NCBI GenBank assembly: GCA_964423475.1
Contig: CAYRFD010000001.1
Location: 1-60,038 of the forward strand
Reading direction: 5' to 3'
Length of the DNA: 60,038 nt
DNA from: an uncultured Candidatus Saccharibacteria bacterium
GTDB taxonomy: Bacteria; Patescibacteriota; Saccharimonadia; Saccharimonadales; CAIOMD01
The notes below the pieces were generated by a model. The model was not told the DNA's origin, made no database searches, and was given only the letters and a program-made list of their open reading frames with translations. Both the position numbers and the translations under genes were made by a program. Shown here in pieces: positions 1 through 60,038 of the stretch (within the stretch, counting starts at the first letter, position 1; each line of letters starts with the position of its first letter).

Positions 1-2906
1 TTGGTACTGGCTCTTATCTATCGGATACCAAACGAATGACTTTAAAAGATTTTCCTTTACATGTAGAGTCACCTCAAGAAATAATTAAACGATGGGGCGG
101 AGATTATCCAGATTTTATAACTAATACAAAAAAAATTGCCGATTCTTGTAGCGTAAAGCTAGAATTAGGCAAAATTTTAATACCAGAATTTCCTATTACA
201 GAGAATAAGACTGAAAAAGAATATTTACATGAGCTAGTTTATAAGGGGTTAATTAATAGATATGATAAGTCTCATAAAGAGCAATCAGATATTGCAATAA
301 ATGAAGCAAAAAGTATTTTACCAAGTAGTGTAGTTGAGCGTGCCGAATATGAGCTTGGTGTGATAGATTCTATGGGTTTTAATGGATATTTTTTAATAAT
401 TTGGGATTTTGTAGGATGGGGTAAAAAGCAGGGTATTATGTTTGGCCCCGGCAGAGGCTCGGCAGCAGGATCTATTATTGCATATGCACTAAATATTACA
501 GATTTAGATCCGATAGAGCATGATTTATTGTTTGAAAGATTTTTGAACCCCGATCGTATTAGTATGCCCGATATAGATATTGATATACAAGATAACCGCC
601 GCGAAGAAGTTATAGACTATTGTGTACATAAATATGGCACTGATAGGGTAGCCAATATTGCAACCTATGGCCGTATGGCTGCACGGGCTGCTGTGCGAGA
701 TGTTGCGAGGGTTTTAGAAGTTCCTTATGCAGATGCCGATAGAATGGCAAAATTAGTTCCGCCGCCCTTACAAGGGCGCCAAATACCGCTAAAAACGTCT
801 TTAAAAAGTTCCACAGACTTAAAAAACGAATATAACAAAAATCCACAAGCAAAAATGGTTTTTGACATGGCAATACAGTTAGAGGGAACAATCAGAAATC
901 ACGGTGTGCACGCTGCGGGCGTAGTTATTGCCCCATCATCAATTGTTGAATATAGCCCACTAGAGATGGCGCAAAAGGGCGTTGTAGCTACTCAGTACCC
1001 TATGGGGGTAGTAGAAGAACTTGGTTTATTAAAGATGGATTTTTTGGGTCTTTCAAATTTAACAACTATTAAAAATGCTTTAAGGATAATTAAAAAAGTT
1101 TACGGTGATGATATTGATATAAATGCGGTTTCTTTAAAAGATACAAAAACATATGATTTGCTCTCTAGTGGCGACACGACCGGCGTGTTCCAGCTTGAAT
1201 CTGCGGGTATGAAAAGATATTTGAAAGAGCTAAAACCTACCGAATTTAACGATATAGTTGCCATGTGCGCACTTTATAGGCCTGGCCCTTTAAAAGCAGG
1301 GCTTGTGGATATGTTTGTACGTAGAAAAAATGGTCTAGAAGAAGTTAGCGTTCCTCATGAAAAATTTAAGAATGCCCTATCTCCTACTTATGGTACATTA
1401 GTTTATCAAGAACAGGTTATGCAAATTAGTAAAGAAGTTTGTGGATTTACAGGAGGAGAAGCCGATACACTGCGTAAAGCCATAGGTAAGAAAATTCGTT
1501 CAGTTATGCTTAAAATGCAACACAAATTCATAGAAGGTGGGGTTGAGCATGGTGGTGTACCAAAAGATGTTATGGAAAAGTTTTGGGAAGATCTTATGGG
1601 ATTTGCAGATTATGCTTTTAATAAATCCCATTCGGCTTGCTATGCGTTAATTGCTTATTGGACAGCCTACCTAAAAGCCCATTATCCTGCAGCCTTTATG
1701 GCTGCATTAATGACGGGTGATTACGATGATACAGATAGGCTAGCAATAGAAATTGCAGAATGCAAACATATGGGTATCACAGTGTTACAGCCAGATGTAA
1801 ATGAATCTTTTCATGAATTTTCTGTTGTAAGAGATAAAGATAATAAAGAAACTATAAGGTTTGGGTTAGACGCTATAAAGAATGTTGGCCATAACGCAGT
1901 AGCGGGTATAATTGAAAGCCGCACCAAAGAAGGGCCATTTAAGTCATTAGAAGATTTTATGGGACGTACAGATAGCCGTTTAGTTAATAAAAAAGTTTGG
2001 GAAAGCTTAATAAAGACTGGTGCTTTAGATAGATTTGCTAACCGAGCTACAATGCTTAGTAATATAGATAATATTGTGGCCACATCTGCTAAAATTGCAA
2101 AAGAAAAATCTGCTGGGCAAGTTGACTTGTTTGGTGGTGAAATTGCATCTGTTACAATTTCATTAGATTTATCAACGGATACATTGTACACAGAAAACGA
2201 TTATTTACATTGGGAAAGAGAGCTACTAGGCTTATATTTGTCTCAGCATCCTTTAGAGATATACTTAAAAATGTTTAAAGAGCAAACTGCTCCACTGTCT
2301 GAGGTTGTAGTTGACGCCGATGGCAAAAAAATTACAGTTGGTGGGACTATTGTAGAGATAAGAAACATCACTACAAAAAATGGTCAATCCATGGCCTTTA
2401 TGCAGTTAGAAGATATTAACGGAGAAGTTAGAGAATTAATAATATTTCCCAAAGTGTTAGATAGCCTAAAAGAAAAATTAGCTAAAGACACAGTTTTAAT
2501 AGTTTCTGGAAGGATTAGTGGCCGCGATAAACAAGGATCAGATTTGCAAGAAGCAAAGGTTATTGTAGAAAAGATTTCTTTAGTATCTGTTAAAGAGGCC
2601 TTGGCGTATGAGCCAACGGGGACTACTTATATATCATCAAAAAAAATTGCCAAAGTTAAATTTGTTAAACCCTTAGATAAACCTTTGCCAAAAAAGCTGT
2701 ATCTGCGGGTAGAAGATACGACAAACCAAGATCTATTAAGAAACATTAAAAATATTATTGATTCTTTCCCAGGTACAGTAGATACGGTTTTAGTGGTTGG
2801 TGATTATAAAAAACCAATAAAACTGCCAGAAGGTGTTAACTATACAGATGATTTGCTAAAAAAACTAGAAAAAGTGTTGCCCAAACAATCAATCATTTAC
2901 TCTTAG
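1..2906 (+). CDS. dnaE: DNA polymerase III alpha subunit (DnaE), 5'-truncated by the window edge
   Basis: The reading frame is open from nt 3 to the stop at 2906, with no stop upstream of the ATG at 36, so the N-terminal PHP part lies outside the window. Pol III alpha motifs are present: GPGRGSAAGS, PDIDIDI, FNKSHSACYA, plus a C-terminal OB-fold-like region. Confidence 0.95.
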   Translation, partial: GTGSYLSDTKRMTLKDFPLHVESPQEIIKRWGGDYPDFITNTKKIADSCSVKLELGKILIPEFPITENKTEKEYLHELVYKGLINRYDKSHKEQSDIAINEAKSILPSSVVERAEYELGVIDSMGFNGYFLIIWDFVGWGKKQGIMFGPGRGSAAGSIIAYALNITDLDPIEHDLLFERFLNPDRISMPDIDIDIQDNRREEVIDYCVHKYGTDRVANIATYGRMAARAAVRDVARVLEVPYADADRMAKLVPPPLQGRQIPLKTSLKSSTDLKNEYNKNPQAKMVFDMAIQLEGTIRNHGVHAAGVVIAPSSIVEYSPLEMAQKGVVATQYPMGVVEELGLLKMDFLGLSNLTTIKNALRIIKKVYGDDIDINAVSLKDTKTYDLLSSGDTTGVFQLESAGMKRYLKELKPTEFNDIVAMCALYRPGPLKAGLVDMFVRRKNGLEEVSVPHEKFKNALSPTYGTLVYQEQVMQISKEVCGFTGGEADTLRKAIGKKIRSVMLKMQHKFIEGGVEHGGVPKDVMEKFWEDLMGFADYAFNKSHSACYALIAYWTAYLKAHYPAAFMAALMTGDYDDTDRLAIEIAECKHMGITVLQPDVNESFHEFSVVRDKDNKETIRFGLDAIKNVGHNAVAGIIESRTKEGPFKSLEDFMGRTDSRLVNKKVWESLIKTGALDRFANRATMLSNIDNIVATSAKIAKEKSAGQVDLFGGEIASVTISLDLSTDTLYTENDYLHWERELLGLYLSQHPLEIYLKMFKEQTAPLSEVVVDADGKKITVGGTIVEIRNITTKNGQSMAFMQLEDINGEVRELIIFPKVLDSLKEKLAKDTVLIVSGRISGRDKQGSDLQEAKVIVEKISLVSVKEALAYEPTGTTYISSKKIAKVKFVKPLDKPLPKKLYLRVEDTTNQDLLRNIKNIIDSFPGTVDTVLVVGDYKKPIKLPEGVNYTDDLLKKLEKVLPKQSIIYS

Positions 2907-3612
2907 TATCAGACTTTTTTTTAAAATTTTGCGAACGATGGTGTATTAGAACTTGGCGATATTCAATGTAGCCACCAATTACAATGAGCGTAAAAGAAAA
3001 AATTAGCAATAATTTAGTTGCTAAATTATAAGAACTAGCAGTAATATATAGTGGTCCGGCTGGAAATGTAGGTTCTGAAACATTAGTTTTACCATCATTT
3101 GTTTGAGTTGCAAATAACGCTACTGTTATATTACGATTTTGGCTGTTAACGGCCGAATAAAAACTTGCTACCCCAACACCTATATCACTATAAGAAGAAT
3201 TAATTATGTTTGTTTTGTGAGTAATGCTTTGCATCCAACCTTCTATGATATCTTGGTTTGTGAATCCACCAATAGCAATATTTTCTCCGGCAAGTTTAAA
3301 TGGATAGTTTACTTCTTTAAGATACTCCCTAGCAGGTATTTGGCTTTGAATATTATTGTTTAGCTCAAATTGTTTAGCTAAAGCCTCGGCTTTTTTTTGA
3401 GCAGCATTTACTAAATCTGCATTTGTTGAAAGTGGTTTTATGTCTTGTAATGATCTTTGTTTGTTTGCAAGGTTAATTATATTTATTGTACCAATTCTAT
3501 CTGTGTTAACAGTATTGAATGGCCCAATGATTACTATAGTAATTAAAGCTAAAATAGTACCACAAAGTATTAATACAAGGCCAATAGAATGAGTTTTTCT
3601 TAATATATTCAT
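2893..3612 (-). CDS. CAP/SCP (PR-1, YkwD-like) domain protein with N- and C-terminal hydrophobic anchors
   Basis: 239-aa ORF with an N-terminal TM (IGLVLILCGTILALITIVIIG). The CAP-like core reads GENIAIGG...WMQSITHKTNIINSSYSDIGVGVA, and there is a C-terminal TM. Its start overlaps the stop of the upstream methyltransferase gene by 4 nt (ATGA). Confidence 0.7.
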   Translation of the reverse strand: MNILRKTHSIGLVLILCGTILALITIVIIGPFNTVNTDRIGTINIINLANKQRSLQDIKPLSTNADLVNAAQKKAEALAKQFELNNNIQSQIPAREYLKEVNYPFKLAGENIAIGGFTNQDIIEGWMQSITHKTNIINSSYSDIGVGVASFYSAVNSQNRNITVALFATQTNDGKTNVSEPTFPAGPLYITASSYNLATKLLLIFSFTLIVIGGYIEYRQVLIHHRSQNFKKKSDTKSK

Positions 3613-4115
3613 AAATGCATATTTGTGAGTGCGTATAACGCTATAGAAGTGGCATTACTTACGTTTAATGATTCTTTTTTACCAAATTGGGCTATTTCAA
3701 GTATGGCATGAGCGTTTTGCCGTGTCCAGAAAGAAACTCCGTTTAGTTCGTTACCAACCGCCAGTAACAGATCTAAATTTGTGTTATATTTATTAATTGG
3801 AATGCTTGCAGGGTCTTGTTCAAGACATACAAACTGTTTAAAACCAGCTTTATTAGCAGCTGATACAGCATCTGGTTCGTAATTATATACAGAAAAAGGT
3901 ATTGAAGTCTCTGCACCAAGTGCTGTTTTTGCAATTCTGCTGTTAATTTTTTTTGCTAAATGTGGTAACCTAGTGTCATTTTGTATTAATGGATAAGGTG
4001 TATAGCCGCTAAAATATATATGCTTAACCCCAAAACAATCTGCACTTCGCATAATACTACCAACATTTTGGGTACTGCGTATATCATGAAGAAGTAGGGA
4101 TATATTAATGCTCAT
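3609..4115 (-). CDS. SpoU/TrmH-family RNA 2'-O-methyltransferase
   Basis: 168 aa. SpoU motifs are present: NVGSIMRSADCFG, LAVGNELNGVS, ESLNVSNATSIALYAL. Confidence 0.85.
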   Translation of the reverse strand: MSINISLLLHDIRSTQNVGSIMRSADCFGVKHIYFSGYTPYPLIQNDTRLPHLAKKINSRIAKTALGAETSIPFSVYNYEPDAVSAANKAGFKQFVCLEQDPASIPINKYNTNLDLLLAVGNELNGVSFWTRQNAHAILEIAQFGKKESLNVSNATSIALYALTNMHL

Positions 4116-4174
4116 ATATTTACTTTAACAAAAATATGTACATTGCAGTATAATAATACATAAGCATTACAACT

Positions 4175-5773
4175 ATGGACGACAATAAAGCAAGACAACT
4201 AGATGAACAAGCAACCCTAAGGCGGGCTCGTATTGTTGGCGTTCAATATTTTGATACTTCTCAGGCAGAGATTGATCTGTACAAAGACTTTTTAAGTGTT
4301 GAAGAAATAAGATCACTAAGAATAATGCCACTGTACGTTGATGCTCATTTGATTAGATTTGGTATTACTAACGCTACCGCGCAAAATACTATGAGCCAAA
4401 TGCGTAATAAGTTTCAAGATCAGCAAGTAGATTTTTATTTGATATCTGATATGGGATATAGGGAATTAATGCGTCGTTATGATCCACCTAAAGAAATTGT
4501 ATATCATGATATAGAAATAAACCACGGTACCACAGAAACCGTTGGTGATATTTCTGCTACTTTGGGCACCGTGCATGCTGATGATATGTTGGCGTATTTA
4601 GTTAAGCAAGCTTTTCAGCTTGAAGCTTCTGATATCCACCTAGAAACAGATGAAAATGATGTACGGATTAGATTTAGAGTTGATGGCGTTTTACATCCAG
4701 TTGCGGTTATAGATCGCGAGAAGTATCATCAGCTAATATCTAGCCTGGCTGTTGCAGCTAATGTTTCTACAAATTCTGACGATGCTCAAACGGGGCATAT
4801 AAATAAAAAGTATCAACTTGCAGATGGATCGTCGGTAGAGGTTAATTTACGCGTAGAAACCGTACCGACAATACACGGCATGGACGCAGTATTACGGTTA
4901 TTTAATTTAAAATCAGAAATGATGAATATAGATAAATTAGGTTTGCAACCAGATGAAAAAGAAATTATAGATGATATTATTAAACACCCAAATGGGCTTG
5001 TGTTAATTGTTGGACCAACAGGATCGGGTAAGACAACAACTTTATACAGTATATTAAATGAGTTAAATAGCACCGAAAGAAAAATCATTACTCTTGAAGA
5101 CCCTGTAGAATATAACATTAAAGGAGTAACACAAATACCTGTTGATTCTCGTCATGATACTTCTGGTTTTGCAACTAAATTTAGAGCCGTGTTAAGGTTA
5201 GACCCAGATGTAGTAATGGTAGGAGAAATAAGAGATAACGATACCGCAAAAACAGCTTTGCAGTCTGCGTTAACAGGCCATTTAGTGGTTTCTACATATC
5301 ATGCGGGCTCTGCAGCTGCGGCCCTTACCAGAATGCTTGGTGCAATAGAAGAAAATCCTTTATTTACTTCTGCTATTAGATTAGTACAAGCCCAGCGCCT
5401 AATAAGACGCCTAGATGATAATAGCAAAGAAGCATATAGCCCAGATGACGCCACTTTGCAGTGGATAAAGCAATCAGTAGATTCTTTGCCTGAGCATGTC
5501 CCAAAACCTAATTTAGATAATTTACAGCTTTACAAACCAGTACCAACGGAGGACAACCCCTTTGGGTATACGGGGCAATTCGCCGTAAGAGAATTGTTAG
5601 TAATGACTAATGAAGTAGAAACAGAACTAAAAAAACCAATAAGACTAGTAACTTCTAGATCTATAGAAGCTGTTGCAGTTAGTGGGGGTATGACAACACT
5701 GTTGCAAGAGGGTGTATTAAGAGTAATAGCCGGAGAAACCAGTGTAGAAGAAGTGATGCGGATTTTGTCTTAA
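4175..5773 (+). CDS. pilB: Type IV pilus / type II secretion assembly ATPase (PilB/GspE family)
   Basis: 532 aa. It has a T2SSE N-domain, Walker A GPTGSGKTTT, an Asp box (ITLEDPVEY), Walker B/His box (VVMVGEIRD...TGHLVVSTYHA). Confidence 0.9.
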   Translation: MDDNKARQLDEQATLRRARIVGVQYFDTSQAEIDLYKDFLSVEEIRSLRIMPLYVDAHLIRFGITNATAQNTMSQMRNKFQDQQVDFYLISDMGYRELMRRYDPPKEIVYHDIEINHGTTETVGDISATLGTVHADDMLAYLVKQAFQLEASDIHLETDENDVRIRFRVDGVLHPVAVIDREKYHQLISSLAVAANVSTNSDDAQTGHINKKYQLADGSSVEVNLRVETVPTIHGMDAVLRLFNLKSEMMNIDKLGLQPDEKEIIDDIIKHPNGLVLIVGPTGSGKTTTLYSILNELNSTERKIITLEDPVEYNIKGVTQIPVDSRHDTSGFATKFRAVLRLDPDVVMVGEIRDNDTAKTALQSALTGHLVVSTYHAGSAAAALTRMLGAIEENPLFTSAIRLVQAQRLIRRLDDNSKEAYSPDDATLQWIKQSVDSLPEHVPKPNLDNLQLYKPVPTEDNPFGYTGQFAVRELLVMTNEVETELKKPIRLVTSRSIEAVAVSGGMTTLLQEGVLRVIAGETSVEEVMRILS

Positions 5774-5792
5774 TATAAATTAATATTAAAAT

Positions 5793-6923
5793 TTACTTTT
5801 TATATACAGCAGCAACTACTTTTACTACATTTTTATCAAAAGGGCTAGGTATTATTTGGGTTTTAGTGGGTGACTTAATAATATTAGCAATTGCCTCTGC
5901 TGCAGCTAATTTATGAGATTCATTAATTGTAGATTGAGTGTCTAGAGCACCCCTAAATAGGCCAGGAAAAGCTAGCACATTATTTACTTGGTTAGGATAG
6001 TCGCTTCTGCCAGTGGCTACTACGGCTGCACCTGCGTTAATAGCATCTGTTGGAGTTATTTCTGGGTTAGGGTTTGCAAGAGCAAAAATTATTGGGTTTT
6101 TTGCCATAGATTGTATCATTTTTTTGCTTAATAAATTACTCTTTGAGACACCTATAAAAATGTCTGCACCCTTTAGGGATCCTTTAAGATCTGTGGCAGT
6201 ACTATCTTGGCTATATGAACTTAATAGTAACTTTTCTGGTGATAAATTCTTTCTATTTTTAGTTATTACACCCTTAGTATCTATGGCTATGATATTTGGC
6301 TTAGCATATTGATATAACAACTTAGCAATGGCCACTCCTGCAGCGCCTGCTCCAATTAGTACGACCTTAGAATCATGTAGATTGCGGTTAGTTACTTTGC
6401 AGGCGTTAATTAGCCCTGCAAGTACCACAACAGCCGTTCCGTGTTGGTCGTCGTGCATTATTGGTATAGATAATCTTTTTTTAAGCTGATCTTCTATATA
6501 AAAACAATTTGGTGCAGAAATATCTTCTAAATTGATGCCACCAAAACTTGGGGCAATTGCGGTAACAATATTAATTATTTCGTTTGGGTCTTGAGTATTC
6601 AGAACAATAGGGTAGCCATCTATATTGGCAAACTTTTTAAACAGAATGGCTTTACCTTCCATAACCGGTAATGCTCCTTCTGGGCCAATATTCCCCAAGC
6701 CTAATACCGCGCTTCCATCAGAAACTATTGCTACAGAGTTATGGGTATTTGTGTATAGATTTGTCTGCTCCGGGAATTTAGCAAGATGTGTAGCAACTGC
6801 AGCTACCCCAGGACTATAATAGGTGCTTAGATCTTCTTTGGTATCTAATGGTACCCTAGAAACTATCTCCATTTTACCTTTATATTTTTTATGTTCCTTA
6901 AGGGCTTTATTAAATATATCCAT
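5793..6923 (-). CDS. NAD(P)-dependent malic enzyme (short form, no PTA domain)
   Basis: 376 aa. Malic-enzyme signatures are present: [43 protein letters not shown] (Rossmann). Confidence 0.9.
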
Positions 6924-6983
6924 AATTGATTATTGTATCGTTTTAGGCTAAATATTATTAGTCTTTTAATGTAACTGTAAATA

Positions 6984-6992
6984 TGCTATACT
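6984..6992 (+). promoter_or_regulatory. Extended -10 promoter (TGcTATACT) upstream of rplS
   Basis: TGCTATACT lies at 6984-6992, about 45 nt upstream of the rplS ATG. A GAGGA SD sits at about 7024-7028. Confidence 0.45.
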
Positions 6993-7037
6993 AACTCGGA
7001 TTATAGATAAAATAAGCATATGGCGAGGACACATAAA

Positions 7038-7466
7038 ATGGCAAGCATTATAAGAACTATTGAGCAAAAATATATGAAACCACATGTTACTGCGGTTCAA
7101 ACAGGTGATACAGTTAAGGTTCACCAAAAAATTAAAGAAGGCAATAAAGAACGCGTACAGGTTTTTGAGGGCTTAGTTATTAGAACAGATAGAAAAAATA
7201 GCCTTACAAGCAGCATAACGGTAAGAAGAATATCTAGCGGTGTTGGGGTAGAAAAATCGTATTTAGTACATAGCCCTTCTATTGTTAAGTTAGAGGTTGT
7301 TAAACGTAGTAAGGTTCGTAGAAACAATCTTACCTATATGCGTGATCGTACTGGTAAATCTGCTAGGTTAACAAGTATAGATTTTGACAAAAAAGCAGTA
7401 AATGCAACTCCGGTATCTAAAGAAATACCCGCTGAAGAAGCAGTAATTGATTCAAAAGAATCATAA
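7038..7466 (+). CDS. rplS: 50S ribosomal protein L19
   Basis: The sequence MASIIRTIEQKYMK...GDTVKVHQKIKEGNKERVQVFEGLVI...RRISSGVGVEK is typical L19. The ATG at 7038 is preceded by a GAGGA SD, whereas the ORF-track start at 7020 has no SD. There is a C-terminal extension of about 30 aa. Confidence 0.93.
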   Translation: MASIIRTIEQKYMKPHVTAVQTGDTVKVHQKIKEGNKERVQVFEGLVIRTDRKNSLTSSITVRRISSGVGVEKSYLVHSPSIVKLEVVKRSKVRRNNLTYMRDRTGKSARLTSIDFDKKAVNATPVSKEIPAEEAVIDSKES

Positions 7467-7529
7467 AATTAGATTAATAGCTTAGAGTTTTATATTATAA
7501 AAACACAGTAAATTTGTTATTGTATAAAC

Positions 7530-7871
7530 ATGACCATAACTACAAATATAGGTCAAAAAGCTGAATCGTTAGTTTCTGAATATTTACAGCAAAAAGGCCA
7601 TAAAGTTCTATTTTGTAATTGGCGTACTAAGCTGTGTGAAATAGATATTGTAAGTAAAAAAAATGATATAGTTTATTGTTGCGAGGTAAGATACAGAAAA
7701 TCATCTAAATGGGGTAATGGTTTTGATTCTATAACGTCTAAAAAATTAAAACAAGTAAATTTTGCAGCAGAATTATGGGCTCATAATAATAAATGGGATG
7801 GTCCAATAAGAATATTAATTGCCGCAGTGTCTGGAGAACCTCTAACTGTAGACGATATTATTGAACTTTAA
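7530..7871 (+). CDS. yraN: YraN-family (UPF0102) predicted endonuclease
   Basis: 113 aa. The pattern GQKAESLVSEYLQQKGHKVLFCNWRTKLCEIDIV...CEVRYR matches the YraN/Holliday-junction-resolvase-like fold. The 3' end overlaps the convergent pepN by 14 nt. Confidence 0.8.
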   Translation: MTITTNIGQKAESLVSEYLQQKGHKVLFCNWRTKLCEIDIVSKKNDIVYCCEVRYRKSSKWGNGFDSITSKKLKQVNFAAELWAHNNKWDGPIRILIAAVSGEPLTVDDIIEL

Positions 7872-10368
7872 GCCATTCGCTAACTTTATTTTGGTCTAGT
7901 TTACGCCACAATATTTTGTTTTCTATCTCCTTTATGCCGATTTCTATATTACGGGCCAATGCAGGCTCATCCTTAAGGGGTTCAAATAAATATAAATAAT
8001 TTTTTAAGCCTTGTGGCGTACAGAATGCTCCGGCAGCGTAACGTGGGTACATGTCGTATGATTTATCAGAAGCAAATGTTTTAGAAATCCATTGCCAGTT
8101 TTTACATAACCAAGCCCAGGTTGACTGTCTGCTATGTTTATTACGAAGCAAAAGTACAATAAACATATCTAAATCTTGTTTGCGTACAAATTTATCACTC
8201 TTTAGTTTTTTTAATATTTCTAAAGTATTATTAACATTTTTTGTACTACACAGGGCATGAGCAATATCTCTTTGGATAGCACTAGTTTTAGCTTCTGGGT
8301 ATAGACTAATTAGTTTATAAAAATAATCGTCTTTGCCATTTTTAACTGCAACAGAAAGTATTTGACTTCTTATATCTGCAGGTATTAAATCGGCTTCTTT
8401 AAAACGTGTATAATATTCAAGCATTTCTTTAATTACTAATTTATTTTCTGTATAGGCGGCTAAACTTACAATTACACCCCTTAGTTTTTTGTCATTTAGG
8501 TCGTCAGATAAACTTGGCTCTAATCCAAGTTTTTTATAGTGTGTTTTGGTTAAGCCCCAAACAAGCTTTTTAATGTTTTCTTCTGATTTAGTATCACCCT
8601 CTGTTAGCATTCGTAAATCGCCAATAATCATACTGATGATACCCCAAACCTGTTCTTTGGGCTCGTCATGATAATGAACAAGCAGGTTTAGGGTTTCTGT
8701 AAGGGAATTTACATGGCATTTAGCAAGTAGTGCACTATCTGATAGTATTAGTAATCTATTATCTACCTTTAAGGTTCTTTGTTCTATTTGTTTTTGAATA
8801 GATTGATTATCTATATTACTTGTGTAATGACAAACGTAATGTCCGCCAACCTTATTAAAAAGTACCGGTTCTTGCCATTTTAGCGTTAATTTTGAATTAT
8901 CTAAAACTAAGTTATTGTGGTTGGTTGGCCATAAAGGAATAGGCCAAATATTTTTATTATTGTGAGGCTCGGTAGAAAGCTGTTGTTGGCTAATTGTAAT
9001 ATTATTGTTATTGTCTCTAGATATTTCTATATATGGAAACCCAGCTTGTTCTACCCAGGGCTGCATAAGAGCACCAACATTTTTTTGGCTAGAATCACTT
9101 AATGCTTTCCATAAATCACTACCCTTAGTATTTTTGTATGCATGTTTAATAAAGTATTGCTTTAAACCCTTTTTAAAGGCTTGGTTTCCTACATAATTAT
9201 ATGCCATCCATAGTAAACGAGAGCCTTTGGCGTATACAATAGATGGGTCAAATAAAGAACTAATTTCGTCTGGATGATTAACGTTTGTTCTTACAGCCTG
9301 TACCCCTGGTAAGATATCTCTTCTAAATGCCATTAAAGCTTCGCTATCTGTGAAAGAACTCATAATATTCCAGTCAGGATAAATAGCATCAACAATTAAA
9401 TATTCCATTAAGGTAGCAAAACTTTCGTTAAGCCATAAATCATCCCACCATTGCATAGTCACTAGATTGCCAAACCATTGATGAGAAAGTTCGTGTGCAA
9501 TAACAAGAGCTATTAGTTCTTTTTGTGAGGTTGATATGGTATCGGGATTAGCTAGTAGGGCAATTTCTCTGTAGGTAATTAGCCCCCAGTTTTCCATAGC
9601 ACCAGAGCTAAAATCTGGTATAGCTATGTGGTCGCATTTTGGTAGCGGATAAGGCACGCCAAAGTAGTCATTTAAAAATTCTAAAGCTTTAACAGCAATT
9701 TCTAGAGGGTATACCAAAGATTCTATGTCGTGATTTTTAGAAGACCATACACTAACCTCTGTGCCGTTGTTTGTAGTGGTAGAAACACGTTGCAAATCGC
9801 CCCACACAATGGCTACTAAATAAGGGCTCATAATTGGCGTTACATCAAACTTGGTTATTATACGGTTATCTTTAGTTTTAGTTTGTTGTGTATGCGGCAT
9901 ATTGCTTAGTGCAGTACCACTAGGAGTATCAAGTGTTATTGAAAACACAGCCTTAGCTTCAGGCTCGTCTATACATGGGAAAGCTTCTCTTGCATGATGG
10001 CTTTCAAATTGCGTAGAAATCATTAAATCACCATCTGCGGTATGTGATTGGTATATCCCATGCATAGCTTTAGTAATTGGTGCATTATATTCTATTTCTA
10101 TAGAAATGCCTTTATTAGTAGTCCCTTCTTTTAGAAATAGTGTTAAAATATCGTCTTGCTGAGTAAATTTTACTGTATCATTATTAATCTTAACTTTATT
10201 AATTGATAGATCTTTAGCATGAAGTTTTACTATTTTTTGGTCTGATTTGGGCAAATTAGCAATAATTTCACATCTTGCCTTAAAAGATACGTCTATGGTG
10301 TTTATTTCTATGTATAACGTGTATTTTTTTGGGTGTAATTGTTTATATAATCTATCTACTTTTTGCAT
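7858..10368 (-). CDS. pepN: Aminopeptidase N (M1 zinc metallopeptidase)
   Basis: 836 aa. It has the GAMENWG exopeptidase motif and HELSHQWFGNLVTMQWWDDLWLNESFA (HExxH-x18-E). A GGAG SD lies 5 nt upstream of the ATG. Confidence 0.92.
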   Translation of the reverse strand: MQKVDRLYKQLHPKKYTLYIEINTIDVSFKARCEIIANLPKSDQKIVKLHAKDLSINKVKINNDTVKFTQQDDILTLFLKEGTTNKGISIEIEYNAPITKAMHGIYQSHTADGDLMISTQFESHHAREAFPCIDEPEAKAVFSITLDTPSGTALSNMPHTQQTKTKDNRIITKFDVTPIMSPYLVAIVWGDLQRVSTTTNNGTEVSVWSSKNHDIESLVYPLEIAVKALEFLNDYFGVPYPLPKCDHIAIPDFSSGAMENWGLITYREIALLANPDTISTSQKELIALVIAHELSHQWFGNLVTMQWWDDLWLNESFATLMEYLIVDAIYPDWNIMSSFTDSEALMAFRRDILPGVQAVRTNVNHPDEISSLFDPSIVYAKGSRLLWMAYNYVGNQAFKKGLKQYFIKHAYKNTKGSDLWKALSDSSQKNVGALMQPWVEQAGFPYIEISRDNNNNITISQQQLSTEPHNNKNIWPIPLWPTNHNNLVLDNSKLTLKWQEPVLFNKVGGHYVCHYTSNIDNQSIQKQIEQRTLKVDNRLLILSDSALLAKCHVNSLTETLNLLVHYHDEPKEQVWGIISMIIGDLRMLTEGDTKSEENIKKLVWGLTKTHYKKLGLEPSLSDDLNDKKLRGVIVSLAAYTENKLVIKEMLEYYTRFKEADLIPADIRSQILSVAVKNGKDDYFYKLISLYPEAKTSAIQRDIAHALCSTKNVNNTLEILKKLKSDKFVRKQDLDMFIVLLLRNKHSRQSTWAWLCKNWQWISKTFASDKSYDMYPRYAAGAFCTPQGLKNYLYLFEPLKDEPALARNIEIGIKEIENKILWRKLDQNKVSEWLKVQ

Positions 10369-10442
10369 AAAACTCCAATAAAACCGATAATATTTACTTG
10401 CTAAAATTACTAGTACTATGGTAACATAAATAAGTACTGAAT

Positions 10443-10466
10443 CCGACCAATAAGGTCGGTTTTTTA
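10443..10466 (+). terminator. Orphan intrinsic terminator-like hairpin in the nusA leader region
   Basis: CCGACC-AATAA-GGTCGG is followed by TTTTTT on the + strand, 30 nt upstream of the nusA ATG. There is no + strand gene upstream for it to terminate. Confidence 0.5.
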
Positions 10467-10494
10467 TTGTAAAATATACGAAAGGAATGATTAT

Positions 10495-11649
10495 ATGGAT
10501 ATTGAGACAAAACAGTTAGTTCTAGCTGTAAAAACAATAGCAGAAGAAAAAAATTTGCCAGAATCGGTTGTGCAAGATGCAATTGAGCAAGCCCTAGCCG
10601 CCGCCTGGAGACGCGATTACGGAGATAAAGATCAAGAAGTACGCACGCAAATAAACGTCAACACGGGAGATGTTTTAGTTTACATTACTAAAACAGTCGT
10701 AGAAAAAGTAGATAACAAACACACAGAAATTTCTTTGGGTGATGCACAGGTTATTAAAAAGAATGCTGCAATAGATGAACAAATAGAGATAGAACAGCCA
10801 GTAGATAGTTTTGGGCGAGTAGCGGCTCAAACCGCAAAACAAGTTATCTTACAAAGGCTTAGAGAGGCTGAAAGAGAAGTTGTTTTAGTTGAGTTTGAAG
10901 ACAAAATTAACACTGTATTAAATGCTATTGTTACAAGGGTAGAAGGACGTATGGTGCGCGTAGAAATCAATCGTGCCCAAGGCATATTACCCCCAAGCGA
11001 ACAAATACAAGGTGAACACTATCATCCTGGCCAAAGACTCAAAGTTTATCTAAAAGATGTTGAGAGAGGGTTTAAGGGTGCTCAACTAGTTGTTAGCCGT
11101 GGGTGCCCAGAATTTGTTGAAGAATTATTTAAAAACGAAGTTCCAGAAATGGAAGGTGGTGCAGTAGAGATTAAGGGCTTATCTAGAGAAGCCGGTGTTC
11201 GTAGTAAGATTGCCGTGTCTAGTTCTTTGCAGGGTGTAGACCCAGTGGGCACTTTTGTAGGTGGTCACGGAACGCGCGTACAGGCAGTTATGAGCGAAAT
11301 TGGAGAGCAAGAAAAAATAGATATAATTGTTTGGTCAGATGATATTGTAAAATATATTACAAACGCTTTAAGCCCTACAAAAGTTGTTTCTGTTACGATT
11401 CAAGAAGATAGAAAGAAAGCTAAAGTTGTAGTAGAAGAAGACCAACTTTCTATTGCAATTGGCCGCGGAGGCCAAAATGTTCGTTTAGCTAGTAAATTAA
11501 CAGGTTATGATATAGATGTTGTAAGCAGTAAGCCAGAACAAACCGTTAAACAAGATACGGTTGTTGGTGCCGCAAACGCTCCTAAATTAAAACGCAAAAC
11601 AGATTTAGAGAGCAGCTTGCTCGAGGCAATAGATAATGTAAAAGATTAA
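10495..11649 (+). CDS. nusA: Transcription termination/antitermination factor NusA
   Basis: 384 aa with an N-terminal RNAP-binding domain, an S1 domain and two KH domains (GRGGQNVRLASKLTG). It has no C-terminal AR repeats. An AAGGA SD is present. Confidence 0.95.
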   Translation: MDIETKQLVLAVKTIAEEKNLPESVVQDAIEQALAAAWRRDYGDKDQEVRTQINVNTGDVLVYITKTVVEKVDNKHTEISLGDAQVIKKNAAIDEQIEIEQPVDSFGRVAAQTAKQVILQRLREAEREVVLVEFEDKINTVLNAIVTRVEGRMVRVEINRAQGILPPSEQIQGEHYHPGQRLKVYLKDVERGFKGAQLVVSRGCPEFVEELFKNEVPEMEGGAVEIKGLSREAGVRSKIAVSSSLQGVDPVGTFVGGHGTRVQAVMSEIGEQEKIDIIVWSDDIVKYITNALSPTKVVSVTIQEDRKKAKVVVEEDQLSIAIGRGGQNVRLASKLTGYDIDVVSSKPEQTVKQDTVVGAANAPKLKRKTDLESSLLEAIDNVKD

Positions 11650-11651
11650 GT

Positions 11652-11689
11652 TTAGCACTCTTGCTTTACGAGTGCTAGTTTTGTATAAT
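11652..11689 (+). promoter_or_regulatory. CIRCE (HrcA operator) overlapping the clpC promoter
   Basis: TTAGCACTC-N9-GAGTGCTAG lies at 11652-11678, versus the consensus TTAGCACTC-N9-GAGTGCTAA. The -35 TTGCTT (11661-11666) sits inside the N9 loop, followed by a 17-nt spacer and the -10 TATAAT (11684-11689). An AGGAGG SD precedes the clpC ATG. Confidence 0.8.
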
Positions 11690-11739
11690 ATTATTATATG
11701 AACAAAGCAAGTATTAATGATTACCTTAGGAGGATATAA

Positions 11740-14214
11740 ATGAACGACACTCCTGACATGCAAGATTTTTTAAATCACTTAACAGACAATGCTTTGTTAA
11801 GCTTAAAACACGCAGATCAACTTGCCCGAAACCAGGGTGCGGCATATGTTGGTACAGAACATGTTTTACTGGGAATACTTTCTCAACAAGATTCAGTTGC
11901 CGCAAAAATAATGGGTCAATCTGGGGTGTCTTATGAAAGAACTCAGTTAGCATTAAATTTAACGCCAAAAAATTTAGTAATTAATCTAGGTGCTAAAGGA
12001 CTAAGTGAAACAGCAAAACTTGCACTAAAAGTAAGCTGGGATTATGCTCAAGATTATGGCCAAGATATGTGCGGTACTGAACATATAATTTACAGTATGC
12101 TTCAGCAGAAAAATGCACGTGCTACAGTTTTGCTTAGAGATATGAATATAGATATTGAACATATTTTGCAATCATTTGAGGTATTTTTACAAAAGCAGCA
12201 ATATAATTCGGATCAAGAGGCGCGCCGTACAGCAACCAAAACACGTCGCAAAAGGGGTGGAAAAACTGCTTTAGATGTTTTTGGCACAGACTTAACTGCT
12301 CTTGCGCTAGACGGTAAATTAGATCCGCTGGTTGGCCGTGAAAACGCTATACGTAGAACAATAACAATATTAAATAGGCGAACAAAAAATAACCCTGTAC
12401 TTATTGGTGAGCCTGGCGTTGGCAAAACTGCAATTGTAGAAGGTTTAGCTCAGCGTATTGTGGCAGAAGATGTGCCGGATTCATTGTTAGAAAAACGTAT
12501 AATTATGTTAGATCTTGCCGCAATGATTGCGGGTACAAAATATCGTGGAGAATTTGAAGAACGCTTAAAAAAAGTTATGGAAGAACTAATTAATGACACT
12601 AAAGCAATAGTGTTTATTGATGAATTGCATTTGCTTGTTGGGGCGGGAGCGGCAGAGGGCGCCATAGATGCGGGTAATATATTAAAACCAGCTTTAGCGC
12701 GCGGTAAATTGCAAATGATTGGTGCAACAACAACTAACGAATACAATAAGCATATAGAAAAAGATGCTGCCCTAGAGCGTCGTTTTCAACCAGTTATAGT
12801 GCCCCCAACTACCTATACAGAAACTATAGCAATACTAAAAGGTTTAAGATCTAACTACGAAATCTTTCATGGAGTAAGTATTAGTGATCAAACTATAGAA
12901 GACGCAGTTTACTTTGCCGATAGATATATAAGTGATAGATATATGCCCGATAAAGCAATAGATCTAATAGATGAGGCTGCCGCTCTATTAAGGGTAGACA
13001 AGGGTAAAACCCCAAAAGAATACAGGCAATTAATTAAAGAGATTAGATTACTAACTATTCGTCGAGATGAAGCAGTAGAAAAAGAAGACTATGAACTGGC
13101 TGCAAAACATAAACAACGTATTAGTACCGCACAAGAAAAGCTAGAGGATATTAAAAAGAAATCTGTTACAGGTGCTAAATTAGTTTTAACAAGTAATGAT
13201 ATAGCAAAAGTAGTTAGTGCGTCTACAGATATTCCTTTAACTAAATTAGCGCGTCAAGAGGTTAGTAACTTACTAAAATTAGAACAACACTTGAGTAGAT
13301 ATGTAATTGGCCAAGATGAGGCAATTATGTCTATTGCCAGAGCAACAAGAAGAAACCGTTCTGGGGTTGGCACAGACAAACGGCCAATTGGTACTTTTTT
13401 GTGTATGGGGCCTACAGGAGTTGGTAAAACAGAACTTGCAAAAGTTCTGGCAAGAGAGTTTTTTGGACGAGAAGATTCACTAATAAAAATGGATATGAGT
13501 GAATTTGGAGAACGCCATACTGTTGCACGAATGGTTGGTGCTCCAGCAGGTTATATTGGTTATGATGAAGGTGGGCAGCTAACAGATAAAATAAGACGAA
13601 AGCCATACAGTTTAGTACTTTTTGATGAAATAGAAAAAGCACACCCAGAAGTATTTAATATTTTACTGCAAATATTCGAGGATGGCGAACTTACAGATGC
13701 CAAAGGCCGTAAAGTTAGCTTTAGAAACACAATCATTATGCTAACAAGTAATATTGGCGCTAAGCTATTGCAAAAAGAGGTTTCTTTAGGTTTTAGCGGC
13801 GCAGCTACTCATAAAGATATAGATGAGTTACATATAGAAAATAGCGTAAAAGTAAAAGATGAGCTTACAAAACATATGCGCCCAGAGTTAATTAACCGTA
13901 TAGATAAAATTATTGTCTTTAGAGCTTTAAGCAAGCAAAATATCCGCAAAATCATAGATGTTCAAATACAAGAGCTACGTACTCGCTTGCAACGCCAACA
14001 TATAGGGATAATATTAGCCCCAAAAGCAAAAGAATGGTTATTAGAACACGGATACGACAGTAAAAACGGGGTAAGACCGCTAAGACGTTTAATTCAAGAC
14101 GAAGTAGAGGACAAGTTAGCAGATGGCATATTAAGTGGTCAATACAACAAGGGCGACGTTGTTATGATTGGCGTTAAATTGGGTAAATTATCTTTTAAAT
14201 CAAACAAAGAATAA
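11740..14214 (+). CDS. clpC: ATP-dependent Clp protease ATP-binding subunit ClpC (class I AAA+)
   Basis: 824 aa. It has two Clp_N repeats, two AAA+ modules (GEPGVGKT, GPTGVGKT), a short UVR-like middle domain and an LGF ClpP-docking tripeptide (SLGFSG). Confidence 0.93.
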   Translation: MNDTPDMQDFLNHLTDNALLSLKHADQLARNQGAAYVGTEHVLLGILSQQDSVAAKIMGQSGVSYERTQLALNLTPKNLVINLGAKGLSETAKLALKVSWDYAQDYGQDMCGTEHIIYSMLQQKNARATVLLRDMNIDIEHILQSFEVFLQKQQYNSDQEARRTATKTRRKRGGKTALDVFGTDLTALALDGKLDPLVGRENAIRRTITILNRRTKNNPVLIGEPGVGKTAIVEGLAQRIVAEDVPDSLLEKRIIMLDLAAMIAGTKYRGEFEERLKKVMEELINDTKAIVFIDELHLLVGAGAAEGAIDAGNILKPALARGKLQMIGATTTNEYNKHIEKDAALERRFQPVIVPPTTYTETIAILKGLRSNYEIFHGVSISDQTIEDAVYFADRYISDRYMPDKAIDLIDEAAALLRVDKGKTPKEYRQLIKEIRLLTIRRDEAVEKEDYELAAKHKQRISTAQEKLEDIKKKSVTGAKLVLTSNDIAKVVSASTDIPLTKLARQEVSNLLKLEQHLSRYVIGQDEAIMSIARATRRNRSGVGTDKRPIGTFLCMGPTGVGKTELAKVLAREFFGREDSLIKMDMSEFGERHTVARMVGAPAGYIGYDEGGQLTDKIRRKPYSLVLFDEIEKAHPEVFNILLQIFEDGELTDAKGRKVSFRNTIIMLTSNIGAKLLQKEVSLGFSGAATHKDIDELHIENSVKVKDELTKHMRPELINRIDKIIVFRALSKQNIRKIIDVQIQELRTRLQRQHIGIILAPKAKEWLLEHGYDSKNGVRPLRRLIQDEVEDKLADGILSGQYNKGDVVMIGVKLGKLSFKSNKE

Positions 14215-14220
14215 TAGTAA

Positions 14221-15177
14221 ATGAAAAAATCTACAATATTTGGTTTATTGAGTATAACAATTTTAGGTATTGTGGGTTTTTTTGCATGGAACCAAAGGTA
14301 TACCATATACGACTATGTCCGTTTGCAAAATTACACCCCAACAGTAGAAATTGCAACGCTGGCTCAAGACAGTGGCATGAGTGGCAAGGGCCAAAATGTA
14401 TTTTATGTTAACGATCCACAGGTGGCAGATAAAACAACTTTTAATAGTAAGTGCCCACAAAAAGAGCAGTCTATTGTACTTGGTTGCTATAACGGCAGAG
14501 AAATATTTATTTATAATGTCACCGAACAGCAATTGGCTGGCATAAAAGAAGTTACAGCTGCTCACGAGATGCTGCATGCAGCTTACGATAGATTATCTTC
14601 TAAAGAGAAAAAGTCGGTAGACGCGATGCTATTGTCAGTTTTTGAGTCTATACAAGATCAGCGATTAAAAAATATTATAGAGGCGTATCGTAAAGAAGAT
14701 CCTACTGTAGTAAGCAACGAGCTCCACTCTATTATAGGAACAGAAATACGTAACCTTCCGCCCCAGCTAGAGCAGTACTATCAAAGATATTTTATAGATA
14801 GATCAAAGGTGGTTAGCCTTTCAGAAAAGTATGAATTGGTGTTTATTGAAGCCAAGAATAAAGCCGATCAATTAATTGGTGATTTATCTTTAAGAAAATC
14901 AGAAATTGATCGCTTAGAAAAGCAAGTTGCGCAAACAATGGGTCAGCTACAGCAACAAAAAAATACTTTAGAAAATCTAAAAAATACAGGCAACACCGTA
15001 GAATATAATGCTTTAGTACCTATATATAATCAAACAGTCCAACAATATAATCTACTTGTTCAAGAGATGGCTCAACTTATAGAAGAGTATAATCAAAAAG
15101 TAGCAGAGTATAATAATTTAACAGGTTATCAACAAGAGTTAATTAATAGTATAGATAGTAAATATCAACAACTATAG
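14221..15177 (+). CDS. Membrane-anchored hypothetical protein with an HExxH motif and a Q-rich coiled-coil tail
   Basis: 318 aa with an N-terminal TM (IFGLLSITILGIVGFFAW), the motif AAHEMLHAAYD and a C-terminal heptad-like, Q-rich region. It starts 7 nt after the clpC stop. I do not recognise a family. Confidence 0.6.
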   Translation: MKKSTIFGLLSITILGIVGFFAWNQRYTIYDYVRLQNYTPTVEIATLAQDSGMSGKGQNVFYVNDPQVADKTTFNSKCPQKEQSIVLGCYNGREIFIYNVTEQQLAGIKEVTAAHEMLHAAYDRLSSKEKKSVDAMLLSVFESIQDQRLKNIIEAYRKEDPTVVSNELHSIIGTEIRNLPPQLEQYYQRYFIDRSKVVSLSEKYELVFIEAKNKADQLIGDLSLRKSEIDRLEKQVAQTMGQLQQQKNTLENLKNTGNTVEYNALVPIYNQTVQQYNLLVQEMAQLIEEYNQKVAEYNNLTGYQQELINSIDSKYQQL

Positions 15178-15191
15178 TAAAATAATAAGTA

Positions 15192-16553
15192 ATGGCAAAA
15201 GCAAAAACAAAGTATATTTGTAGTAACTGTGGAGCTAATTTTGCGTCTTGGTCCGGTAAATGTTCAAATTGTAATGAATGGAATACATTAGAACAAGTTT
15301 TAGATGTAAGTAGTGGTAGTAAGGCCCAGCAAGCGGTAGAAAGCGGTAAACCACTATTAGCTACCAATATGCTACAGCATACTAAAAAAGTTCCCCTTAA
15401 ACGTATTTTATCTGGCACCAAAGACATAGACGAAGTTTTAGGCGGGGGATTTGTCCCCGGAGGAGTCTGTTTAGTAGCTGGCCAGCCGGGTATAGGAAAG
15501 AGTACATTATTATTGCAGCTTGCGTACTCTATTTCTAAAGATGTACCACTTTTATATGTGAGCGGAGAAGAATCTCCAGAACAAGTAAGCATGCGTGGAA
15601 AGCGTATCGGGACAGCAAGTAAACTGTTGCATCTGGCAAGTAGTAACAGCGCCAATGATATTGCGGCTACCATTATGACAGGAGAATACCCAGTAGTAAT
15701 AGTAGACTCTATTCAAACTATTGCAACAGAAGAAATTGCTGGTGTGCCGGGCAGTGTAAGCCAAGTAACCAATAGTGCGCAAATAGTTACTTTGGCAGCA
15801 AAACGATCTAATACAGCCGTAATACTAGTTGGGCATGTTACAAAAGAAGGCTCTATTGCTGGGCCAAAAGTTTTAGAGCACCTTGTAGATGTAGTTATGC
15901 AACTAGAGGGTGATAGGTCTGGTGGATTTAGAATTTTACGTAGTACTAAAAACAGATTTGGGTCTACAAATGAAGCAGCAATATTAGAAATGAGTGAATC
16001 AGGGCTTAGCATAGTGTCTAATCCATCTGCAGCACTTTTGGCCGAACGTCAGGTAAGTGATGGTTCTGTTGTTACAGCCACTTTAGAGGGCACCAGACCG
16101 GTTTTAGTAGAAGTGCAGGCACTAGTTAACCCTACAAGCTATGGCTACCCTAAACGCACAGCCTCTGGGTTTGATCTAAGCCGATTAAATTTACTTATTG
16201 CAATGTTAGAAAAACGTACCAAGTTAACATTGTCTGATAAAGACATATACATAAATATTGTTGGTGGATTAAAAATTACTGAACCTGCGGCCGATTTAGC
16301 AATTTGCATGGCCATTGCTTCTGCCGCAAAAAGCTTGCCACTTAGTATAGATGCTGTATGTTTTGGAGAGGTTGGGTTAAGTGGAGAGGTCCGTCATGTA
16401 CCGTGGATAGAAAAGCGCATAAGTGAGGCTAAAAAGATGGGTTTTGAAAGAATTATTGGCCCAAAATTACCAAAAAAAGTAAATACACCAACACAATATG
16501 AAACCGCAATAAGTGTTAGAGATATCTTAATTCAATCGTTAACAAAAGGATAA
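15192..16553 (+). CDS. radA: DNA repair protein RadA/Sms
   Basis: 453 aa with a zinc finger (CSNCGANFASWSGKCSNCNEW), Walker A GQPGIGKST, the KNRFG motif and a Lon-like C-terminal domain. Confidence 0.95.
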   Translation: MAKAKTKYICSNCGANFASWSGKCSNCNEWNTLEQVLDVSSGSKAQQAVESGKPLLATNMLQHTKKVPLKRILSGTKDIDEVLGGGFVPGGVCLVAGQPGIGKSTLLLQLAYSISKDVPLLYVSGEESPEQVSMRGKRIGTASKLLHLASSNSANDIAATIMTGEYPVVIVDSIQTIATEEIAGVPGSVSQVTNSAQIVTLAAKRSNTAVILVGHVTKEGSIAGPKVLEHLVDVVMQLEGDRSGGFRILRSTKNRFGSTNEAAILEMSESGLSIVSNPSAALLAERQVSDGSVVTATLEGTRPVLVEVQALVNPTSYGYPKRTASGFDLSRLNLLIAMLEKRTKLTLSDKDIYINIVGGLKITEPAADLAICMAIASAAKSLPLSIDAVCFGEVGLSGEVRHVPWIEKRISEAKKMGFERIIGPKLPKKVNTPTQYETAISVRDILIQSLTKG

Positions 16554-16555
16554 AT

Positions 16556-17299
16556 ATGTTATTAGAAATTATTATTATACTACTAATTACTATAAGTATT
16601 ATTTTGCAGGTTAAACAGCGTAAAAGTAAAACATTTACTAGCAAAAAAGCTAAAAACGGGGTTATCTTAGATAGCTGCGCATTAATAGATGGCCGAATAA
16701 TAGAGCTAGCAAAAATTGGGTTTTTGCCAGATGCTATTGTTATCCCATCTTTTATTTTGCAAGAACTACAGCTTTTGGCAGACGGTAAAGATAATGTAAA
16801 AAGAGAGCGAGCAAGATTTGGTTTGCAAATTGCTAAATCTTTACAACAACTAGAATCATTGAATGTTGCGATAGATCAAACACAGCCAAATAAGCCCACA
16901 ACAGATGAAAAACTTGTTAGTTTAGCAAAAAGCCTACACTATAAGTTATTTACTACAGATTTTAATCTTAACCAGGTTGCCAGTATAGAGGGCGTTACGG
17001 TGCTTAACATCAATGAGCTTGCTCACGCCTTAAGACCAGAGATTTTGCCAGGAGAAGAAGTTAAAGTTTCAATTACTCAACCAGGTACAAATAGAAATCA
17101 AGGTGTTGGTTATTTGCAAGATGGTACCATGATTGTTATAGATGATGCACAAAGAGATATTGGAAAAGTTATATCAGTAACAATAACAAAATCTCATCAA
17201 ACGGTAGCAGGTAAAATGCTATTTGCTAAAAAAGTTATTACTACTAGCCAGAAAAAACCTTTTGTTAAGCCAAAAAAAGTTTATAGACAAAACCAGTAA
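16556..17299 (+). CDS. PIN/TRAM-domain membrane protein (YacL-like)
   Basis: 247 aa with an N-terminal TM, a PIN-like domain (VILDSCALIDGRI...TTDFNLNQVA) and a TRAM-like C-terminus (GEEVKVSITQPG...GVGYLQDGTMIVIDDA). It lies immediately downstream of radA, as in Firmicutes. Confidence 0.8.
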   Translation: MLLEIIIILLITISIILQVKQRKSKTFTSKKAKNGVILDSCALIDGRIIELAKIGFLPDAIVIPSFILQELQLLADGKDNVKRERARFGLQIAKSLQQLESLNVAIDQTQPNKPTTDEKLVSLAKSLHYKLFTTDFNLNQVASIEGVTVLNINELAHALRPEILPGEEVKVSITQPGTNRNQGVGYLQDGTMIVIDDAQRDIGKVISVTITKSHQTVAGKMLFAKKVITTSQKKPFVKPKKVYRQNQ

Positions 17300-17334
17300 C
17301 AAAAAATAATCAAAACCATATAAAAATTTTTCTT

Positions 17335-20127
17335 TTAATCTTCTACTGGTGGTACCGTAGCTGGAGTGGAAGAAGAGTTAGAAGATGATGTGTTTGTAGA
17401 TACAGTAATAGTGCGCGTATCAGAAGCATCATACATAACAGAATCATTAACTTGAGCAGTTATAGTTTTTGTACCAGTTCCAGATGGCTTGTATACATAA
17501 GAAATACTGCCGTTACTAGAAATATCATAAGAAGCACCAGCTAAAGCAACACCGTCTTCGCTAAAAGTAAGGTTTGTTAACGGGTATTTACCCATGCTAA
17601 AGGTGGCTTCAATTGTGTAATCTCCGTTTGGTAATTTAGTAGGGTTACTTAATGTTACTTTTGGCTTTTCGGCAGGATCGCATGTGTGTACATCATCTTT
17701 TTCTGTTGGTATAAAGCCCCCAGCACTGCCACCATAACGTTGTTGGATGGGCCTCATCCAATTATTGTAGTTACTATCACTAGATGGCAGCTCTGCTCTT
17801 AGCCCGCCTCCGGTTATAGTTTGCTTAGCTTTTTCTGGGGTGCATTCGGTAGCTAATTTTCCAGACACAGAATCAATCACAGCAGTTTTTGAATTATCTG
17901 GCGTTCTTGGTGTGTACCAAGATGGGAATATGTCACATTTTCCACCACTTGTTGCTGAATAACCGGTAGTGGTATTTATGCAGACTCTTTTCATGCCTGC
18001 TGGCTGTGTCCATTTATCACCAGCTCCAGCCAAGCCTTGATGCGCGTTTTTCATAAATTCACGCCAGATAGGCCCTGTTTTTTGCTCCATACCGCCGCCC
18101 ATTGCTTTATTTTCATGATGCCCAACCCAAACTCCAGTTACAATCTTAGTAGAATAGCCCATCATCCAACCATTTTCGGCGTTGTTTGTAGTACCTGTTT
18201 TAACGGCAGTTGTAACCCCGTTTATTAACACCTGAGGGTTTAGGCCACCGTAACGTACAGATGCATCGCTAAGCATATCGTTCATACTGTAGGCAACTTG
18301 TTCGTCAATTACTCGCTCACCAACAGAATCTGCCCATTCTTTAATTACTTTACCCTTAGTATCTTCTACTTTAAGTATGTAAGTTATTGGTTTGTAGCTA
18401 CCCATTCTTGCAAATGTGGCTATTCCGTTAGTGTGTTCGTCTAGTCTAATTTGGCCACCATCTCCAATAGAAGTAGCTAAAATGTCTTGGCAATCTTCTA
18501 CTCCAGGCGTATAGCATCCTGTAACACCACTTGTAACACCCATTTTTTTGGCTAGGTCGTGTACGTATGGTATACCTGCAATGTACATTGCTTTCATAGC
18601 TGGAACGTTTCTAGAGCCTCCTATAGCTGCTCTCATGCCAATTGCTCCAACATATTGTCTGTCGTAGTTTTTTAGTGGGTCGCTTAAAGAATATCCAGGA
18701 AAGTTTGTTTTAACGTCGTAAAAAGTACTGCCCGCACCCCAATCTTGAGATTTAGTCATTAATGCGGCGTAGTCATAGGGCTTAAATGATGAGCCAGGGC
18801 TTCGTGGTGACGTTGCATAGTTTACTTGGCCATATCCAGGGTAATTAAAATCTCTACCCCCCACCATAGCTAGTACTTGTCCAGTTTGAGCTTCTACAGA
18901 CACAAGAGCAGCATTGTTGCCGCCATCTAATTCTATTCGACGCATACCATTTTTAATAGCATTTTCGGCAAATTCCTGTAAACGCATATCTACCGTAGTA
19001 GTAACTTTATAGCCAACTTTACGAACATTAGTTGCCCCGTATTCTTGTTCTAGCTTTTTTTGCGCCTCTAATACAAAATATGGTGCTTTAATGTCTCTGT
19101 ATTTATCTTTTTTAGGAACTACTTTTGCAATAGTATCTACCTGTTTTGCGGCGTCTACTTGTTCTTGTGTAGCATAGCCTTGTTGCACCATTAAGCCTAA
19201 AACGTAGTTGCGTCGTTCTATAAGTTCTGCAGTGTTATCCCCAGTTGGTGAATAATATGTGGGGGCAGGGATTAAAGCAGCCAGCGTTGCTGATTCGTCT
19301 AATGTTAGATCTTTGGCATCTTTCTCAAAATAACCCCTTGCTGCTGCTTGGGCGCCACCAAATGTTGAACCAAATGAGATTTCATTTAAATAAGCATTTA
19401 ATATTTCATCTTTAGTGTATGTTCTCTCAAGCTCTATTGCTAATATAAGCTCTTTAATTTTTCTTGTATAAGTTTGTTCTTGGCTAAGTAGTGAATTTTT
19501 TACAAACTGCTGAGTAATAGTAGATCCACCTTGGGTGCTCTTGCCTGTAAGATTACTAAAAAATGCTCTAGTTACACCTTCAGCACTATATCCTCCGTGG
19601 TTATAGAAATTTTTATCTTCTATAGATATAACGGCTTTTTGTAAGTTAGTATTAATGTTTTCTAGTTTAACTGGGTAGCATTCTACATCTCCAGAGCTAG
19701 ACCATAGTAGGGTTTGCCCAGTTCTGTCGTAGTATTGAGTAGACGCACCTTCTGAACATGTTTTAAGATCTGTAATATTTTTTGGTAAATCTTTTCTAAA
19801 ATATGCAAATACCGCTAATGTAAAAATCATTAATATTGCAATACCAATGCCAAGTATTTTTAATGCTCTAATTAGCCCGTCGCGATTAAACCAATACGCT
19901 GCAAAATTACGAGGGTGAAAGTAGTAAAAAAATCTTTTAAAAGGGTTTTTAGGCATTCGTGCTTTTTGGTCAGCTCTTCTACGAGCCTTTAAGTCTTTTC
20001 TGGTCTTTAAACGATCACCAATATTCCTATTAACAATTGCCTTAGAAGATTTTTTTGGCTTACTTTTTGTAAATGCAACCTTTGCAGTACTAAAAAAGCT
20101 CTTTATTTTTTTAGAAACATTACTCAT
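17335..20127 (-). CDS. Class A penicillin-binding protein (bifunctional glycosyltransferase/transpeptidase, PBP1A-like) with a C-terminal Ig-like/Ser-Thr-rich extension
   Basis: 930 aa with a basic cytoplasmic tail plus TM, GT51 motifs (EDKNFYNHGG, GGSTITQQ, RKIKE), and transpeptidase motifs SSFKP (SxxK) and KTGT. About 150 extra C-terminal residues end in SSSNSSST. Confidence 0.92.
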   Translation of the reverse strand: MSNVSKKIKSFFSTAKVAFTKSKPKKSSKAIVNRNIGDRLKTRKDLKARRRADQKARMPKNPFKRFFYYFHPRNFAAYWFNRDGLIRALKILGIGIAILMIFTLAVFAYFRKDLPKNITDLKTCSEGASTQYYDRTGQTLLWSSSGDVECYPVKLENINTNLQKAVISIEDKNFYNHGGYSAEGVTRAFFSNLTGKSTQGGSTITQQFVKNSLLSQEQTYTRKIKELILAIELERTYTKDEILNAYLNEISFGSTFGGAQAAARGYFEKDAKDLTLDESATLAALIPAPTYYSPTGDNTAELIERRNYVLGLMVQQGYATQEQVDAAKQVDTIAKVVPKKDKYRDIKAPYFVLEAQKKLEQEYGATNVRKVGYKVTTTVDMRLQEFAENAIKNGMRRIELDGGNNAALVSVEAQTGQVLAMVGGRDFNYPGYGQVNYATSPRSPGSSFKPYDYAALMTKSQDWGAGSTFYDVKTNFPGYSLSDPLKNYDRQYVGAIGMRAAIGGSRNVPAMKAMYIAGIPYVHDLAKKMGVTSGVTGCYTPGVEDCQDILATSIGDGGQIRLDEHTNGIATFARMGSYKPITYILKVEDTKGKVIKEWADSVGERVIDEQVAYSMNDMLSDASVRYGGLNPQVLINGVTTAVKTGTTNNAENGWMMGYSTKIVTGVWVGHHENKAMGGGMEQKTGPIWREFMKNAHQGLAGAGDKWTQPAGMKRVCINTTTGYSATSGGKCDIFPSWYTPRTPDNSKTAVIDSVSGKLATECTPEKAKQTITGGGLRAELPSSDSNYNNWMRPIQQRYGGSAGGFIPTEKDDVHTCDPAEKPKVTLSNPTKLPNGDYTIEATFSMGKYPLTNLTFSEDGVALAGASYDISSNGSISYVYKPSGTGTKTITAQVNDSVMYDASDTRTITVSTNTSSSNSSSTPATVPPVED

Positions 20128-20251
20128 AAATTATATAGTTGATACCTCTATTTCAAATTATCACACTTAATTATAACAAATATAAGCAGTTTTGTTAAGA
20201 CATATATGTTACCAAATTAAAGCATTAATACCCCATAGGGCAAGCTTAATA

Positions 20252-22303
20252 ATGTACACTAATAGAAGTATGGATATACAATCACATTTAAACACTGTAA
20301 AGGGTGTAGGCCCGGTATTAGCTAGTAAGTTTAGCCAAATAGGTTTAACTACAGTTGGAGATTTGTTAAACTATACCCCCAGAGATTATAACAATTATCA
20401 AAATGCAGTAAATATTCAATCTATGCAGCCTGGTATGGTTACTGTAAAAGGTACTTTTGATAACGTTAAACAACGCCGTGTGCGCCGGGGCTTACATATT
20501 ACCGAGGCCGATTTTAGTGATGGTTTTAGCAAAGTAAGGGTTGTATGGTTTAATCAACCATACAGAGCTGCGTCAATAAAAAAACAGCAATATATTATAA
20601 AAGGTAATTATGGCCTTCAGGGACAGCGTTTGCAAATTGTTAATCCTTTAGTTACTGCACTAGAGCAAGATAAAGACCAGGCAAATAGCATAACCCCAGT
20701 TTATGTAGAAAGAGGTGGCTTAAAAAGTTTTCAAATATCTAAAGTAGTTAATGAAATATTTAATAATATAAATGATATACCAGAAACTTTACCTATAAAT
20801 GTTGTTAATAATTACAAATTATTAGATAGGTCAACAGCTTACAAATATTTGCATTTGCCTAGCTCTAATAAAGAAATAGAACAAGCAAAGCAACGTTTAG
20901 CCTTTGAGGAATTGTACATTGTAATGATGGCTGCTCAAAAAATGCGTCAATTAAATAAATCTGCACCGGCAAAGCCTATTGTATTTAACCAAACCGTTGC
21001 ACAAAATTTTGTAACTTCTTTACCTTTTGCACTAACACCAGATCAAAAACAAGTTGCTTGGCAAATACTAAAAGATATGCAAAAAACCGAACCCATGAAT
21101 AGATTAATAGAGGGCGATGTTGGTTCTGGTAAAACAGTGGTTGCTGCTTTAGCAACTGTAATGGCTTTAGATGCTGGTTTGCAGGTAGCAATAGTTGCCC
21201 CAACAGAGCTTTTGGCTCGCCAGCATTACCAAACTATTAAAAATTTATTAGATCATACAGGCCATTCTAAAAACATACGTATCTTAATAGGGTCATTAAA
21301 ACAAAAACATAAAAAAGACACACACCAAGAAATAAAAACAAACAACGCTACATGCATAATAGGAACGCACGCAATTTTGCAAAAAAATATTAAATGGAAC
21401 GATCTAGGCCTTGTAATAATTGATGAACAGCATCGCTTTGGGGTGCAGCAAAGGCAATCTTTACATGCTACTTTGCCAACAATGCCACATATTTTATGTA
21501 TGACGGCAACACCAATACCAAGAAGTTTGGCTTTAACTGTATACGGAGAATTATCTATAAGTATTATTGCAAAGCCACCAAATCAAAAAGCTAACATCTT
21601 AACCTCTATAACATCCCCAAACTCTACTGCCCAAATGTACAAAGAAATTAGAAATCAATTAAATATGGGGCACCAAGCCTATATTGTTTGCCCGCTAATA
21701 GAAGAAAGTTCAATGCTAAAAGCACCAAGCGCCCAAGAAACATATAAAACGCTTGGTCAAACAGAGCTAAAAAATTATAAGTTAGGGTTATTGCATGGCA
21801 AGTTAAAACCAGATCAAAAAGAAGAAATAATGCAACAATTTATTGATAAAAAAATTGACGTGTTGGTTAGCACTACAGTTATAGAAGTGGGAGTAGATGT
21901 GCCAAACGCAACAGAAATGGTTATTTTGGGCGCAGATAGATTTGGTTTAGCTCAGTTGCATCAACTTAGGGGGAGGGTTGGGCGTGGTACGCAAGAGGGC
22001 CATTGCTATTTATTAATGACAGACTCTCAAAAACCAACACCCCGAATGCAGGTAATGACAAACACATCAGATGGTTTTAAACTTGCAGAGTACGATTTAA
22101 AATTACGCGGGCCAGGGGCAATATACGGTACACGTCAGCATGGAGAAATAGATCTAAGATATGTACAACTTTCAGATCATAAACTTATTGCAGATGTACG
22201 TTTAGCCGTAGACAAGTCTAGCGATGTATTAGAGAATCTGATACAATACCCTTATCTTGCACAAAAAATTCAACGTGCGTTAAAGCTAACATATTTAAAT
22301 TAA
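20252..22303 (+). CDS. recG: ATP-dependent DNA helicase RecG
   Basis: It has a wedge domain plus SF2 helicase motifs (GDVGSGKT, IIDEQHRFG, MTATPIPR, QLRGRVGRG). The ORF-track TTG at 20192 is unlikely, so the start is placed at ATG 20252; ATG 20270 (MDIQSHLNTVKGVGP) is equally possible. Confidence 0.92.
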   Translation: MYTNRSMDIQSHLNTVKGVGPVLASKFSQIGLTTVGDLLNYTPRDYNNYQNAVNIQSMQPGMVTVKGTFDNVKQRRVRRGLHITEADFSDGFSKVRVVWFNQPYRAASIKKQQYIIKGNYGLQGQRLQIVNPLVTALEQDKDQANSITPVYVERGGLKSFQISKVVNEIFNNINDIPETLPINVVNNYKLLDRSTAYKYLHLPSSNKEIEQAKQRLAFEELYIVMMAAQKMRQLNKSAPAKPIVFNQTVAQNFVTSLPFALTPDQKQVAWQILKDMQKTEPMNRLIEGDVGSGKTVVAALATVMALDAGLQVAIVAPTELLARQHYQTIKNLLDHTGHSKNIRILIGSLKQKHKKDTHQEIKTNNATCIIGTHAILQKNIKWNDLGLVIIDEQHRFGVQQRQSLHATLPTMPHILCMTATPIPRSLALTVYGELSISIIAKPPNQKANILTSITSPNSTAQMYKEIRNQLNMGHQAYIVCPLIEESSMLKAPSAQETYKTLGQTELKNYKLGLLHGKLKPDQKEEIMQQFIDKKIDVLVSTTVIEVGVDVPNATEMVILGADRFGLAQLHQLRGRVGRGTQEGHCYLLMTDSQKPTPRMQVMTNTSDGFKLAEYDLKLRGPGAIYGTRQHGEIDLRYVQLSDHKLIADVRLAVDKSSDVLENLIQYPYLAQKIQRALKLTYLN

Positions 22304-23124
22304 TGTATTCTGGATCAACCCTAACAAATCGTTCTGGGAACCTAGTTGGTGCCCATCAAAAAATTGATCGTGCTGCACGTTATTCGTTGGCAGATATGTT
22401 AAAAAATGATCATAGCTTTCCGGCAAAACATCAAATATTACATTTTGAGGGTAAAAATGGCCCCGATAGTGCTAAGGCTAAGCTAGACGGCATACATGCC
22501 CCATGGCATTTTTATGATCCTTTTGACCCAGATGACGGTATTTTATTAGAGCAAATCAATAATCATTACAATACATTAGTAAAAGAACTTAAGAACAAAC
22601 ACACAGAAAGAAGCGCCTTTGAGGCAAGCTGGTTGGCTCATGCTATTGTAGATGGCCTAACCCCCGCTCATCATTATCCATTTGAACAAGAGCTAGAAAG
22701 ATTACGCGGAGAAGGCAAAGAAACTCGCACCACAGTGGCAAAAAAAGTAATTGTTCCTGCAGAAACAAAAATAGAACTTGTTCATAAAAATTGGGATGTT
22801 TGGGGGGCAAAAGGCTTACTAACAACTCATTTTTTGTTTGAAATGGGTGCAGCCATGCTAATTGCGCCAATGAGTAAACAATTTGCACGCCCAAGCAGAT
22901 ACGACATTAAAGCAATTTTACACCTAGGTTTAGATGAATACTTTAAACGTACTGCCAGAGAAATTGCAATGTTAGATATGTACGAAAACTTTTATAAAAA
23001 GGGATGGACACGTAAACTTTCTACGCAGGTTAGGCAAGAGCTTGCACCAAGAATGGGCAAAACTGTAACTCTTGCATGGTATTTAGCAGCAAAAGACGCC
23101 GGTTTATCCAGCCCAGAGGTTTAG
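22303..23124 (+). CDS. Hypothetical protein, possible zinc-dependent phospholipase C / S1-P1 nuclease-like fold
   Basis: 273 aa with no signal peptide or TM. The motif spacing resembles the Zn-PLC superfamily: GAHQKIDRAA ... NGPD ... HFYDP ... LAHAIVDGLTPAHH. The start overlaps the recG stop (TAATG). Confidence 0.55.
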   Translation: MYSGSTLTNRSGNLVGAHQKIDRAARYSLADMLKNDHSFPAKHQILHFEGKNGPDSAKAKLDGIHAPWHFYDPFDPDDGILLEQINNHYNTLVKELKNKHTERSAFEASWLAHAIVDGLTPAHHYPFEQELERLRGEGKETRTTVAKKVIVPAETKIELVHKNWDVWGAKGLLTTHFLFEMGAAMLIAPMSKQFARPSRYDIKAILHLGLDEYFKRTAREIAMLDMYENFYKKGWTRKLSTQVRQELAPRMGKTVTLAWYLAAKDAGLSSPEV

Positions 23125-23143
23125 TGTAGGGTATACTTAGTAT

Positions 23144-23713
23144 ATGCGTATAATTGCAGGCTTTTTAGGCGGTAGACTAATAGAAAGCCCCCATAATAAT
23201 AAAACACACCCCATGAGCGAAAAAATGCGCGGAGCTCTTTTTAATTCATTAGGAGACATAAACGCCCTAACATTTTTAGACGCTTTTGCCGGCACCGGTG
23301 CTTGTGGTTTTGAGGCTATCAGCAGAGGAGCAAAACAGACAACACTACTAGAGGTAAACCCAGATTCATTTAAAACTATTGTTAAAAACGCAGAGCAGTT
23401 AGATATTATAAATGCAGTAGAATTACAAAAGGTTAATTGTGCAAGATGGTCTAGTAACAATAAAAGTAAGCTATACGACGTTATTATTGCAGATCCACCC
23501 TATAACCTCCAAGATATAAATTTAGAACTAGTTTTTAAACTTTCTTTACATCTAAAAAAAGGTGGAATATTTGTAGTATCCGCGCCTCCAAGTCAACATA
23601 GTACTGTAAATTTAAGAGCTTCTAAGTATAAAAATTTGCATTTAATTAGCCACAAAACCTACGCTGATGGCGGCCTATATTATTATCGAAATAATATCAA
23701 ATTAAAGATATAA
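23144..23713 (+). CDS. rsmD: 16S rRNA (guanine966-N2)-methyltransferase RsmD
   Basis: 189 aa with MRIIAG...RPTSD-like N-terminus, the SAM motif LDAFAGTGACGFEAISRG and the DPPY motif (IIADPPY). Confidence 0.85.
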   Translation: MRIIAGFLGGRLIESPHNNKTHPMSEKMRGALFNSLGDINALTFLDAFAGTGACGFEAISRGAKQTTLLEVNPDSFKTIVKNAEQLDIINAVELQKVNCARWSSNNKSKLYDVIIADPPYNLQDINLELVFKLSLHLKKGGIFVVSAPPSQHSTVNLRASKYKNLHLISHKTYADGGLYYYRNNIKLKI

Positions 23714-23738
23714 ACGTAAATAATAAGTAATATTTTTG

Positions 23739-24254
23739 TTAAAGTTGGAGAGCTTTATCAGAAATTGATTCTTCAGAAAAATCGTTGTTATCGTTAAGTT
23801 CGCTCATTTGTTGGCCAATATATGAATTAATATCGTTAATTGATGCACTGCTTGCTGGGGCAGTCGCACTAGTATCCACTTGTTTATTAGCCTGTTCTTC
23901 TAAGCTAGCTTGTTTTTTACTTGCAGAACTACTTATAGCAACGACTGTAATTATGCTAAATATTAGTAAAATAGACATAATAATAATAGTTAGCCCACTT
24001 TTTGTTTTAATAAAAGCTTTTTTTGGCGGAGCAACTGGTGTTGCGGAAATAGGTGTTTGGTAAACGCTTGCTGGTGTTGGTACGCTAGGCGCAGCTGTAG
24101 GGTTGGTTTGTTTTTGCGGGCTAAATACTGTTTGGGGCTGCACAGGGGTTTGCAAGGGCGCTTGCATAGGCGATTTTGGTATAAACGGCCTAGTGGGCGT
24201 ATTTTGTGGGTTTTGCGGTGTTTCTGGTGGTTGGTATGGGTTATTTGGATTCAA
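23739..24254 (-). CDS. Pro/Gln-rich single-pass membrane protein (hypothetical)
   Basis: 171 aa. It uses a TTG start preceded by an AAGGAA SD 9 nt upstream. The first ~80 aa are low-complexity P/Q/T-rich, followed by a TM (LTIIIMSILLIFSIITVVAI). It lies directly downstream of the 24270-24872 gene and is probably co-transcribed. Confidence 0.6.
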   Translation of the reverse strand: MNPNNPYQPPETPQNPQNTPTRPFIPKSPMQAPLQTPVQPQTVFSPQKQTNPTAAPSVPTPASVYQTPISATPVAPPKKAFIKTKSGLTIIIMSILLIFSIITVVAISSSASKKQASLEEQANKQVDTSATAPASSASINDINSYIGQQMSELNDNNDFSEESISDKALQL

Positions 24255-24269
24255 CTTAATATTTCCTTG

Positions 24270-24872
24270 CTATTGTTGCAGCTCTTTAGAAAAAGTTTCT
24301 AGCTGAGGTTTTATTTTATCTGTCACTACTGCGTTAATACTCTTAGACTGAGTGCTGAGCATGTTATTGTAAGATCTTGCAGTTACTATCATAGCCATAA
24401 AACCAACAGGGTCTGCCTCGCAGTTCATTAAAGAAGCATCTTCTATTGCTTGTTTGTACTGTGCAATAGTTGCTTCAAATTGTGTAACTTGTTTGGCAAA
24501 ATCATCTCTGCCTTGTTGTAGTGCAAAAGTATCTTTAGTGGCAATCTTTAGTTTACCAATTGAAATAAGCGTAGCCCCATCAACGTTTCTGTATGTGTTA
24601 TATCGGTTATCAGATAATTTAGTAATGTCTTTTATTACAGTGCCAAGCCTAACTTGTGCAGCTTTGCATTGTTTTTGCACACGTTTAGTTTGGGTTTCAT
24701 CTAAAACAACTTGTTGTTCTTGTTTGCGCTGAGCTACGCGTTGCTCTAGCGTGCTCCCAGGAGCCGGTGGGCTTGGGTCTGCAGCCAAAACAATAGTAGG
24801 TGCAAACATTAGTAACACAAAAAACGCTAGTGCTAAATATCTATATTTACTGTTTATAAAATAATTAATCAT
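24270..24872 (-). CDS. Secreted hypothetical protein (signal peptide, helical)
   Basis: 200 aa with a signal peptide ending in VLA/AD. The mature part has heptad-like charged/Q-rich sequence. I do not recognise a family. Confidence 0.65.
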   Translation of the reverse strand: MINYFINSKYRYLALAFFVLLMFAPTIVLAADPSPPAPGSTLEQRVAQRKQEQQVVLDETQTKRVQKQCKAAQVRLGTVIKDITKLSDNRYNTYRNVDGATLISIGKLKIATKDTFALQQGRDDFAKQVTQFEATIAQYKQAIEDASLMNCEADPVGFMAMIVTARSYNNMLSTQSKSINAVVTDKIKPQLETFSKELQQ

Positions 24873-24980
24873 ATATATCTTTTATAATATAATTTTAGCA
24901 TAACATAAGCATAATAACTTTTAAATACAAAAGCTAGTTTTTAATAAATTTATAACATCAATTTTTATAACTACAAATTT

Positions 24981-25065
24981 TGGTGGGGGCGAAAGGACTT
25001 GAACCTTCACGCCTTGCGGCATATGCTCCTAAGGCATACGTGTATACCAATTTCACCACGCCCCC
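24981..25065 (-). tRNA. tRNA-Leu (anticodon UAG), class II with long variable arm, encoded CCA
   Basis: The reverse complement folds as acceptor GGGGGCG / CGCCCCC, a 3-bp D stem (GTG..CAC), anticodon stem TATGC/GCATA with loop CTTAGGA (anticodon TAG), a ~13-nt variable arm, T arm GAAGG-TTCAAGT-CCTTT, and a 3' ACCA. Confidence 0.9.
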
Positions 25066-25140
25066 GATTTTGTGTGGTAACACAACAAATATAGTATAAC
25101 AAAACAGTTAAAGATACTCAAAACAAACAAGCTACAAATA

Positions 25141-25149
25141 TGTTACTAT
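25141..25149 (+). promoter_or_regulatory. Extended -10 promoter (TGtTACTAT) 7 nt upstream of the tyrS ATG
   Basis: TGTTACTAT lies at 25141-25149, then 7 nt, then the ATG at 25157. There is no SD, which implies a leaderless transcript. Confidence 0.5.
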
Positions 25150-25156
25150 ATTGCAT

Positions 25157-26401
25157 ATGAAACTATCAGAAGATTTACAATGGCGAGGCCAAATAAAAGA
25201 TAAAACATTTAGTGATATAACTTGGCTAGATACGCCAAAAACTTTTTATTTGGGTGTTGATTGTTCGGCCCCAAGTATTACAATAGGCAACCTAGTACCT
25301 TTAATGTTAGCTAGGCGTCTGCTCGATTCCGGCTGGAAAACTGTGTTACTTGTAGGTGGAGCAACTAGTTTAATCGGAGATCCAGGCGGAAAAGACAATG
25401 AAAGAGATTTAAAAACTAGAAAAGAAATAGAGTTTAATGTGCAAGCCATTAAAAAACAAGTATCTAAACTTTTTGATGGCAAAGATTTTACCTTAGTAGA
25501 TAATTACGATTGGTTTAGCAAAATAAACTATTTAGATTTTTTGCGAGATGTTGGCAAGCACTATAGCATGACAGAGCTTTTGCAAAGAGATTATATTGCA
25601 TCCAGAATAGGCAAAGACGGCTCCGGTATTAGCTACGCAGAATTTAGCTATAGTTTAATACAAGGCTACGATTACTGGCATTTATATAAAAAATATAATG
25701 TTGTTTTGCAAATTGGGGGCTCAGATCAGTGGGGCAACATGCTTTCTGGCGTGCCCTTAATAAGAAAAAAAGAAAATGCAGATGTACAAGCCCTTAGTGC
25801 GCCACTAGTTTTAGATAAAACTACAGGTAAAAAGTTTGGTAAAAGCGAGGACGGCGCAATTTGGTTAGACGCTAAATTAACTAGCCCTTATAAGTTTTAT
25901 CAGTTTTGGCTAAACGTAGATGATGAGGGCGTGTTAGATTATCTAAAAATATACACTCTATTATCTAAAAAACAAATAGAAGATGTTATGGGCCAGTTTA
26001 ATATAGATAAATCTAGTCGTTATGCTCAAAAAACCCTGGCATACGAAGTTACTAAAATAGTACATGGCCAAAAAAAGGCAGACAGCTTACAGCGAATAAG
26101 CCAAGCCTTGTTTGTTACAAAAGATTATTTAAACCTAACAAAAGAAGATTTTATTGAACTTGGCGCGGAGCTTGGTTTATATAATGTAAGCAAAGATTCA
26201 GATTTAGCCCAAACTTTAGTAGATACTAAATTAGCAAGTAGCAAAGCAGAAGCGCGCAGATTTATTAAAGACAACGCCGTATATTGCAATGGCAAACAGT
26301 TAAATCAAGATGTAACGCAATTACCCCCAGAGTATTTTTATAATGATTATTTAGTTTTAAGACGTGGTAAAAATAATCAAGTTGTAGTATCTATTATATA
26401 G
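25157..26401 (+). CDS. tyrS: Tyrosyl-tRNA synthetase (non-canonical HIGH motif TIGN)
   Basis: It is collinear with bacterial TyrS: GGATSLIGDPGGK, QIGGSDQWGN, KFGKS (KMSKS loop) and a C-terminal S4-like domain. The start is set at ATG 25157 rather than TTG 25151. Confidence 0.95.
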   Translation: MKLSEDLQWRGQIKDKTFSDITWLDTPKTFYLGVDCSAPSITIGNLVPLMLARRLLDSGWKTVLLVGGATSLIGDPGGKDNERDLKTRKEIEFNVQAIKKQVSKLFDGKDFTLVDNYDWFSKINYLDFLRDVGKHYSMTELLQRDYIASRIGKDGSGISYAEFSYSLIQGYDYWHLYKKYNVVLQIGGSDQWGNMLSGVPLIRKKENADVQALSAPLVLDKTTGKKFGKSEDGAIWLDAKLTSPYKFYQFWLNVDDEGVLDYLKIYTLLSKKQIEDVMGQFNIDKSSRYAQKTLAYEVTKIVHGQKKADSLQRISQALFVTKDYLNLTKEDFIELGAELGLYNVSKDSDLAQTLVDTKLASSKAEARRFIKDNAVYCNGKQLNQDVTQLPPEYFYNDYLVLRRGKNNQVVVSII

Positions 26402-26449
26402 TTTTTTAGTTTACTAAATGTAAGGTTATTTTTTGGTTAGTTTTAAATT

Positions 26450-27283
26450 TTAAGAAGATTTTTTTGGTTTAGAAACTTTTTTAGTAGTTTGTGCAGGGCT
26501 TTTAGTAATAGTGCCACCTACTTGTTTGCTAGAAGCTGAATCAACAGCTATATGGTTAACATAAATATAGGCTGGTAAACAGACATAGGCTACCATTAGT
26601 ATTAATGATGCTATCCAACCAATAAATGGTACAATATTTGCTGCTTGTATACCAAAATTTACTACCACTATTGCAAGCACCCATTGCCAATTTTGTTTAG
26701 AAACTTCGTAGCTAGATTTTAAGGTATCTGTTATTGAAAGATCTTTAGTCATTAGTATGTAAGGTGCTAAAAGAGTAAAAAACCAAACTGCAATAGCCCA
26801 CACAATTGCTAAGGGTAAAAGTATAAACCCAATTAGTACTATCATTAATAGCATCGATACAATAAAGGGCAAAACCACAGCTAACCCAATAAGTAAGCCA
26901 ATAACAACGTATCTTACAATATAGTGTTTGCTTAGTTCAAAAGCTTCTGAAATGCTAATTTTTTGTTTTCTAACACTAGCTAGTTGGGTGGCTACTAGGG
27001 CGGGTGTTACCAATAACCATATAACTGTTAAAACTATACTTAAAACAAAAGTAAAAATAGATGCAAAAACACTAATTGTTCCGTTGTTGTCATTTACAGA
27101 TGCCATAAATGGTAATAAAAACACAGGAATGGCAACAATTGTTGCAAGTATAGGAACGGCAATTATCCCCAAAAAAGTTAAAATATTAAATTTTAATGCT
27201 TCCCATGATTCGTCTATCTTAGAAAAGGCATAGCCCATCTTTTCAAAGACATCCATTTGATTTGCTGATTTTGTTTGCGACAT
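26450..27283 (-). CDS. Polytopic membrane protein (about 6 TM), hypothetical
   Basis: 277 aa with repeated hydrophobic helices and a basic C-terminal tail (KKVSKPKKSS). An AAGGAG SD lies upstream. A candidate promoter has -35 TTGACG, a 17-nt spacer and -10 TTTAAT on the minus strand at about 27300-27330. Confidence 0.7.
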   Translation of the reverse strand: MSQTKSANQMDVFEKMGYAFSKIDESWEALKFNILTFLGIIAVPILATIVAIPVFLLPFMASVNDNNGTISVFASIFTFVLSIVLTVIWLLVTPALVATQLASVRKQKISISEAFELSKHYIVRYVVIGLLIGLAVVLPFIVSMLLMIVLIGFILLPLAIVWAIAVWFFTLLAPYILMTKDLSITDTLKSSYEVSKQNWQWVLAIVVVNFGIQAANIVPFIGWIASLILMVAYVCLPAYIYVNHIAVDSASSKQVGGTITKSPAQTTKKVSKPKKSS

Positions 27284-27338
27284 AATTTACTCCTTATTTA
27301 CTTCTATTAAACTCTTTTGCACCGCTGGCGTCAATATC

Positions 27339-27347
27339 TGGTATAAT
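27339..27347 (+). promoter_or_regulatory. Extended -10 promoter (TGgTATAAT) 10 nt upstream of the hisS ATG
   Basis: TGGTATAAT lies at 27339-27347 and the ATG at 27358. There is no SD in between. Confidence 0.5.
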
Positions 27348-27357
27348 AATTGGTATT

Positions 27358-28680
27358 ATGGCATTAGATACAACACCCTATAAAGGCGTAAGAGATTTTT
27401 ACCCCCAAGATTATATAGTAAGACAATATATTTTTGATACCTGGAGAAACACTGTAGAAAAATTTGGTTACGAACCTTATGATGCCTCTGTAATTGAGGG
27501 CATAGATATATATTTAGCAAAAACTAGTGAAGAGATTGTTTCTGAACAAACATATTCTTTTACAGACAGAGGTGGCCGCCAAGTAGTATTGCGCCCAGAG
27601 ATGACCCCAACTGTAAGCCGAATGGTAGCTCAACGTAGGCAAGAGCTTGCTTACCCTCTTAGGTGGTACAGTATCCCTAATTGTTGGCGTTACGAAAGGC
27701 CACAAAAAGGCCGATTGCGAGAGCATTGGCAACTAAATGTTGATGTTTTTGGGATACAAAACGTAACCGCAGATATAGAAATAATTACCGTAGCAAACGA
27801 AATCATGAAAGCTTTTAAAGCTACACCAGAAATGTATACCATTAGGGTTAATTCTAGACAGGTAGTTGCCTATATTTTAAGTGATTATTTGGGGCTTGAG
27901 GCAGCCGAAGCTACAACTATTATTAGATTAATAGATAGAATGAACAAAATGGAATATGGCGAATTTGCAGGTTTAATTAGTGCGGCAATTAGCCCAAGCT
28001 TAAGAGAAGAAAAAGCAGTAGATGAACAACTTCTAACTATCTTAAAAGCTAGGACTATTAAAGAGTTACCTACAGAAGTCCAAAGACAACCTTTTACAAT
28101 AGAATTACAAGAGCTACTAGAAAATCTAAAATTCCAAGGGATACAAAATGCAGTTTTTGATCCAACTCTTATGCGTGGTTTTATGTACTATACAGATGTA
28201 GTTTTTGAGGTTTTTGATACCAGCCCAGAAAATAATCGAGCATTGTTTGGTGGTGGCCGCTATGACGGGCTTGTTGGCCAATTTGGTGTTGAGCCAGTGC
28301 CAACAGTTGGTTTTGGCATGGGCGATGTAACTATTAAAGACTTTTTAGAAACCCATAAATTATTACCAAAGTTGGCTCATACAGTACATGCAACTATGGT
28401 TTTTGTTGGTGACATGAACCAAAAAGCGCAACCACTGCTTGCTAAACTTAGACAAGAGGGTGCTCATATTAGCGTAGATAGCACAGATAGAAAGTTAGAT
28501 AAAAAGCTTAAAAGTGTTGCTAAATCTGGTGTTAGATATGCAATTATTTTTGGAGAAGGCGAAAGTAATGAAAGCAACATTACTATAAAAGATTTATCTA
28601 ATGGCAAGCAAGAACAGCATTCGTTTGAAAGAGTTGTAACAACAATAATGGCAAATAGCAAAAATAATTTGTTAGATTAA
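27358..28680 (+). CDS. hisS: Histidyl-tRNA synthetase
   Basis: 440 aa with class II motifs (RPEMTPTVSRM, RYERPQKGRLREHWQ, GGGRYDGL) and a C-terminal anticodon-binding domain. Confidence 0.95.
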   Translation: MALDTTPYKGVRDFYPQDYIVRQYIFDTWRNTVEKFGYEPYDASVIEGIDIYLAKTSEEIVSEQTYSFTDRGGRQVVLRPEMTPTVSRMVAQRRQELAYPLRWYSIPNCWRYERPQKGRLREHWQLNVDVFGIQNVTADIEIITVANEIMKAFKATPEMYTIRVNSRQVVAYILSDYLGLEAAEATTIIRLIDRMNKMEYGEFAGLISAAISPSLREEKAVDEQLLTILKARTIKELPTEVQRQPFTIELQELLENLKFQGIQNAVFDPTLMRGFMYYTDVVFEVFDTSPENNRALFGGGRYDGLVGQFGVEPVPTVGFGMGDVTIKDFLETHKLLPKLAHTVHATMVFVGDMNQKAQPLLAKLRQEGAHISVDSTDRKLDKKLKSVAKSGVRYAIIFGEGESNESNITIKDLSNGKQEQHSFERVVTTIMANSKNNLLD

Positions 28681-28692
28681 TGTGTAAATTTG

Positions 28693-28701
28693 TGATATAG
28701 T
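28693..28701 (+). promoter_or_regulatory. Extended -10 promoter (TGaTATAGT) 10 nt upstream of the tig ATG
   Basis: TGATATAGT lies at 28693-28701 and the ATG at 28712, with no SD. Confidence 0.4.
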
Positions 28702-28711
28702 TGCTAGCTAT

Positions 28712-29998
28712 ATGAATACATCTACAACCAACCTATCAGACACAAAAGTAAAATTAATTGTAAGTGGTAATGCAAACGAATTAGCCTCGGCTAAAAAATT
28801 GGCTTTGGCAAAACTAGCACCACAAGTTAAGGTAGAGGGTTTTAGGCCGGGTAGAGCTCCAGCACAAATAGTAGAAAAGCACCTAGACCCAACGGTTTTG
28901 GCACAAGAAACTATAGATATATTACTGAAAGATTTGTACGTAAAAGCGTTAGAAAAAGAGTCTTTAAGGCCTGTTTCGTCTCCAGAAGTTTCTGTGACTA
29001 AATTTGTGCCATATACAGACATTGAATTTAAAGTAGAAATAGATATTGTGGGCCCAATTAAACTTGCAGATTATAAAAAGTTAAAGGCTACCCGTGGCAC
29101 ATATACGGTATCTGCAAAAGATATCACAGAAGTACTAGAACGCTTACAAACTCAAATGGCCGAACATAAAGAGGTAAAAAGAGCAGCAAAAGAAGGCGAT
29201 AGAGTATGGATAGAATTTAACGGTACAGACGATAAGGGCGTACCAGTTAAGGGTGCATCTGGTAAAGATTATCCACTTGCACTTGGCTCTAATACGTTTA
29301 TCCCGGGGTTTGAGAAAAACCTTATAGGAGCTAAACCAGAAGATAAAGTTAAGTTTACAATACCCTTTCCTAAAGATTATGGCGTAAAGGCACTGCAAAA
29401 TAAAAAAGTAACCTTTGATGTAACGGTGCAAAAGGTAGAAGAGGTTATTAAACCTAAAGTAGATGAAGCATTTGTTAAAAAAGTTGGTGCATTTGATTCA
29501 GTAGCAGATCTTAAAAAAGATATTAAAAAACAGTTAACGCTAGAGCGTGGCCAGCAATTAGATAGAGAATACGAAGATGCTTTGGTAGACGAAATTGTGG
29601 CTCATAGTACGGTTTCTTTGCCAGAATCTATGCTTAAAGAACAAGTAGAGGCTATGGATAGCGAGTTTCAGCAGAATTTAGTTTACCGCGGCCAAACTTT
29701 TCAAGAGTATTTAGAGCATAATGGTTTAACTGAGCAATCTTATAAAGACACAGAACTTTTGCCCGCAGCTAAAAAAAGACTTACCGCAGGTCTAGTATTA
29801 AGTTCTATATCAGAAAAAGAAAATATCACCGTATCTCCAGAAGAGTTAGAAATACGAATACAAGTATTAAAAGGCCAGCACCAGAACGATAATGCAATGT
29901 TAAAAGAGTTAGAAAAGCCAGATGCTCGCCGTAGCGTAACCGCAAGAATGCTCACAGAAAAAACTATTGCTAAAATTGTTGAATATAATAAAAAATAA
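28712..29998 (+). CDS. tig: Trigger factor
   Basis: 428 aa with the ribosome-binding signature GFRPGRAP, a central FKBP-type PPIase region and a C-terminal helical domain. It lies immediately upstream of clpP, as in many bacteria. Confidence 0.93.
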   Translation: MNTSTTNLSDTKVKLIVSGNANELASAKKLALAKLAPQVKVEGFRPGRAPAQIVEKHLDPTVLAQETIDILLKDLYVKALEKESLRPVSSPEVSVTKFVPYTDIEFKVEIDIVGPIKLADYKKLKATRGTYTVSAKDITEVLERLQTQMAEHKEVKRAAKEGDRVWIEFNGTDDKGVPVKGASGKDYPLALGSNTFIPGFEKNLIGAKPEDKVKFTIPFPKDYGVKALQNKKVTFDVTVQKVEEVIKPKVDEAFVKKVGAFDSVADLKKDIKKQLTLERGQQLDREYEDALVDEIVAHSTVSLPESMLKEQVEAMDSEFQQNLVYRGQTFQEYLEHNGLTEQSYKDTELLPAAKKRLTAGLVLSSISEKENITVSPEELEIRIQVLKGQHQNDNAMLKELEKPDARRSVTARMLTEKTIAKIVEYNKK

Positions 29999-30009
29999 TT
30001 AGATTGTAT

Positions 30010-30051
30010 TTAGCACTCAAAGTTGACGAGTGCTAATATTATAGCTATAAT
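30010..30051 (+). promoter_or_regulatory. Perfect CIRCE (HrcA operator) overlapping the clpP promoter
   Basis: TTAGCACTC-N9-GAGTGCTAA lies at 30010-30036. The -35 TTGACG (30023-30028) spans the N9/right arm, followed by a 17-nt spacer and the -10 TATAAT (30046-30051). The ATG at 30059 is 7 nt downstream. Confidence 0.85.
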
Positions 30052-30058
30052 TAAACTA

Positions 30059-30637
30059 ATGAAAAATTATATGATACCCACAGTTATAGAAAATGATGGC
30101 CGAATTGAGCGAGCCTACGATATATATAGCAGATTACTAAAAGACAGGATAGTTTTTTTAGGAGAAGATGTTAACCCCCATACGGCTAATATAATTGTTG
30201 CTCAAATGCTATTTTTAGAGGCAGAAGACCCTAAAAAAGATATTCTTTTGTATATAAATAGCCCAGGTGGCAGTGTTTATGATGGATTTGCCATTTACGA
30301 CACAATGCAATACGTAAAGTGCGATGTTCAAACCTACGGTATTGGTCTGCAAGCTAGCATGGGGGCATTTTTGCTTTCTAGTGGTGCAAAAGGCAAACGC
30401 TATGCATTGCCTCACAGTAAAGTTATGATTCATCAACCATCTTCTGGCACCCGTGGCAAAGTAACAGATATGGAAATTGATCTGCAAGAATCTTTACGAG
30501 TTAAAAAACAGTTAAACGAAATTTTAGCAAAAAACACTGGTCAAAAGCTTGCTAAAGTTACTGCAGATGCAGAACGAGATTATTGGATGAGTGCTCAAGA
30601 AGCAAAATCTTATGGCCTAATAGACAAAGTTTTATAA
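30059..30637 (+). CDS. clpP: ATP-dependent Clp protease proteolytic subunit ClpP
   Basis: The N-terminus [11 protein letters not shown]...[18 protein letters not shown] is typical ClpP, and the catalytic Ser/His context is present ([16 protein letters not shown]). The ORF-track TTG at 30023 lies inside the promoter/CIRCE, so ATG 30059 (or 30071) is used. Confidence 0.95.
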
Positions 30638-30809
30638 AATTGTTGACAATTACACTGCATTTAGCGTAACCTAGTAAAAAGAAGTAGTGTCGGCTAGGCT
30701 GTGCTCGTGTGTCTCCAAAATATGAGTGCCAAAAACACCAACGCCAGGGAACTTCGCGCGAAATCAAAGGATCCAATAATAAATTTAATAACGGAGGAAT
30801 CTGCTATAT

Positions 30810-33800
30810 ATGGCATCAAGCGCTCAGCCCACTCAGCTTGCAAAAGGTAAGCGAACATTTTATACAAAAAGTAACGACATAGCTCTACCAAACTTAATAG
30901 AACACCAAAACAATAGTTTTGATTGGTTTGTAAAAGATGGTTTGGGGGAATTATTTGCCGAGATTAACCCAATAGACGATTATACGGGCCAAAAACTATC
31001 TTTGTCTTTTAAGTCTTACCACTTTGGTGACCCTAAAATGACAGAGTCAGAAGCTCGCGAAAATAACGTTAGCTTTGAGGCACCGTTAATGGCGGTTGCC
31101 GAACTTGTAAATAAAGTTACAGGAGAGGTAAAAGAGCAAGAAATATATTTGGGTGATTACCCGTGGATGACCAAGCGAGGTACTTTTGTAATAAATGGAG
31201 CAGAGCGTGTAGTAGTAAGCCAGTTAATTAGAAGCCCCGGTGTTTTTTATACCGCCGATTTACATGGGTCTAAAAATTATTATGGTGCAAAGGTAATACC
31301 TAACCGAGGAGCTTGGTTAGAATTTGAAACAGCTGTTAATGGTGCAATATACGTAAAAATAGATAGACGTCGTAAGATTGCTGTTACTACATTATTAAAA
31401 GCACTTGGCATGAATGAGGCAGCTATTAAATCTGCTATGCAACATGTAGATACCGGTAAACTAAGTTACATAGACGCAACTCTAGAAAAAGATCCTTCAA
31501 AAGGCATGCAAGAGGCTCTAATAGAAGTTTACAGACGCTTGCGCCCCGGTGATTTAGCCACTGTAGATAATGCTCGAAGTTTAATAGAAAGTATGTTCTA
31601 CAACTACAAGCGTTTTGACTTTAGCCGAGTAGGCCGTTATAAGCTTAACCAAAGGCTAAACCTAGATGTTGATAACACTTTAGAGAATCGTGTTATGCGC
31701 CTAGAAGATTTAACCGCCATACTAGCAGAACTTATTAGGCTTAATAACACACAAGAACCAGCAGATGATATAGATAGCTTGTCTAACCGCCGTATTAAAT
31801 TAGTTGGAGAACTAGTACAACGTCAATTTAGGATTGGTTTACTACGCATGGACAGAAACGCTAAAGATCGCATGAGCATGAGCGAAATAGAAACAGTTAC
31901 TCCTAGTCAGCTTATTAATGCTCGCCCTGTTGTAGCGGCTGTTCGCGAATTTTTTGCATCTAGTCAGTTAAGCCAATTTATGGATCAAATTAACCCATTA
32001 AGTGAGCTTGCTCACAAGCGCCGCCTAAGCTCTATGGGCCCTGGTGGTTTAAGCAGAGAACGTGCCGGTTTTGAAGTTAGAGATGCGCACGCTACCCACT
32101 ACGGTCGTATTTGTGCTGTAGAAACCCCAGAAGGTGCCAACATTGGTTTGGTGCTAAACATGGCTACCTATGCCAGAGTAAACGAATATGGCTTTTTAGA
32201 AACACCATATCGTAAAGTTTTAAATTCTGTAGCAGCTAAAGATGCTGCTAATCATATTGCAGCAATAGATTTAGAAGATGAATCAGGCAAAACTATTGTT
32301 AAAAAAGGCAAAACTATTACGCCCGCAGATGTTAAGAAGTTAGTTGCTGTTAAAAATCGTGCAACTTGGCCAGTCAAAGCAAAAGTAACAGACAAAGTTG
32401 TCTTTTTAGACGCTAGCGGAGAAGAAAATGCTGTAATTGCAGGATTTGGCAATAATATAGATGACAATGGCTATTTTGTAGAAGATCGTGTATCGGCACG
32501 TAATAGATTAGTTGCCGGAGAAGTAGACGCCAATTCCGTAACTCATATAGATGCTGCTAGTAAGCAAATTATTGGCTCATCTGCCGCACTTGTTCCATTT
32601 ATAGAAAAGAACTATGTTCTAAGAAGTTTAATTGGTAGTAATCAGCAACGTCAGGCTGTTCCCCTTATTAATCCTAGGGCTCCTTTAGTGGGTACAGGTA
32701 TAGAAGCCTATGTTGCTCGTAATACAGGGCAATTAATAGTTGCAGAGACAGAAGGCACTGTACAAAAAGCTACTGCAGAGGCTGTTGTAGTTGAGTATAA
32801 AGAAGGAAAGAAAACTTACGTTCCACAACACTACGTTAGAAGTAACGAAGGCTCTAGCATCAATCAAAAAGTTGTTGTTCATAACGGCCAAAAAGTTAAA
32901 ACTGGCGATGTATTAATAGAAGGCATGAGTATAGAAGATGGCGAGCTTGCCCTAGGCCAAGACGTTTTAGTAGGCTTTATGCCATGGGGCGGTTATAACT
33001 TTGAAGACGCTATTGTTATAAGTGAGCGCCTTGTTAAAGAAGATGCTTTTACAAGTGTTCACATTGTAGACTACATGACAGAGGTAAGAGAAACTAAGTT
33101 GGGCCCAGAAATTGTTACCAGAGACATACCTAATGTATCAGAAGAAGCCCTAAGGCATTTAGACGATGATGGTATTGTTCGTATAGGTGCAGAAGTTCAC
33201 CCAGGTGAAATCTTGGTAGGAAAAATTACTCCAAAAGGAGAACAAGAGCTTTCTAGCGAAGAACGCTTATTAAGAGCAATTTTTGGCGAAAAAGCTAAAG
33301 ATGTAAGAGACACTTCTCAAAGAATGAGTAACGGGAAACACGGTAAAGTTGTTGGAGTAAAAATATTTAGTAGAGAAAAAGGTCATGAGCTAAAAGCTGG
33401 CGTTATTATGCAAATTCAAGTTTTTGTTGCCCAAATGCGTAAAATTGCTGTAGGTGACAAGCTAGCTGGTAGACACGGTAACAAAGGTGTTATTGCGCGT
33501 GTTTTGCCAGTAGAAGACATGCCATATATGGAAGACGGGCGCCCGCTAGATATGGTGTTAAATCCACTTGGTGTTCCAAGCCGTATGAATTTAGGACAGT
33601 TATTTGAAATACCTTTAGGTATGGCCGCAAAAGCTCTTGGTATAAAAGTTGCTAGCCCACCATTTGACGGTGTTCCACTTAAAAAGATAGAAGATTTGTT
33701 AGAACAAGCTGGTTTGCCACGCGACGGTAAACAGCAGCTTTACGACGGCCGTTCTGGTGAGCCATTTAAAGAGCGAACAACAGTAGGTATGATGTATACC

Positions 33801-34343
33801 ATTAAGCTTAATCACATGATTGCCGATAAAATTCATGCTCGTTCTACCGGGCCATACACCATGGTTACTCAACAACCATTGGGTGGTAAGGCACAAAATG
33901 GTGGTCAGCGTTTTGGAGAAATGGAAGTTTGGGCACTAGAAGCTTATGGTGCCGCCAATACGTTGCAAGAAATGCTAACCATTAAATCAGACGATGTATA
34001 TGGCCGTGCTAAAGCTTACGAGTCTATCATTAAACAAACTCAAATTGTTGGTCCAAAGGTACCAGAAAGCTTTAATGTGTTAGTTAAAGAACTTCAAGGT
34101 TTGGGCCTTAAGGTTGATCTTGTTGGTGCCGAGTTAGAAGAAACCGACGCAGAAGTTTTACTAGAAGAAACAATTAAAGAAGAAGCCATAAATCAATCCG
34201 ACATAGATGTACCACACGAGGCTGTTAATCCTTTAGACGTAACAGAAGATGTTGCCGCCGATGAATTTGAGGTTTTGCAAGAAGGGGCCGATGAGCCAAC
34301 TGTAACCATGACAGAAAACGACAACGAAGAGGAGACTAAATAA
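30810..34343 (+). CDS. rpoB: DNA-directed RNA polymerase subunit beta
   Basis: 1177 aa with conserved beta-subunit blocks (GTFVINGAERVVVSQL, RRLSSMGPGGL, NMGQ-like LNPLGVPSRMNLGQ, GGQRFGEMEVWALEAYGA). A GGAGGA SD is present. Confidence 0.98.
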   Translation: MASSAQPTQLAKGKRTFYTKSNDIALPNLIEHQNNSFDWFVKDGLGELFAEINPIDDYTGQKLSLSFKSYHFGDPKMTESEARENNVSFEAPLMAVAELVNKVTGEVKEQEIYLGDYPWMTKRGTFVINGAERVVVSQLIRSPGVFYTADLHGSKNYYGAKVIPNRGAWLEFETAVNGAIYVKIDRRRKIAVTTLLKALGMNEAAIKSAMQHVDTGKLSYIDATLEKDPSKGMQEALIEVYRRLRPGDLATVDNARSLIESMFYNYKRFDFSRVGRYKLNQRLNLDVDNTLENRVMRLEDLTAILAELIRLNNTQEPADDIDSLSNRRIKLVGELVQRQFRIGLLRMDRNAKDRMSMSEIETVTPSQLINARPVVAAVREFFASSQLSQFMDQINPLSELAHKRRLSSMGPGGLSRERAGFEVRDAHATHYGRICAVETPEGANIGLVLNMATYARVNEYGFLETPYRKVLNSVAAKDAANHIAAIDLEDESGKTIVKKGKTITPADVKKLVAVKNRATWPVKAKVTDKVVFLDASGEENAVIAGFGNNIDDNGYFVEDRVSARNRLVAGEVDANSVTHIDAASKQIIGSSAALVPFIEKNYVLRSLIGSNQQRQAVPLINPRAPLVGTGIEAYVARNTGQLIVAETEGTVQKATAEAVVVEYKEGKKTYVPQHYVRSNEGSSINQKVVVHNGQKVKTGDVLIEGMSIEDGELALGQDVLVGFMPWGGYNFEDAIVISERLVKEDAFTSVHIVDYMTEVRETKLGPEIVTRDIPNVSEEALRHLDDDGIVRIGAEVHPGEILVGKITPKGEQELSSEERLLRAIFGEKAKDVRDTSQRMSNGKHGKVVGVKIFSREKGHELKAGVIMQIQVFVAQMRKIAVGDKLAGRHGNKGVIARVLPVEDMPYMEDGRPLDMVLNPLGVPSRMNLGQLFEIPLGMAAKALGIKVASPPFDGVPLKKIEDLLEQAGLPRDGKQQLYDGRSGEPFKERTTVGMMYTIKLNHMIADKIHARSTGPYTMVTQQPLGGKAQNGGQRFGEMEVWALEAYGAANTLQEMLTIKSDDVYGRAKAYESIIKQTQIVGPKVPESFNVLVKELQGLGLKVDLVGAELEETDAEVLLEETIKEEAINQSDIDVPHEAVNPLDVTEDVAADEFEVLQEGADEPTVTMTENDNEEETK

Positions 34344-37300
34344 TGCGACACTATACATCAGGCACAAACATATCCGATTTTGATGCTGTACGTCTTGCCA
34401 TTGCAAGCCCAACAGAAATCATGAAATGGAGCTATGGAGAGGTTTTAAAGCCAGAAACAATTAACTATCGTACTCAAAAACCAGAAAGAGACGGTTTATT
34501 TTGTGAACGTATTTTTGGGCCAGTAAAAGATATTAACCCGCATGATGCAAAATATAAAGGTATGCGATCGCGCGAGGCTGCAGTAGATAAAAACGGTGAG
34601 ATTGTTACAAAATCTGTTGTTCGTCGAGAGCGCATGGGCCATATTAATCTTGCAAGCCCAGTAGTACATATTTGGTTTTTACGTGGTACTCCAAGTGCTA
34701 TTGGCTTAGTTTTAAATATGACCGTAAAAAATCTAGAAAAAATTGCTTATTTTGCTAGTTACGTTATTTTAAGTGTAAACGAGCAAAAGCGCGATCAAAT
34801 GTTAGCCGACAAAGAAGCAGAAGGCGCAGCCGCAAAAACTGCCATAGAAGCTAGGTTTGAAAAATTGGCACAAAAAGATGATGCCAATGTTAAGCAACTA
34901 GCAATAGAGCGTACCAAAGAAATAGATGAGGCAGCTGCAGAATACGAGCTACTAAATAGCCAATTGCAAAGTTTAGTAGAAAACGCTCTTATTTCAGAAA
35001 ACGACTTTAGGGCTTTGCCAGATGAGCTACAAGATCTAGTTACTGTAAGCATGGGTGGAGAAGCCATTCAAAAAATGCTAGAAAAGGTAGATTTAAATGA
35101 GGTTATTACCAATCTGCAAGCAGAAGTAGAAGACGCCAAAGGTCAACGCAAGAAAAAGATAATGAAACGCCTAAGAATGCTAGAAAACATGCAAAAAGCT
35201 GGCATTACACCACCAAGTATGTGCTTAACTGTTTTGCCAGTAATCCCCCCAGACTTGCGCCCAATGGTGCAATTAACTGGTGGTCGTTTTGCAACAAGCG
35301 ATCTTAACGATCTTTACCGTAGAGTAATTAACCGTAATAACAGGCTTAAAAAACTTGTTGGTCTAAATGCTCCAGAAGTTATTAGAAGAAACGAAATGCG
35401 TATGTTGCAAGAAGCAGTAGATGCTTTAATAGATAACAATGCTGCTCGTAGCGGCCGAGCCGTGTCTTCTACTGGCCAACGCCGTCGCCTAAAAAGCTTG
35501 TCTGACATGCTTAAGGGCAAACAAGGCCGATTCCGCCAAAACTTACTTGGTAAACGTGTAGATTATTCTGGACGTTCTGTTATTGTAGCTGGTCCAGAGC
35601 TTAAAATAGACGAATGTGGTTTGCCAAAAATGATGGCTCTAGAGCTATTTAAACCATTTGTTATTGGCTATTTAATAGCTAACGATTACGCTCATAACAT
35701 TCGTTCGGCTACCAGGTTAATAGAAACTGGAGATATTACAGTTTGGGATGCCTTAGACGAAGTTACAAAAGGAAAGTACGTTTTACTAAACCGTGCGCCT
35801 AGTTTGCACCGTTTAAGTATTCAGGCATTTAAACCTCGCCTTATAGAAGGCAAAGCCATTCAATTGCATCCTTTAGTATGTGCCGGTTTTAACGCCGACT
35901 TTGACGGCGACCAAATGGCTGTTCATTTGCCATTATCAGAAAAGGCCCAGTACGAGGCCCGTGAGATTATGGCTGCAAACAAAAACTTGCTTAAACCATC
36001 TGACGGAACTCCAATTCTGCACATTGTTCAAGATATTGTTCTGGGTACTTATTATATGACATACGATAAGTACAAAGACGAAAAGCCAAAAAATTACTCC
36101 GATATTAACGAGGCATTAATGGCTTACGACGAGCGTGTAATTAAACTGCAATCTCCAATAGTTATACTGTTTAGGGGCCAAAAGGTGCAAACAACGCTTG
36201 GCCGTGTTTTGTTTAACGAACTGTTTCCTCATGATTTTCCTTATCAAAACGAAGCCATGACAAAAAAACGCTTAAAGTCTGTAATGGCTCATATTTACGA
36301 AAAATATGGTCAAGACAAAACTGCAGAAATTGCTGATAGCCTAAAAGACTTAGCTTTTGAGTTTGCAACGGCTTCTGGCCTTACTATGGGCATGGACGAC
36401 TTTCCAAATATAGATGGTTTAGATAAAGCCCTAGATACCGGAGAAGAAAACGCCGCTAAAATTAGTGATCAGTATAACACTGGCTTGTTAACAGAAGACG
36501 AACGCTATAGATTAACTGTAGAAAACTGGGTTAAGGTAGACGGCACCGTTCAAACAATGCTTGCCGAACAGCTTGAGCATCAAGATAATTCAATGTCTAT
36601 TGCTATTTTGTCTGGAGCGCGTGGAAACATTAGCCAGATGAAGCAATCTACTGGTATGCTTGGTGTGCTTTCCGATACAAGTGGTCGCGCCATTGAGTTA
36701 CCTGTTAAATCTGGCTATAAGCAAGGCTTAAACCAGCTAGAATACTTTACAGGTACTAGGGGTGTACGTAAAGCGCTAATAGATATTGCGCTAAACACAG
36801 CCGATTCTGGTTATTTAACAAGACGCTTAGTAGATGTAAGCCAAGATGTATTTACGGTAGAGGATGATTCTGATGATCCAGGTTTTGCAATTTACAGAGA
36901 AGATTCTAAAGAAACAGGTATCGCCATAGAAAACCGCCTAGAAGGCCGCTATGCTGCAGAAGATATTTTAGTAGATGGTAAAAAAGTTGTTGGTAAGGGC
37001 GAACTTATTACTAGAACAGCTGCTCATAAAATTGCCGATAGCACGCTAGATGGCGTTAAAATTATGAGTGTTCTAACTAGTGGCACCGTAAGGGGCGTTT
37101 CTCAAAAGAGTTATGGTATAGACCCAACTAATGGCCAACTAGTTGTTAATAGGCACGCAGTGGGAGTTATTGCCGCCCAAAGTATTGGCGAACCAGGTAC
37201 GCAGCTTTCTCTAGACTCTAAACACCGTGGTGGTGCTATTGTGGCAGATGAAACAGCCCAAGGTCTTACTCGTGTAGAAGAGCTATTTGAATCTCGCGCA

Positions 37301-38155
37301 CCTAAAGGTCAGGCTTATATGGCAGACATAGATGGCGTGGTAAGCATTAAAGAGCAAGCAAGCCAATATGCTGTTCAGGTTAACGGAACATCTCAAGAGA
37401 TAATAGAATACAAGCTTGGTGCACGCATACCTATGGTTGCAGATGGCCAAGATGTAGCAATTGGTGATGTACTAGCCGCAAACGAAGATAACAGCGAACC
37501 TTTGGTTGCTGGTTATTCTGGTGCAGTTGCCGTTAAAAAGACTAAAATTGTCTTGGCTCCAAATACCACATCTTCTGTTAGATACGAAATACCAGCCTTT
37601 AAAGAGCTAGTAGTAAAAGAGGGCGATAAAGTAAAAGCCGGCGATAGATTAACCAGTGGTTCATTAAACTTGCAAGATTTGTTACGTCTTAAGGGCGTTC
37701 AACCTACTCAACGTTATATAATGAACGAAATCAACAAAATTTTTGCCGCTCAGGGCCAAGATATTGCCGATAAGCACTTAGAAATCATTATTCGCCAAAT
37801 GTTTAGTAAAGTCTTAATAGAAGACTCTGGCGATAGTGAGTTTGTTATTGGCGATGTTGTTACAAAGGCGTTAGTACAAGAAGCTAACCAAGAGTTAAAC
37901 GCTGCCGGTAAACAACCTGTTGAATATACTCAAATGTTGCTTGGTATTACCAAAGTGTCTACTTGGGCAGATAGCTTTTTGTCGGCTGCAAGTTTTCAGG
38001 ATACAACAAGAGTATTAATATCTGCCGCAACCAGTGGTAGAGAAGACCATTTGTATGGTCTTAAAGAAAACGTTATCTTAGGTCGAAAGATTCCTGTTGG
38101 TACTGGCTATAAAGACATAGAACTAGATGAAGATGGTGTTGATATAGCAGCATAA
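34343..38155 (+). CDS. rpoC: DNA-directed RNA polymerase subunit beta'
   Basis: 1270 aa with the catalytic NADFDGDQMAVH motif and zinc/clamp and trigger-loop regions. The start overlaps the rpoB stop (TAATG). Confidence 0.98.
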   Translation: MRHYTSGTNISDFDAVRLAIASPTEIMKWSYGEVLKPETINYRTQKPERDGLFCERIFGPVKDINPHDAKYKGMRSREAAVDKNGEIVTKSVVRRERMGHINLASPVVHIWFLRGTPSAIGLVLNMTVKNLEKIAYFASYVILSVNEQKRDQMLADKEAEGAAAKTAIEARFEKLAQKDDANVKQLAIERTKEIDEAAAEYELLNSQLQSLVENALISENDFRALPDELQDLVTVSMGGEAIQKMLEKVDLNEVITNLQAEVEDAKGQRKKKIMKRLRMLENMQKAGITPPSMCLTVLPVIPPDLRPMVQLTGGRFATSDLNDLYRRVINRNNRLKKLVGLNAPEVIRRNEMRMLQEAVDALIDNNAARSGRAVSSTGQRRRLKSLSDMLKGKQGRFRQNLLGKRVDYSGRSVIVAGPELKIDECGLPKMMALELFKPFVIGYLIANDYAHNIRSATRLIETGDITVWDALDEVTKGKYVLLNRAPSLHRLSIQAFKPRLIEGKAIQLHPLVCAGFNADFDGDQMAVHLPLSEKAQYEAREIMAANKNLLKPSDGTPILHIVQDIVLGTYYMTYDKYKDEKPKNYSDINEALMAYDERVIKLQSPIVILFRGQKVQTTLGRVLFNELFPHDFPYQNEAMTKKRLKSVMAHIYEKYGQDKTAEIADSLKDLAFEFATASGLTMGMDDFPNIDGLDKALDTGEENAAKISDQYNTGLLTEDERYRLTVENWVKVDGTVQTMLAEQLEHQDNSMSIAILSGARGNISQMKQSTGMLGVLSDTSGRAIELPVKSGYKQGLNQLEYFTGTRGVRKALIDIALNTADSGYLTRRLVDVSQDVFTVEDDSDDPGFAIYREDSKETGIAIENRLEGRYAAEDILVDGKKVVGKGELITRTAAHKIADSTLDGVKIMSVLTSGTVRGVSQKSYGIDPTNGQLVVNRHAVGVIAAQSIGEPGTQLSLDSKHRGGAIVADETAQGLTRVEELFESRAPKGQAYMADIDGVVSIKEQASQYAVQVNGTSQEIIEYKLGARIPMVADGQDVAIGDVLAANEDNSEPLVAGYSGAVAVKKTKIVLAPNTTSSVRYEIPAFKELVVKEGDKVKAGDRLTSGSLNLQDLLRLKGVQPTQRYIMNEINKIFAAQGQDIADKHLEIIIRQMFSKVLIEDSGDSEFVIGDVVTKALVQEANQELNAAGKQPVEYTQMLLGITKVSTWADSFLSAASFQDTTRVLISAATSGREDHLYGLKENVILGRKIPVGTGYKDIELDEDGVDIAA

Positions 38156-38178
38156 ATCTGTTAAAATAAGGAATCGTT

Positions 38179-38592
38179 ATGCCTACAATAAATCAATTAG
38201 TAAGAAAACCAAGAACTAAGGTAACTACCAAAAGTAAATCTCCGGCTTTACATAAGGTAACCAATAGTTTAAAAAACAAGGCTTACGAAAAGTCTGCACC
38301 ATTTAAACGTGGTGTATGTGTTAAGGTAACAACCAAAACACCAAAAAAGCCTAACTCGGCACTACGTAAAGTAGCACGTGTACGCCTAAATAACGGCTAC
38401 GAAGTCTGGGCATACATTGGCGGCGAAGGCCATAATTTGCAAGAACACGCTGTTGTACTACTTAGGGGTGGCCGTGTACCAGATTTACCTGGTGTACGTT
38501 ATCACGTTGTACGTGGCAGCCTAGATTTGCAAGGTGTTGCCAACCGTAAGCGTGGCCGTAGCAAATATGGTGCTAAAAAATCTACCAAATAA
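38179..38592 (+). CDS. rpsL: 30S ribosomal protein S12 (with ~13-aa insertion after PAL)
   Basis: [12 protein letters not shown]...[12 protein letters not shown]...[10 protein letters not shown]...[13 protein letters not shown]. The protein is 137 aa versus about 124 aa in E. coli. Confidence 0.97.
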
Positions 38593-38685
38593 TAGTTATA
38601 TAATTTAAATATAGTGGCTTCAGTGACCGCTCGGGCACAACCGCCAAGAGAACGCGCTAGAAGTATAAAGTAAAGGAGTACAGAA

Positions 38686-39165
38686 ATGCCACGAAAAAAG
38701 ACCAAGAGTTTGGTGCGAGATATAGCGCCAGACCGTAAATATAAATCTGTTAGAGTACAAAGGCTTATAAACAGAGTAATGCTTAATGGCAAAAAGCAAG
38801 TTGCCGAAACTTTAGTGTATGATGCAATGGATCTTTCTTCCAAAAAGCTTAAAAGCGATAACCCTTTAGAGGTTTTAAACCAAGCTTTAGATAACGTTAA
38901 GCCAAGTGTAGAAACTCGCTCTCGCCGCGTTGGTGGTGCAAACTACCAAATACCCTTTGAGGTTCATGGCCAGCGCCAAAGCCACTTAACATTAATGTGG
39001 TTTGTTGCCGCTGCGCGTAGCCGCAAAGGCATGCCAATGGCAGATAGACTTTCTGCAGAAATTGTAGATGCCTATAACGGCACTGGTTCGGCCGTTAAAA
39101 AGAAAGAAGACACTCATAAAATGGCAGAATCTAACCGTGCCTTCGCACACTTTGCCAGAGGATAA
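38686..39165 (+). CDS. rpsG: 30S ribosomal protein S7
   Basis: 159 aa reading MPRK...GKKQVAETLVYDA...VETRSRRVGGANYQIP, with an AAGGAG SD. Confidence 0.97.
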   Translation: MPRKKTKSLVRDIAPDRKYKSVRVQRLINRVMLNGKKQVAETLVYDAMDLSSKKLKSDNPLEVLNQALDNVKPSVETRSRRVGGANYQIPFEVHGQRQSHLTLMWFVAAARSRKGMPMADRLSAEIVDAYNGTGSAVKKKEDTHKMAESNRAFAHFARG

Positions 39166-39167
39166 CT

Positions 39168-39329
39168 ATGGCAGCTAATAATAATATCCTAAATCCTACA
39201 GTTGGTCCAACTTTAGATTGTTTGACTGTTAAAAGTTTAATTGATGTTTGTATAACGCCAACAACAACAAAGGAAACAATTCTGGCTTTAGGCAGTTGTG
39301 CTAATTGTCCTTATAGCACAGAGGACTAA
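39168..39329 (+). CDS. Unannotated small ORF (53 aa, four Cys, Thr-rich) in the rpsG-fusA spacer
   Basis: The ATG at 39168 lies 2 nt after the rpsG stop, with an AGAGGA RBS 5 nt upstream. The product is MAANNNILNPTVGPTLDCLTVKSLIDVCITPTTTKETILALGSCANCPYSTED, ending in a double stop TAATAA. It is below the 60-aa cut-off of the ORF track. Coding status is unproven. Confidence 0.4.
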   Translation: MAANNNILNPTVGPTLDCLTVKSLIDVCITPTTTKETILALGSCANCPYSTED

Positions 39330-39398
39330 TAACCCATAAAATTGCAAAGTCATAAAGATTGTTAATAGTTACATAAATCAATAATTATAAGGAAAATA

Positions 39399-41483
39399 AT
39401 GGCAAAGAAAACACCTATGGATAAAATGCGCAATATTGGAATTATTGCTCATATAGATGCCGGTAAAACAACTACCACAGAAGGTATTTTGTATCGTACT
39501 GGCTTAAAACACAAAATTGGCGCCGTACACGAGGGCGAAACCACCACAGACTGGATGGCTCAAGAGCGCGAACGCGGTATAACAATTGTATCTGCCGCCG
39601 TAACTTGTTATTGGAAAGATCACCAAATTAATATTATAGATACCCCAGGGCATATAGACTTTACGGTAGAGGTAGAACGTAGTTTACGCGTGCTAGATGG
39701 TGCCGTAGTAGTATTTGATGGCAAGATGGGCGTAGAAAGCCAAAGTGAAACGGTTTGGCGCCAAGCTAATAAATATAACGTGCCACGTATTTGTTTTATA
39801 AACAAAATTAATCAAACCGGTGGCGATTTTTATAAAAGCTTAGAATCTATTCATAACAGGTTAAGCAAACGTGCTTTTCCTATTCATTTGCCAATTGGTT
39901 TTGAACAAGCCATTAATGGCGTGGTAGATTTAGTATCGCTAAAAGCCTATACCTATAAAGAATTTACAGATCACGAGCTTATAGAGGCCGATATTCCTGC
40001 AGATATGCAAGAAAAGGTAACTCACTATCGTAGCTTATTAATAGAAAACGCCGTAGCAGAAGACGAAACTTTATTAGAAAAGTATCTAGAAGTAGGAGAA
40101 GAAGGCTTAACTGCCGATGATGTAAAACGAGCTATTCGTATAGCTACGCTTTCTGGCGTATTTTACCCAGTTACAGGCGGCGATGGCCGTGGTGTGATTG
40201 TAGAAAAGGTGTTAGACCTTGTAACCGAGTTATTGCCAAGCCCAGCAGATAGGGGCTCTACCTGGGGAGTAAACCCTAAAAACGACGAAGAAGTAGAACG
40301 AAAACCACAAGAAAATGAGCCGTTCTCTGCCTTAGCCTTCAAAATTGCAACAGACCCATTTGTGGGTAAACTTGCTTACTTTAGAGTTTATTCTGGCAAA
40401 ATTGAGTCTGGCAGTTATATCTATAACAGCTCTAAGGGCGAAAAAGAACGTGTTGGCCGTATAGTACGTATGCAAGCAGACAAGCGCGAAGACGTAACAA
40501 CTGTGTATGCAGGTGATATTGCCGCTATTGTTGGTCTTAAGGGTACAACCACTGGTAATACCTTATGTGACCAAGCAAATCAAATTGTTCTAGAAAGCAT
40601 TACCTTCCCAGAACCACCCGTTAGCATTGCTATAGAGCCAGCTACCAAGGCCGATCAAGAAAAGATGAGCCTTGCACTGCAGCGCCTAGCAGAAGAAGAC
40701 CCAACTTTTAGGGTTAAAGTAGATCACGAAACCGGCCAAACCATAATTAGCGGTATGGGCGAGCTACATCTAGAAATAATTGTAGACCGCATGAAACGCG
40801 AATTTAATGTAGAAGCTAATATTGGCGCTCCACAAGTTGCCTACCGCGAAACCATCCGTAAAGATGGAACAGAGGTTCAGGGTAAGTTTATCCGCCAAAG
40901 TGGTGGCCGTGGCCAATATGGAGACGTTTGGTTGCGTTTAAGCCAAAACGAATCTGGCAAAGGCTTTGAGTTTATTAACAGTATTAAGGGTGGTGTTATA
41001 CCAACAGAATATATTCCTGCCGTTAAAGCAGGCATTGTAGAAGCTATGGCAAATGGTGTATTAGCAGGATATCCTGTAGTAGATATTAAAGCAGAGCTAT
41101 ACTATGGTAGTTATCACGATGTAGACTCAAGCGAAATGGCCTTTAAAATTGCCGGCTCTATGGCTTTTCAGGATGGTTTTAAGCAATCTAGCCCAGTATT
41201 ATTAGAGCCAATTATGAAAGTTGTTGTGGTTGTTCCAGAAGAATACATGGGTGATGTTATTGGCGACCTTAACAGCAAGCGTGGACGTATAGAATCTATG
41301 GTAGATCTTCCGGCTGGTATAAAAGAAATCACATCATTTGTTCCTTTGGGCGAAATGTTTGGTTACACAACCAACTTGCGTTCCATGACAAAAGGCCGTG
41401 CTAGCAGTAGCATGGAGCTAGATCATTACGCCGATGTACCAGGCCACGTTACAGAAGCTATTGTTGCAAAAGCTTCTAAATAG
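39399..41483 (+). CDS. fusA: Elongation factor G
   Basis: 694 aa with GTPase motifs [14 protein letters not shown] and NKID-like NKIN, plus domains II-V. An AAGGA SD is present. Confidence 0.98.
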
Positions 41484-41631
41484 TACGTTCTATAGTATTT
41501 TTTGTTAAATAATACTTTACAACAGTAGTCATAATTGTGTACTATAGTATGGTATGTGCGTTAGGCTATGCCTCTATTTTAGGCACAAATAATAGTAAGT
41601 AATAAATAAGTAACTCTAAAAGGAGAATCGA

Positions 41632-42813
41632 ATGGCAGATTTTGATAGAAGTAAGCCCCACGTAAATGTTGGCACCATGGGTCACGTAGACCACGGTAAA
41701 ACATCTTTAACAGCAGCAATAACAATGACACTTGCAAAGCGATTGCCTAGCGATGTTAACAAGCCAGTTAACTATGACCAAATAGATAACGCCCCAGAAG
41801 AAAAGCAACGTGGTATTACCATTGCTACTTCTCACCAAGAGTATGAAAGCGAAAAGCGTCATTACGCTCACGTAGACATGCCAGGGCACGCAGACTATGT
41901 TAAGAACATGATTACTGGTGCAGCCCAAATTGATGGTGCTATTTTAGTTGTATCTGCAGCCGATGGCCCTATGCCACAAACCAGAGAGCACGTTTTACTT
42001 GCAAAACAAGTTGGTGTTCCAAGTATTTTAGTTTTCTTAAACAAAATGGACCTTGCAGATCCAGAGCTTGTAGAGCTTGTAGAAATGGATGTTCGTGAAT
42101 TGTTAGCAAAATATGGTTTTGACGAAAACGCACCTATTGTTAAAGGTAGTGCCACCAAAGCTATAGAAGGCAGCGAATCAGACATGGATGCAGTTATGGA
42201 ACTTGTTAAAGCTATGGATGATTTTATTCCAGAACCAAAACGAGATCTAGACAAGCCTTTCTTAATGCCAGTAGAAGACGTCTTTAGTATTAAAGGCCGT
42301 GGTACTGTTGCAACTGGCCGTGTAGAACAAGGTATTATCAAAATTAACGAAGAAGTTGAGATTGTTGGTATCCGTGATACACGTAAAGTAGTTGTAACTG
42401 GTGTAGAAATGTTTAAAAAGAACTTAGATCAAGGCCAAGCTGGCGATAACGTTGGTGTGCTACTACGCGGTATCGAGCGCGACGATATAGAACGTGGTCA
42501 GGTACTTTGCAAACCAGGCAGCATTACGCCTCATACAGAGTTTGACGCCGAAGTTTATATTTTAACAAAAGAAGAAGGTGGTAGACACACTCCATTCTTT
42601 AAAGGATATAAACCACAGTTTTACTTTAGAACAACAGATGTTACCGGCGAGGTAGAATTACCAGCCGATAAAGAAATGGTTATGCCAGGTGATACTGTTA
42701 CCTTTAAGGTAAAATTATTGGCTCCAATTGCCATGGAACAAGGTTTACGCTTTGCTATCCGCGAAGGTGGCCGCACCGTTGGTGCTGGAGTTGTTACCAA
42801 AATCAACAAATAA
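41632..42813 (+). CDS. tuf: Elongation factor Tu
   Basis: 393 aa with [16 protein letters not shown] and NKMD motifs, and an AAGGAG SD. Confidence 0.98.
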
Positions 42814-42831
42814 TAGTAATTCTATTTAATA

Positions 42832-42862
42832 AAAAGAGCTCTATACAGAGCTCTTTTTTGAT
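42832..42862 (+). terminator. Rho-independent terminator downstream of tuf
   Basis: An 11-bp perfect stem AAAAGAGCTCT / AGAGCTCTTTT with loop ATAC is followed by a T-rich tract. Confidence 0.85.
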
Positions 42863-42916
42863 TTTTTATAACTATGTGTTATTATTATTAAGTAATAAAA
42901 TTGTAGTGACTAAAAG

Positions 42917-42950
42917 TCTTTATGGATGTTCTTTTATAACACCATAAAGA
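42917..42950 (+). promoter_or_regulatory. Hairpin in the rpsJ 5' leader (candidate regulatory structure)
   Basis: A 9-bp inverted repeat, TCTTTATGG (42917-42925) and CCATAAAGA (42942-42950), has a 16-nt loop and lies about 35 nt upstream of the rpsJ ATG. A candidate extended -10 TGtTATTAT lies at 42877-42885. Confidence 0.35.
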
Positions 42951-42986
42951 TGTTACACTACCGCTAAGCTTTAAGGAGCATTAACC

Positions 42987-43304
42987 ATGGCTGATACACA
43001 GCAGCAAAGAATTCGTATTAGGTTAAAAGCCTACGATCATAAACTAATAGATCAATCTGCAAAACAAATTGTAGAAACTGCACTACGTACTGGAGCAACA
43101 ATTGCCGGGCCTATTCCTTTGCCAACCAGAAAAACAGTTTACACTGTAATTAAAAGCCCTCATGTATACAAAAAGGGTCGTGAACAGTTTGAAATGCGCG
43201 TACATAAGCGCCTAATTGACATTACAAACCCAACTCCTAAAACAATAGATAGCCTTATGAACTTATCACTACCTGCCGGCTGCGATGCCGAAATAAAAAT
43301 GTAA
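42987..43304 (+). CDS. rpsJ: 30S ribosomal protein S10 (NusE)
   Basis: 105 aa reading [26 protein letters not shown]...GPIPLPT...[23 protein letters not shown], with an AAGGAG SD. Confidence 0.97.
43227..43304 (+). repeat. Direct repeat copy 1 (functional 3' end of rpsJ)
   Basis: This 78 nt is repeated at 43987-44064 with 70/78 identity. Confidence 0.9.
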
Positions 43305-43328
43305 TATACTTTAGTTTATTACAATTTG

Positions 43329-43886
43329 TTATGCCGCCAAATCAAAGTCAGACTTTGTTTGGGGTAAATGTTCTTGCGTTCTACCAATCATATCTAATAA
43401 TACCGTAAAATCATGCATAGACTCGTTGCTATTGGTGTCAAAACCTAATGTTACAGCAATGAATTCCAAATTTACAATTAATCGTTTAATCTGTACTTTA
43501 TCATTATAATCTAATGAGTCTATAAGCTGCAGAGCATTGCTTATTAGAGCGCGAATTTCTTCTGCGCCTATTGTTTCTTTATTCGAAAGGTTGGTGGTCT
43601 CTACAGGGCTGTTAATTTGATAATCTAACTCACCCTCATGCCAATACCTCCAAAGCGTAAGATGAAACTCAGCTCTAGAATCTGGGTTGCCAACATCGTA
43701 ACCAAGCTTAGTTGCTATACTATACAAGCTCGATTTAAGCGATTGATACAAATTTTGATTGGGCACGTCATGATTAGGCCAGCTGTTTATTGTTTTTACA
43801 ATAACTACGGCCTCATCAAACAACGCACAAACTTGTAGCTCGTATAAGTTTACTTCATCGGATTGTGGAATACTCATTTCGCTCAT
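43329..43886 (-). CDS. Orphan acidic cytoplasmic protein (185 aa) with an internal two-fold repeat; function unknown
   Basis: A GGGGGA SD lies 7 nt upstream of the ATG, and the gene has its own promoter. There is no TM or signal peptide. Two related ~60-80 aa modules share L..IA..LG[YF]D-x4-[DE]S-x2-[ED]F (LYSIATKLGYDVGNPDSRAEF versus LEFIAVTLGFDTNSNESMHDF). I do not recognise a family. Confidence 0.7.
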   Translation of the reverse strand: MSEMSIPQSDEVNLYELQVCALFDEAVVIVKTINSWPNHDVPNQNLYQSLKSSLYSIATKLGYDVGNPDSRAEFHLTLWRYWHEGELDYQINSPVETTNLSNKETIGAEEIRALISNALQLIDSLDYNDKVQIKRLIVNLEFIAVTLGFDTNSNESMHDFTVLLDMIGRTQEHLPQTKSDFDLAA

Positions 43887-43912
43887 ACATTTATCCCCCT
43901 GTACTATACATA

Positions 43913-43941
43913 ACTATACAACAAAAACATATAATAAGCAA
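43913..43941 (-). promoter_or_regulatory. Near-consensus sigma70-type promoter of the 185-aa orphan gene
   Basis: On the minus strand, -35 TTGCTT (43941-43936) is followed by an exact 17-nt spacer and -10 TATAGT (43918-43913). The ATG lies about 27 nt downstream. Confidence 0.65.
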
Positions 43942-43986
43942 CTTATTTCTGTAACGTAATCTATTTAGTGCATTTACAATATCAAT

Positions 43987-44064
43987 AACCAAACTCCCAA
44001 AACTATAGATAGCCTTATGAACTTATCATTACCAGCTGGCTGCGATGCCGAAATCAAGATGTAA
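43987..44064 (+). pseudogene. Displaced duplicate of the rpsJ 3' end (last 25 codons plus stop)
   Basis: It would encode [25 protein letters not shown], compared with [25 protein letters not shown] in rpsJ. There is no upstream coding continuation: an in-frame TAG lies at 43966. Weak similarity may extend back to about 43972. Confidence 0.85.
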
Positions 44065-44082
44065 TTAGAGCTCATTTATATA

Positions 44083-44112
44083 AAAAACTACCATTTTTGT
44101 GGTAGTTTTTTA
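44083..44112 (+). terminator. Rho-independent terminator immediately after the displaced rpsJ 3' fragment
   Basis: An 11-bp stem AAAAACTACCA / TGGTAGTTTTT with loop TTTTTG is followed by a T-run. Confidence 0.85.
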
Positions 44113-44127
44113 TATATTGACATATTA

Positions 44128-44136
44128 TGGTATAAT
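44128..44136 (+). promoter_or_regulatory. Extended -10 promoter (TGgTATAAT) 7 nt upstream of ATG 44144
   Basis: TGGTATAAT lies at 44128-44136 and the ATG at 44144, with no SD. Confidence 0.5.
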
Positions 44137-44143
44137 CATAAGC

Positions 44144-44323
44144 ATGAAAGCTAAAAAATCAAAATCAAAAAAAGTTAATATATTTAAACCAACTTTAAAT
44201 AGGGTATACGGCCTTTGCATAGCAGTGTTACTAGTAACTGTAATTGTTCAGGGTTACTATCTTTCTGTTGTTTACGATAAGCAAAAAGAAGATTCTTCTT
44301 ACGCTAAATATATTTCTAATTAG
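44144..44323 (+). CDS. Small basic single-pass membrane protein (59 aa), hypothetical
   Basis: The product is MKAKKSKSKKVNIFKPTLNRVYGLCIAVLLVTVIVQGYYLSVVY... The ORF-track GTG start at 44099 lies inside the terminator hairpin, so it is rejected. Confidence 0.5.
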   Translation: MKAKKSKSKKVNIFKPTLNRVYGLCIAVLLVTVIVQGYYLSVVYDKQKEDSSYAKYISN

Positions 44324-44354
44324 CTAAGGTTAACCAGATTATGCGTTAATACTA

Positions 44355-44363
44355 TGGTAAAAT
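44355..44363 (+). promoter_or_regulatory. Extended -10 promoter (TGgTAAAAT) upstream of the DMT transporter gene
   Basis: TGGTAAAAT lies at 44355-44363, with a ~40 nt leader carrying a GGGAG SD. Confidence 0.4.
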
Positions 44364-44409
44364 AGTATTAATATTGGTGGTCTTTTGGGTTAGGGAGATG
44401 AAAAATTAA

Positions 44410-45360
44410 ATGAAATATGCAAAGTTTGGTTCTTTAGCGGTTGTAATTGCTGCTTTATTATGGAGTTTAGACGGCTTATTAAGAAGAAATTTATACGATT
44501 TACCACCATCGGTTGTAGTTTTTTATGAACATATCTTTGGTTTAATTATTTTATTGCCATTTATATTATTTACGTTAAAATCTTTTAAAAAACTAACAAA
44601 AAAACAATGGCTAGCCATTATTGGGGTATCGTTCTTGTCAGGGGCCTTAGGCACAATACTGTATACAGCTGCCTTAGGCCAAATTCAGTATATTCCGTTT
44701 TCTGTGGTAGTTCTACTTCAGCAATTAAATCCAATATTTGCAATAATTGCTGCAGCCATTTTATTGAAAGAACCATTAACAAAAAAGTTTTTTGGATTAA
44801 CCGCTATTGCTTTGGTTGCTGCGTATTTTGTAACTTTTCCAGACTATGTTGCAAACTTTAGTACAGGTTCTGGAACCGTACTAGCAGCACTATTTGCAGT
44901 TGGAGCTGCCGCAGCCTGGGGAACATCAACTGCATTTTCTAAATATGCGTTAAAAAACACTTCTTCTGTTCACATTACCGCGGCAAGGTTTGCTTTTACT
45001 CCTATTTTTGCATTTATGTTTATTTTAGCATCGGGTAGTATTGGCCAAGTTACACAGGTGTCTGCTGGGCAGTTTAAATATATTGTTGCAATTACATTTT
45101 CTACAGGGTTGTTAGCTTTGTTAATATATTATTTTGGCTTAAAACGAGTACCAGCCTCTAGGTCTGCCATTTTGGAACTAGCTTGGCCATTATCTGCAGT
45201 TATAGTTGGTTATTTATTTCTTAACCAAACCTTACAATTGTCACAAGCTATTGCTGCTATTGTTTTAACTACAAGTATTATATTTATAGCAAAAGACGCT
45301 CAAAAAGCAGCGGCTTCTGGGGTTAAAGAACCTTCTTTAGTTAATAAACAAAAAAAATAG
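44410..45360 (+). CDS. DMT-superfamily (EamA-like) transporter
   Basis: 316 aa with about 10 TM helices in two EamA-like halves. Confidence 0.85.
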   Translation: MKYAKFGSLAVVIAALLWSLDGLLRRNLYDLPPSVVVFYEHIFGLIILLPFILFTLKSFKKLTKKQWLAIIGVSFLSGALGTILYTAALGQIQYIPFSVVVLLQQLNPIFAIIAAAILLKEPLTKKFFGLTAIALVAAYFVTFPDYVANFSTGSGTVLAALFAVGAAAAWGTSTAFSKYALKNTSSVHITAARFAFTPIFAFMFILASGSIGQVTQVSAGQFKYIVAITFSTGLLALLIYYFGLKRVPASRSAILELAWPLSAVIVGYLFLNQTLQLSQAIAAIVLTTSIIFIAKDAQKAAASGVKEPSLVNKQKK

Positions 45361-45426
45361 CAAGATTTACATATTTATTGATTTTTGCAACTAAGAGTAC
45401 AATATAAGTATATTGGAGGATATACT

Positions 45427-46566
45427 ATGCTATTAAGTAAAATATCAAAGATACTTTTAGTTGTTTTTTTGGCTACTTTTGCGATAAGCGGGACTTCTAT
45501 AGCTCAAGAAATAACAAATTCACAAGTACAGCCCCTATATATTAATAAGACTCAGTATTATTCTGGTAATAATTATGAAATAAATGATGTAATTAATGGT
45601 GATGTATATTGTGTTGGTAATAATATTACTATAAATGGTAATGTTAATGGTGATGTTCTTTGCGCAGGCTCTACAATAATTATTAATGGCACAGTTAACG
45701 GCAATGTTAGATTATTTGCAAGTACCATACAAATACAAGGTTTGGTTACAAAAAATGGCACACTGGTTAGCCAAGACGCAACCATAGAAAAATCGGGTAA
45801 TATTGTAGGAGATGTAACAACAGCAACAAGCCTTACAAGGCTAAATGGTATAGTTGGCAGAGACGCAAATGTAAATACCAATAATTTTGAAGTCTCGGGT
45901 ATTATTGGTAGAGATTTAAATTTAAATACAGAAAGCGTTATTTATACTGATTCTGCTAAAGTTGCAGGTATAACTACGGTTAATTCTAACGTTTATGATA
46001 ATATTTCTATATTTCAAAACCTTACAAAGCTAAATTCTAATTTAGATATATTAGGGTTAATAAATATGTTATCGTCCGCCTTTATGTTTGTTGTTGGCCT
46101 TATATACGTCGCATTTATTATTGGTTTATTATTATCGGCCTTATCTATTGCTTTATTGTTTCCAAGGTCATTAAAAGATAGTTATGTATTTGCAAAAGAT
46201 CAACCTGCAACAGTATTGCTATCTGGCTTTTTGGTGTTGTGGGTAGCGCCATTAATTATATTCTTGTTAGTCTGGAGCATTATTGGTATACCAATAGCAA
46301 TAATTATTTGGGGGTTATATATAGCTTTGTTAACGTTAAGCATTCCGTTTAGTGCACATGCGCTTGGGTCTAAGTTATTCCCAAGCAGGAGCCATGCAAC
46401 CAAAGCTCTTGGTGGGGCGGCCTTACTATTGTTATTATTTGCAATACCCGTATTAAATATTATTGTATTTATTATTGTTATGGTATTTGGGGCAGGACTA
46501 ATTACCAGGGTTACCGTGCTGCGCTATACCCAGGCAAGACAAGTTTATATTAAAGATAAGCAATAA
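45427..46566 (+). CDS. Signal-peptide-bearing beta-helix (bactofilin/polymer-forming-like repeat) domain fused to a polytopic membrane domain
   Basis: A GGAGGA SD lies 7 nt upstream of ATG 45427, so the ORF-track TTG at 45385 is rejected. The signal peptide reads MLLSKISKILLVVFLATFAISGTSIAQE. Repeats such as NGDVYCVGNNITINGNVNGDVLCAGSTIIINGTVNGNVRL follow, then about 5 C-terminal TM helices. Confidence 0.7.
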   Translation: MLLSKISKILLVVFLATFAISGTSIAQEITNSQVQPLYINKTQYYSGNNYEINDVINGDVYCVGNNITINGNVNGDVLCAGSTIIINGTVNGNVRLFASTIQIQGLVTKNGTLVSQDATIEKSGNIVGDVTTATSLTRLNGIVGRDANVNTNNFEVSGIIGRDLNLNTESVIYTDSAKVAGITTVNSNVYDNISIFQNLTKLNSNLDILGLINMLSSAFMFVVGLIYVAFIIGLLLSALSIALLFPRSLKDSYVFAKDQPATVLLSGFLVLWVAPLIIFLLVWSIIGIPIAIIIWGLYIALLTLSIPFSAHALGSKLFPSRSHATKALGGAALLLLLFAIPVLNIIVFIIVMVFGAGLITRVTVLRYTQARQVYIKDKQ

Positions 46567-46575
46567 ATTTTTTAG

Positions 46576-46584
46576 TGCTATAAT
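46576..46584 (+). promoter_or_regulatory. Extended -10 promoter (TGcTATAAT) 8 nt upstream of ATG 46593
   Basis: TGCTATAAT lies at 46576-46584 and the ATG at 46593, with no SD. Confidence 0.5.
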
Positions 46585-46592
46585 TATAATTA

Positions 46593-46871
46593 ATGGCAAC
46601 AAAAAAACACGTAAAAAATAATTCTAAAAAATCAAATAGAGTAGAGCCAGACGGTGTATATCTTTTAAAGCTTGTTCTATATTTTATATTAGGTTGTTTA
46701 TGGATTAGGGTTGGTGACGTTGTTGTGTTGCCTTTTGGGCTATTAATTGGTATTTTATTTGCTTCTCATGATAATTTTCAGATAGATAGAAAAATAGAAT
46801 TTGCAGTGTTGTTTATTGCAGCTGTGCTGAGCTTTATTTCTCCTATTGGTTTTGTTATGACAATTGGTTAA
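46593..46871 (+). CDS. Small membrane protein (92 aa, about 3 TM), hypothetical
   Basis: It has a basic N-terminus followed by hydrophobic helices. I do not recognise a family. Confidence 0.6.
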   Translation: MATKKHVKNNSKKSNRVEPDGVYLLKLVLYFILGCLWIRVGDVVVLPFGLLIGILFASHDNFQIDRKIEFAVLFIAAVLSFISPIGFVMTIG

Positions 46872-46962
46872 TAGTGCTTGATTTTTTGTATAATTGCTTC
46901 ATAATAAAAGAAAACCTTGATTAATAAAAAACGAAATTTGATAATAAGTTAAAGGGGAGACA

Positions 46963-48555
46963 ATGGCAACAAAATATATTTTTGTTACAGGTGGGGTGTT
47001 AAGTGGTGTAGGTAAAGGAGTAACGGCAGCTAGTTTAGGGGCAGTTTTAAAAAGCCGTGGCTTTAAAGTAAATATTCAAAAATGTGATCCTTATTTTAAC
47101 GTAGATTCAGGAACTCTTAACCCAGCCGAACACGGAGAAGTCTTTGTTACTAAAGATGGAGCAGAAACTGATTTAGATTTAGGCCATTATGAAAGATTTT
47201 TAAGTAGCAATTTAACTCAGCAAAGCTCTACAATGAGCGGGCGCATATACAGACAAGTTATAGAAGACGAAAGATCGGGTAAATATCTTGGTAAAACTGT
47301 TCAAATTATTCCTCACGTAACAGACGCCATGCAAGAGGCTATAATTAGCAGCTCTAAGGGTTTTGATATCCATATAGTTGAAGTTGGTGGCACTGTAGGC
47401 GATTACGAAAGTACTGCATTTATAGAAGCAATTAGGCAATTAAGACTTAAAGTTGGCCCCAAGAATTGCTTGTATATTCATGTAGTGTTTTTACCATTTT
47501 TAGAGGCTAGCCAAGAAGTTAAAAGTAAACCAGCCCAAAACGCTGTAAGAGATTTAAGAGAAGCTGGAATAATATGCGATATTTTGGTTGCAAGAGCCGA
47601 TCATGCGGTGCCAAAAAATATTCTTAAAAAATTAAGCTTGTTTGGTGACATCCCGCTAGATCGTGTGTTGGCTTTGCCTACGGTAGATACTATATATGAA
47701 GTTCCTTTAATTATAGAAGAAACAGGAATTGGTGATATTGTTTGTAAAGAATTAAGTTTACCAAATAAAAAGAGTAAATTAAATGATTGGACAAAGCTTG
47801 TATCTATTATTAAAAAACCAAATAAAAAAGCATGTAAAGTAGCAATTGTTGCAAAATATCTTGATCACACAGACACGTATTCTAGTGTTGTAGAGGCACT
47901 TAAAAGCGCAGCGTGGAGTTTTGATATGGATGTTTCTATAGTATGGGTAGATGCAGAAAAATTAACCAAAGATAACTGTCAAGACAAGTTTAATAAAATA
48001 GATGCTATAGTAGTGCCGGGCGGATTTGGTAATAGGGGTATAGAAGGCAAAATTTTGGCAGCTCAGTACGCTTTACAAAATAATATACCTTATTTGGGTT
48101 TATGTTTAGGAATGCAAGTTGCAAGTATAGGGGCCATAAGGATGGCTGGTATAAAAAATGCCAACTCAACAGAGTTTGATGTAAAATCTAAAGATCCAGT
48201 TATAGATATTATGGAATCACAAAAAAAGCAAAAAAAACTTGGCGGAACAATGCGTTTAGGAGATTATAAATGCGATATTGTAAAAGGGTCTTTAGCCCAC
48301 AAAATGTATAAAAGTGAGCATATTGTAGAGCGTCACAGGCATAGATATGAATTTAACCCTAAATATACAAAACAACTTAATAAAGGAGGCTTAGTTATTT
48401 CTGGTACCAACCCAGAAACAGGTTTAACAGAAATTGTAGAAGCTCCAAAACATTCGTATTTTATTGCCACACAGTTTCACCCAGAATTTACAAGCCGCCC
48501 CCTAAAACCTCACCCGCTATTTGCTGGTTTAATAGGTGCAACTCAAAAACAATAA
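46963..48555 (+). CDS. pyrG: CTP synthase
   Basis: 530 aa with the N-terminal synthetase motifs FVTGGVLSGVGKG and GGTVGDYES, and a GATase domain with GLCLGMQ (Cys nucleophile) and HRHRYEFN. Confidence 0.97.
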   Translation: MATKYIFVTGGVLSGVGKGVTAASLGAVLKSRGFKVNIQKCDPYFNVDSGTLNPAEHGEVFVTKDGAETDLDLGHYERFLSSNLTQQSSTMSGRIYRQVIEDERSGKYLGKTVQIIPHVTDAMQEAIISSSKGFDIHIVEVGGTVGDYESTAFIEAIRQLRLKVGPKNCLYIHVVFLPFLEASQEVKSKPAQNAVRDLREAGIICDILVARADHAVPKNILKKLSLFGDIPLDRVLALPTVDTIYEVPLIIEETGIGDIVCKELSLPNKKSKLNDWTKLVSIIKKPNKKACKVAIVAKYLDHTDTYSSVVEALKSAAWSFDMDVSIVWVDAEKLTKDNCQDKFNKIDAIVVPGGFGNRGIEGKILAAQYALQNNIPYLGLCLGMQVASIGAIRMAGIKNANSTEFDVKSKDPVIDIMESQKKQKKLGGTMRLGDYKCDIVKGSLAHKMYKSEHIVERHRHRYEFNPKYTKQLNKGGLVISGTNPETGLTEIVEAPKHSYFIATQFHPEFTSRPLKPHPLFAGLIGATQKQ

Positions 48556-48561
48556 ATAATT

Positions 48562-49758
48562 ATGGTTGTTAAGAAAAAATTAAATAAAAAAGTATTTATT
48601 TTAATAGCTATTGTTATAATTGCTATAATTTTATTGCTATTTATAATATTAAAGCCAACAAGTAAAAATGTAAGCAATATTGAATCTCAAGGCCAAATAC
48701 AAGATAGTACGGCTAAAAACACCACAAGAATTATTGCGGTTGGCGATCAGTTGCCGCACGACGCAATAAATAAACAAGCGCTTAAACCTGATGGCTCTTA
48801 TGACTATCTGCAGTTTTACAAAGAGATTAAAAATAATTTTAATAATGTACAAGGTGCTTATTGTAATCAAGAAGTCCCAGCCGCAGGATCGGTTGCCCCA
48901 ATAAGTGGTTACCCAGTATTTAACGCTCCTGAGCAGTTTGCTAAAGATTTGAGTGCCCTTGGCTGCAATTTAATTAATTTGGCTAATAACCATATGTTTG
49001 ATAAAGGCCAAGCAGGTATAAATGCAACAAGAGCTGTTTGGGATACTTTGCCAAAAAAAGCTATAGCAGGTGCTAACAGAAACCAAGAAGAGCAAAATAG
49101 CATTCAATATTTTACAGAAAACAATATTAAATTTGCATATTTAGCATTTGCAGAATACTCAAATATTCCAACTAGTACAAATTACGCTATTAATATTTAT
49201 AGCGAGGCAGTTGCAAAGCCATTAGTAACACAAGCCGCAAATAATGCAGATGTTGTTATTGTAAGCATGCACTGGGGAACAGAGTATAGCCCTACAGAAA
49301 ACGATTTTCAAAAAACTGCCGCTAAAGTGTTAGCAGAAAGTGGTGCAGACGTAATAATTGGAGCAGGGCCACACGTGCTGCAACCTGTAGATAAAATAGT
49401 TTCAGAGGGTGGTCGTGAAACTTTAGTTTGGTATAGTTTGGGCAATTTTTTAAGTGCACAGCTAGACCTAGCATCTTTAATTGGTGGCATTGCAGTTATG
49501 GATTTTACAAAATCAGAAAATGGAGCAAAGATAGACTCAATAGGTTTTATACCATCTTATATGCATTACGAATGGACGCCAGAGCAAAAAGCAGCCGATG
49601 CCCTTTTAGAAAGAAAAAACTTTATGGTTTACCCGCTAGAAAAATCCGCAGAGCCGTTGTCTCGTTCGTTATTTAATACAAGCGTAGAAGCTCAAACAGA
49701 GTATGTTAAAAACGTAGTAAACACCCATATAAACATGCCACTCTTACCAACCCAATAA
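48562..49758 (+). CDS. CapA-family (PGA_cap, metallophosphatase-like) membrane-anchored protein
   Basis: 398 aa with an N-terminal TM and CapA-like motifs: IIAVGDQLPHD, NLANNHMFDKG, VSMHWGTEYS, GAGPHVLQPV, YSLGNFLS. Confidence 0.85.
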   Translation: MVVKKKLNKKVFILIAIVIIAIILLLFIILKPTSKNVSNIESQGQIQDSTAKNTTRIIAVGDQLPHDAINKQALKPDGSYDYLQFYKEIKNNFNNVQGAYCNQEVPAAGSVAPISGYPVFNAPEQFAKDLSALGCNLINLANNHMFDKGQAGINATRAVWDTLPKKAIAGANRNQEEQNSIQYFTENNIKFAYLAFAEYSNIPTSTNYAINIYSEAVAKPLVTQAANNADVVIVSMHWGTEYSPTENDFQKTAAKVLAESGADVIIGAGPHVLQPVDKIVSEGGRETLVWYSLGNFLSAQLDLASLIGGIAVMDFTKSENGAKIDSIGFIPSYMHYEWTPEQKAADALLERKNFMVYPLEKSAEPLSRSLFNTSVEAQTEYVKNVVNTHINMPLLPTQ

Positions 49759-50523
49759 TCATAGATTAAAATATTCTTCTAGGGTTGTATTTTGGGAATA
49801 TATTTTTTGGGCGATATCTTTGCCTACAAATCTAAAATGCCATGGTTCATACTGGTAACCTGTTATTTGGTCTTTATCTAAAGGGTATCTTAGTATAAAG
49901 CCATACTTATATGCGTTATCTTTAAGCCAAATGCCTTCTTTTGTGTCCGCAAAACAAGTTTCTAAGTAGCATTCTCTGTTTGTAGGAGCAATATCTAATG
50001 CTAAGCCCGTTTGATGTTCGCTTGTGCCCGGTTTTGCAGATATTTTATCTGCCTCTGCTTGGCCTAAGCTATGTACTAAGTTATTATAATAAAAACCCTG
50101 TAGTTCGGCAGATCTATAACCACTAGCTAGCATTAGATCTAAATTATTGTTTTTTGCATCTGCAAATAATGATTCAAGGTTGGGTGCAACAATATTTCTA
50201 ATACTATTTTCTGAATTGCTTTTTTGATTATTTATAGTAACTTTAGGACTAACCAAATCGCTTGGGACATAGCTAAGTAAAATTGGTCTGTTTTTATTAA
50301 CAATAATAAATTGACTTGCAGAATCGTTAATATCTATATTGTCTTGGGGTTGCTCGTTTAATGCTGTGTTACTACTTGGAGTGTTATATTGGCTAACATT
50401 TATATTTTGTTCTTTATTATTTAACTTTGTATAAGTAAAGAAAAAAATAATGGCCAGTACTAAACAAATAATAAACGCTATAATATATATTTTTTTAGAT
50501 TTAGTTTTTTTACTATGATTCAT
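49759..50523 (-). CDS. D-alanyl-D-alanine carboxypeptidase, M15B (VanY/LdcB-like)
   Basis: 254 aa with an N-terminal TM and zinc-peptidase motifs SGYRS, SEHQTGLALDI and EPWHFRF. Confidence 0.88.
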   Translation of the reverse strand: MNHSKKTKSKKIYIIAFIICLVLAIIFFFTYTKLNNKEQNINVSQYNTPSSNTALNEQPQDNIDINDSASQFIIVNKNRPILLSYVPSDLVSPKVTINNQKSNSENSIRNIVAPNLESLFADAKNNNLDLMLASGYRSAELQGFYYNNLVHSLGQAEADKISAKPGTSEHQTGLALDIAPTNRECYLETCFADTKEGIWLKDNAYKYGFILRYPLDKDQITGYQYEPWHFRFVGKDIAQKIYSQNTTLEEYFNL

Positions 50524-50545
50524 TAATTTATATATTAGCTGTTTA

Positions 50546-50554
50546 TGCTATAAA
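50546..50554 (+). promoter_or_regulatory. Extended -10 promoter (TGcTATAAA) 8 nt upstream of ATG 50563
   Basis: TGCTATAAA lies at 50546-50554 and the ATG at 50563, with no SD. Confidence 0.45.
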
Positions 50555-50562
50555 ATAATAGC

Positions 50563-51825
50563 ATGAGTCTAAATAATAAATATAATTATAGACATAAAAA
50601 AACTAATCTTAATTATAATTATAGTAAACCATTAAAGCGTGGCAAAAATTATAAGCGTTATATGGCCTTTAGTTTAATAATATTAAGTTTGCTAATAGTT
50701 GTATTTGCATTTGTAAAACCTTTGCCACATATTACGGCACAATCAAACTCTATAACAATACCTTCTATAGCGGGCAATCAAATGCCATGGCCAAGCACCG
50801 GAAATTCAGCAATAGGAGCACAATATTTTGGGCCATTATTAAGTAATAATGATGATTCTTCTGTACCCATTGCAAGCACTGCAAAAATATTTACAGCTTT
50901 GTTAGTTAATAACAAAAACCCAATTAAAGGAGATGGAGATAAGCTAGTAATAGATAACCATGATGTACAAATAATGCAAGAATATATATCTAAAAATGGC
51001 TCTATTTTGCCAGTAAACATTGGTCAAGCACTTACCCAAAAAGAAGCTATGCAAGCGTTATTAATTGTTTCTGCCAATAATATTGCCGATACACTGGCTA
51101 TAAAGACATTTGGGTCTGTAGATGCCTATGTGTCTTATGCAAATACTACGCTAAAAGAATGGGGTTTTGTAAATACAAATATAGCCGATGCAAGTGGGTA
51201 TTCCGCATTAACAAAAAGCACAGCGTCTGAACTGGTAAAAGCAGCCGATATGTTAATTTCTAACCCCGATTTGGCACAAATAGTTAATACTGCGCAAATA
51301 GAATCAGCCAATATAGGTATAATACAAAATACAAATAAAATTTTGGGCACAAATGGCGTAATAGGTATTAAAACCGGAAACACAGATGAAGCAGGTGGTT
51401 GTTTTGTGCTTGCACAAAAAATAACTTTAGCAGAAGGCCAAATAGTTACAATGTTGGTTGCTGTTTTAAATCAATATAATGTGCCTGATGCTATTGTTCA
51501 ATCGCTCAATTTATCTCAAGCAGCTTCCGCTGGGTTTGCTTATAAAACAATTATTTCTAAAGACCAAGTTGTTAACCAATATGTAACAAATTGGGGAGAA
51601 TCGTACGATGTTGAAACTAAAGACGATACCAAGGCAACCATTTGGCAATGGAAAGAAACAGTACTGCCCATACAAAGCAAGATATTATCTGCCAACCACT
51701 CTATAAATGAGCCCGTTGGCGTTATAGAAGTAAAATCTAACAATACGTCTAGCACAACACAATTAGTTCTAAATACTAAGATAGAAAAGCCATCTATAAT
51801 GTGGCGATTCACCAATATTATTTAG
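50563..51825 (+). CDS. Serine-type D-Ala-D-Ala carboxypeptidase (S11, PBP5/DacB-like)
   Basis: 420 aa with an N-terminal TM and the motifs SxxK (ASTAKIF), SxN (VSANN) and KTG (IKTGNT). Confidence 0.85.
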   Translation: MSLNNKYNYRHKKTNLNYNYSKPLKRGKNYKRYMAFSLIILSLLIVVFAFVKPLPHITAQSNSITIPSIAGNQMPWPSTGNSAIGAQYFGPLLSNNDDSSVPIASTAKIFTALLVNNKNPIKGDGDKLVIDNHDVQIMQEYISKNGSILPVNIGQALTQKEAMQALLIVSANNIADTLAIKTFGSVDAYVSYANTTLKEWGFVNTNIADASGYSALTKSTASELVKAADMLISNPDLAQIVNTAQIESANIGIIQNTNKILGTNGVIGIKTGNTDEAGGCFVLAQKITLAEGQIVTMLVAVLNQYNVPDAIVQSLNLSQAASAGFAYKTIISKDQVVNQYVTNWGESYDVETKDDTKATIWQWKETVLPIQSKILSANHSINEPVGVIEVKSNNTSSTTQLVLNTKIEKPSIMWRFTNII

Positions 51826-51862
51826 TAATAAATGACTATTATTATATATTCTAAATATATGC

Positions 51863-51891
51863 TTTACATATCTTATGCTATCTGATAATAT
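51863..51891 (+). promoter_or_regulatory. Candidate promoter of the rplC-led ribosomal protein operon
   Basis: -35 TTTACA (51863-51868) is followed by a 17-nt spacer and -10 TAATAT (51886-51891). The leader is about 130 nt and ends in an AAGGAGA SD. Confidence 0.4.
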
Positions 51892-52027
51892 AGTACGGTA
51901 TATTAAACAGCTCCTTGGTGAAATGGCAAGTTGCCTAAAAAATTGGGCAAAACTACCTTTAACCAAGAATTTTTATGCCGTATAAATTAGCGTTTATTGG
52001 TTTGAGCACTAAAATGTAAGGAGAACT

Positions 52028-52639
52028 ATGAAAGCACTCATTACGAGGAAGGTAGGAATGACGAGTATCATTACAGATGCTGGCGTTGTTACACCTATAA
52101 CCTTGCTTTCCGCTAGTCCCTGTGTTGTTACACAGGTCAAAACTGCAGAGTCAGATGGCTACAGCGCAGTACAGCTTGGATTTGAATCATCCAAAAAAGT
52201 TGGTAAAGCCCAAGCGGGGCATTTTAAAAAATCTGATTCTAGCCCAAAAATTGTTCGCGAATTTCGTGTTTCTGAAATTTCCGAAGATTTAACAGTTGGT
52301 GCAAAATTATCGGCAGACACTTTTTCTGTTGGTGATGTAGTAAACGTAACTGGAGTTAGCAAGGGTAAAGGGTTTGCCGGAACAATAAAAAGACATAATT
52401 TTAAAAGAGGACGCAAAACTCATGGTGGCCAAAGCTATCGTAGGCCTGGATCAATTGGATCTATGTATCCTCAAAAGATTTTTAAAGGTAAAAAAATGGC
52501 AGGTCAAATGGGTAATGAGCAAGTTACCGTGCAAAATTTGCACATTGCATTAGTTGATACAGAAAATTCTGTTATTGGTGTTGTAGGTGCCGTTCCTGGT
52601 CCTCGCAAGGGTATTGTTGTTGTAAAGGGAGCAAAATAA
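52028..52639 (+). CDS. rplC: 50S ribosomal protein L3
   Basis: RKVGMTSI...GVSKGKGFAGTIKRHNF..GGQSYRRPGSIG. Confidence 0.97.
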   Translation: MKALITRKVGMTSIITDAGVVTPITLLSASPCVVTQVKTAESDGYSAVQLGFESSKKVGKAQAGHFKKSDSSPKIVREFRVSEISEDLTVGAKLSADTFSVGDVVNVTGVSKGKGFAGTIKRHNFKRGRKTHGGQSYRRPGSIGSMYPQKIFKGKKMAGQMGNEQVTVQNLHIALVDTENSVIGVVGAVPGPRKGIVVVKGAK

Positions 52640-53274
52640 TGGCTGTTTCTACATATACTGCAACTGGTACAAAAGCTGCCACTGCAGCTAAACTTAACAA
52701 AGATATATTTGAAGCAGAAATAGCAAATCATGAGCTACTTAAACAGTCTTATGTTACCTATTTGGCTAACGGGCGTTTAAATTTAGCAAAAACCTTAAAA
52801 AGAGGAGAAGTTAGCGGGGGCGGTAAAAAGCCTTGGCGACAAAAAGGTACAGGTAACGCTCGTACCGGCTCTATACGTAACCCAATCTGGCGTGGTGGAG
52901 GCATTACTTTTGGCCCAAGTGGTAACGAAAATTATAGTAAAAAGTTAAATGTACAGGCTAAGCGACAAGCATTACGCCAGGCTCTTACAATAGCCACCAA
53001 AGAAAAGAACTTTATAGTAATTGATTCTTTCAAAACAGAGGGTAAAGTTAAGGACACTGTTGAATTATTAAATAAAATTGGTGCTTCTAGAAAAACAATA
53101 ATTATTGTTAGTGTATTAGACGATTTGGTAAGCCGAGCAACTAATAACCTTTCAGATGTTAGGCCTATCTATGTAAAGAACTTAAACATAGTAGATGTTA
53201 TTGACGCAAATACTATTATTGTTTCTAAAAAATCTCTTGATGCAATTGATGAATGGTTAGGAGCTAAGAAATGA
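52639..53274 (+). CDS. rplD: 50S ribosomal protein L4
   Basis: GGGKKPWRQKGTGNARTGSIRNPIWRGGG. The start overlaps the rplC stop. Confidence 0.97.
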   Translation: MAVSTYTATGTKAATAAKLNKDIFEAEIANHELLKQSYVTYLANGRLNLAKTLKRGEVSGGGKKPWRQKGTGNARTGSIRNPIWRGGGITFGPSGNENYSKKLNVQAKRQALRQALTIATKEKNFIVIDSFKTEGKVKDTVELLNKIGASRKTIIIVSVLDDLVSRATNNLSDVRPIYVKNLNIVDVIDANTIIVSKKSLDAIDEWLGAKK

Positions 53275-53579
53275 ATTTAATTATAACTCCAAGAGTTAGC
53301 GAAAAAGCATACGCTCAGGCTGGTTCACTAGATACATATGTATTTATTGTTCCTTTACATTCTAATAAGATAGAAGTTAAAAAAGCTGTAGAACAAGAAT
53401 ACGAAGTTACGGTTATTGCGGTAAATATTGTTAATCAAAACGGTAAACCCAAGCAAAGCTATCGTAAGGGTGGCCGAACGATGCCAGGCAACAGAAGTGA
53501 TTCTAAAAAAGCCTATGTTAGAATCAAAGCCGGTCAGAGTATCCCTGTGTTTGCCGCACAAGAACAGGAGTCTAAATAA
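53271..53579 (+). CDS. rplW: 50S ribosomal protein L23
   Basis: It is 102 aa, L23-like (ITPRVSEKAY...KKAVEQEYEVTV...KKAYVRI), and has an ATGA overlap with rplD. Confidence 0.95.
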   Translation: MNLIITPRVSEKAYAQAGSLDTYVFIVPLHSNKIEVKKAVEQEYEVTVIAVNIVNQNGKPKQSYRKGGRTMPGNRSDSKKAYVRIKAGQSIPVFAAQEQESK

Positions 53580-54418
53580 TGTCTGTAACAGCACTTAAAC
53601 CAAATACACCTGGTCAGCGAGGAATGACCACTCAAGATTTTGACGAAATTACAACCAAAAAACCTGTTAAAAGTTTAATAGTAATTAAAAAAGGTTCTGT
53701 TGGCAGAAACAATCAAGGGCGCATAACAACTCGCCATAGAGGCGGTGGTGTAAGACGTTATTACCGAATAGTTAATTATAATTTAGCTCAAGGCATAACC
53801 GCAACTGTAGAAGAAATTGAGTACGACCCAAACCGCTCTGCTAGAATTGCTCGTATTAAAGATCAAGATGGTGCATATCATTATATTATTGCCGCACAAG
53901 GTCTTAAAAAAGGCGATAAGATTGTTTCTAACAAAGAAGCTGCAATTGCTACTGGAAACCGTGTCCCACTAAAAAACATTCCAACTGGTAGCACCATATA
54001 TGCTATAGAGCTTCAGCCAGGAAAGGGAGCCCAGTTAGTTCGTAGTGCTGGTAATAGTGCTCAATTAGTTGCCAAAGAAGGGGACTACGCACAAGTTAAG
54101 TTGCCAAGCGGAGAAGTAAGAAAAATTCATGTTAATTGTAGCGCACATATTGGTAACGTAGGCAATGTTCAGCACCAAAATATAAAGATTGGTAAAGCTG
54201 GGCGTAATCGCCATAAAGGCATCAGGCCAACAGTACGTGGTGTTGTAATGAATGCCGTAGATCACCCACATGGTGGTGGTGACGGTGGCCGCCATGGAAT
54301 GGGCAAAGCACCAAGAACGCCATGGGGCCAAAAGACACTTGGTTTTAAAACGCGTCGTCGTAAGACTTCAAATTCATTTATTGTTAAAAGCCGTCATCAG
54401 GCTAAGAGGAGAGGTTAA
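53579..54418 (+). CDS. rplB: 50S ribosomal protein L2
   Basis: GRNNQGRIT.RHRGGG...VRGVVMNAVDHPHGGGDG. Confidence 0.98.
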   Translation: MSVTALKPNTPGQRGMTTQDFDEITTKKPVKSLIVIKKGSVGRNNQGRITTRHRGGGVRRYYRIVNYNLAQGITATVEEIEYDPNRSARIARIKDQDGAYHYIIAAQGLKKGDKIVSNKEAAIATGNRVPLKNIPTGSTIYAIELQPGKGAQLVRSAGNSAQLVAKEGDYAQVKLPSGEVRKIHVNCSAHIGNVGNVQHQNIKIGKAGRNRHKGIRPTVRGVVMNAVDHPHGGGDGGRHGMGKAPRTPWGQKTLGFKTRRRKTSNSFIVKSRHQAKRRG

Positions 54419-54421
54419 ATA

Positions 54422-54691
54422 ATGAGTCGTTCATTAAAAAAAGGACCATTTATAGACCCTAAGCTTGCAAAAAAAGTGGCGGCTTTAGGATCAGAAGATC
54501 GAACAATTATAAAAACTTGGGCTCGATCATGTACTATTCCACCAGAATTTGTAGGAAAAACAATTGCTGTACATAATGGCCGTTTGCATGTTCCCGTTTT
54601 TATTTCAGAAAATATGGTAGGTCACAAATTAGGTGAGTTTTCTCCTACCCGTAAGTTCCGCAGCCACGGCGGTAAGATGGCAAAGAAATAG
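54422..54691 (+). CDS. rpsS: 30S ribosomal protein S19
   Basis: [12 protein letters not shown]...[24 protein letters not shown]. Confidence 0.97.
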
Positions 54692-54702
54692 GAGCAATGA
54701 GT

Positions 54703-55098
54703 ATGAATGTACAAGCTATTGCAAAAGGTGTTCGTATGAGCCCACGTAAAGTTGGTGTTGTTGCCGCTTTAGTACGGGGCCGTAGTGTAGAAGATGCATT
54801 GGTTATATTAGACCATACCCCAAGACGTTCGGCTGATCCTGTTTATAAGGTTGTTGCAAGCGCCAAGGCTAATGCAGAACACAACCATAACTTAAAGCCT
54901 AATACACTACAGATTGTAGAAATAAGTGTTAGCCCGGGGCCTCGCTTAAAACGATTTCGCCCTGCAGCTCGTGGCCGTGCGTTGCCATTTTTGCGCAGAA
55001 GCAGTCATATTAGAGTAGTAGTATCAGGAGAAGAAAGAATAGTTAAGACAACCACGCAAGCCAAAAAGGCTACTGTGGTTAAAAAGGAGGCCAAATAA
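54703..55098 (+). CDS. rplV: 50S ribosomal protein L22
   Basis: AKGVRMSPRKVGVVAALVRGRSVEDAL. The ATG at 54703 has an AGGAG SD at proper spacing, whereas the ATG at 54697 is only 2 nt from the SD. Confidence 0.95.
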   Translation: MNVQAIAKGVRMSPRKVGVVAALVRGRSVEDALVILDHTPRRSADPVYKVVASAKANAEHNHNLKPNTLQIVEISVSPGPRLKRFRPAARGRALPFLRRSSHIRVVVSGEERIVKTTTQAKKATVVKKEAK

Positions 55099-55727
55099 TG
55101 GGCCAAAAAGTTAATCCTATTAGTATGCGTTTGCAAGTTAATAAAGACTGGCGCAGCAAGTGGTTTGCACCTAAGCGTGATTACGCTAATTATTTATCAC
55201 AAGATTTGTCGGTTCGTCGTTTAGTAGCTAAAAAGTTTACTAACAGGGGAGCAATTAATACAGTAGATATTGAACGTTCACCAAATTTGGTTACAGTAAC
55301 TATTCAAACCGCAAAAGCTGGTGTTGTTATTGGCCGTGGGGGCGCAGGAGCACAAGAGCTAAAAGCCGAATTTGAAAATATATTTGGTACAAGTGTAAGA
55401 GTTAACATAGAAGAGCTTAAAAAATCTGAAATGTATGCCAAACTTGTAGCAGAAAATATAGCTAGCCAAATAGAAAGGCGTATAGCTTTTAGGCGAGCAA
55501 TGAAAAGTACAGCAGCCGCAACAATGAGAGCTGGCGCAAAAGGTGTTCGTATAGAAGTAGCTGGCCGTTTAAACGGCGCCGAAATGTCACGTAGAGAAAA
55601 AATGATTGAAGGCAGCGTACCACTGCATACACTAAGAGCAGATATAGATTACGGTTATGAAAGAGCTAAAACGCCTGCAGGTATTATTGGCGTTAAGGTT
55701 TGGATCTATAAAGGGGAGGCAAAATAA
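55098..55727 (+). CDS. rpsC: 30S ribosomal protein S3
   Basis: [12 protein letters not shown]... with a KH domain ([10 protein letters not shown]) and [12 protein letters not shown]. Confidence 0.97.
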
Positions 55728-56140
55728 TGCTATTACCTAATAAAATGAAGCATCGAAAGGTTTTTAAGGGCAAAGTTAGGGGCCCGGCCACTAGAGGTGA
55801 ATATATTGCTTATGGTGAATATGCACTACAAGCCCAGGGGCATGAACGTATTACAAGCCGCCAGATAGAGTCTGCTCGTCAGGCAATGACACGTTATACA
55901 AAACGAGGTGGCAAAATTTGGATTAGAATTTTCCCTCATACACCCGTAACCCGTAAACCTCAAGACGTTAAAATGGGTAGCGGTAAAGGTGCTCCAGAGT
56001 TTTATGTTGCAAAGGTTAAACCAGGAACAGTAATGTTTGAGATGAAAGGCATTACAGAAGAAACCGCGCGTGAGGCTATGCGTCTTGCTGCTCACAAATT
56101 ACCAGTTAAAACTAAGTTTTTAGTTAAAGAGGAGGACTAA
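55727..56140 (+). CDS. rplP: 50S ribosomal protein L16
   Basis: [14 protein letters not shown]...[28 protein letters not shown]. Confidence 0.97.
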
Positions 56141-56141
56141 T

Positions 56142-56396
56142 ATGGCTGACAAAAAACCTAAAAAAAGTCCTACTCAAAAATTATCAGAAGCTAAATTAGC
56201 TAAAAATGTTGATTATATGGTAATGAATAAAGAAGATCTTAATAAAGCTATACAAACCCTACAAACAGAGGTTAAGATGTTTAAAAAAGGTACAGTTACC
56301 AAAGAAGTAGTTAATGTTCATGCGTATAATACTAGACGTAAAGAACTCGCTAGAGCACTTACTGCGCAAAGTAATAAATTAAGAGAGGACCAGTAG
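56142..56396 (+). CDS. rpmC: 50S ribosomal protein L29 (N-terminally extended)
   Basis: Its position between rplP and rpsQ fits L29. The L29-like helical core reads LNKAIQTLQTEVKMFK...RKELARALT. It is 84 aa. Confidence 0.85.
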   Translation: MADKKPKKSPTQKLSEAKLAKNVDYMVMNKEDLNKAIQTLQTEVKMFKKGTVTKEVVNVHAYNTRRKELARALTAQSNKLREDQ

Positions 56397-56397
56397 T

Positions 56398-56682
56398 ATG
56401 GCTCGTATAATAACCGGTGTAGTATCATCTGATAAAGCCGATAAAACTATTGTAGTTAGCGTAACTACAAGAAAAACTCATCCTATTTATAAAAAGCAAT
56501 ATTCTGTTACAACCAAGTTTATGGCACACGATAAAGACAATGTTGCTCAAATTGGTGATAGAGTAGAAATTACAGAGCATCGCCCAATATCTGCTAGAAA
56601 ACGTTGGTCATTAGTTAAAGTAACAGAGAAAGCTCCAACAAAGCATATAGAAGAAGCTCCTAAAGAGGAGGCTACCCAATGA
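56398..56682 (+). CDS. rpsQ: 30S ribosomal protein S17
   Basis: [15 protein letters not shown]......HPIYKK.......F.AHD..N....GD.V.I.E.RPIS. Confidence 0.96.
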
Positions 56683-57047
56683 TACAGCAAGAATCTCGTG
56701 TAATAGTTTGTGATAATAGCGGAGCAAAAGAGCTTTTATGCATAAGAGTTTTAGGTGGCACAAGGCGTCGTTATGCAAAGGTTGGTGATACTATTGTAGC
56801 AACCGTTAAACAAGCTTCACCAACAGGTAATGTTAAAAGAAAATCTGTAGTTAAGGCCGTTATAGTTAGAACCAGATATATGATAAGAAGATCAGATGGA
56901 TCATCTATTAAGTTTGATGATAATGCAGCTGTAATTATTGGAGACGATAAATTACCCAAAGCTACTCGTATTTTTGGGCCAGTGCCAAGAGAACTACGAG
57001 ATCTTGGCTATAGCAAAATCATTAGCTTAGCACCGGAGGTACTATAA
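56679..57047 (+). CDS. rplN: 50S ribosomal protein L14
   Basis: [27 protein letters not shown]...GD.IVATVK. Confidence 0.98.
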
Positions 57048-57379
57048 TGACAGCTTCAATCTATAAGATTAAACTTAAAAAAGGCGATACCGTTATGGTA
57101 CGTTCTGGTAAGTATAAAGGTAAAACTGGTATTATTACCGCTACACATCCTAAAACAAATGAAGTTACTGTAGAAAATATTAATGTAGTTAAAAAGCACA
57201 TTAAACCTAATACTAAATATCCTCAAGGTGGAATTATTGATGTTACAAAACCTATAAATGTTTCTAAAGTTGGCATTTTAGATCCTAACGCTAAAAAACC
57301 TTCTCGTATTGCTTACACTACATCTAAAGATGGTAAAAAAGTTAGAGTGTTTACGGGCAGCAAAAAGGAGATAAAATAA
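57047..57379 (+). CDS. rplX: 50S ribosomal protein L24
   Basis: KLKKGDTVMVRSGKYKGKTGII (KOW motif). Confidence 0.96.
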   Translation: MTASIYKIKLKKGDTVMVRSGKYKGKTGIITATHPKTNEVTVENINVVKKHIKPNTKYPQGGIIDVTKPINVSKVGILDPNAKKPSRIAYTTSKDGKKVRVFTGSKKEIK

Positions 57380-57954
57380 TGGCTAAAGAACAAGTAATGT
57401 CAGCACGTTTAAAAAGGCAATACATAGAGCAATATAGGCAAGAGCTTAAAAAAGAGCTTAAATTAAATAATGTTAATCAAGTTCCAAAATTAGATAAGAT
57501 TGTTGTTAATGTAGGGCTCGGTAGAGCTAAAGATGACAAAAAGCTATTAGAAGTAGCTACAAATACAATTCTTCGTATTACTGGGCAACGCCCTGTTCCA
57601 ACTCTTGCAAAGCAAAGTATTGCAGGCTTTAAGTTAAGAGAGGGTAATAAGATTGGCTTAAAAGTTACGCTAAGGGGCGAAATAATGTATGAGTTCTTAG
57701 ATAGGGTTATAAATATTGTACTACCAAGGTTGCGAGATTTTCATGGTGTTCCATCTAAGTCTTTTGATAAATCTGGAAACTATAGTATTGGTTTTAAAGA
57801 TCAAACAGTTTTTCCGGAATTAAATTTTGAAGAAACCTCAGTAGTGCATGGTTTACAAATTAATTTTGTTATTGCAAACTCTATCAGTATAGATCAAAGT
57901 AAGGCTTTGTTAGCAAAATTTGGCATGCCCTTTGAAAAAGAAAGGAAGGCTTAA
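57379..57954 (+). CDS. rplE: 50S ribosomal protein L5
   Basis: RLKRQY...[18 protein letters not shown]...[24 protein letters not shown]. Confidence 0.97.
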
Positions 57955-57959
57955 GTAGT

Positions 57960-58229
57960 ATGGCTAAAAAATCAATTATAAATCGCGATCTTAAGCGTCA
58001 TAAAATGCATGCAAAGTATGCAGCCAAACGTGCTGAGCTTAAAAAACTCGGAGATCTAGAGGGCTTGCATAAATTACCCCGAAATAGTAGCCCAACAAGG
58101 CTAAAAAATCGTTGTTTAGAAACTGGTCGACCAAGAGCTTACATGCGCACATTTGGATTATCGCGTTTAAGCTTTAGAGAACATGCCTCAAAGGGTGAAA
58201 TCCCAGGCGTAACTAAATCAAGTTGGTAA
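57960..58229 (+). CDS. rpsN: 30S ribosomal protein S14 (long, zinc-free type)
   Basis: 89 aa with [12 protein letters not shown] and RNRC..TGRPRAY.R.FGLSR..FRE. It has no CxxC pairs. Confidence 0.96.
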
Positions 58230-58240
58230 GGAGAATAATA

Positions 58241-58636
58241 ATGGTATCGACAGACCCAATAGCAGATATGCTCACCAGAATACGCAACGCTGTTGCTGTA
58301 AATAAACATCAGGTGCTTGTTCCTTACAGCAAGATGAAAGTTACAGTACTAGACGTTTTAAAAGGTAGCAATTTTATTAACAATTATAGTGTCACAGGAG
58401 AGGGTAAAGAAAAACATATAGTTGTTTTAATTAATAATCCTGACACAAATGCAAGAATTACATCTATAGATAGAGTTAGCACACCAGGACGAAGGGTTTA
58501 TACTCCAGTTGCTGCTATCCCTCGTGTTAAATATGGCCGAGGTATAGTCGTTGTTTCAACAAGCAAAGGTGTTATGACGGGAACAGAAGCTAAAAAATCT
58601 GGTCTTGGTGGTGAACTAATTTGTAAGGTATATTAA
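58241..58636 (+). CDS. rpsH: 30S ribosomal protein S8
   Basis: MVSTDPIADMLTRIRNA. The ATG at 58241 follows an AAGGAGA SD, and the ORF-track TTG at 58223 contains that SD, so it is rejected. Confidence 0.96.
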   Translation: MVSTDPIADMLTRIRNAVAVNKHQVLVPYSKMKVTVLDVLKGSNFINNYSVTGEGKEKHIVVLINNPDTNARITSIDRVSTPGRRVYTPVAAIPRVKYGRGIVVVSTSKGVMTGTEAKKSGLGGELICKVY

Positions 58637-58653
58637 TTTAAGAAAGGAATACC

Positions 58654-59190
58654 ATGAGTCGTATAGGAAAACTACCCATACAAATCCCAAGCGGTGTGAC
58701 AATCACTGTCGACGATGGTTCTGTGAATGTAACCGGGCCTAAAGGTTCGTTGTCGCAGTTTATCGTCTCGGGTGTATCGTTTTCTCAAGAAAACGGTCAG
58801 TTTATAGTAAAAAGAGATAATGACGAGGCCGTTAACCGTGCCAATCACGGATTAATGCGAGCTTTAGTAAATAATATGGTAGTTGGTGTAACCCAAGGCT
58901 TTAGCAAAAAACTAGAGATTATAGGAGTTGGTTACAGAGCAAATATGGAAGGCTCTAAGCTAAAAATGCAACTTGGCTTTAGCCATGATATATATTTTAC
59001 TGCACCAGAAGGTGTTCATATTAGTGTAGAACAAAATATTATTACAGTATCTGGTATAAATAAGCAACAAGTTGGGCAAGCAGCTGCAGAAATTAGAGCA
59101 TTTAAAAAACCAGAACCTTATAAGGGTAAGGGTATTAAGTATAGTGATGAACGAATATTACGTAAGAGTGGTAAGTCAGGAAAGGATTAA
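58654..59190 (+). CDS. rplF: 50S ribosomal protein L6
   Basis: MSRIGKLPI.IPSGV...GPKG.L...GVGYRA...EPYKGKGIKY. Confidence 0.97.
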   Translation: MSRIGKLPIQIPSGVTITVDDGSVNVTGPKGSLSQFIVSGVSFSQENGQFIVKRDNDEAVNRANHGLMRALVNNMVVGVTQGFSKKLEIIGVGYRANMEGSKLKMQLGFSHDIYFTAPEGVHISVEQNIITVSGINKQQVGQAAAEIRAFKKPEPYKGKGIKYSDERILRKSGKSGKD

Positions 59191-59196
59191 TCAGCC

Positions 59197-59550
59197 ATGA
59201 GTAATACAGTACAAAAATCCAAGAACTTACAGCTGCGTAAAGCACGCGTTCGTTCGGTAGTTAGCGGCACATCAGAGCGTCCTCGCTTAAGTGTATCTAT
59301 AAGCAATATACACGTTAGTGCACAAATAATTAATGATGAAACAGGAAGCACACTAGCTTCTGCTACGTCTGTTGGTAAAAAAATGACTGGCAATTTAACA
59401 GAAAAAGCAGTATTAGTGGGCACAAATATAGCTAAAGCTGCTAAGAAAATTAATGTTAAAAAAGTAGCATTTGATAGAAACGGTAAACAATATCATGGCA
59501 GAATAAAAGCGTTAGCAGAAGCTGCTCGAAAAGAAGGACTGGAGTTTTAA
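59197..59550 (+). CDS. rplR: 50S ribosomal protein L18
   Basis: RPRLSV..SN.H..AQII.D..G.TLA.A...FDR.G..YHGRIKALAEAARE.GL.F. Confidence 0.96.
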   Translation: MSNTVQKSKNLQLRKARVRSVVSGTSERPRLSVSISNIHVSAQIINDETGSTLASATSVGKKMTGNLTEKAVLVGTNIAKAAKKINVKKVAFDRNGKQYHGRIKALAEAARKEGLEF

Positions 59551-59551
59551 T

Positions 59552-60038
59552 ATGAACAATGCAGGATCCCCAAGAGGCCGAAAAGATAGTCGTGGCCCAA
59601 AAGACGCAGAAGAAAAGCAATTTGATGAACGAGTTGTTAGTATAGACAGAGTTGCACGTGTTGTTAAAGGCGGAAGAAGATTTAGATTTAGAGCTTTAAT
59701 TGTATTAGGCGATAAAAAAGGTCGTATAGGTATAGGTATAGCAAAAGGCGCAGATGTTCAGGCAGCTGTTACCAAGGCAGTAGAAATGGCCAAAAAGAAA
59801 TTAATTACAGTTGCAATATATAAAGGTACTTTGCCCCACGAGGCAGAAGCTAAGGTTGCAGGTGCGCATATTCTAGTTAAACCCGCAAGCCCTGGTACTG
59901 GTTTAATTGCTGGGGGTGTTGTACGCACAGTTTTAGAAGTTGCTGGTTATAAAAACGCATTATCCAAATCTATTGGTTCTTCAAATAAGATTAATGCAGC
60001 TTATGCAACTATAGAAGCTCTTAAATCTTTAAAACCAA
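59552..60038 (+). CDS. rpsE: 30S ribosomal protein S5, 3'-truncated by the window edge
   Basis: The ATG at 59552 lies 1 nt after the rplR stop. My translation is MNNAGSPRGRKD...ERVVSIDRVARVVKGGRRFRFRALIVLGDKKGRIGIGIAKGADVQAAV...GTGLIAGG. The frame is open to nt 60038, and the ORF is absent from the ORF track because it has no stop. Confidence 0.93.
   Translation, partial: MNNAGSPRGRKDSRGPKDAEEKQFDERVVSIDRVARVVKGGRRFRFRALIVLGDKKGRIGIGIAKGADVQAAVTKAVEMAKKKLITVAIYKGTLPHEAEAKVAGAHILVKPASPGTGLIAGGVVRTVLEVAGYKNALSKSIGSSNKINAAYATIEALKSLKP

Follow-up and report, generated by a model that had tools for sequence, protein, structure and literature searches.

Insertion-duplication (Campbell-type) and homology-facilitated illegitimate recombination are known in transformable bacteria such as Streptococcus and Acinetobacter, and genomic islets, or hotspots, are loci where homologous recombination in the core genes on either side swaps alternative accessory genes. 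We know of no element that targets rpsJ, the gene for ribosomal protein S10, and a literature search found none. ICEs, IMEs and prophages integrate site-specifically at the 3' ends of tRNA and tmRNA genes and of protein-coding genes, including rplL, rpsI and rpmG in streptococci, where ICEs are bounded by direct repeats of 12-54 bp (PMC4701971). Saccharibacteria have natural competence and use homologous recombination to integrate linear DNA (PMC10633639).

Here, we describe a 60,038-nt stretch of a Saccharibacteria genome, hereafter the window, in which the end of rpsJ occurs twice, on either side of a cassette with a single gene. In a Saccharimonadales (TM7) species, the resulting 760-bp unit, made up of one 78-nt rpsJ end and 682 nt of other DNA, is best explained as a genomic islet that varies between strains at the 3' flank of rpsJ, and not as a self-mobile element. 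As with ICEs, IMEs and prophages at gene 3' ends, the target gene is reconstituted with synonymous change only, the native end appears displaced to the far side of the insert, and the empty site of relatives is a reciprocal hybrid of the two ends. Unlike these elements, the rpsJ cassette contains no integrase, excisionase or transfer genes in its 682 bp, its repeat is 78 nt long and imperfect, its cargo is tied to one locus and one clade, the putative attP half and the cargo do not vary together, and the breakpoints do not fall at one position. Campbell-type events are mainly laboratory or rare occurrences, whereas the rpsJ case is a widespread natural haplotype, for which a circular or one-ended intermediate would have to be supposed. 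What the two share is a short homology duplicated on either side of the insert; in addition, Campbell-type integration needs no dedicated recombinase, and the phylum of the host is naturally competent (PMC10633639). Like a genomic islet, the cassette occupies the same locus in all strains, with diverged alleles and an empty state, mosaic flanks, breakpoints in a core gene and no mobility genes, in an rpsJ-rplC interval that is variable across the whole order. It differs from the typical islet in holding one orphan gene in allelic classes, not different gene sets, and in the duplicated core-gene end that marks the founding event.

Structure of the rpsJ locus

The features of the locus, in window coordinates, are as follows.

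42987-43304, plus strand: rpsJ, intact, encoding ribosomal protein S10 of 105 aa (Pfam Ribosomal_S10, E = 7.5e-37)
43227-43304, plus strand: copy 1 of the repeat, the functional last 25 codons and stop codon of rpsJ
43245-43268, plus strand: 24-nt core in copy 1, shared by both copies, within which the empty allele switches type
43301-43324, no strand assigned: weak AT-rich hairpin TGTAATA...TATTACA, overlapping the rpsJ stop codon and lying between the convergent genes
43329-43886, minus strand: cassette gene, 185 aa, the sole ORF in the intervening 682 nt; product acidic and predicted to be all-helical
43887-43986, minus strand: upstream region of the cassette gene, promoter-like as read from the sequence
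43899-43894, minus strand: SD-like GGGGGA, likewise read from the sequence
43918-43913, minus strand: -10-like TATAGT, likewise
43941-43936, minus strand: -35-like TTGCTT, likewise
43987-44064, plus strand: copy 2 of the repeat, a non-coding and apparently displaced rpsJ 3' end
44077-44116, no strand assigned: strong two-way hairpin with a T-run, following copy 2
44144-44323, plus strand: predicted small membrane protein of 59 aa; in the empty allele, its gene is the next one after rpsJ

The two copies are identical at 70 of 78 bases, and the direct repeat can be extended by 1 nt (43227-43305 versus 43987-44065, 71/79 identical), with a start-to-start spacing of 760 nt. Mismatches lie at repeat positions 5, 12, 18, 43, 48, 51, 69 and 72, leaving positions 19-42 as an identical core (43245-43268 and 44005-44028), which has 2 matches in the whole window, even with 3 mismatches allowed, and 0 in shuffles. 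Read in the frame of rpsJ, the copies differ by 7 synonymous changes and one Pro>Gln replacement, which lies in copy 2; random single-base changes in these codons would be synonymous in only 22-25% of cases, and the probability of at least 7 of 8 is 1.5e-4 to 4e-4 (about 2e-4).

Upstream of copy 2, no significant similarity to rpsJ was found, the alignment being no better than shuffles, and the left edge of the repeat is therefore sharp; on the same score, a decayed pseudogene covering more of rpsJ was rejected at this position. An in-frame TAG at 43966-43968 leaves copy 2 without an upstream coding continuation, and no tandem structure was detected at the repeat. The last 60 nt of copy 2, together with what follows them, are identical to the empty allele described below, where this stretch forms the end of rpsJ and its downstream flank. 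Because the synonymous bias is significant, the comparison supports the view that copy 2 once functioned as an rpsJ 3' end and was displaced, as opposed to having decayed after duplication in situ. Changes in copy 2 are unevenly placed, 8 of 9 falling in the first 33 nt and 1 of 9 in the last 45 nt (P about 0.006), and this stronger conservation of the 3' two-thirds than of the 5' third may require recurrent recombination with empty alleles, or constraint. No rpsJ 3' duplicate was found in other Saccharimonadales among 79 species loci.

The cassette gene and its flanking signals

The protein encoded by the cassette gene has no family in Pfam, PHROGs, PADLOC or NCBIfam and is represented by no more than 5 clusters among 5.8e9 proteins. 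When 1.84e9 representatives were searched with a profile, the sole addition was a distant fragment of 66 aa (P0006), located on a 770-nt contig whose context is uninformative. The AlphaFold2 model (pLDDT 65) has six helices; a Foldseek search against the PDB returned nothing usable (best E = 0.29, TM about 0.2), and a sequence-profile search of the PDB likewise gave no usable match. The protein is acidic and is predicted to be cytoplasmic and helical. Its C-terminal tail, ...SDFDLAA, is conserved and may make it a substrate of ClpXP. An internal repeat, considered because of two similar LG(F/Y)D motifs, was rejected (BLASTP of the halves, E = 3.2). The dN/dS between alleles is 0.3-0.5, indicating that the cassette ORF is a real gene. 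It was found only in one small Saccharimonadales clade, in several related lineages, and in every one of them it lies directly 3' of rpsJ and convergent to it; for the common variant, 24 of 24 contigs read share one chromosomal context. Neither a cassette homologue nor the repeat was found in viral contigs, GenBank phages or PLSDB plasmids.

Within the promoter-like upstream region, the AATTATACAACAAAAACATATAATAAGCAA block is the best-conserved non-coding stretch across all alleles. A consensus promoter scanner did not list the TTGCTT/TATAGT promoter and listed a weaker site at 43985-43958, and similarity between 43887-43986 and rpsJ is not significant. The weak hairpin between the convergent genes (-6.9 kcal/mol, z = -2.05 on the plus strand) is kept in all cassette haplotypes: as judged by eye, its counterpart in L011 is a perfect 10-bp stem, and that in L014 reads TGTAACA/TGTTACA, with both sides changed and the pairing kept. 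The hairpin after copy 2 is far stronger on both strands (-22.2 kcal/mol, z = -6.7 on the plus strand; -19.6 kcal/mol, z = -7.3 on the minus strand) and in the empty allele is the rpsJ terminator, 12 nt past the stop codon. A pattern scanner did not list it because its stem has too few G-C pairs. In L105, it shows a compensatory pair change (CCACCA/TGGTGG versus CTACCA/TGGTAG in the window). The 59-aa gene, from its place in the empty allele, marks the right-hand conserved flank, and a comparable ORF, of 67 aa, follows the rpsJ terminator of L015, the closest outgroup species.

A previous sequence-only reading of this DNA had described the 70/78 repeat with seven synonymous changes and one replacement, the in-frame TAG at 43966, a strong terminator after copy 2 and a single minus-strand gene in the intervening 682 nt, all of which hold up here. 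Its argument that both copies had once been functional, as opposed to one decaying in situ, is borne out by the significance of the synonymous bias.

Occupied and empty alleles in related strains

The occupied layout recurs, identical base for base, in more than 20 independent metagenome contigs from several projects and assemblers. In the window's own lineage, all 23 of the 23 contigs read with an identical downstream gene were occupied and no empty allele was seen; the occupied arrangement appears to be fixed there. Loci exactly 760 nt shorter were found in L007 (GCA_018062265.1) and L008 (SRR28148177), two independent assemblies of one related strain that is roughly 97% identical to the window, and these empty alleles carry their own SNP pattern. 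Their rpsJ end combines copy-1 bases at positions 5, 12 and 18 with copy-2 bases at positions 43-72, and the switch from copy-1 type to copy-2 type falls within the 24-nt core. This composition supports reading the end as the reciprocal hybrid that an empty site should show. Because a deletion between the repeats would also produce it, the empty allele may be either an ancestral empty site or the product of such a deletion. The same 105-aa S10 protein is encoded in L001-L010, including the empty L007 and L008. In L015, rpsJ is followed by a terminator and then by a small membrane ORF, and this empty layout in the outgroup makes the cassette the derived state.

On the window background, the predicted empty junction has C/T/A at positions 5/12/18 and T/A/T/C/G at positions 43/48/51/69/72, followed by TTAGAGCTC. 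The predicted circle junction runs from 43960-43986 through the 5' part of copy 2, the core and the 3' part of copy 1 to 43305 onward, and would read TTTACAATATCAAT-AACCAAACTCCCAAAACT-ATAGATAGCCTTATGAACTTATCA-CTACCTGCCGGCTGCGATGCCGAAATAAAAATGTAA-TATACTTTAG. A degenerate DNA pattern covered four junction types (copy 1, copy 2, empty and predicted circle). Scans of JGI metagenomes with the cassette profile and with the junction pattern gave no matches, but they also missed the known JGI contig L013, and their negative result therefore has no bearing on a circle form.

Allelic diversity and recombination breakpoints

The fast-evolving cassette gene occurs in at least four deeply diverged allele classes, with 50-69% amino acid identity and dS of 0.6-0.9, whereas in the flanks the divergence among the window, L013 and L007 is no more than a few percent. 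Such deep diversity among alleles, as is seen for immunity and conflict genes, suggests selection of a diversifying or balancing kind. Copy 1 of L013 matches that of the window at 78 of 78 positions and the L013 cassette allele is only 57% identical, the divergence beginning at the rpsJ stop codon and ending at the conserved promoter block; copy 2 of L013 has an in-frame stop and three further changes. L013 also harbors an IS30-like insertion, which looks quite different from the rpsJ cassette.

Without a coding role, copy 2 is eroding through point mutations and deletions, and is decayed, truncated or absent in 5 of the 6 occupied haplotype classes. It is reduced to positions 1-17 (17 nt) in L105-107 and is not recognisable in L002, L011/L012 and L014. 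The 17-nt stretch is the only convincing short remnant; candidates in L002 and L014 (ATACGAAACTC...) were too weak to call. Three different cassette alleles are found in the window, L013 and L105-107, yet all of these share one left junction of copy 2, which points to a single old origin of the duplication. Its age is also indicated by its being common to these three haplotypes while copy 2 erodes in them.

L105-107 are mosaic, with rpsJ like that of the empty strain (4/240 differences) and the cassette and 59-aa gene like those of L002 (3/179). In these mosaics, the breakpoint maps to the interval from repeat position 51 to 57, which the 24-nt core does not reach; between the window copies and the empty allele, the type switch falls within positions 19-42. 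Breakpoints in the rpsJ end therefore differ between haplotypes, which fits homologous recombination and not a fixed crossover site, although this variation rests on two cases, of which that in L105-107 could be an unrelated recombination. The rpsJ-rplC gap ranges from 134 to 3012 nt (median 1390) among 59 Saccharimonadales species, and this wide variation marks the rpsJ flank as a general variable spot.

Proposed origin and maintenance of the islet

We lean towards an old insertion-duplication at a recombination hotspot, which is now spread, swapped and lost via homologous recombination between the conserved flanks. One old event would have joined an rpsJ 3' end, the cassette gene and its promoter to a chromosome in which rpsJ was followed by the terminator. 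The incoming rpsJ end would complete the gene, S10 staying unchanged because all 5 differences in the incoming part are synonymous, and the resident end would be displaced 760 bp downstream, beside the old terminator, as copy 2. The topology would be that of a single crossover (Campbell type) within the 78-nt homology, which we ascribe to host homologous recombination and not to a dedicated integrase. In its sequence outcome, a Campbell-type founding crossover would look like an event joined by homology on one side and illegitimately on the other. No circular or junction molecule was seen, and natural transformation imports linear single strands, which would make true Campbell integration awkward; the uneven conservation of copy 2 also counts against this model.

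Strains differ, between conserved flanks, in whether they have the unit and in which of the diverged alleles of its gene they carry; all carriers hold the unit at the same position, with an empty state beside four allele classes and with mosaic flanks in L105-107 and L013. The occupied arrangement would spread between co-existing strains by double-crossover replacement, and the same process would swap the cassette gene for diverged alleles, with rpsJ as the left exchange arm and the promoter, copy 2, terminator and 59-aa gene as the right one. Natural transformation probably delivers the DNA. Precise loss of the unit could result from recombination between the copies or from replacement by an empty allele.

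A related possibility, which we regard as unlikely, is homology-facilitated illegitimate recombination, in which a linear donor carrying rpsJ, the cassette and its promoter came from a duplicate-free lineage like L011 or L014, joined by homology in or upstream of rpsJ on the left and illegitimately at codon 81 of the recipient rpsJ on the right, so that the recipient's last 78 nt and terminator remained as copy 2. Cassette lineages without a duplicate do exist, the left edge of copy 2 is sharp and homology stops there, the DNA just left of copy 2 is homologous to the cassette upstream region in L014 and L002, and natural competence is documented in the phylum. A donor-derived rpsJ would also fit the 14/240 differences between the window and the empty strain in this gene, against about 1.5% in tuf; this excess is weak evidence, as divergence is patchy along the whole region (8-9% in rpsG), and it was rejected as proof of whole-gene import. 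However, this scenario predicts that copy 2 is of recipient type throughout, yet its mismatches to the empty allele fall only at positions 5, 12 and 18, that is, 3 of 3 within the first 18 of 78 nt (P about 0.012). It also predicts a donor-type copy 1, yet there are 0 differences from the empty allele over 51 nt, compared with about 6% in the rest of rpsJ (P about 0.03). A chimeric assembly of two strain variants, or a decayed local tandem duplication, is effectively refuted. Strain mixtures are present in the samples, window-type and L105-type haplotypes co-occurring in ERZ27239146 and ERZ3455856, but the base-for-base agreement among contigs from different projects and assemblers, the SNP pattern of the empty alleles and a longest identical stretch (24 nt) that is probably shorter than the k-mer lengths of the assemblers, to judge by k127/k141 in contig names, argue against an artefact, and an in-situ duplicate is countered by the absence of tandem structure and by a synonymous bias that excludes neutral decay.

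Distinctly unlikely, in our view, is a mini integrative element whose attP mimics the rpsJ 3' end and which an integrase acting in trans, from the genome or a helper, inserts and excises, copy 1 being attL and copy 2 attR. Several observations are those expected of such an element: the direct repeats that flank the insert both end at the stop codon, the target gene is intact, with S10 100% identical between occupied and empty alleles, and the empty site of relatives is the hybrid of the left part of attL and the right part of attR, with its switch inside the identical core. In the supposed element-derived part that completes rpsJ, 5 of 5 changes are synonymous, and the non-coding element part holds the single replacement; integration of ICEs into the 3' ends of rplL, rpsI and rpmG provides precedents. 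However, no recombinase lies beside the att site, either in the 682-nt cargo or among 20 other window ORFs tested, and the cargo gene was never found away from rpsJ, nor in any phage, plasmid or viral contig. Copy 1 of L013 equals that of the window despite the 57%-identical cargo, which means that the putative attP half and the cargo do not move as one. The L105-107 breakpoint at positions 51-57, the loss or decay of attR in most occupied haplotype classes and the lack of an empty allele among the contigs read from the window's own lineage count against it as well. Less probable again is the bolder proposal that the unit is a minimal integrase-less cassette targeting the 3' end of rpsJ (S10/NusE) and moved in trans, its payload a hypervariable orphan under diversifying selection; if true, an epibiont with a reduced genome would have a system for exchanging cassettes at an essential ribosomal gene. 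An integron gene cassette was rejected in view of the cassette's own promoter-like block and SD and of the absence of intI among the ORFs tested nearby; a repeat analysis, which is not a formal attC model, found no attC-like imperfect palindrome at the cassette ends. An IS or MITE was likewise rejected, the ends being 78-nt direct repeats of coding sequence, with neither terminal inverted repeats nor a transposase.

The insertion-duplication with subsequent homologous exchange that we favor is close to a fallback of the sequence-only reading, namely a cassette captured by homologous recombination from a related strain. That reading's main claim was an insertion footprint left by a foreign element targeting rpsJ. 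The footprint stands, as a discrete 760-bp unit with a hybrid empty site, and the empty sites that it had proposed to look for in relatives exist, in L007 and L008; it had reported no integrase or transposase, and no recombinase was found in the cassette or among the 20 other window ORFs tested. A foreign, rpsJ-targeting element is not supported: the gene resides only at the rpsJ locus of several related lineages and not in phages, plasmids or viral contigs, L002, L011/L012 and L014 carry it without a recognisable second copy, and the breakpoints differ.

Biological implications

The rpsJ locus provides a worked example of accessory DNA entering and leaving a tiny, mobile-element-poor Patescibacteria genome of an uncultured lineage beside an essential and highly conserved gene, and occupied, empty, decayed and mosaic alleles can all be compared at this one site. 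For genome scans, it calls for caution, as an attL/attR-like duplicated gene end alone is no proof of an integrase-driven element. The rpsJ 3' flank is variable across Saccharimonadales, with rpsJ acting as a homology arm between strains and apparently between species. To our knowledge, only a minority of the phage, host-interaction and immunity genes of Saccharibacteria is known, and the orphan cassette gene, whose four allele classes co-exist in the same wastewater communities, is a candidate phage, host-interaction or immunity factor.

Duplicated rpsJ end and its haplotypes

The repeat search returned one direct repeat of 79 nt at the 3' end of rpsJ (43227-43305 and 43987-44065; 90% identity, spacing 760 nt), and the 682 nt between the copies hold a single ORF:

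43227-43304: copy 1, the functional 3' end of rpsJ
43329-43886, minus strand: cassette gene, 185 aa
43987-44064: copy 2, a non-coding rpsJ 3' end
44077-44116: terminator stem
44144-44323: gene for a 59-aa protein, right of the terminator

The copies differ at eight repeat positions, and an identical core of 24 nt (positions 19-42) separates the differences at 5, 12 and 18 from those at 43, 48, 51, 69 and 72; the core has no further match in the window at up to three mismatches, and shuffled sequence gave 0 matches. In the rpsJ frame, seven of the eight differences are synonymous, whereas a single-base change placed at random in the codons concerned would be synonymous in 22-25% of cases (P = 1.5e-4 to 4e-4 for the 7-of-8 split), and the eighth is a Pro>Gln replacement in copy 2 (position 5) that is absent from all functional rpsJ genes examined. 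Judging by this synonymous bias, copy 2 was once the end of a functional gene and has been displaced. It has a TAG in the rpsJ frame 21 nt upstream, no significant rpsJ similarity left of its edge in the alignment search, and on its 3' side a hairpin (-22 kcal/mol, z = -6.7) that folds on both strands. The region agrees with the description given in the sequence-only reading.

Haplotypes were collected by looking up the S10 protein as an exact match, together with the cassette variants and the 59-aa protein encoded downstream.

Haplotypes at the rpsJ 3' end. Bases are listed in the order of repeat positions 5, 12, 18 / 43, 48, 51, 69, 72; L-numbers are loci compared with the window.
H1 (window and >20 contigs from several wastewater and other projects): rpsJ end CTA/CTCAA; allele A1; copy 2 full, ACT/TATCG, then terminator
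H2 (L013): copy 1 as in H1 (78/78); allele B1, 57% amino acid identity to A1; copy 2 with 6 more changes, including an in-frame stop
H3 (L007 = GCA_018062265.1; L008 = SRR28148177): rpsJ end CTA/TATCG; no cassette, exactly 760 nt shorter; no copy 2, terminator directly 3' of rpsJ
H4 (L105-107): rpsJ end H3-like to position 51, L002-like from 57; allele A2; copy 2 reduced to positions 1-17, fused to terminator
H5 (L002): own variant of rpsJ end; allele A2', truncated; copy 2 unrecognisable, terminator degenerate
H6 (L011, L012): own variant of rpsJ end; allele B2; copy 2 unrecognisable, terminator degenerate
H7 (L014): own variant of rpsJ end; allele B2; copy 2 unrecognisable, terminator degenerate

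The 760-bp unit is discrete and is present or absent between strains. H1 and H3 are strains of one species, as they diverge by ~2.6% over 8 kb, and the empty allele is an exact reciprocal hybrid of copy 1 and copy 2; L002 diverges from the window by ~13%. The closest outgroup species (L015, S10 98% identical in amino acids) has the empty layout, with rpsJ followed by the terminator and a small membrane ORF. The left junction of copy 2 in H4 is that of H1, and because H1, H2 and H4 have this junction in common while carrying three different cassette alleles, the duplication is, on this comparison, old and of single origin. Copy 2 has since eroded: H2 has acquired point changes, and H4 has lost a segment, on a reading of the sequence by deletion between two AAAAC motifs. 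An assembly artefact was rejected: many assemblies have the layout in exactly the same bases, the two copies share no identical stretch longer than 24 nt, and the empty alleles have their own SNP pattern.

The H4 loci (reverse complement; ERZ27239146, ERZ3455856 and PRJEB27054) are mosaics, with an rpsJ near-identical to that of the empty strain (4/240 differences), a cassette and 59-aa gene near-identical to those of the 13%-diverged L002 lineage (3/179 differences), and a breakpoint inside the last 27 nt of rpsJ. In L105, the A-run ending the copy 2 remnant forms the left arm of the terminator stem, which reads CCACCA/TGGTGG (~1072-1100, reverse complement) versus CTACCA/TGGTAG in the window, a compensatory double change. 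In H2 (reverse complement, ~787-1886), a degenerate IS30-like insertion with HTH_38, the start of an rve domain and a broken reading frame separates the cassette promoter block from copy 2. At the last codons of rpsJ, two synonymous states specific to copy 1 (ATA AAA vs ATC AAG) give rise to the minus-strand run TTTTTATTT (43290-43304), directly after a small hairpin (43301-43324); speculatively, this run may be the U-tract of a terminator for the convergent cassette gene. The A at repeat position 72 also occurs in L011 and L014 and is absent in L105 and L002.

Genomic setting of rpsJ

Relatives of its S10 protein assign the organism to the Saccharimonadales (TM7, Patescibacteria). The window has the order rpoB-rpoC-rpsL-rpsG-fusA-tuf-rpsJ. 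Unrelated genes, among them pyrG and those for an EamA transporter and a bactofilin-like protein, fill the next ~8.7 kb, so that rplC starts only at 52028. Across 59 Saccharimonadales species the rpsJ-rplC gap ranges from 134 to 3012 nt (median 1390), a statistic to which ~20 further species do not contribute, as rplC lies beyond the retrieved flank or the contig ends first. This wide range makes the rpsJ 3' flank a variable spot order-wide. A break in the S10 operon behind rpsJ is thus routine among Saccharimonadales (43304-52028 in the window; loci L015-L094), often with a gene for a small 92-aa-like membrane protein just upstream of rplC. Among 79 Saccharimonadales species loci, neither the cassette gene nor a duplicate of the rpsJ end turned up. 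At locus L005, fusA (1975-4498) is called as 82-aa and 567-aa products versus a single 694-aa EF-G in the window and L007, which suggests a frameshift or assembly error in that sample.

Cassette gene

The cassette gene is evidently a real gene, since the frame is intact in five allele lineages and dN/dS is 0.3-0.5. On a reading of the sequence, GGGGGA upstream is SD-like, and a conserved block there resembles a promoter, one that the consensus scan did not list. The protein is acidic (28 D+E vs 12 K+R), with six helices predicted at moderate confidence (pLDDT 65), and family and structure searches found no family or fold match. For five more window ORFs of 171-318 aa (14221-15177, 22303-23124, 23739-24254, 24270-24872 and 26450-27283), Pfam gave no family at E <= 0.001. 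Because this genome has many orphan genes, a missing family alone does not make the cassette gene foreign.

The family comprises 5 clusters among 5.8e9 proteins, to which a profile search of 1.84e9 representatives added one 66-aa fragment. This ORF (L108, a 770-nt contig from ERZ23498656; 20-220) matches the profile at E = 6e-14, with its similarity in the N-terminal third of the cassette protein. Behind it lies a 120-aa ORF without a family (298-660), and no rpsJ is visible on the short contig; the cassette domain may thus also exist elsewhere as a shorter version. Between allele classes dS is 0.6-0.9, whereas the flanks differ by a few percent, and classes share samples (H1 and H4 in ERZ27239146 and ERZ3455856). 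This pattern suggests diversity long maintained or repeatedly imported, as in conflict or immunity genes. SDFDLAA is the C-terminus in three out of four full-length alleles (window, L013 and L011; 43329-43349 in the window). The ssrA degradation tag, which ClpXP recognises, has a similar LAA ending, and a clpP gene lies in the window (30023-30637); the tail might make the cassette protein short-lived.

Origin of the unit

What the loci display directly is the structure of the unit, its presence or absence, its allele diversity, its mosaic flanks and the erosion of copy 2. Host recombination at a hotspot is the most likely source of the footprint. One insertion-duplication would have put an rpsJ end, cassette and promoter into an empty-layout chromosome, the incoming rpsJ end completing the gene and the resident end and terminator being displaced. 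A single-crossover topology fits the reciprocal pattern better than a one-sided illegitimate join, because copy 1 looks native on its left and foreign on its right and copy 2 the reverse. A deletion between the copies would mimic this pattern, which thus does not fix the direction of change; we consider the one-sided join unlikely as a variant of the founding event. At present, host recombination would act through double crossovers in the conserved arms, replacing the whole interval or the cassette coding region alone, and the unit could be lost when its two flanking copies recombine with each other or when an empty allele is brought in.

In structure, the unit is nearest to integrase-driven elements at the 3' ends of conserved genes and shares three structural features with them; the targets of such elements include rplL, rpsI and rpmG, all ribosomal protein genes, and their direct repeats measure 12-54 bp (PMC4701971). 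They are defined by a recombinase, whereas none was found in the cassette cargo or among 20 other window ORFs tested, and on balance the unit is not assigned to them. All full-length members of the tiny cassette protein family lie at the rpsJ 3' locus, and no cassette protein was found in phage, plasmid or viral collections. H1 and H2 have exactly the same copy 1 but alleles of 57% identity, so the half of copy 1 that an attP would have supplied does not follow the cargo. The switch in H4 from H3-like to L002-like DNA falls at positions 51-57, outside the core in which the empty allele changes from copy 1 to copy 2 bases; breakpoints that vary within a conserved gene end, as these two may do, point to homologous recombination. 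Each of the 23 contigs read with the window's exact 59-aa protein is occupied, giving no sign of ongoing excision in this lineage. Saccharibacteria are naturally competent and integrate DNA via flanking homology (PMC10633639). The evidence argues against a self-mobile or trans-mobilised integrative element, and an integrase-driven founding event is quite improbable.

Comparison with known systems

The earlier interpretation is partly supported: the insertion footprint holds, with polymorphic empty sites now found, and the element specifically targeting rpsJ gives way to probable host recombination. The accompanying remark that no such element is known agrees with our literature search, which found none using rpsJ as a target; we know of none either, a lack that matters less if no element is involved. 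In behaviour, the unit is nearest to a core-gene-flanked recombination hotspot, or genomic islet, and shows the defining traits of one. It is, modestly put, a fresh example of an already known kind in an under-studied phylum, and its value comes mainly from the complete allele series and the hypervariable orphan gene.
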